DNA of 24,000 nt. Source: Streptacidiphilus sp. 4-A2 (GTDB taxonomy: Bacteria; Actinomycetota; Actinomycetes; Streptomycetales; Streptomycetaceae). The stretch is from NCBI GenBank assembly GCA_014284505.1, contig JAAFYY010000001.1, positions 5,233,845 through 5,257,844 on the forward strand. Direction: 5' to 3'. The position numbers and the translations under genes were made by a program. The number at the start of each line of letters is the position of its first letter. The stretch's first letter is position 1. Below are positions 1 through 24,000 of the stretch, piece by piece. The notes under the pieces were generated by a model. That model worked only from the letters and a program-made list of their open reading frames with translations, searched no databases and was not told where the DNA came from.

Positions 1-124
1 GGCGCTCCCGGAGCGCGCGGTCGGCCGCCTCGCGGCCGGAGGCGAACAGGGCCGCGACCGCCGACAGCACGGGCGGCCCGGCGTCCGCGGGGCGGCCCGC
101 GTGACGCACCGTCAGGTTCGCCAC
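1..124 (-). CDS. hypothetical protein, N-terminal fragment running off the left edge
   Basis: The reverse strand from GTG (complement of 122-124) reads VANLTVRHAGRPADAGPPVLSAVAALFASGREAADRALRER. G/C occupies the third position in 40 of 41 codons, which is the codon signature of real genes here. There is no stop before the window edge. No family recognised. Confidence 0.45.
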   Translation of the reverse strand, partial: MANLTVRHAGRPADAGPPVLSAVAALFASGREAADRALRER

Positions 125-155
125 CGGCGTACCGCGGCACCCGGCGCGGACATGC

Positions 156-187
156 GAACGGCCCCGCCGTGGTCGGCGGGGCCGTTC
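156..187. terminator. stem-loop downstream of tRNA-Pro
   Basis: Perfect 13-bp stem GAACGGCCCCGCC / GGCGGGGCCGTTC with a 6-nt loop, about 55 nt beyond the 3' end of the minus-strand tRNA-Pro. There is no clear U-tract. Confidence 0.5.
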
Positions 188-243
188 GTGATCGCTCTGC
201 CGGCACCGGTCGCCCTGCTGGTGACGACGGTCCCGCTGGTACA

Positions 244-320
244 TGGTCGGGGTGACCGGATTCGAACCGACGACCTTCCGCTCCCAAAGCGGACGCGCTA
301 CCAAACTGCGCCACACCCCG
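244..320 (-). tRNA. tRNA-Pro (anticodon TGG)
   Basis: The reverse complement folds as CGGGGTG-TG-GCGC-AGTTTGGTA-GCGC-G-TCCGC-TTTGGGA-GCGGA-AGGTC-GTCGG-TTCGAAT-CCGGT-CACCCCG-A-CCA. This is a complete cloverleaf of 77 nt with an encoded CCA. Confidence 0.9.
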
Positions 321-535
321 TCTGGACGAGACGTAGCGTACATGCTCACCCCCCGGCGCCTGCCAGGTTTTCCACCTGCGCCCCGGCACACCACCACCGT
401 GCGCCCCGGCGCACGCACCACCCCGCGACCCACCCCGCGACCAGCCAGGACCCGCCGGGCGATCAACCGGTGTGCACGGCCCCGACCTCGTCCGCTAGGC
501 TTGCCCCGAACACACGGCAACCCCGTGTGCGCACT

Positions 536-609
536 GCGGGCGTAGCTCAATGGTAGAGCCCTAGTCTTCCAAACTAGCTACGCGGGTTCGATTCCCGTCG
601 CCCGCTCCA
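536..609 (+). tRNA. tRNA-Gly (anticodon TCC)
   Basis: Folds as GCGGGCG-TA-GCTC-AATGGTA-GAGC-C-CTAGT-CTTCCAA-ACTAG-CTAC-GCGGG-TTCGATT-CCCGT-CGCCCGC-T-CCA. This is a complete cloverleaf of 74 nt with an encoded CCA. Confidence 0.92.
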
Positions 610-659
610 CACGACCCGGCCCCAGCTCAGCGACCTGATCGCAGAGCCGGGGCCGGTCT
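565..659 (+). repeat. 95-bp direct repeat, left copy (attL-like: tRNA-Gly 3' part plus terminator)
   Basis: Base-by-base identical to 9932-10026. It covers tRNA-Gly from the anticodon loop to CCA (565-609) plus 50 nt downstream. Identity stops at g564 vs c9931 and at t660 vs g10027. Confidence 0.9.
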
Positions 660-660
660 T
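616..660 (+). terminator. tRNA-Gly terminator hairpin
   Basis: 18-bp stem CCGGCCCCAGCTCAGCGA / TCGCAGAGCCGGGGCCGG with 2 mismatches and loop CCTGA, followed by TCTTGTTT. Confidence 0.55.
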
Positions 661-736
661 GTTTCCGGGGATTCACTCCCCCGACGCGCCCGTCCCGTGC
701 CACTACCTCCATGAGCGTCAGCAGGCCCGACATCCC

Positions 737-1090
737 TCAGGCCCCGATCGCCATCGGGAACGCGGCGGCCATCACCGCAGCGGCCCGGGACGCGATGCCG
801 TGCCGCTGCTGGCCGTTGAACGTGCCCTCCCACGGACGAGCCACCAGGCCGGGCAGCGAGACCGGGGCACCAAGCGCCAGACCCTCGCCCACCCCGCTCT
901 CCGGAATGGCGACCTTGATCAGCGACGACTCGCCGTCCTCGATGTAGACGACGCCGATCGTCTTCAGCGCCTCGCAGCTGACCGCGTCCTTGGCGATCTC
1001 ACCGGTCTGCCGGTCCTTGACCTTCGTCTCCGGGGCCTCGGTCAGCAGGATCGTGGCCGACGAGGTCTCAACTCGAATGGAACGCAACAC
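737..1090 (-). CDS. small OB-fold-like protein resembling the AICE 'plasmid replication, integration and excision activator' (Pra)
   Basis: 117-aa ORF with strongly G/C-biased third codon positions and GAGGAG just upstream of the GTG/TTG start. The pattern KDRQTGEI...IKVAIPE...PVSLPGLVARPWEGTFNGQQRHGIASRAAAV matches my recollection of Pra-family proteins (F/L-x-GL-x-x-P-W/Y...G...S-x-RA). It sits next to a KorSA-like GntR and a Nudix gene. The family assignment is from memory, not a search. Confidence 0.5.
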   Translation of the reverse strand: MLRSIRVETSSATILLTEAPETKVKDRQTGEIAKDAVSCEALKTIGVVYIEDGESSLIKVAIPESGVGEGLALGAPVSLPGLVARPWEGTFNGQQRHGIASRAAAVMAAAFPMAIGA

Positions 1091-1108
1091 CTTCTCCTCA
1101 TCGAGACA

Positions 1109-1124
1109 GCTACTCGTCTATATA
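1109..1124. promoter_or_regulatory. operator-like motif 1 (GCTACTCGTCTATATA)
   Basis: The first 12 nt are identical to 1183-1194. The core CTCGTCTA (1113-1120) also occurs at 1187-1194 and, inverted, at 2069-2076. It lies ~20-35 nt upstream of the Pra-like start. It contains GT-N-TA-N-AT, close to the HutC/GntR operator signature GT-N-TA-N-AC. Confidence 0.4.
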
Positions 1125-1182
1125 TGTAGCAGTGATTGCGACCGCTGAAGCGGCTGCGAGAACCACCGTGCCACAGAGCCTG

Positions 1183-1198
1183 GCTACTCGTCTAGATA
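1183..1198. promoter_or_regulatory. operator-like motif 2 (GCTACTCGTCTAGATA)
   Basis: Second copy of the 12-mer GCTACTCGTCTA. The local sequence ACTCGTCTAGATAAGT is a pseudo-palindrome centred on TCTAGA. It lies between the GntR stop (1269) and the Pra-like start. Confidence 0.4.
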
Positions 1199-1268
1199 AG
1201 TGGGCGTGCTGGCGTGTACGAGTTCCGGCAGATGACACCGACGCTCACGCCCGTGCTCCCAACAGCCC

Positions 1269-2048
1269 TCAGTTGGCAGGCAGTTGGTAGGCCAGCACAT
1301 AGGCGTCCGCCGCCATCAGCGTGTCGCAGACCTCCACCGGACGGCCCTCGGTGTCGTACGCCGTGCGGATCAGGTGGATCACCGGCACCCCGGACGCCAG
1401 CCGCAGCGTCTTCACCTCCTCCGGCGTGGGCATCCGCGCGCTGACCTCCTCATCGAAATGGTCCAGGCGGTGACCCAGCTCTTCGAGGCGGGCGTAGATA
1501 CCGCCGGGGCCGGGGTTGGGCCGGGCGATCGGAGTGTCCCGCGCCAGGTCGAGCGGCAGGTAGGACACGGCGAACTCCACCGGCCGCCCGTCGAGCAGGT
1601 ACCGGCGACGACGCGCCAGCACCTTCCGGGCACCACCCAGCCGAGCCGCGATGTCCGGCGACGGCTTCTCCTCACGCACCACCAGGCCGTCCACCTCCGC
1701 GCGCCCTCCGACCGCCTCCGCTTCCACGGTGAAGGCCGACTTGCCCTGCTCGCGGTGCCGGCGGGCGAAGCGGTCCGAGGCGAGACGCCGGACCGGGGGG
1801 CGCGGGCGGACGAACACGCCCTTCCCGTGCTCCGATCCACCAGTCCCTCCCCCTGGAGTACGGAGAGGAGTGCGGACGGTCATCCGCGAGACGCCGTTCT
1901 CGATCAGCTCCGTTTCCGAGGGAAGCTTGTCCCCTCGGCGAAGCGGCCTTGTCGATCGCTTCGCGCAGCTGATCAGCGATCTCCGGAACACGGCACGGTC
2001 GCTGGTCGAGTCCAGGGCCCCGAGCAGGCCAGAAGAGAGAGGAGGCAT
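1269..2048 (-). CDS. GntR-family (HutC subfamily) transcriptional regulator, KorSA-like
   Basis: 259-aa ORF with ATG 2048 preceded by AAGGAG (2054-2059). GDKLPSETELIENGVSRMTV is the GntR winged-HTH. The C-terminal half is UTRA-like (RRYLLDGRPVEFAVSYLPLDLA, VPVIHLIRTAYDTEGRPVEVCDTLMAADAYVL). Two stretches read more canonically in another frame: EIADQLREAIDK at ~1948-1983 and ALLSVLQGEGLVDRSTGR at ~1821-1873. These are compensated frame breaks. Confidence 0.85.
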   Translation of the reverse strand: MPPLSSGLLGALDSTSDRAVFRRSLISCAKRSTRPLRRGDKLPSETELIENGVSRMTVRTPLRTPGGGTGGSEHGKGVFVRPRPPVRRLASDRFARRHREQGKSAFTVEAEAVGGRAEVDGLVVREEKPSPDIAARLGGARKVLARRRRYLLDGRPVEFAVSYLPLDLARDTPIARPNPGPGGIYARLEELGHRLDHFDEEVSARMPTPEEVKTLRLASGVPVIHLIRTAYDTEGRPVEVCDTLMAADAYVLAYQLPAN

Positions 2049-2062
2049 TTGTACTCCTTCAG

Positions 2063-2077
2063 ATATCTTAGACGAGC
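2063..2077. promoter_or_regulatory. operator-like motif 3 (inverted CTCGTCTA core)
   Basis: ATATCTTAGACGAGC has the reverse complement GCTCGTCTAAGATAT. It lies in the divergent GntR/Nudix intergenic region, immediately upstream of the GntR ribosome-binding site. This position fits autoregulation. Confidence 0.35.
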
Positions 2078-2129
2078 GGGCGAGTGCTCTTGCTACGGTG
2101 GAGAGCCTAAACCACTGGACGGGACCAAC

Positions 2130-2554
2130 GTGAACGCTGAACGCCCCCACTCCGTGAGCGTCGCCCGGGGTCATCGTCCGACCCAGGACCGCGCGCTCCT
2201 CGTCCAGCGACGGACAACGGCCACTGGGAGCCACCGGGCGCGTACTCGAACCCGGCGAGACCATCCCCGACGCCCTCAGCGCGAGGTGCTGGAAGAGACC
2301 GGGATCAAGATCGCGCTCCCGGCCGTCCTCACCGCGTGTACAAGAACATGACCGGCCTGATCGTCTCCATGGTCTTCCGCTGCGAAGCCATCGACGGCCG
2401 GCCGACCACCGGCGACGAGACCCGCCCTGCGCTGGGCCAGCCGCGACGAAGTCAGCGAGCTCGCCGACGAGGCATACGCGATCCGTGTCCTGGACGCGCT
2501 CGACGCCATGTCCCGCCCGCGATCCGCGCACACGACGGCGTCAAACTCATCTAG
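2130..2554 (+). pseudogene. Nudix hydrolase (Pif-like), frame-disrupted
   Basis: Starts at GTG 2130. The Nudix box REVLEETGIKI lies at ~2280-2310, preceded in another frame by GHWEPPGGVLEPGETIPDAL. It is followed by VYKNMTGLIVSMVFRCEAIDGRPTTGDE and, in yet another frame, DEVSELADEAYAIRVLDAL. There are at least three frame changes, and the true C-terminus is uncertain. Confidence 0.7.
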
Positions 2555-2599
2555 CTCCAAACCACGACCCATGGCGGCCCACCAGCATAAAGGAACTGT

Positions 2600-3014
2600 A
2601 TGGACGAGTATATGAGTAGCCCACGGGTCTGGAGGCTGAGTTGCCCAGGTTCCCCTGAAGAAGTCGCCGGGTCCGCCGCTGGGTCCGCGAAATCCTGAGC
2701 GGGACGCCGTACGCCGACGACGCCCTGATCGTCAGCGAGCTGGGCACCAACGCCCTCCGCCACACCGCCAGCGCCGAGACCGGCGGCACATTCCAGGTCG
2801 CCCTCACCGTCCACCCCGGCACGATCACCGTCGCCGTGACCGACGAGGGCACCAAACCCACACACCCGAAGTCCAGCAGGTCGGCGCCGACGCCACCCAC
2901 GGCCGCGGACTCGACATCGTCCAGATACTCGCCCACCAGGTCGCCATCACCGGCGACCACCTCAGCCACACCGTCACCGCCGAACTCCAGCTCCAGGACA
3001 TCCCAGCCCGCTAA
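2600..3014 (+). pseudogene. ATP-binding protein, anti-sigma-factor/HATPase_c-like (RsbW-type), frame-disrupted
   Basis: ATG 2600 sits behind AAGGA. Reading across frames gives W-R-L-S-C-P-G-S-PEEVA..RRWVREILSGTPYADDALIVSELGTNALRHTAS...TFQVALTVHPGTITVAVTDEGTKP...GADATHGRGLDIVQILAHQVAITGDHLSHTVTAELQL. The motifs SELxTNAxxH, VxDxG and HGRGL are typical of this kinase-like ATPase family. There are two or more frame changes. Stop is TAA at 3012-3014. Confidence 0.6.
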
Positions 3015-3039
3015 CCCCTCTGCACCTCGAAGGCATCCC

Positions 3040-3424
3040 ATGACCATCCCAGCTGCACCCCTGCCCCACCCCGGCTACCGCGCCGAATGCCGCTCCCTGA
3101 ACCCCACCACCGGCGAGCCCCCCGTACTGGTCGCCCTCCACAACACACCAACCCCGCCATGCGATCCGCTGGATCACCAACGGCCTCGGCATCGTCCTCT
3201 GCACCGTTGACCCCGACGATCACGAACAGGCCACCCACTGGATCGACAGCGATCAGGCCCAAGCTGCCGAAGCTCTGGCCAAGGGCCCGTCACCGTCACC
3301 ACGACCCACCCCTCCCCTCGAATGGACCGCCCGCCCAGTCCTCTTCCTGCCCCTACTCCACCACCCGACAAGCCGATCATCAGTTACCCTGTTCTGCGCC
3401 TTCACCAACCGGCGCTCGGAGTTC
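3040..3424 (+). CDS. hypothetical protein, frame-disrupted, 3' end interrupted by the IS
   Basis: ATG 3040 opens MTIPAAPLPHPGYRAECRSLNPTTGEPPVLVALHN. From ~3160 a second frame reads RWITNGLGIVLCTVDPDDHEQATHWIDSDQAQAAEALAKG. Both have high third-position G/C. The C-terminal part and exact end are unclear. No family recognised. Confidence 0.3.
3412..3424. repeat. 13-bp direct repeat flanking the IS (left copy, GCGCTCGGAGTTC)
   Basis: Identical to 5337-5349. It is separated from the left IS end by 2 nt (CA), whereas the right copy abuts the IS end directly. Confidence 0.8.
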
Positions 3425-3426
3425 CA

Positions 3427-5336
3427 TGTCGTTCTTCGGTTGATGCTTGACGGTTTGGTGTCGGTTGATGGTTGACGCGGGGCTAGGTTCCGTAGTCGAT
3501 ATGCCGCTGCGGCGGCGGCAACCTCCTGGATTTTTTGTGCGGGGGTGGGTGCCGAGGTCGGTGTCGCCGTCGGTGACGTGGAAGTGGGTGTCGTGGACGG
3601 TGACGGTGAGGACTTTGCCGCGGTGCGGTGCCGATCTGGAGTTTGCAGCCGGCGATGTGGAGGGTGCCTTGGCCGGAGACGACGCGGGTGAGTTGGAGGG
3701 TGGGTTCGGGCCGTGGGGGTGGTCCGGCCAGGCGTGCGCCGTGCAGGCGCTGCGGGCTGCGGGGGTCAGGGGGCTGGGCAGGGTGCGTCGGAGCTGGCCG
3801 TCGGTGACGACGTGGACGAGGCGTGCGTCGATCCGCAGCAGGATGCGGTGGCCGGCCAGGGGCATGCCGACGCTGAACTGGGTGCCGCCAGGGCGACGCA
3901 TCCGGCCCGGTTGACGGTGCGGTGGGCCTCGATGACGGCGTCCGGGGGCAGGGGGCCGGCGGGCAGGGCGTTGGAGGGTGCGGGTCGGGCGGGCGGGCGT
4001 CGTTTTGGTTGCGTAGGCGGGTGAGCTGGTGGGGTGAGGGGTAGGGGCGGGTTTTGAGGCGGCGGGTGCCGTCGAAGGCGTGCAGGGTGGTGCCGTCGAC
4101 CCAGATGGTGAGCTGGGTGGCGGCGCGGCGCGGCCCAGCCAGAGCTGTTGGCCCAGGACACCGAGGTTGCCGCTGGCCGGGACAGTGACGGTGAACTCGA
4201 CCGCTCCGGACGCCGGTTCGGGGGGCGGCGGGTCGCGGGGGCTGCGGACGGGGCGGGTGCGGGGTCAGGTCGGCGGGCAGCTTGAGCGGGACGGGTCCGC
4301 CTGGTCCGGTCGTCGGTGGTGGGGGTGGGGTGGAAGGCGGTGACGGGGTGGCCATGTTCAGGGCCTGGTGGGGCGGGTGGAGTTGTAGTCGGTGATCCAG
4401 GTATGGGCGGCGCCGGGCGGCCGGGTGGGGAAGGGGTCGTGGGCGGCGAGGAATTCCTCGCGGACGGTGCGGTGCCAGCGTTCGACTTTGCCGGTGGGGT
4501 GGGTGAGCGGACGGCGGTGTTGCGGGTGGTGATGCCGTTCTCGCGGCAGATGCGTTCGAACAGGACTTCGACGGGGCGGGGTCGGGTGAAGCGGCCGGTG
4601 AACTGTTTGCCGTTGTCGGTCAGGACTTCCTCGGGGATGCCGTGGCGGCGCAGGGCGGTGGCGAAGGCGGTGCACACGGCGCGGCCGCAGGCGCGGGGCA
4701 GCAGGTGGGCGACGACCGCGAAGCGGGAGTGGTCGTCGATGCCGGACAGGAGTTTGAGTTCGGTGTCGTCGGCGAGCATGACGCCGCCCATGAGGTCCAT
4801 CTGCCACAGCTGCATGGGTGCGTCGCGTTGCCAGCGGGTGTAGGAGGAGCGGGGCCGGCGGCGCTGGCCCGGGGTGATCAGGGTGTTGCGGACCAGGATG
4901 CGGTAGAGGGTGGCCTGCGAGGGGACTGGGGCGATGCCTTTGCGGCCGAGCTCGAAGGCCAGGCGGGCGGGTCCCCAGGCGGGGTGCTGGCGGCGCATCT
5001 CGCACACGGCGGCCTCGATGTCCGTGCCGGTGCGGTGCGGGCAGGCCCGGGGCCGGTGCGAGCGTTCGGCCAGGGCGGCCAGCCCTCCTTGCAGGTAGCG
5101 GTTCTTCCAGGTGTGCACGGTCTGCCGTGAGACGCCGTAGCGCGCGCGACGTCGGTCACCGGACAGCCGTTCTCGATCTCCATGACAGCGCGGTAGCGCT
5201 GTTCCATGATGCTCAACTCCACCAGTGCCAACAGGGCCTCCTGGTGATCATTGGCTGATCGTCAGAAGGCCATGCCGACGGACAGTGTCAAGCATCAACT
5301 GAAGCCGGAGTGTCAAGCATCAACCGAAGTAGGACA
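3427..5336 (-). mobile_element. IS481-family insertion sequence (~1.9 kb)
   Basis: The terminal inverted repeats are TGTCGTTCTTCGGTTGATGCTTGAC (3427-3451) and the reverse complement of GTCAAGCATCAACCGAAGTAGGACA (5312-5336). They match at 23/25 positions and have TGT...ACA ends. Subterminal repeated copies of the same motif occur at 3462-3477 and 5287-5304. A single DDE transposase gene lies inside, and 13-bp direct repeats flank the element. Confidence 0.85.
3483..5231 (-). pseudogene. IS481-family DDE transposase with C-terminal repeated SH3-like modules, frame-disrupted
   Basis: The N-terminal HTH reads LVELSIMEQRYRAVMEIENGCPVTDVA, then in another frame TVHTWKNRYLQGGLAALAERSHRP. The rve core reads LWQMDLMG...GIDDHSRF...LTDNGKQFTGRF...ERICRENGIT. 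In another frame it continues TGKVERWHRTVREEFL...WITDYNSTRP. The ORFs at 3483..4355 and 3380..3901 carry the C-terminal extension (LTIWVDGTTLHAFDG; ILLRIDARLVHVVTDGQLRRTLPSP; VLTVTVHDTHFHVTDGD). There are four or more frame changes. Confidence 0.8.
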
Positions 5337-5349
5337 GCGCTCGGAGTTC
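5337..5349. repeat. 13-bp direct repeat flanking the IS (right copy)
   Basis: GCGCTCGGAGTTC immediately follows the right IS end and is identical to 3412-3424. Confidence 0.8.
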
Positions 5350-5619
5350 AGTGAGTAACAACCTTCTCTACGGGTTCAAGACCCGTCGTCGCTGACGCTC
5401 CTCCGGGCGCGCGGCGCGTCCGACGCGCCGCCGCTCCTGTCTCCGCCCCGCTCCAGCGCGCCGCCCACCCCGCGCACCCAACTCCTCAGACGCATGCAGC
5501 GAGGGTTGCCCGAGGCTCCAACCACTGGTCAGAACAGTGCCTCCGGCGGGGGCGCTCCGGCTCCGGGATGGCCAAGGCCCGGCCGGCGAGTACCGGTTCG
5601 ATGTGGTTGAGGGGTGGGG

Positions 5620-5771
5620 GCTGCCATCCCGCCTGCCGTCGCCCCAGGCAAAGCCGAGCAGCCTTGGCCCCTGGTGTCCAGGTCGTTCGTCCAGCTGGGC
5701 ACTCCACCTGGACACCAGGGGGGCAAGCCCGCTCCACGTACGTGTGGGACGACGGCAGACGGGATGGCAGC
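5620..5771. other. 152-nt compound inverted repeat (nested hairpin) in non-coding DNA upstream of the RT gene; candidate structured RNA or DNA element
   Basis: The outer arms 5620-5641 (GCTGCCATCCCGCCTGCCGTCG) and 5750-5771 (CGACGGCAGACGGGATGGCAGC) pair over 22 bp with one C/A mismatch (5632/5759). That mismatch would be G-U on the minus-strand transcript. The inner arms 5668-5683 (CCCCTGGTGTCCAGGT) and 5706-5721 (ACCTGGACACCAGGGG) pair perfectly over 16 bp around a 22-nt loop. An extra CCCA/TGGG pairing occurs at 5643-5646/5745-5748. No convincing coding frame covers the region. Confidence 0.75.
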
Positions 5772-6029
5772 TGCGAGGAGTGTGGTGCCCGCCGGCCTTC
5801 AGTCGCTTGGCGGCGAAGCAAGTGATCCCTTCTGCACTCCGGGTCTCATCCTTGCTGTGTTGACGCCCCACGTACAGGGAGCCTTCGGGAAGGCGTAGCC
5901 GAGCGTTAGGCAATCGACCCGTCGTCTTAGTAGCGATCTGGCCAAAGTGCTTGAAACGCGAGCCAGTTGACGGAGACTATGTAGGTTCGGTGGAGGCCCA
6001 GCAACAGCGACGGCATCCGGGGAACCACC

Positions 6030-7061
6030 GTGGAACCGTCCACGCGGCAGTCGGATGCGGAGAATATGAATAACCAAGGCCCGTACCGTGAAGGCATTAG
6101 GAGCGCCTACTTCAAGACCATCACTAAGGCCAAATCAGCCGACGCGCCGGATATAATTCAGCACACGGATGTAAAGCTTAACTGGACCAGCTATCGAGAG
6201 CATCTTCTGCGATACCTGGAAAACCCAGAACCAAGGCCCGAATTCGTCGAACTGATCGAAAAGCCGAAAAATGATATTGCAGTTCGCCCCATAGCTCGAT
6301 TTGATATTCGGGATCGCCTCACCTATGAGACTCTCGTGTACTCAATTGCCGATGCTATAGATGGCCACGTATCTATGAATGTCTTCAGTTCGCCATGGAA
6401 AAGGCCGGGATTGGACTTCAGGAATCCAGTAAATTCCTGGCTTACTATGCACAAGCAAGGATATCGCATGCTTCGAAAGCATGCCAATTCTCAATTAGCG
6501 AGAACAGACATAGTATCGTTCTACGAGAATGTGGACACAGGAACCCTGCGTACTGACCTGGATACCGTTCATGCAGATCCTAGGATCGCAAATCAAATTT
6601 GTGCATTTCTGGATGGGTTCCAGCAAAGGGGGCAGGCTTGGGGCCTACCGCAGGGTTGCGACGCCTCGGGAATCCTCGCCAATCTTTACCTGTTGCCAAT
6701 AGACGAGCTGGTCGAACAACAAGGCGTCGGATATCTGCGTTACTCCGATGACATGCTGCTTATCGATGAAAGTTGGGAGGCATTGCGCAGCGCATTGCTA
6801 GAAATCAATCGCGGACTGCGTGGAAGGAGGATGTCAATGTCCTCAACCAAGACCAAGATATACGATCGAGATGGGTCGATAGAGCAGCTCGATAATACGA
6901 TCAAGGATGCGATTAGTTACGGTTTGCGGGCATCGCTCCCAGGCACCCTCGAAGCTCTATATGAGCTCATCGTCTCCGCAACCGAAGGAGATATCGTCAA
7001 TGACCGCGATATAAAGTTCTCCTTCGCAGGCTCGGCGATCGAGGTGATCCCAGGGCAATAG
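6030..7061 (+). CDS. reverse transcriptase (UG/Abi / defence-associated RT-like), RT domain
   Basis: The RT motifs occur in order: VRPIARFDIRDRLTYETLV, ARTDIVSFYENVD, GLPQGCDASGILANLYLLPIDE (from 6642), YLRYSDDMLLI (YSDD at 6741-6752) and STKTKIY. The likely true start is ATG 6066, behind GGAG (6058-6061). G+C is 29/60 at 6061-6120. The TAG at 6059-7061 reading frame (7059-7061) is probably reached only because of a 1-nt frame break near 7017-7022. Confidence 0.9.
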   Translation: MEPSTRQSDAENMNNQGPYREGIRSAYFKTITKAKSADAPDIIQHTDVKLNWTSYREHLLRYLENPEPRPEFVELIEKPKNDIAVRPIARFDIRDRLTYETLVYSIADAIDGHVSMNVFSSPWKRPGLDFRNPVNSWLTMHKQGYRMLRKHANSQLARTDIVSFYENVDTGTLRTDLDTVHADPRIANQICAFLDGFQQRGQAWGLPQGCDASGILANLYLLPIDELVEQQGVGYLRYSDDMLLIDESWEALRSALLEINRGLRGRRMSMSSTKTKIYDRDGSIEQLDNTIKDAISYGLRASLPGTLEALYELIVSATEGDIVNDRDIKFSFAGSAIEVIPGQ

Positions 7062-7078
7062 ACTGGGTACTCCGCAAC

Positions 7079-7549
7079 GTGGTTGACAACCAGCACCTTT
7101 CCGCAGATCTATTTGATTATCTTGAACATTTCCCTAGTAAATTGACGGACATTAAAGGAGCTATGGAAGACGCGCTTGATAGGACCTCACCGCCCAGGTA
7201 CCCGCATTTCACGCAGCGGATATATCAGTCTGCCATCAGACAGGGAATTAGCTCAAACCGCATCAAGCGGAGCGCGTGGGAAGTACTACGTGACAGAAAC
7301 ATCAACAGCCTTACGCGCGAATTTGCAGCTCGATATATCGGCAGACACGGAAAGGTCTCAGATGGACAGCTGCTCAAGGCTGAGTTTACACACGAGCCCC
7401 TCACATCGACACGCCGGGCCATTCTGATTGCAATGCACGAGAGAGAGCACATGCCGACTTCGCTTCTGCGGAGCCTCAGGACTCCAGCGTCTGCTCTTAG
7501 GTGGACCGCAGAATATCTCTACTACGCCACCGAAATTCCCAATCCCTAG
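7079..7549 (+). CDS. HEAT/alpha-repeat-like domain, probably the C-terminal part of the RT protein
   Basis: This frame is open from 7004 and reads (KV)LLRRLGDRGDPRAIDWVLRNVVDNQHLSADLFDYLEHF...SAWEVLRDRNINSLTREFAARYIGRHGKVSDGQLL...RRAILIAMHE. Lx(2)LGx(2)GD and AARxxG are HEAT-repeat-like signatures. Joining DRDIKF (frame 1) to LLRRLG (frame 2) needs a single missing base in TTCTCC. Confidence 0.7.
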   Translation: MVDNQHLSADLFDYLEHFPSKLTDIKGAMEDALDRTSPPRYPHFTQRIYQSAIRQGISSNRIKRSAWEVLRDRNINSLTREFAARYIGRHGKVSDGQLLKAEFTHEPLTSTRRAILIAMHEREHMPTSLLRSLRTPASALRWTAEYLYYATEIPNP

Positions 7550-7563
7550 GTAGGAGAAACTCC

Positions 7564-8052
7564 ATGATAAGGGTGGCCGTCTATTTTTGCTTGGCGGTAA
7601 GCCTAGCAGCCGCAAGCTTTTTCATCAAAAACCCGGTATGGTTCAATCTCGCGATCGGTGCATCCTCCGGTTTGAGCATCCCGTTTTTTGAGTCGATAGT
7701 CAATAACCTTACGGCAATTCGCTATATTTACTACTCGCTTAGATTCTATGGAGTTGATGTGCGCATATCAACCTCCTATTTGTTTCGAGTGAAGATTGAT
7801 GGCCGGTACCTCCTCATCCGAGGACGCAGGTTTCCGGATCAGTTCCAGCCGGTTGGCGGAGTTCATAAGGTCTCATTCTCCGGGCGTCAATTTCTCGCAG
7901 GCATCGGGGCGGTCGATGATGATCTCGTCCCGATCGACCAACATAGCGCCGATGACATGCGAATCCGCATCAAGGGGCGGTATCTGCTCTCCTTTTACAA
8001 CTGGTTCAAATCCCGTGAAGGCCGTGAAGATCACCGTGCGAGAGTTTCATGA
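7564..8052 (+). CDS. two-TM protein, N-terminal part of the RT-associated putative effector
   Basis: ATG 7564 lies 8 nt after AGGAG (7551-7555) and 14 nt after the RT/alpha-repeat stop. There are two hydrophobic helices, VAVYFCLAVSLAAASFFI and WFNLAIGASSGLSIPFF. These are followed by YLFRVKIDGRYLLIRGRRFPDQFQPVGGVHK, which resembles a Nudix beta-strand plus GG element. The stop at 8050-8052 lies inside a ~50-nt stretch that reads better in another frame. Confidence 0.75.
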   Translation: MIRVAVYFCLAVSLAAASFFIKNPVWFNLAIGASSGLSIPFFESIVNNLTAIRYIYYSLRFYGVDVRISTSYLFRVKIDGRYLLIRGRRFPDQFQPVGGVHKVSFSGRQFLAGIGAVDDDLVPIDQHSADDMRIRIKGRYLLSFYNWFKSREGREDHRARVS

Positions 8053-8082
8053 AGAGCTGATCGAATCCGGTATAGTTCGGGC

Positions 8083-8352
8083 GTGGAATTCCCTTTCACG
8101 ATGCAAGACTTCAAAGGCACTCTGTATGATCGGATTCGCGTGAGTCCACTAGCCAACATGAGGGAAATTCTCATAGCAGACATTTATGAGCTCTTGCCAA
8201 ATTCTGCGCAAGCGGAATCATTCAGGCAACTGATTCAGTCAGGAGTTCCTGAGATTATTTGGGTTACTGCCCAGGATATTCTCCAAGGGAGAATGCCTGC
8301 TGGCTCTCCTGCTGGAACGCATATCGCACCTCATGCCAAGAAGATTCTTTAA
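8083..8352 (+). CDS. C-terminal part of the same RT-associated protein (Nudix-like domain continuation)
   Basis: This ORF is in the same reading frame as 7564..8052. The intervening 8036-8085 reads TVREFHEELIESGIVR in the +1 frame, where REFHEE resembles the Nudix box RE-U-x-EE. Restoring one G in CGGGC (~8078) rejoins ...GIVRGVEFPFTMQDFKGTLYDRIRVSP.... Stop is TAA at 8350-8352. Confidence 0.65.
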   Translation: MEFPFTMQDFKGTLYDRIRVSPLANMREILIADIYELLPNSAQAESFRQLIQSGVPEIIWVTAQDILQGRMPAGSPAGTHIAPHAKKIL

Positions 8353-8459
8353 TTGGTGCCACAATGTCCGTTCACAGTCCCTTTCAGGCAACCCTCGCCG
8401 CAGACAGGGCTGTAGGTGGGAACTGCCAGGCGAACCGGTACGCACCTAAGCTCGGCTCC

Positions 8460-8800
8460 ATGATGCTGCGTAGGTCTCCGCCCGTGGTGCGCACCATCCG
8501 AATTGATCAATTGGGGCACGGCTCGGTCAGCGCGCTTCTGATCAGCGTCTGTCCCGGGCCGCACCTTTGCAGCGCCGTGCACACGTACCTCTTTATCGAT
8601 GGACTCGACTTGATCGCGCGCAGCTTCGACGGCGCGGCCGGCGGCTGTCCGAGTCAGCTTCTCAGGCCTGGGGGACTGCTCCACCCCACCGTTCAAGCCC
8701 GTACCGTGGATGTAGCCGCCCAGGACTCGGCCAACGGCTCCCCTGAGGTCTACGTCCAGGTCCGGCTCCGAGGTCAGACCGTCACTCGGTCATCACAAGA
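8460..8800 (+). CDS. hypothetical protein (end uncertain)
   Basis: ATGATG at 8460. The frame reads ...HTYLFIDGLDLIARSFDGAAGGCPSQLLRPGGLLHPTVQARTVDVAAQDSANGSPEVYVQVRLRGQTVT, with clearly G/C-enriched third positions over 8580-8770. The ORF stays open to 9068, but the sequence there looks less protein-like. No family recognised. Confidence 0.3.
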
Positions 8801-9133
8801 TCGAGCGGGGCTACTCGAGATGGGGCAAGAACGAGTCAGCTGCGCAGAACCGGGCCTCGTGCCCCTTGCGTGCCCCAACGGGCGGAGGCGAGCGGTAAAT
8901 CACGGTGAGACTGAGGTCTGTCAGCCCAGCAGCTCGCCCGTCCCGAGCGGGGCGAAAAGGCAGGTCAAGGCCGGTTTTGCATACTCACAGAGGCAGTGCT
9001 TCCCAAGCTCAGAGCGCGAGTTCGATTCTCTTCAGACCTCCAGGACCTGCCCTGTGGTGGTGGGGTAGACGGCCCTTTCCGCACCCCGGGTCCCGTCTTT
9101 TCCCGTGCGGACGACCCCACCACTCGCAGGATG

Positions 9134-9610
9134 TTAGTGGTCGGACCGGGTGACTTCGCCGAGATGCGGGCTATGCCACGGCGAGGACTCCTCGCTGGGG
9201 CGGCTGGCCGCAGGGCGCGGCCTGAGGGCCTCCTCGGCTATCTCCTCGGGAGAAAGACGGCTGATCTTCTCGCCTGCTTCGGTCTCGACCAGGGTCAATG
9301 CGCCGATCCAGTCCCCGTCGGGGTACTCCCAGCTGGCGGGCTCCTCAAGAATCGCCGGAAGCTGAGCGCGAGGCACCAGCTCGCCGTCCTGGATGCCATC
9401 TCTCCCGGAAGGGGAGGTCCACGGCGCGACCCGGCGGACCTCGATCCACCCGCGATCGATGAGACCGAGCAAGATCCCCGCTCGCTGACCGGCCGGGAGT
9501 AATCGTCATCGTCGAGGTCGGCCAAGACCCCGGCAGGATGTCCCCCTCCAGGAGTTGAGGAAGAAGGCTAGCTCGGCCTTGGTCAGCGCGTCCCACACTT
9601 GCTTGCTCAC
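9134..9610 (-). CDS. hypothetical protein, frame-disrupted near its N-terminus
   Basis: The 112-aa ORF 9134..9472 reads LIDRGWIEVRRVAPWTSPSGRDGIQDGELVPRAQLPAILEEPASWEYPDGDWIGALTLVETEAGEKISRLSPEEI and has very high third-position G/C. Upstream pieces in other frames (VSKQVWDALTKAELAFFLNSW from GTG 9610; LADLDDDDYSRPVSERG) suggest a ~155-aa protein. No family recognised. Confidence 0.5.
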
Positions 9611-9931
9611 CCGGCAATCGTCGCAGAGACAGGCCTCCTACACAGCTGGCAGAATCGTCAACTCGAACCTGACCGCACAGCCGGGGTGAGCCCGGGCAGC
9701 GTGAGAAGCGTCACCTAAGGTTGGGGGCCATCGGCCGGCGGTCCGCTGGATCGCTGCCGCGTCGCGAGCGTTCGCAAGGGCAGGGTTCACGTCATCTGGC
9801 GCCAGGGACGGCGTGCCACAGGCGTGCCAGGTTGGGCGGGAAGCGGCGGGGATTCGCGGGGAACAGCGGCGTGAGCGGGGCTCCGGCGCAGGTCAGGGGA
9901 TTGGCTGGTCAGCACGGATCCGGGGGCGGAC

Positions 9932-10026
9932 TCTTCCAAACTAGCTACGCGGGTTCGATTCCCGTCGCCCGCTCCACACGACCCGGCCCCAGCTCAGCGA
10001 CCTGATCGCAGAGCCGGGGCCGGTCT
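9932..10026 (+). repeat. 95-bp direct repeat, right copy (attR-like: partial tRNA-Gly 3' end plus terminator)
   Basis: Identical to 565-659. Positions 9932-9976 equal the 3' 45 nt of tRNA-Gly, but the 5' half is absent (preceded by CGGGGGCGGAC), so this is not a functional tRNA. The hairpin copy is followed by TCTGCGTTTT. Confidence 0.9.
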
Positions 10027-10156
10027 GCGTTTTGGGGCTGCTTCTCCAGCGTGCCTGTTCAGTCGGCTGGGCTGTGCCCGTTCCGGCTGGTGGTGGCGGA
10101 AGTGGGGTGCCATCGGGTGGGGGCAGGAGTAGGTTCCCAATCGGACGATCACACGG

Positions 10157-10516
10157 ATGGGTTCGGGGAGCGCCGTCATGGCGACTGAGAAGCGGGTACC
10201 GCAGGTGAACGACGACCGGCTGTGCTGGTTGGCCGTACGCGAGGAGCTGGGGAAGAAGTCGCGCAAGCCGGGCCTGGTCGGGGTGTTCAGCCTGCTGGGC
10301 GGAGCGCGTGGCGGGCACGGCGGGACGCGGTTGGGCGGGGACATGCGGCGGGAGGGGTCGTCGGACCGGATGGGCGACTACGCACTGGCCGTGGACGCGG
10401 CCTCCGGGACGCTCTCGGCCGAGGAGCGCAAGCATCTGCGGGCCACCGGCGAGGTGCCGGAGTGGTTCCTGGCCGAGGTGGAGCGCCGGGCCACGGTCAT
10501 CAAGAAGCAGCGCTGA
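10157..10516 (+). CDS. hypothetical protein
   Basis: 119-aa ORF with almost uniformly G/C third positions, ending ...HLRATGEVPEWFLAEVERRATVIKKQR. The start may be the internal ATG at 10178 (MATEKRV). Confidence 0.7.
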   Translation: MGSGSAVMATEKRVPQVNDDRLCWLAVREELGKKSRKPGLVGVFSLLGGARGGHGGTRLGGDMRREGSSDRMGDYALAVDAASGTLSAEERKHLRATGEVPEWFLAEVERRATVIKKQR

Positions 10517-10558
10517 CAAAAAGCATTGGCTGACAAGAAGGCATTGAGGGGCGGGACG

Positions 10559-10953
10559 ATGGAGCTGGTACAGATCCGACTGGTGGTCCAGGACTTCGGG
10601 GCGTGCTTCCGGTTCTACCGGGACGTGCTGGGGCTGGAACCGCAGGTGGACGACGACACGGGCCCGTACGGCAAGTTCAGCCTGCCCGGGGGCGGGGCGG
10701 CGATCGCCCTCCAGGCCCGCGAGCACCTCGCGACGGACGCCCCCTGGCTGGGCGGGCCCGGCAGCGGGGACCGTGCGCTGATCGTGCTGAAGGTGGACGA
10801 TCTGGACGCCGTCGGCTCGGAGCTGCACGCGCGGGCGCGCGCTGGGAGACCGAGCCGCGGACCCAGTGGGAGCGGCTGCGGGTGGCCTACCTGCGCGATC
10901 CCGAGGGAAACCTGGTCGAGTTCCAGCAGTGGCTGGCGCCCCGGGCGGACTGA
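10559..10953 (+). CDS. VOC-family (glyoxalase/bleomycin-resistance-like) protein, one frame break
   Basis: Reads MELVQIRLVVQDFGACFRFYRDVLGLEP...ALIVLKVDDLDAVGSELHAR, then after a frame change near 10835 continues GARWETEPRTQWERLRVAYLRDPEGNLVEFQQW. This is the typical VOC beta-alpha-beta-beta-beta pattern. Confidence 0.7.
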
Positions 10954-11038
10954 ACGAATCGAACGCCGGTACGCTCGTGCCGCCCACGGTTCACCCTTCA
11001 CGCATCAGCGGAGCCGCACAGTGCGCCCCACGCGGCGA

Positions 11039-11806
11039 ATGCAGGTGATCCAGCACAGCATCGTCCGGGAGATGGCCTGCCTCGGGCGCGAGTTCGAGAT
11101 CGACGGCAGCGTGGTGCGCGGCCCGGGGACGACCGCCGTGGCGGTCCGCGAGCACGCCGACGACACCGGCGGGCATGTGGACCTCGGCTATGTGCTGCGG
11201 CTGGGCGACGGGGCGGGCCCGGTGGTCTGGGACTGCACCGCCGGCCTCGGCCGCACCGAGGAGGAACGGCTGACCAACGCGGTGCGGATGTGGCGGACCA
11301 CGACCGCCTCGGCGATGGTGGAGCTGCTGGAGCGGCGCGGCGTGCACGGGGACCACTTCGCCCCCGGGGCGGCGGGCGGGGTCCCGGGCTGGCACACGGT
11401 CCAGGGTCCGGCCTGCGTGTTCGGCTTCGAGAGCGGGCCGCTGGGCGACTGGGTCGCCGGGCAGCTGCTGCTGCCGACGGTGACCGCGCAGGTGCTGCCC
11501 CGGCTGCGGGAGCCGATGGTCAACGGGGTGCGCTTCTTCTTCGGCGGCCGCAGCGGGGACGAGGTCGCCGAAGTGCGGGTGAACGGGGAACCCGCACCCG
11601 ACGCCTCGGCGGCGCTGCGGGCGCTGCCCTGGCCCAGGGGCGAGCGGCTGGCCTGGGCCCGGTGCTTCATCCTGCTGGTCGCCGACCCCGCGGCACTGGC
11701 CGGGGTCGAGGCGCCGGCCGGGGTCGAGGGGCGGTCCCGGCAGGCCCGCGGGCAGACGGCGGCCGGAGCGGGCGCAAGGCTGCTCCGGCGATGGCTCCGG
11801 CCCTGA
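11039..11806 (+). CDS. hypothetical protein
   Basis: Continuous frame from ATG 11039 (alternative GTG 11021) with near-total G/C at third positions. Reads MQVIQHSIVREMACLGREFEIDGSVVRGPG...WHTVQGPACVFGFESGPLGDWVAGQLLLPTV.... No family assigned with confidence. Confidence 0.65.
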   Translation: MQVIQHSIVREMACLGREFEIDGSVVRGPGTTAVAVREHADDTGGHVDLGYVLRLGDGAGPVVWDCTAGLGRTEEERLTNAVRMWRTTTASAMVELLERRGVHGDHFAPGAAGGVPGWHTVQGPACVFGFESGPLGDWVAGQLLLPTVTAQVLPRLREPMVNGVRFFFGGRSGDEVAEVRVNGEPAPDASAALRALPWPRGERLAWARCFILLVADPAALAGVEAPAGVEGRSRQARGQTAAGAGARLLRRWLRP

Positions 11807-11946
11807 CCGGACCCGAAGGCAGCGACAAGCCACCGGCACGGCAACCCCGACACCGCAACACCGGCACGGCGACCCCGACACTGCGACGCCGGTGCCGGAG
11901 GCCCGCGCCGGAAGGCCGGTGCCGGAGGCCGCCGAAATGCCGACGA

Positions 11947-11978
11947 ACTGACGTTCCATGAGTTGACGGAACGTCAGT
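11947..11978. terminator. bidirectional stem-loop
   Basis: 11-bp perfect stem ACTGACGTTCC / GGAACGTCAGT with a 10-nt loop. It lies 4 nt after the stop of the minus-strand gene 11982..12206 and downstream of the plus-strand gene ending at 11806. Confidence 0.5.
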
Positions 11979-11981
11979 ACG

Positions 11982-12206
11982 CTATTTGACGATGCCGTTG
12001 ATGGTATTGGCCACCTGGTCGATGAAGCTCTGGAGCGGAGCGGCCGCAGAAGTCTTCGCAAGGAAGAAGCCGAAGAGGATCGCCAGGACCGTATAGCCCA
12101 GCCTCATACTCTTGTTCCTGATGAAGACGATCAGGAGGATGCCCAGTAGGACGACGGCGGAGACGGAGAAGGTTGTCACTCGGGTCCACTTCCTCGTTGG
12201 CGGCAC
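11982..12206 (-). CDS. small two-TM membrane protein
   Basis: Reads ...VTTFSVSAVVLLGILLIVFIRNKSMRLGYTVLAILFGFFLAKTSAAAPLQSFIDQVANTINGIVK, with two hydrophobic spans. The likely start is GTG at 12179, behind AGGAAG, rather than 12206. Confidence 0.6.
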   Translation of the reverse strand: MPPTRKWTRVTTFSVSAVVLLGILLIVFIRNKSMRLGYTVLAILFGFFLAKTSAAAPLQSFIDQVANTINGIVK

Positions 12207-12422
12207 GCTGAGGTCTGGGCCACCTGGCAGGCCGGTGCGCTGGGCCGTCGCTGCGGCACAGTTCCCTCCCTCCCCGCCCGCCCTCCAGTGTCTCCGGAGT
12301 GAAGGGCTCCGTAAAGCACTTCAGGGGTTACAGCTGCTCAAGGTGATCCAATTCAGCCGAGAATGGCCGAAGTACGCGTGAAGATCTCAAGGTGAATGCT
12401 ACAAGTCAGCGGCGCTTCACGG

Positions 12423-13580
12423 CTATTCGCGCCAGATCAGCAGCAGTGCGCGGTCGTCGTTGAGGTCCTTGGCGACGGACTCGATGAGCCGCCAGGCGGT
12501 GCCGGTGAAGGCCGAACCGATCAGTCGGTCGGCCTCCCCCATCAACCGGTCCATGCCTTCCGCCAGATCGCGCCCGGGGACTTCCACCATCCCGTCGGTG
12601 CACAGCATCAGCAGATCGCCGTGCCGCAACTGGCCGCGCAGGCCCCGGAATTCGGCGCCGTCGTAGATGCCGAGCAGCGGCCCCTCGGCCTCCATGGTCT
12701 GCCAGCCGCCGTCCCCCATGGAGCGCTGCATGCCCGGCAGGTGGCCGGCCGAGAGCAGCTCGTAGCCGCCGGTCTCCAGGTCCAGGACCAGGTGCACGGC
12801 GCTGGCGAAGCCCTCGTCCCACTCCTGGCGCAGCAGATAGCCGTTGGCGGCCGGGAGGAAGCCGTGCGGCGGCAGCGAGCCCAGCAGGCCGCCGAAGGCG
12901 CCGGAGAGCAGCAGCGCCCGGGAGCCCGCGTCCATGCCCTTTCCGGACACGTCCGCCAGCACCGCCTCCAGCACCCGCTTGTCCTCGCCGGTCCTGGCAG
13001 CCACCAGGAAGTCCCCGGAGAAGGACTGCCCGCCCGCCGGGCGCAGTGCCATCTCCGCGTGCCAGCCCTCGGGCAGCGCCGGGATCTGGCTCTGCACCTT
13101 GAGCCGCTCACGCAGGTCGAACAGCATCGACCCGCCACCGCGCCAGGGCACGCCGACCCGGCTGCGCAGCTGCGCCAGCAGCAGCCCGCCGGCCCCGACC
13201 GCGCCCACGATCAGCACGTCCCCGGGCGTCACCCGGCCGGGCCCGGAGCCGTTGTACGGACCCAGGACGGCGGACTCGACCCCGAGCGCGGTCGCGGCGA
13301 CGGCGTACAGCAGCACCAGGCTGCCCGGGCGCAGCAGCAGGGCGGCGATGAGGACGGGCAGGGCCAGCGCGGTCGGCGGGCACCAGAGCGGGAGCAGCGT
13401 GGCCAGGGTGATCAGCGGCACCAGGACCAGCAGCCCGACGAAGGGCAGCCAGTCGGAGGCGTCGCCGCGGAAGTAGTCCACGGCGGCCCGGCGCAGCCTG
13501 CGTCGGGCCCGGTACAGCGCCCTGCGCCCCCGAGCCACGAGCGGATCCGGGGCCGGCGGCCCGGGCGATCCGGCTGACAT
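12423..13580 (-). CDS. PP2C-family (SpoIIE-like) serine phosphatase with N-terminal membrane segments
   Basis: 385 aa from ATG 13580. The N-terminal hydrophobic helices read WLPFVGLLVLVPLITLATLLPLW and ALALPVLIAALLL. The phosphatase core reads SGDFLVAARTGEDKRVLEAVLADVSGKGMDAGSRALLLSG...HLVLDLETGGYELLSAGHLPG...GDLLMLCTDGMVE...NDDRALLLIWRE. Confidence 0.85.
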   Translation of the reverse strand: MSAGSPGPPAPDPLVARGRRALYRARRRLRRAAVDYFRGDASDWLPFVGLLVLVPLITLATLLPLWCPPTALALPVLIAALLLRPGSLVLLYAVAATALGVESAVLGPYNGSGPGRVTPGDVLIVGAVGAGGLLLAQLRSRVGVPWRGGGSMLFDLRERLKVQSQIPALPEGWHAEMALRPAGGQSFSGDFLVAARTGEDKRVLEAVLADVSGKGMDAGSRALLLSGAFGGLLGSLPPHGFLPAANGYLLRQEWDEGFASAVHLVLDLETGGYELLSAGHLPGMQRSMGDGGWQTMEAEGPLLGIYDGAEFRGLRGQLRHGDLLMLCTDGMVEVPGRDLAEGMDRLMGEADRLIGSAFTGTAWRLIESVAKDLNDDRALLLIWRE

Positions 13581-14129
13581 GGAGGCTGACCTTACCGAGC
13601 CGATGTACCGGCCGTCGATGTCGCGGTCAGGTATGGGCTGGTCGGAACCGCCCGCGGGGGCCCCTGGCAGTGGGACGCCGTCCCTGTTCCCCAGGTCTGA
13701 ACCATCTCCCGGTCTCCCCCGAAGCCATGGTGCCGCTGTGCCGTTCCCTGCCGCTGCCTGTCGTGCCGCTGTGGATGGCGGGCGTTGTGCAGGACAGTAC
13801 CGAGCGGAACGGGTCCGCCGGGGTGCCCGCGGCGCTCCGCCGGGGCCGGAGCGGCTGGGTGCACGGTTTCCCGGGGTGTCCGCTGGGGATGCTTCCGGGT
13901 CGGGGCGGCCCGGCCGGCCGCCGTGGCCGGGGCGGTGACCGGGGCGGATGCCGGGGCTCCGGGAGCCCGGGGCGCCCGGGCGCGGACCGGCGCCGGGCGT
14001 GCCGCGCCGCGCGTTCCACAGGCGGGGAGCGCGGAAAAAGTTCTGCGCGCGGGGGCTTCGGCGAAGCTGCCGCGCGCCCACGCCGCGGCGGCACGCCGGG
14101 TACCGCCCTGCCGGGCCGGGAGGCGGCTC

Positions 14130-14963
14130 TCAGGCGTCGCCGGTGCCCGGTGCCGACGGAGGCTGGCAGCGGGGGCACCAGAACAGGTTGCGGGCCGCGT
14201 GGGTCTCGCTGCTGACCGGGGTGCCGCAGACCAGGCAGGGGCGCCCGGCGCGGCGGTAGACGTAGACCTCGCCGCCGTGGGCGTCCTGGCGCGGGGCGCG
14301 GCCCATCGCCTGCGGGGTGTGCTCCGGGCGGACGGTGTCGATCCAGCCGTCCCTGACCCCGTCGCGCATCAGCCCGCGCAGATCCGTCCAGATCGCGTCC
14401 CACTCGGCCCGGGTGAGGTCCCGGCCGGGCCGGTACGGGTCGATGCCCTGCCGGAAGAGCACCTCGGCGCGGTAGATGTTGCCGACCCCGGCGAGCACCT
14501 TCTGGTCCATCAGCAGGGCGGCGACGGTGGTGCCGCTGCGGCTGATGCGCTGCCAGGCCGGATCCGGCGAGTCGGCCGGACGCAACGGGTCGGGGCCGAG
14601 CCGGTGCTGGACGTCCTGCTTCTCGAAGCCGCTTATCAGCGCACAGGTGGTGGGTCCGCGCAGGTCGGCGTACTGCTCGTGGCCGGCCAGCCGGAGCCGG
14701 ATCTGGCCGACCGGCGCCGGGGCCGGTCCCTCGCCGAAGCGGACCTTGCCGTACAGGCCCAGGTGGACGTGCACCCAGCCGACGCCCTCGAAGCCGAGGA
14801 ACAGGTTCTTGCCGTGCGCCTCGGCGGCGCCGAGCACCCGCCCGTCCAGGCGCAGCGCGGCGGGCGCGAAGGGCCCCTGAGGGCTGCTCACGCGCACGGA
14901 CCGGCCGCCGAACACCCGTTGGTATTCGGCGGCGAGTCGGTGGAGGGTGTGGCCTTCGGGCAT
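14130..14963 (-). CDS. nei: Fpg/Nei-family DNA glycosylase (endonuclease VIII-like)
   Basis: The N-terminus is MPEGHTLHRLA. The H2TH motif reads LLMDQKVLAGVGNIYRAEVLF. The C-terminal zinc finger reads CLVCGTPVSSETHAARNLFWCPRCQ. 277 aa, intact. Confidence 0.9.
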   Translation of the reverse strand: MPEGHTLHRLAAEYQRVFGGRSVRVSSPQGPFAPAALRLDGRVLGAAEAHGKNLFLGFEGVGWVHVHLGLYGKVRFGEGPAPAPVGQIRLRLAGHEQYADLRGPTTCALISGFEKQDVQHRLGPDPLRPADSPDPAWQRISRSGTTVAALLMDQKVLAGVGNIYRAEVLFRQGIDPYRPGRDLTRAEWDAIWTDLRGLMRDGVRDGWIDTVRPEHTPQAMGRAPRQDAHGGEVYVYRRAGRPCLVCGTPVSSETHAARNLFWCPRCQPPSAPGTGDA

Positions 14964-15012
14964 CGGTCCGGACTGCTCGGGGGGAGCGGGGAAAGGGAGT
15001 GGCGGGTCGGGC

Positions 15013-15498
15013 TCAGCCCTGCGGGTGGTGGGCCGGGACCGGCGGCAGTTCGCCCGTGGTCTCGTACTCGCTGATCATGTCGATCCGGCGGATGTGCCGG
15101 GGGTCCTGCGAGAACGGGGTGCCGATGAAGGTCTCGACAAAGCTGGTGGCCTCGTCCAGGGTGTGCATCCGCGCGCCGATGCTGACCACATTGGCGTTGT
15201 TGTGCTCGCGCCCCAGCTCGGCCGTCTGCACGCTCCAGGCCAGCGCCGCGCGGACGCCCTTGACCTTGTTGGCGGCGATGGCCTCACCGTTGCCGGAGCC
15301 GCCGATGACGATGCCCAGGGCCTCGGGGTCGGCGGCGGTGCGCTCGGCGGCACGCAGCACGAACGGCGGGTAGTCGTCCACGGCGTCGTAGATGTGCGGG
15401 CCGCAGTCCACCGGCTCGTGTCCGGCCTTGGTCAGCCACTCGACCAGGTGCTGCTTCAGTTCGTATCCGGCATGGTCGGATCCCAGGTACACGCGCAT
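15013..15498 (-). CDS. rpiB: ribose-5-phosphate isomerase B
   Basis: Reads MRVYLGSDHAGYELKQHLVEWL...GIVIGGSGNGEAIAANKVKGVRAALAWSVQTAELGREHNNANVVSIGARM, the canonical RpiB/LacAB signature. 161 aa, intact. Confidence 0.92.
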   Translation of the reverse strand: MRVYLGSDHAGYELKQHLVEWLTKAGHEPVDCGPHIYDAVDDYPPFVLRAAERTAADPEALGIVIGGSGNGEAIAANKVKGVRAALAWSVQTAELGREHNNANVVSIGARMHTLDEATSFVETFIGTPFSQDPRHIRRIDMISEYETTGELPPVPAHHPQG

Positions 15499-15564
15499 GG
15501 TCGTCAGTGTGGCACGACCTGCGCGTGCCCTGCGCGTCGGCCCGGTACGGGATCAGGGCCGGGA

Positions 15565-16161
15565 TCAGCCCTTGCGGCCGACCAGCTTCCAGGCGGCCGG
15601 CAGCAGGCCCATGGCCAGCGCGATCTTCAGCGCGTCGCCGACCAGGTAGGGGTACAGACCCAGCGAGGCGGCCTTGGCCAGCGAGACATGGACGCTGGCG
15701 GCCAGGTAGGTGACCCCGAAGGCGTAGATGGTGAGGTTGCCGAGCACCATGGCCCCCGCGGTGCGCAGCGCGCCGCGGTCCGCGCCGCGCCGCGCCAGCG
15801 CGCCGACCAGCCCGGCGGCGGCCACGAAGCCGATGACATAGCCGAAGGTCGCCCCGAGACCGGAGGTGCCCTGCGCGAACCACGGCAGCCCGGCCATCCC
15901 GGCGAGCAGGTAGAGCGCGAGCGAGGCGATACCGCGGCGGGCGCCCAGCGCGGTGCCGACCAGCAGCACGGCCAGGGTCTGGCCGGTCACCGGGACCGGC
16001 GAGCCGGGCACCGGCACGGCTATCTGGGCCGCCAGGCCGGTGACCGCCGCGCCTCCGACGACCAGCGCCAGATCCCGGGCGTAGCCGCGGGCCCGGGTGG
16101 AGGCGGGGACGAGGTCGGCGAGGACGCTGCCAGGGCGCAGCGTGGCGGTGGCGAGGCTCAT
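15565..16161 (-). CDS. bioY: BioY-family biotin transporter S component
   Basis: 198-aa polytopic membrane protein reading ...PVPVTGQTLAVLLVGTALGARRGIASLALYLLAGMAGLPWFAQG...GYVIGFVAAAGLVG...GNLTIYAFGVTYL...LYPYLVGDALKIALA. This is the typical BioY pattern. Confidence 0.85.
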   Translation of the reverse strand: MSLATATLRPGSVLADLVPASTRARGYARDLALVVGGAAVTGLAAQIAVPVPGSPVPVTGQTLAVLLVGTALGARRGIASLALYLLAGMAGLPWFAQGTSGLGATFGYVIGFVAAAGLVGALARRGADRGALRTAGAMVLGNLTIYAFGVTYLAASVHVSLAKAASLGLYPYLVGDALKIALAMGLLPAAWKLVGRKG

Positions 16162-16434
16162 GGGGTGTCATCTCCGCGAGGGCAGGGGCGGGCCCGGCAG
16201 CGGACTGCCGGGACGGGCCGGAGTTGCTGTGAACGACTGTGAACCTACCGGCTGAGCCCGACCGTCCGCGGTGGGCATTCCCCACAAAAAGCCAGGCCAA
16301 CGGCTGGACGGCCACGCCGGGGCGCGCCAGGGCCGGGCGCGTCGGCGCAGCGCGGCACGGGGCGCGGCGGGTGGACGCCGCGCCCCCGTGCCGGCCGGGG
16401 CTGAGGGGCCAGGCCTGGTGACCGGGCCGGGAGG

Positions 16435-16488
16435 GCCGAGCCGGGAGGCCAGGCCGGGAAGGCCGAGCCGGGAGGCCAGGCCGGGAAG
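16435..16488. repeat. 27-bp tandem repeat, two perfect copies (GCCGAGCCGGGAGGCCAGGCCGGGAAG)
   Basis: 16435-16461 equals 16462-16488, with degenerate partial copies on both sides (16421-16434, 16489-16500). It is intergenic, between the bioY start and the DsbA-like stop. Confidence 0.85.
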
Positions 16489-16547
16489 GCCAGGCCAAGG
16501 GCGGGCCGGACCAAGGCCGGCCCGGACCGATAGGCCCGGAGGTGGGG

Positions 16548-17249
16548 CTACTCGAAGCTCGGGCCCGCGGTGCGGGTGCGCTTGATCTCGTAGAAGCCCG
16601 GGGTGGAGGCGACCAGCAGGGTGCCGTCCCAGAGCCGGGCGGCGGCCTCGCCGCGCGGGGTGGGGGTGACCACCGGGCCGAAGAAGGCGACCTGGGCGCC
16701 GTCCGCGCCGGGGACCGCGATCACCGGGGTGCCGACGTCCTCGCCGACCAGGGTGATGCCCTCGCTGTGCGAGGCCCGCAGGGCCTGGTCGTACTCCTCG
16801 GAGTCGGCGGCGTCGGCGAGCTCGACCGGCAGTCCGGCCTCGGTCAGGGCCGCCTCGATGGTCTCCCGGGTGCGCGGCAGGGCCTGGTTGTGGAAGCGGG
16901 TGCCGAGCGCGGTGTAGAGCGCGCCGAGCACCTCGTCGCCGTGCTTCTGCGCGGCGGCGATGCAGACCCGGACCGGACCCCAGGCCTCGTTCATCAGGGC
17001 GCGGTACTTCTCGGGCAGGTCGCGGTCCTCGTTGAGCACGGCCAGGCTCATCACGTGCCAGCGCACGCTGACCGGCCGCTGCTGCTCGACCTCCAGCATC
17101 CAGCGGGAGGTCATCCAGGCCCAGGGGCAGAGCGGATCGAACCAGAAGTCCACGGGCGTGGGGTGTTCGCTGTGGCGGCGGACATCGGTGCTCCTCGGAA
17201 AGTGGTCAGCAAAACGCGAATCGACTGCTTTCCAGCGGGAACGTGCCAT
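16548..17249 (-). CDS. DsbA-like thioredoxin-fold protein (Rv2466c / mycoredoxin-2-like family)
   Basis: Reads VDFWFDPLCPWAWMTSRWMLEV...VRWHVMSLAVLNEDRDLPEKY...GTPVIAVPGADGAQVAFFGPVVTP. The CPWA active-site motif sits in a DSBA-like fold. The true start is probably near 17185: an ATG in the adjacent frame reads MSAATANTPRP, which suggests a frame break. Confidence 0.75.
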   Translation of the reverse strand: MARSRWKAVDSRFADHFPRSTDVRRHSEHPTPVDFWFDPLCPWAWMTSRWMLEVEQQRPVSVRWHVMSLAVLNEDRDLPEKYRALMNEAWGPVRVCIAAAQKHGDEVLGALYTALGTRFHNQALPRTRETIEAALTEAGLPVELADAADSEEYDQALRASHSEGITLVGEDVGTPVIAVPGADGAQVAFFGPVVTPTPRGEAAARLWDGTLLVASTPGFYEIKRTRTAGPSFE

Positions 17250-17428
17250 CCGGCCAGTCCATTCCCGGCCCGGCGCACCGGGTCGCGGAACGGGCGCGGA
17301 TCTGGCCGGTTCGGCCCGGTGGGCGGGTCGGCGGCCCGTGAAAGGATGCCCGGGAACCAGACAGCTCGCGGTTCGACGTCCGGGTCCCTACATCTGCCGG
17401 ACGACACCGAACGATAGGGAGAAGCGCA

Positions 17429-20031
17429 GTGCCCGGGACCAATCTCACCCGCGACGAAGCCCGAGCGGGCCCGCATCCTCAGCGTGGACGCCTACGAGGT
17501 CCGGCTCGACCTCCGCTCGGCCGTCCGGCCGATCGCCGACGGCGACGGCGCGGGCCGGTTCGGCTCGCAGACGCTGCTGCGCTTCCGCTGCTCGGAGCCG
17601 GACGCGGACAGCTTCGCGGACCTGCTCGCCCCGGCGGTCACCCGGGTGGTGCTGAACGGCCGGGAGCTGGATCCGGCCGTGGTGTTCGACGGCTCGCGGA
17701 TCGCCCTGCCGGGGCTGGCCGAGAACAACGAACTGCTGGTCGAGGCCGAGTGCGCGTACAGCCGAACGGGTGAGGGCCTGCACCGCTTCACCGACCCGGT
17801 GGACGGCGAGACCTACCTCTACACCCAGTACGAGCCGGCCGACGCGCGCCGGGTGTTCACCACCTTCGAGCAGCCCGACCTGAAGGCCCCCTACAGCTTC
17901 ACGGTCACCGCGCCCGCGCACTGGGCGGTGTTCTCCAACTCCCCGGCCGGCGGCGACCCGGTCGCCGAGGGCTCCGCGCTGACCTGGAGCTTCGCCCCGA
18001 CGCCGCGCATCTCCAGCTACATCACCGCGGTCGTGGCCGGCCCGTACCACGTGGCCCGCGACCACTACAGCCGGGTGCTGGAGGACGGCCGCCGCTGGAG
18101 ATCCCGCTGGGCGCGAATGTGCCGGGCCTCGCTCGCGCAGCACTTCGACTCGGACGAGATCTTCACCGTCACCAAGCCAGGCCTGGACTTCTTCCACCAG
18201 GAGTTCGACTACCCCTACCCCTTCGGCAAGTACGACCAGGCCTTCGTGCCCGAGTACAAATCGGCGCGATGGAGAACCCGGGCCTGGTCACCTTCCGCGA
18301 GGAGTACGTCTACCGCTCCAAGGTGACCGAGGCCGCCTACGAGGGCCGGGCCAATGTGATCCTGCACGAGATGGCGCACATGTGGTTCGGCGACCTGGTC
18401 ACCATGCAGTGGTGGGACGACCTGTGGCTCAAGGAGTCCTTCGCCGACTTCATGGGCGCCTACTCGCAGGTCGCGGCGACCAAGTACAGCGCCGGGTGGA
18501 TCACCTTCGCCAACCGCCGCAAGGCCTGGGCCTACCGGCAGGACCAGCTGCCGACGACGCATCCGATCACCGCGGACATCCGCGACCTGGAGGACGCGAA
18601 GCTGAACTTCGACGGCATCACCTATGCCAAGGGCGCGGCCGTGCTCAAGCAGCTGGTGGCGTACGCCGGGAGTGAGGCGTTCTTCGAGGGCGCGCGGCGG
18701 TACTTCAAGCGCCACGCGTTCGGCAACACCACCCTCGCGGACCTGCTGGCGGTGCTCGCCGAGACCTCCGGACGCGGCGCCGAGGCCATGGCCGAGTGGT
18801 CCCGCGCCTGGCTGGAGACGGCCGGGGTGAATGTGCTGAGCCCGGAGGTGGTGACCGACGCCGAGGGCCGGATCACCTCGTTCGCGGTGCTCCAGGAGGC
18901 CACCGCCGAGTACCCGGTGCTGCGGCCGCACCGGATCGCGGTCGGACTGTACGACCGCGACGAGGAGGGGCTGCTGGTCCGCAGCCACAAGTCGAGCTGG
19001 ATGTCGCCGCCGAGGCCCGGACCGAGGTGCCGGAGCTGATCGGGCGCCCGCGCCCGGCGCTGGTACTGGTCAACGACGAGGACCTGACCTACTGCAAGGT
19101 CCGCTTCGACGAGGCCTCGCTGGCCACGCTCCGGGAGAGCCTCGGCGACCTGGCCGACCCGCTGGCCCGGGCGCTGGCCTGGTCCGCGCTGTGGAACCTG
19201 ACCCGCGACGGCCTGGTGCCCGCCCGCGACTACCTGGACCTGGTGCTGCGCTTCGCCGGACGCGAGAGCAACATCGGCGTGCTCCAGTCGCTGCACCAGC
19301 AGGCCAAGTCGGCGCTGGACATGTATGTCGCGCCCGAGCGGCGCGACGAGTGGGCCGCCAGGCTCGCCGAGGGCACGCTGGCCGAGCTCCGCGCGGCCGC
19401 CCCCGGCGGCGACCACCAGCTCGCCTGGGCGCGCTTCCTGGCGCAGACCGCGACCTCGGCGGCCGACCTGCAGCTGGTGTCCGGGCTGCTCGCCGGGACG
19501 GCCCGGATCGACGGGCTGGCGGTGGACCAGGAACTGCGCTGGTCCCTGCTGCACGCGCTGGCGGCGGGCGGCGCGGCCGACCAGCGGCAGCTCGACGCGG
19601 AGCTGGAGCGGGACGACACCGCCAGCGGCAAGCGGCAGCTGACCGAGGCCCGGGCCTCGCTGCCGACCGCGGAGGCCAAGGCCGAGACCTGGCGGCTGGT
19701 GGTGGACTCGAACGAGCTGCCCAACGCGCTGGTGGAGGCCCGGATCGCGGGTTTCCAGCAGGCCGGGCAGCGGGAGCTGGTCGCGCCCTACGCCGAGAGC
19801 TACTTCGAGGTGCTGGAGAAGATCTGGGCGGAGCGCTCGATCGAGATCTCCATCCGGATCGTCAGCGGGCTCTTCCCGCGCCTGGTGACCACCACGCAGA
19901 CGCTGGAGCGCACCGACGCCTGGCTGGCCGAGCACGAGGACGCGGCCCCGGCGCTGCGGCGGCTGGTGCTGGAGTGCCGCGACGACCTGGCCCGCGCCCT
20001 GCGCGCCCAGGCCCGGGACGCGGCCTCCTGA
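17429..20031 (+). pseudogene. pepN: aminopeptidase N (M1 family), paralog 1, multiply frame-disrupted
   Basis: GTG 17429 opens PGTNLTRDEA. The GAMENPG exopeptidase motif lies at ~18265. The zinc site reads HEMAHMWFGDLVTMQWWDDLWLKESFA. The C-terminal ERAP1-like helical domain runs to 20031. It is colinear with the paralog at 20951. Frame changes occur near 17470, 18090/18112 (compensated), 18257 and 18995. Confidence 0.85.
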
Positions 20032-20038
20032 CCCTTCA

Positions 20039-20089
20039 GCACCGCTGACCCACCGGCACCGCTGACCCAACAGCACCGCTGACCTGTCG
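20039..20089. repeat. 17-bp tandem repeat x3 (GCACCGCTGACC core)
   Basis: The copies are GCACCGCTGACCCACCG, GCACCGCTGACCCAACA and GCACCGCTGACCTGTCG, starting at 20039, 20056 and 20073. The repeat follows the pepN-1 stop directly. Confidence 0.8.
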
Positions 20090-20098
20090 GCCGCTCCA

Positions 20099-20125
20099 CC
20101 GCCCCGTTGCCCGGGCGCGGGGCGG
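20099..20125. terminator. stem-loop between convergent genes
   Basis: 8-bp G/C stem CCGCCCCG / CGGGGCGG with an 11-nt loop, between the pepN-1 stop (20031) and the hydrolase stop (20137). Confidence 0.4.
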
Positions 20126-20136
20126 CCGACGGGCGT

Positions 20137-20784
20137 TCAGCCCTCGCGGACCAGCTCCAGGATCCAGTCGCCCACCATGTCGGTGATCCGGGCCAGCAGC
20201 TCCTCCGCGGTGAGCGGGGCGGACTTGGGCGCGGCGAACGAGTGACTGCCCTGGGGCAGTCCGAGCAGCCGGTGGGTCGGCGGCAGCGGCGGGAACTCGG
20301 AGGGGTGGCCGAAGGGGTCGGTCGCGCCCTGGACGACCAGGGTGGGGCGGCCGGTCTCCAGCAGCTCGGCGGCACGGCTGCGCTCCGGGCGGCCCGGCGG
20401 GTGCAGCGGAAAGGCCAGCGCCAGCACCCCGGCCGCCCCGCTCGCGGCAGCGGTACGGCAGGCCACCCGGGCCCCGGCGCTGCGGCCGCCGACCACCAGC
20501 GGCAGCGGATGTTCGGCGGTGAGCCGGGCGGTGACCGGCAGCCAGCCGCTGTCCAGGGTCTTCGGCGCGGGAGCGACCCGCTTTCCGGCCACCCGCCAGG
20601 GCTGCTCCACCAGCGCCACGGTGATCCCCCGCGGCGGCAGCCCGGCGGCCAGGGCCCGCAGGTCAGCGGCCTCGACGCCGCCGCCCGCGCCATGGCCGAG
20701 AGCGAGCAGAGCCCGGGCCCGGCCGACCGCCGGGGTCACCGTGGCAGCCGCGTCACCGGCCGGAGTCGGAATGAGGATGCGCAT
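20137..20784 (-). CDS. alpha/beta-fold hydrolase (dienelactone-hydrolase / KANL3-Tex30-like)
   Basis: 215 aa from ATG 20784. Reads ...ALLALGHGAGGGVEAADL...PLVVGGRSAGARVACR...GVLALAFPLHPPGRPE...PTLVVQGATDPFG...GSHSF. It shows the G-x-S-x-G nucleophile-elbow variant GRSAG and a C-terminal His. Confidence 0.7.
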   Translation of the reverse strand: MRILIPTPAGDAAATVTPAVGRARALLALGHGAGGGVEAADLRALAAGLPPRGITVALVEQPWRVAGKRVAPAPKTLDSGWLPVTARLTAEHPLPLVVGGRSAGARVACRTAAASGAAGVLALAFPLHPPGRPERSRAAELLETGRPTLVVQGATDPFGHPSEFPPLPPTHRLLGLPQGSHSFAAPKSAPLTAEELLARITDMVGDWILELVREG

Positions 20785-20950
20785 GGGACGACCATAGACC
20801 GACCGGCTGGTGGGGGGTGGGCGACGCCGCTCCCCACCGGCCGGCCGGTCCTCGCGCCCTGGCCCCTCCGCTGCCAGCGGCTCGGCCAGGCGTGCGACGT
20901 GGGAGGATGCCGGATAGCTGAGAGAGACACTGACGAAGGAGTCACGCAGC

Positions 20951-23547
20951 GTGCCTGGCACCAACCTGACCCGTGAGGAGGCCCATACCCGGGCGACCCT
21001 CCTCACCGTGGACGCATACGCAATCGAGCTCGACCTGAGCAACGCCGCCGAGGGCGGGACCTTCAGGTCCAGCACCGTGGTCCGTTTCACCGCCTCCACC
21101 CCCGGCGCGTCCACTTTCATCGACCTGGTCGCACCCACCGTGCACGAGGTCGTGCTGAACGGCACGGCACTGGACCCGGCCGAGGTCTTCGCCGACAGCC
21201 GGATCGCGCTGCCCTCGCTCGCCGCGGAGAACGAGCTGCGCGTCGTCGCCGACTGCGCCTACAGCAACACCGGCGAAGGTCTGCACCGCTTCGTCGACCC
21301 GGTCGACGAGCAGACCTACCTGTACACCCAGTTCGAGGTCCCGGACGCCCGCCGGGTGTTCGCGTCCTTCGAACAGCCCGACCTCAAGGGCACCTTCGCC
21401 TTCACCGTGACGGCCCCGGCCGGGTGGAAGGTGATCAGCAACGAGGTCTCGCCCGAGCCCCAGCAGGGCACGGTCGCGGGCACCGAGGTGCACCGGTTCC
21501 CGGTGACGCCGCGGATCTCCACCTACATCACCGCGCTGATCGCCGGACCGTACACCGGCGTCTTCGACGAGTACACCGACCCGGCGGACGGCCGGCGGGT
21601 GCCGCTCGGCATCTACTGCCGCCCCTCGCTGGCGCAGCACCTGGACGCCGACGCCCTGTTCGAGGTGACCAAGCAGGGGTTCGACTACTTCCAGGAGAAG
21701 TTCGCCACCCGCTACCCGTTCAGCAAGTACGACCAGCTGTTCGTGCCCGAGTTCAACGCGGGCGCGATGGAGAACGCGGGCGCGGTCACCATCCGCGACC
21801 AGTACGTCTTCCGCTCCAAGGTCACCGACGCCGCGTACGAGGTGCGCGCCGAGACGGTGCTGCACGAGCTGGCGCACATGTGGTTCGGTGACCTGGTCAC
21901 CATGGAGTGGTGGAACGACCTCTGGCTGAACGAGTCGTTCGCGACGTTCACCAGCATCCTCTGCCAGGCCGACTCGCCCGGCACCCGCTGGCCGCAGGCG
22001 TGGACCACCTTCGCCAACTCCATGAAGACCTGGGCCTACCGGCAGGACCAGCTGCCGTCCACGCACCCGATCATGGCGGAGATCAACGACCTGGAGGACG
22101 TCCAGGTCAACTTCGACGGCATCACCTACGCCAAGGGCGCCTCGGTGCTCAAGCAGCTGGTGGCGTACGTCGGCCAGGACGCCTTCTTCGCGGGCGTGCA
22201 GACCTACATGAAGCGCCACGCCTGGGGGAACACCCGGCTCGCCGACCTGCTCGGCGCGCTGGAGGAGACCTCCGGACGCGACCTCAAGGCCTGGTCCACG
22301 GCCTGGCTGGAGACCGCCGGGATCAACGTGCTGCGCCCGGAGCTGGAGGTCGACGCCGACGGCGTGCTGACCTCGCTGACGGTCCGCCAGGAGGCCCCGG
22401 CGCTGCCGGCCGGCGCCAAGGGCGAGGCCGTGCTGCGCCCGCACCGGATCGCCATCGGCCTGTACGACCTGGACGCGAGCGGCGCGCTGGTGCGCACCGA
22501 CCGGATCGAGCTGGACGTCGACGGCGAGCTCACCGCGGTGCCGCTGCCGGCGGGCCGCAAGCGCCCGGCGGTGGTGCTGCTCAACGACGACGACCTGTCG
22601 TACGCCAAGGTCCGGCTCGACCCGGAGTCGCTGGCCGCGGTCACCGCGCACATCGCCGACTTCACCGACTCGCTGCCGCGCGCCCTGTGCTGGGCCTCCG
22701 CCTGGGACATGACCCGCGACGGCGAGATGGCCGCCCGGGACTACCTGTCGCTGGTGCTCAGCGGCGTCGGCCGGGAGTCGGACATCGGCGTGGTCCAGTC
22801 GCTTCAGCGCCAGGTCCAGCTGGCCGTTGACCTGTACGCGGACCCGCAGTGGCGGGCCGAGGGCCTGTCCCAGCTGGCCGACGCCGCCCTGGAGCAGCTG
22901 CGTGCCGCCGCCCCGGCAGCGACCAGCAGCTGGCCTGGGCCCGCACGTTCGCGGACTCGGCGACCGGCGAGGAGCAGCTCGCGCTGCTCAGCGGGCTGCT
23001 CGACGGCAGCCGCACGTTCGAGGGCCTGGCCGTGGACACCGAGCTGCGCTGGGTGCTGCTGGAGCGGCTGGCGGGGACCGGGGTCGCGGACGAGGACGCG
23101 ATCGCGGCCGAGCTGGCGCGCGACAACACCGCCGCCGGGCAGCAGCACGCGGCGGCCTGCCGCACGGCCCGGCCCACGGTCGAGGCCAAGGCAGCCGCCT
23201 GGGCCGCGGTCGTGGAGCAGGAGACGCTGACCAACACCGTCCAGCAGGCGGTCATCTCCGGCTGGTACCAGCCGGAGCAGCGGGAACTGCTCGCCCCGTG
23301 GACGGCGAAGTACTTCGCCGCGGTCAAGGGGATCTTCGAGGAGCGCTCGCACGAGATGGGGCAGCAGATCATCGTCGGCCTCTACCCGTCGTACCAGGTC
23401 TCGCAGGAGACCCTGGACGCCACGGATGCCTGGCTGGCCTCCGCCGAACCGGCCCCGGCGCTGCGGCGCATGGTCGTCGAGGCGCGCTCCGGCGTGGAGC
23501 GGGCGCTGCGCGCCCAGGCCGCCGACCGGGCCGCCGCCCAGGGCTGA
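20951..23547 (+). CDS. pepN: aminopeptidase N (M1 family), paralog 2, single frame break
   Basis: GTG 20951 opens PGTNLTREEA. Motifs present are GAMENAG and HELAHMWFGDLVTMEWWNDLWLNESFA. The frame is continuous for 759 aa, then changes at ~22915 (GCCCCGGC, probably one C short). It continues ...DQQLAWARTFADSATGEEQLALLSGLLDG... to the stop at 23547. Confidence 0.9.
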
Positions 23548-23564
23548 CCGGCCCCGGGCGCACA

Positions 23565-23605
23565 GCAGCCCCCGTCGCTCCCTCTGCGGGAGCGGCGGGG
23601 GCTGC
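23565..23605. terminator. long G/C hairpin between convergent genes
   Basis: 18-bp stem GCAGCCCCCGTCGCTCCC / GGGAGCGGCGGGGGCTGC with one T-G pair and loop TCTGC. It starts 18 nt after the pepN-2 stop. Confidence 0.5.
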
Positions 23606-23705
23606 GCCGTCAGTCGTCAGATCATCAGGCAGTCGGACTGTCCGGCGTTCCGAAATCCGGCAGCAGACAGTCGTGCAGTCGTTCAGTCCGACAGTCGAAA
23701 AGTGC

Positions 23706-23933
23706 TCAGATCTTCTTGTCGGGCTTGGTGAGCGCGAGCACCAGGCCCGCGATGATGACAAAGAGGGCGAGCGGGCAGCCGACGTAGAGGCCGAGGGACT
23801 CGGCCACGGTCAGCCCGGCCAGCTGTACATCGCCCGCCGGGGCGGCCGCGAACGACGGGGCAGTCATAAGGAGCAGCGTGAGCGCGGTGCCGGCCGCTAC
23901 GGCTCCGGCGCGCAGGGAGTTTCGAGTCATCAC
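23706..23933 (-). CDS. small secreted/membrane-anchored protein
   Basis: 75 aa. It has a signal-peptide-like N-terminus (RAGAVAAGTALTLLLMTAPSFAAAP), a C-terminal hydrophobic helix (LGLYVGCPLALFVIIAGLVLAL) and a KPDKKI tail. Confidence 0.6.
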   Translation of the reverse strand: MMTRNSLRAGAVAAGTALTLLLMTAPSFAAAPAGDVQLAGLTVAESLGLYVGCPLALFVIIAGLVLALTKPDKKI

Positions 23934-24000
23934 TCCCCCACGGTAGAGGCCGGGCCTGCGACGCTGCGCGGCGGGGTGGACCCTTTGGGTGGCCCTTTAC

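Follow-up and report, generated by a model that had tools for sequence, protein, structure and literature searches.

Sequence-based assignment of a reverse transcriptase and membrane NUDIX gene pair of Streptacidiphilus sp. 4-A2 to the catalogued UG23 system

Results

Identification of the cassette

The window analysed here, a stretch of 24,000 nucleotides from Streptacidiphilus sp. 4-A2, carries on its + strand at positions 6066-8352 a UG23-type reverse transcriptase (RT) gene followed by a 2TM-NUDIX gene, and profile matches assign this cassette, which adjoins an IS481-like element, to the catalogued two-gene UG23 + 2TM-NUDIX system (a 'DRT' candidate of class 1 UG/Abi), of which it is an ordinary example. 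A first-pass annotation had proposed a new defence system on the basis of an RT-Nudix pairing that it did not recognise. The claim of novelty fails because the RT falls into a UG type already catalogued with this partner: Mestre et al. (2022, NAR, PMC9226505) reported UG23 RTs accompanied by a 2TM-NUDIX protein ('cluster 350') or, in other members, by SLATT, and the UG23 + NUDIX pairing has thus been catalogued since 2022 as a candidate anti-phage system. The annotation had itself held that an already characterised type with the same partner would speak against its claim; what was found is in substance such a type, UG23 being catalogued rather than experimentally characterised. The literature searched contained no experimental work on either UG23 or RT-associated Sa_NUDIX proteins, and NCBIfam lacks a model of the partner, both of which would suit a previously unrecognised system. 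That reading is nevertheless scarcely tenable, given the published pairing and the matches of both genes to the dedicated PADLOC-DB v2 models RT_UG23 and RTasNUDIX (E 1e-53 to 1e-114). With respect to RT family, HEAT-like/alphaRep domain, the combination of 2 TM helices and Sa_NUDIX, gene order, strand and spacing, the cassette agrees with the catalogued system (PMC9226505), from which we observed no substantial difference, with about four bases missing in the assembly. The features of the cassette are as follows.

5900-6065, + strand: low-GC leader 5' of the RT gene (G+C falls from ~70% to 56-60% at 5900)
6066-7549, + strand: UG23 reverse transcriptase, class 1 UG/Abi (PADLOC RT_UG23; tblastn with the intact homologue P0002)
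6264-6863, + strand: fingers/palm core of the RT, with YSDD (Pfam RVT_1, PF00078)
6897-7546, + strand: predicted C-terminal alpha-helical repeat (alphaRep/HEAT-like) domain of the RT (AF2 model of P0002; fold matches)
7552-7556, + strand: AGGAG ribosome-binding site of the partner gene (sequence)
7564-8352, + strand: 2TM + SMODS-associated NUDIX protein, RTasNUDIX, Cap16-like (Pfam PF18167; PADLOC RTasNUDIX)
7567-7704, + strand: two predicted N-terminal transmembrane helices, residues 2-21 and 24-47 (hydropathy; AF2; PADLOC 2TM effector profiles)
8039-8059, + strand: REFHEEL, the REUxEE core of a shortened Nudix box (readable as assembled only in frame 2)

The co-occurrence of the two genes, which the annotation had put forward as a check, proved strict, both being present in conserved synteny in 26 further genomes and on one metagenome contig. 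In the 66 evaluable actinobacterial UG23 loci, the gene directly downstream on the same strand encodes NUDIX in 26 cases and SLATT in 40, never both, the two together covering 66/66; the tight spacing between RT and partner likewise recurs in 26 loci. All-against-all ORF clustering of 28 NUDIX-type loci found the RT and NUDIX genes alone common to all, and a third conserved gene was rejected on this evidence. The GntR regulator gene was also rejected as a system component, its 15-locus cluster consisting mostly of paralogues; true orthologues (77-85% identity) were found close to the cassette in L008, L010, L011 and the window alone. Relative to the nearest intact pair, identity is 70% for the RT and 74% for the partner.

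The UG23 reverse transcriptase

As assembled, the RT is read in frame 3 to 7061 and in frame 2 from 7004; restoration of one missing base at 7022 gives a protein of 494 aa. The motifs on which the annotation had relied are present, with the 343-aa ORF at 6030-7061 containing VRPIARFDIRDRLTYETLV, TDIVSFYENVD, GLPQGCDASGILANLYLLPIDE and the catalytic YSDD at 6741-6752 (tac tcc gat gac), and with the neighbouring frame (open over 7004-7549) reading LLRRLGDRGDPRAIDWVL ... REFAARYIGRHG. ATG 6066 is a likelier start than GTG 6030; alignments with homologues start at 6066, GGAG at 6057-6060 is likely its ribosome-binding site, and the additional N-terminus of the closest RT homologue is disordered in the predicted model.

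The RT_UG23 profile matched the two RT frames with E 3.9e-114 (profile 8-315) and 2.8e-54 (profile 312-488), i.e. over positions 8-488 of 489, the next-best profiles being UG32 (4e-47), UG21 (1e-44) and Drt8 (1e-31); the intact homologue P0002, 70% identical to the RT, matched with E 3.7e-177. PF00078 (RVT_1) matched residues 79-278 of the 6030 ORF (E 1.9e-15). Pfam HEAT_2 gave a weak match to the RT (E 0.067), PF13646 is precomputed on some RT homologues, and in the AF2 model of P0002 residues 301-510 form stacked helix pairs with pLDDT above 90. The best full-length fold matches of this model (pLDDT 87.9) were to DRT4/UG15 and DRT6 (TM 0.62-0.64), AbiK (TM 0.61) and Abi-P2. The RT_UG23 match and the predicted fold together bear out the proposed class 1 UG/Abi RT with a C-terminal alpha-helical repeat. 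The repaired RT retains 52/53 family-invariant columns.

We sought a priming tyrosine by analogy with Tyr125 of DRT4 and found no invariant Tyr among UG23 homologues in the corresponding, low-confidence loop; for this reason protein priming is unassignable in UG23. A group II intron origin was rejected, there being no Rfam intron match, an alphaRep rather than a maturase C-terminus, and a TIGR04416 score of 59.8 bits compared with a cut-off of 300. Like the cassette, retrons with 2TM effectors (e.g. the Ec48 type) combine an RT with a membrane effector, and control of the toxin by the RT product is possibly a logic common to both; the cassette differs in having no msr/msd RNA (no Rfam match and an unconserved upstream region), and the best retron match to the RT was 2e-10 (NCBIfam) versus 1e-114 for UG23.

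The membrane partner

The RT stop codon TAG (7547-7549), AGGAG (7552-7556) and ATG 7564 follow one another closely, leaving an intergenic gap of 14 nt, as annotated. With three missing bases restored, the partner comprises 263 aa. Pfam Sa_NUDIX (PF18167) matched it with E 2e-33 (profile 2-95) and 2.6e-15 (profile 112-199) and PADLOC RTasNUDIX with 9.6e-53 and 9e-20, and CBASS '2TM effector' models matched as well, aligning from partner residue 1-6; P0082 scored 229 bits on a CBASS 2TM effector model versus 294 bits on RTasNUDIX. Of the two N-terminal hydrophobic helices that had been proposed, helix 1 is strongly hydrophobic (Kyte-Doolittle 19-residue mean 1.9-2.0, maximum 1.99) and the second is predicted in the AF2 model of a 74% identical homologue (H2-18, H24-47).

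The Nudix-like elements that the annotation had recognised were recovered, RYLLIRGRRFPDQFQPVGGV in frame 1 and REFHEELIESGIV in frame 2, and PF18167 together with the predicted Nudix fold supports the presence of a SMODS-associated NUDIX domain in a 2-TM protein. The top PDB fold matches of the homologue model (pLDDT 93.7) are all Nudix hydrolases, specifically active pyrophosphohydrolases such as NUDT12, NudC, NudI and YfaO (Foldseek probability 0.9-1.0, E down to 1.6e-4, target-normalised TM 0.45-0.52); a sequence-level search of the PDB with the partner returned no match. The canonical Nudix box GX5EX7REUXEEXGU does not occur with its canonical spacing. Invariance is confined to the REUxEE core (REFHEE) and an RE preceding it; the box is shortened to 4 rather than 7 residues between the first Glu and RE, and the trailing G-U is displaced. 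R154, E155, R160, E161, E164 and E165, which include the metal-binding REUxEE core, are invariant in 52 homologues, and the invariance of its glutamates suggests that the Nudix domain is catalytic and not merely a sensor. The repaired partner retains 24/24 invariant columns.

Frame lesions and assembly quality

Comparison with the intact locus L081, which served as reference for the DNA gap alignment, and tblastn located the frame lesions as follows.

7021-7023, + strand: lesion 1, one base missing (ttctc-cttcgc), frame 3 to 2 (tblastn junction; 1-nt gap at 7021 vs L081)
8033-8038, + strand: lesion 2, two bases missing (gatcacc--gtgcga), frame 1 to 2 (tblastn; 2-nt gap at 8035 vs L081)
8076-8085, + strand: lesion 3, one base missing, frame 2 to 1 (1-nt gap at 8076 vs L081)

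The NUDIX gene is thus broken near 8035 and near 8080, such that 7564-8052 and 8083-8352 share a frame from which the short Nudix-box stretch differs. At the site of lesion 2 homologues read E-D-S-P-W-R, and the resulting frame change accounts for the TGA at 8050-8052; after repair of lesion 3 the reading, ...GIVRAVEFPFTMQDF, matches the family. The four missing bases are the sole gaps within the coding sequences relative to L081, and there are otherwise no in-frame stops.

The cassette is not the only part of the window in which frames are broken. Of two aminopeptidase N genes, PepN-1 switches frame at ~17463, 18263 and 18990 and PepN-2 at ~22913; the helix-turn-helix region of the GntR regulator reads in all three frames within ~250 nt and still ends in frame; and the reading of the transposase is divided among two or more frames. 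Since these genes are likewise broken, the lesions of the cassette are most likely assembly indel errors, an attribution in which we have high confidence, and the real RT and NUDIX genes are therefore probably intact. The only products that NCBI annotates here, truncated at 343 aa and 162 aa, are probably artefacts of an indel-rich assembly.

Base composition and flanking regions

The cassette lies within a block of low G+C content, from ~5900 to ~8400 (50% vs ~70% in the flanks), and a recount reproduced exactly the values given in the annotation (29/60 at 6061-6120, 31/60 at 7561-7620 and 46/60 at 14401-14460). The description 'compositionally foreign', which had been drawn from these counts, holds relative to the Streptacidiphilus host, with the reservation that low G+C is also a trait of the UG23 family: among 39 other actinobacterial UG23 loci measured, cassette G+C was 50-54% in 26/26 NUDIX-type loci and 50-61% in 13 of SLATT type. 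The persistence of 50-54% G+C across actinomycetes of ~70% GC could reflect selection, e.g. for xenogeneic silencing until the system is needed, besides recent transfer.

The leader at 5900-6065 is presumed to contain the promoter and 5' UTR. Its + strand showed no sigma-70-like site, and scanning for promoters and terminators yielded no more hits than shuffled sequence did. A conserved upstream non-coding RNA was rejected, as 12 upstream regions, when aligned, were on average 29% identical and shared no conserved block; an Rfam search of 5000-10000 also gave no match, and both results are compatible with untemplated synthesis. A highly stable 152-nt hairpin at 5617-5774 (z = -7.7) is ruled out as part of the system by its absence upstream of 15 other UG23 loci, its sequence being absent from 81/81 loci. 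Nor did we find support for a composite transposon or an element with terminal inverted repeats: the flanking inverted-repeat pairs 5495/8384 and 5585/8431 do not exceed chance expectation (E 0.07), their order is not mirrored, and the right-hand side of the cassette lacks a second IS copy. IS and integrase genes adjoin the cassette both here and on L081. A defence-island context was likewise rejected, PADLOC giving no matches among 10 flanking ORFs, for which indels make the ORF calls unreliable.

Discussion

The overall results are best explained, with somewhat better than even confidence on our analysis, by a catalogued UG23-NUDIX pair that carries assembly indels and that would act in abortive infection via a membrane effector. 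Class 1 UG/Abi polymerases are described as making untemplated, protein-primed single-stranded DNA in abortive infection (PMC9508834, PMC11077055, PMC12783706, PMC13174585). Like AbiK, Abi-P2, DRT4 and DRT6, the UG23 RT would probably make such DNA without a dedicated non-coding RNA, and phage infection may then alter the amount or state of this product, DRT4 offering an example in which a phage DNA-binding protein shields the product from a host exonuclease. The membrane partner would thereupon be activated and the cell killed or arrested, most likely through the two transmembrane helices; support for killing by this route comes from the sister clade, in which a 2TM SLATT protein with no further domain occupies the same position, and from Cap16, which is reportedly toxic with a mutated NUDIX domain. 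The Nudix-like domain may in turn be a sensor or regulatory module that binds, and perhaps processes, the RT product or a nucleotide.

The converse assignment of roles, in which the Nudix domain is the toxic enzyme (one that depletes or cleaves an essential nucleotide, e.g. dNTPs, capped species or NAD-like compounds, or that processes the protein-linked DNA) and the helices only tether it to the membrane, appears rather unlikely. The six residues invariant in 52 homologues and the fold matches, all of them to active pyrophosphohydrolases, argue for it, as does the placement of the RT-linked NUDIX protein among 'hydrolases' (Mestre 2022, PMC9226505). Set against these are the substitution by SLATT, which lacks an enzyme domain, the shortened spacing of the Nudix box, and the retention of toxicity by NUDIX-mutated Cap16, as reported in a review (PMC10419184) rather than in the primary paper.

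It is improbable that the pair is a decaying pseudogene pair, with real frameshifts at 7022, ~8035 and ~8080 and a dead system. Three frame-breaking sites within 2.3 kb, the broken state of the adjoining IS481-like element itself and the truncated NCBI gene models would fit decay; lesions of the same type in two PepN genes and GntR, however, would be implausible biology for a free-living actinomycete, and apart from the indels the cassette has no in-frame stops or gaps relative to its intact relative and retains nearly all invariant residues of both proteins. Less probable still is a non-defence role, whether in addiction (toxin-antitoxin-like) or in competition between mobile DNAs, with the RT product restraining a membrane toxin. 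The 'inconclusive' rating of the UG23 defence-island association (Mestre 2022, PMC9226505), the adjoining IS and integrase genes, the low G+C in all hosts and the blank PADLOC result for neighbouring genes are in line with such a role, whereas the characterised class 1 UG/Abi relatives are all phage-defence systems and NUDIX and SLATT, the families to which the partners belong, are effectors of CBASS type; moreover, a retron-like antitoxin logic would still be compatible with defence.

With abortive infection through a membrane effector as the preferred reading, the organisation of the cassette can be compared with that of known systems. DRT4 (UG15), DRT6 (UG12), AbiK and Abi-P2 match the RT over its whole length in predicted fold (TM 0.5-0.64), with sequence identities of just 13-16%, and differ in being single-gene systems without a separate effector, their toxicity being thought to arise from the DNA itself or a fused domain. 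AbiA (RT + HEPN, or RT + SLATT) likewise has a class 1 RT and an effector exchangeable with SLATT (Mestre 2022), but belongs to another RT group, has the HEPN nuclease fused in AbiA-large and gives a weaker fold match (8oz7, TM 0.36-0.40). The partner shares its architecture and family (Sa_NUDIX, PF18167; PADLOC models PDLC00667, 693 and 675) with Cap16, a TM effector of CBASS, from which the UG23 cassette differs in having an RT gene, not a CD-NTase gene, directly upstream. No CD-NTase (SMODS) cyclase was found in the window, PADLOC was blank for the flanking ORFs and none is common to the 28 loci, so the activating ligand is unlikely to be a CD-NTase-made cyclic oligonucleotide.

A speculative proposal, to which we give a low probability, is that the UG23-NUDIX RT replaces the CBASS cyclase, with its untemplated polymer, or a short released product, as the ligand of the Nudix-like domain of a Cap16-type effector. 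If true, this would constitute RT-driven CBASS-like signalling, which lies outside the known DRT modes (toxic DNA product, de novo gene, dsDNA accumulation). The discovery value of the cassette itself is small, the pairing being published and detectable with standard defence-annotation tool models. A repaired Streptacidiphilus or Streptomyces copy would nonetheless be an entry point to how a class 1 untemplated polymerase communicates with a separate membrane effector, and the split between NUDIX (26 loci) and SLATT (40 loci), never found together, amounts to a natural effector-swap experiment.

Results

The reverse transcriptase (RT) gene and the gene that follows it constitute an ordinary member of a catalogued candidate system, UG23 plus 2TM-NUDIX, seen through a probably error-prone assembly. 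The two genes, after repair of their frames, are as follows.

6066-7549, + strand: UG23 RT gene
7564-8352, + strand: 2TM-NUDIX partner gene

The RT frame pieces match the RT_UG23 model of PADLOC-DB with E-values of 3.9e-114 (profile 8-315) and 2.8e-54 (profile 312-488), the next best RT groups, i.e. UG32, UG21, UG22 and Drt8, being at least 60 orders of magnitude weaker; judged by sequence, the two frames are halves of a single UG23 reverse transcriptase. The two same-frame pieces of the partner match Sa_NUDIX (Pfam PF18167; 2e-33 over profile 2-95 and 2.6e-15 over profile 112-199) and the PADLOC model RTasNUDIX (9.6e-53 and 9e-20), with the CBASS '2TM effector' models of PADLOC matching more weakly than the latter. 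UG23 RTs have been described as having HEAT-like C-termini and a partner with two N-terminal transmembrane helices and a C-terminal NUDIX domain, a known CBASS effector, with SLATT taking the place of the 2TM-NUDIX protein where this is absent (Mestre et al. 2022, PMC9226505). Given the profile matches and this published pairing, the first-pass annotation was right about the architecture and wrong in proposing a new system. In the same study the association of UG23 with defence islands was graded as inconclusive, and the groups tested there did not include UG23; our literature search found no later papers dealing with UG23 or with Sa_NUDIX proteins associated with RTs.

The window is part of an 8.77-Mb chromosome, and the NCBI entries for Streptacidiphilus sp. 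4-A2 include the exact 343-aa and 162-aa products of the cassette. The features read from the sequence at first pass are all present where they were placed, including the RT motifs with YSDD at 6741-6752, a HEAT-like stretch that continues the RT in the neighbouring frame, the AGGAG-containing 14-nt spacer ahead of ATG 7564, and the hydrophobic N-terminus, GG strand and REFHEEL of the partner; a recount of three G+C values gave identical numbers. The G+C content is approximately 50% at about 5900-8400, compared with approximately 70% in the flanks and 73% in the core genes at 10-24 kb. The RT gene has a single TTA (Leu) codon at 6495-6497, of a kind that is rare and bldA-dependent in streptomycetes; it may be incidental, the gene being 50% GC, and the partner gene has none.

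The lesions that break the frames were placed by tblastn with intact homologues and by DNA alignment (64% nucleotide identity) with L081, a metagenome contig on which the most similar intact pair is found.

7021-7022, RT gene: one base missing (lesion 1)
about 8035, partner gene: two bases missing (lesion 2)
about 8076-8083, partner gene: one base missing (lesion 3)

The alignment with L081 revealed no further gaps within the coding regions of the cassette. The TGA at 8050 results from the frame shift in the partner gene, and it is in this shifted frame, between the two partner lesions, that the Nudix-box stretch REFHEELIESGIV is read. With four bases restored in the cassette, the RT, starting at ATG 6066, is 494 aa long and matches its family at 52 of the 53 invariant columns, and the partner, of 263 aa, does so at all 24 of its own.

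Damage of this type extends to housekeeping genes. In aminopeptidase N-1 (PepN-1; 17418-20031) the M1_N, M1 and ERAP1_C domains are each read in a different frame, with switches near 17463, 18263 and 18990, and its paralogue PepN-2 (20918-23547) has a frame switch near 22913; the Pfam domains of both run on seamlessly across the frames, which suggests that the assembly often has single bases wrongly inserted or deleted. The GntR/HutC-type regulator with a UTRA domain (1275-2048, - strand), which is 77% identical to its orthologue at the UG23 locus L011, uses all three frames within approximately 250 nt at its helix-turn-helix region and has its end in frame, which adds to the signs of local assembly noise, and the IS481-like transposase is distributed across at least two frames. 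Because housekeeping genes are damaged likewise, and nearly all of the frame-breaking events in the window are missing bases, the simplest reading of the lesions, and in our view a highly probable one, is an indel-rich assembly, rather than gene decay. Separately, the frame of a Glyoxalase plus DUF6348 ORF (10517-11806, + strand) is also open for 127 codons ahead of it, from 10133 up to a stop at 10514-10516, and a further fault of assembly or annotation may lie behind this.

A scan with the RT alignment as query, taking one genome per species, returned 80 loci, 67 of which are actinobacterial UG23 loci. At 26 of the 67 only a short spacer separates the RT from a NUDIX gene downstream in the same orientation; these 26 are every locus with an RT at least 40% identical to P0002, the closest intact RT homologue (70% identical to that of the window), and their hosts are all Streptomyces or Kitasatospora. 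A 2TM protein of 160-180 aa occupies the place of the NUDIX protein at 40 loci, and the last is a fragment at a contig end. Three representatives of these shorter partners match the PADLOC model RTasSLATT (1e-47 to 1e-73) and stand beside RTs that are likewise RT_UG23; the two partner types never occur in the same locus among the 66 evaluable ones. The L081 pair comprises an RT of 517 aa (70% identical) and a partner of 263 aa (74% identical to that of the window). Clustering of all ORFs found only the RT and the partner to be common to all 28 NUDIX-type loci; the side-by-side occurrence in 26 genomes bears out the two-gene unit proposed at first pass.

Low G+C is shared by these relatives. 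In the cassettes of L001-L066, measured at approximately 5001-7300 of each locus, it is 50-54% in 26 of 26 NUDIX-type and 50-61% in 13 SLATT-type cassettes, with flanks of 56-76%, and this notwithstanding divergence of the encoded proteins to about 35-50% identity. Low G+C is thus a lasting trait of the UG23 family in Actinobacteria and does not signal that one strain acquired the cassette recently. The description of the cassette as compositionally foreign holds with respect to its flanks in this strain, but the trait, being found in 39 cassettes, is not peculiar to it.

The AlphaFold model of P0082, a homologue 74% identical to the partner, was built with 52 homologues (pLDDT 93.7); in it, two helices at the N-terminus lead into an alpha/beta domain. 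Its best Foldseek matches in the PDB are all Nudix hydrolases, namely NUDT12, YfaO, NudI, NudC, YmfB and Ap4A hydrolase (probability 0.9-1.0, E down to 1.6e-4, TM 0.45-0.52 relative to these small targets), and at the sequence level the partner has no relatives in the PDB. The predicted helices and Nudix-like fold are thereby supported. The Nudix box departs from the canonical form: its REFxEE and the RE ahead of it are invariant, with a shortened spacing. The model of P0002 (pLDDT 87.9) comprises an RT core and helix pairs that stack over residues 301-510. Disorder at the N-terminal 23 residues of this model speaks for ATG 6066 as the start codon of the RT in the window. The best full-length fold matches of the RT are DRT4/UG15 (5e-11), DRT6 (TM 0.62/0.64), AbiK (TM 0.61) and Abi-P2. 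Sequence matches to solved structures cover the RT core only, and no solved UG23 structure exists.

Discussion

Untemplated, protein-primed DNA synthesis has been reported for the class 1 UG/Abi enzymes studied so far, namely AbiK and Abi-P2 (PMC9508834), AbiA (PMC11077055), DRT4 (PMC12783706) and DRT3b (PMC13174585), and the DRT4 product is shielded from host exonuclease by a phage DNA-binding protein. We found no conserved sequence upstream of the UG23 RT among 12 loci and no Rfam match at 5000-10000 of the window, which fits an RNA-independent enzyme. No priming residue is identifiable in the RT; at the place of DRT4 Tyr125 the model has a flexible loop, which contains no invariant tyrosine.

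With respect to the partner, the killing step would be membrane disruption by its helices, since UG23 always occurs with a separate 2TM protein and the NUDIX version is interchangeable with the domain-less SLATT; the Nudix-like domain would then sense or regulate the RT product. In the CBASS relative Cap16, toxicity is kept when the NUDIX domain is mutated, according to a review (PMC10419184). The alternative that the Nudix domain of the partner acts as an enzyme is a live one, and the invariance of its REUxEE residues speaks in its favour.

The cassette is flanked by an IS481-like element (3380-5231, - strand) and approximately 1.7 kb of non-descript sequence, and a PADLOC search of 10 flanking ORFs, whose calls the indels make unreliable, detected no other defence genes.

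244-320, - strand: tRNA-Pro(TGG), left edge of the window
536-609, + strand: tRNA-Gly(TCC), left edge of the window
3380-3901: IS481-like transposase, Mu-transposase C-terminal similarity
3766-5118: IS481-like transposase, HTH_32 and rve

Between approximately 610 and 10000 the coding signal is irregular, with IS remnants and the cassette, and this stretch may be a genomic island beside the tRNA genes. A 25-nt direct repeat in tandem (AGTGTCAAGCATCAAC..., 5284-5333) adjoins the transposase and may mark where the IS481-like element ends. At 5617-5774 a 152-nt near-perfect, GC-rich palindrome is predicted to form a single long hairpin (MFE -113 kcal/mol, z = -7.7). This palindrome, which might be a MITE-like element, a terminator or something else, has no second copy in the window and, being absent from all 81 retrieved loci, was rejected as a conserved part of UG23 loci. 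The loci L008, L010 and L011 likewise have an orthologue of the GntR/HutC regulator (84-85% identical to that of L011) at a distance of 1.7-2.5 kb from their UG23 cassettes, which hints at a common insertion neighbourhood in some lineages. On L081, a phage-integrase-family gene (4274-4972, - strand) lies approximately 1.5 kb downstream of the RT-NUDIX pair, an arrangement that fits carriage of the pair on mobile DNA.
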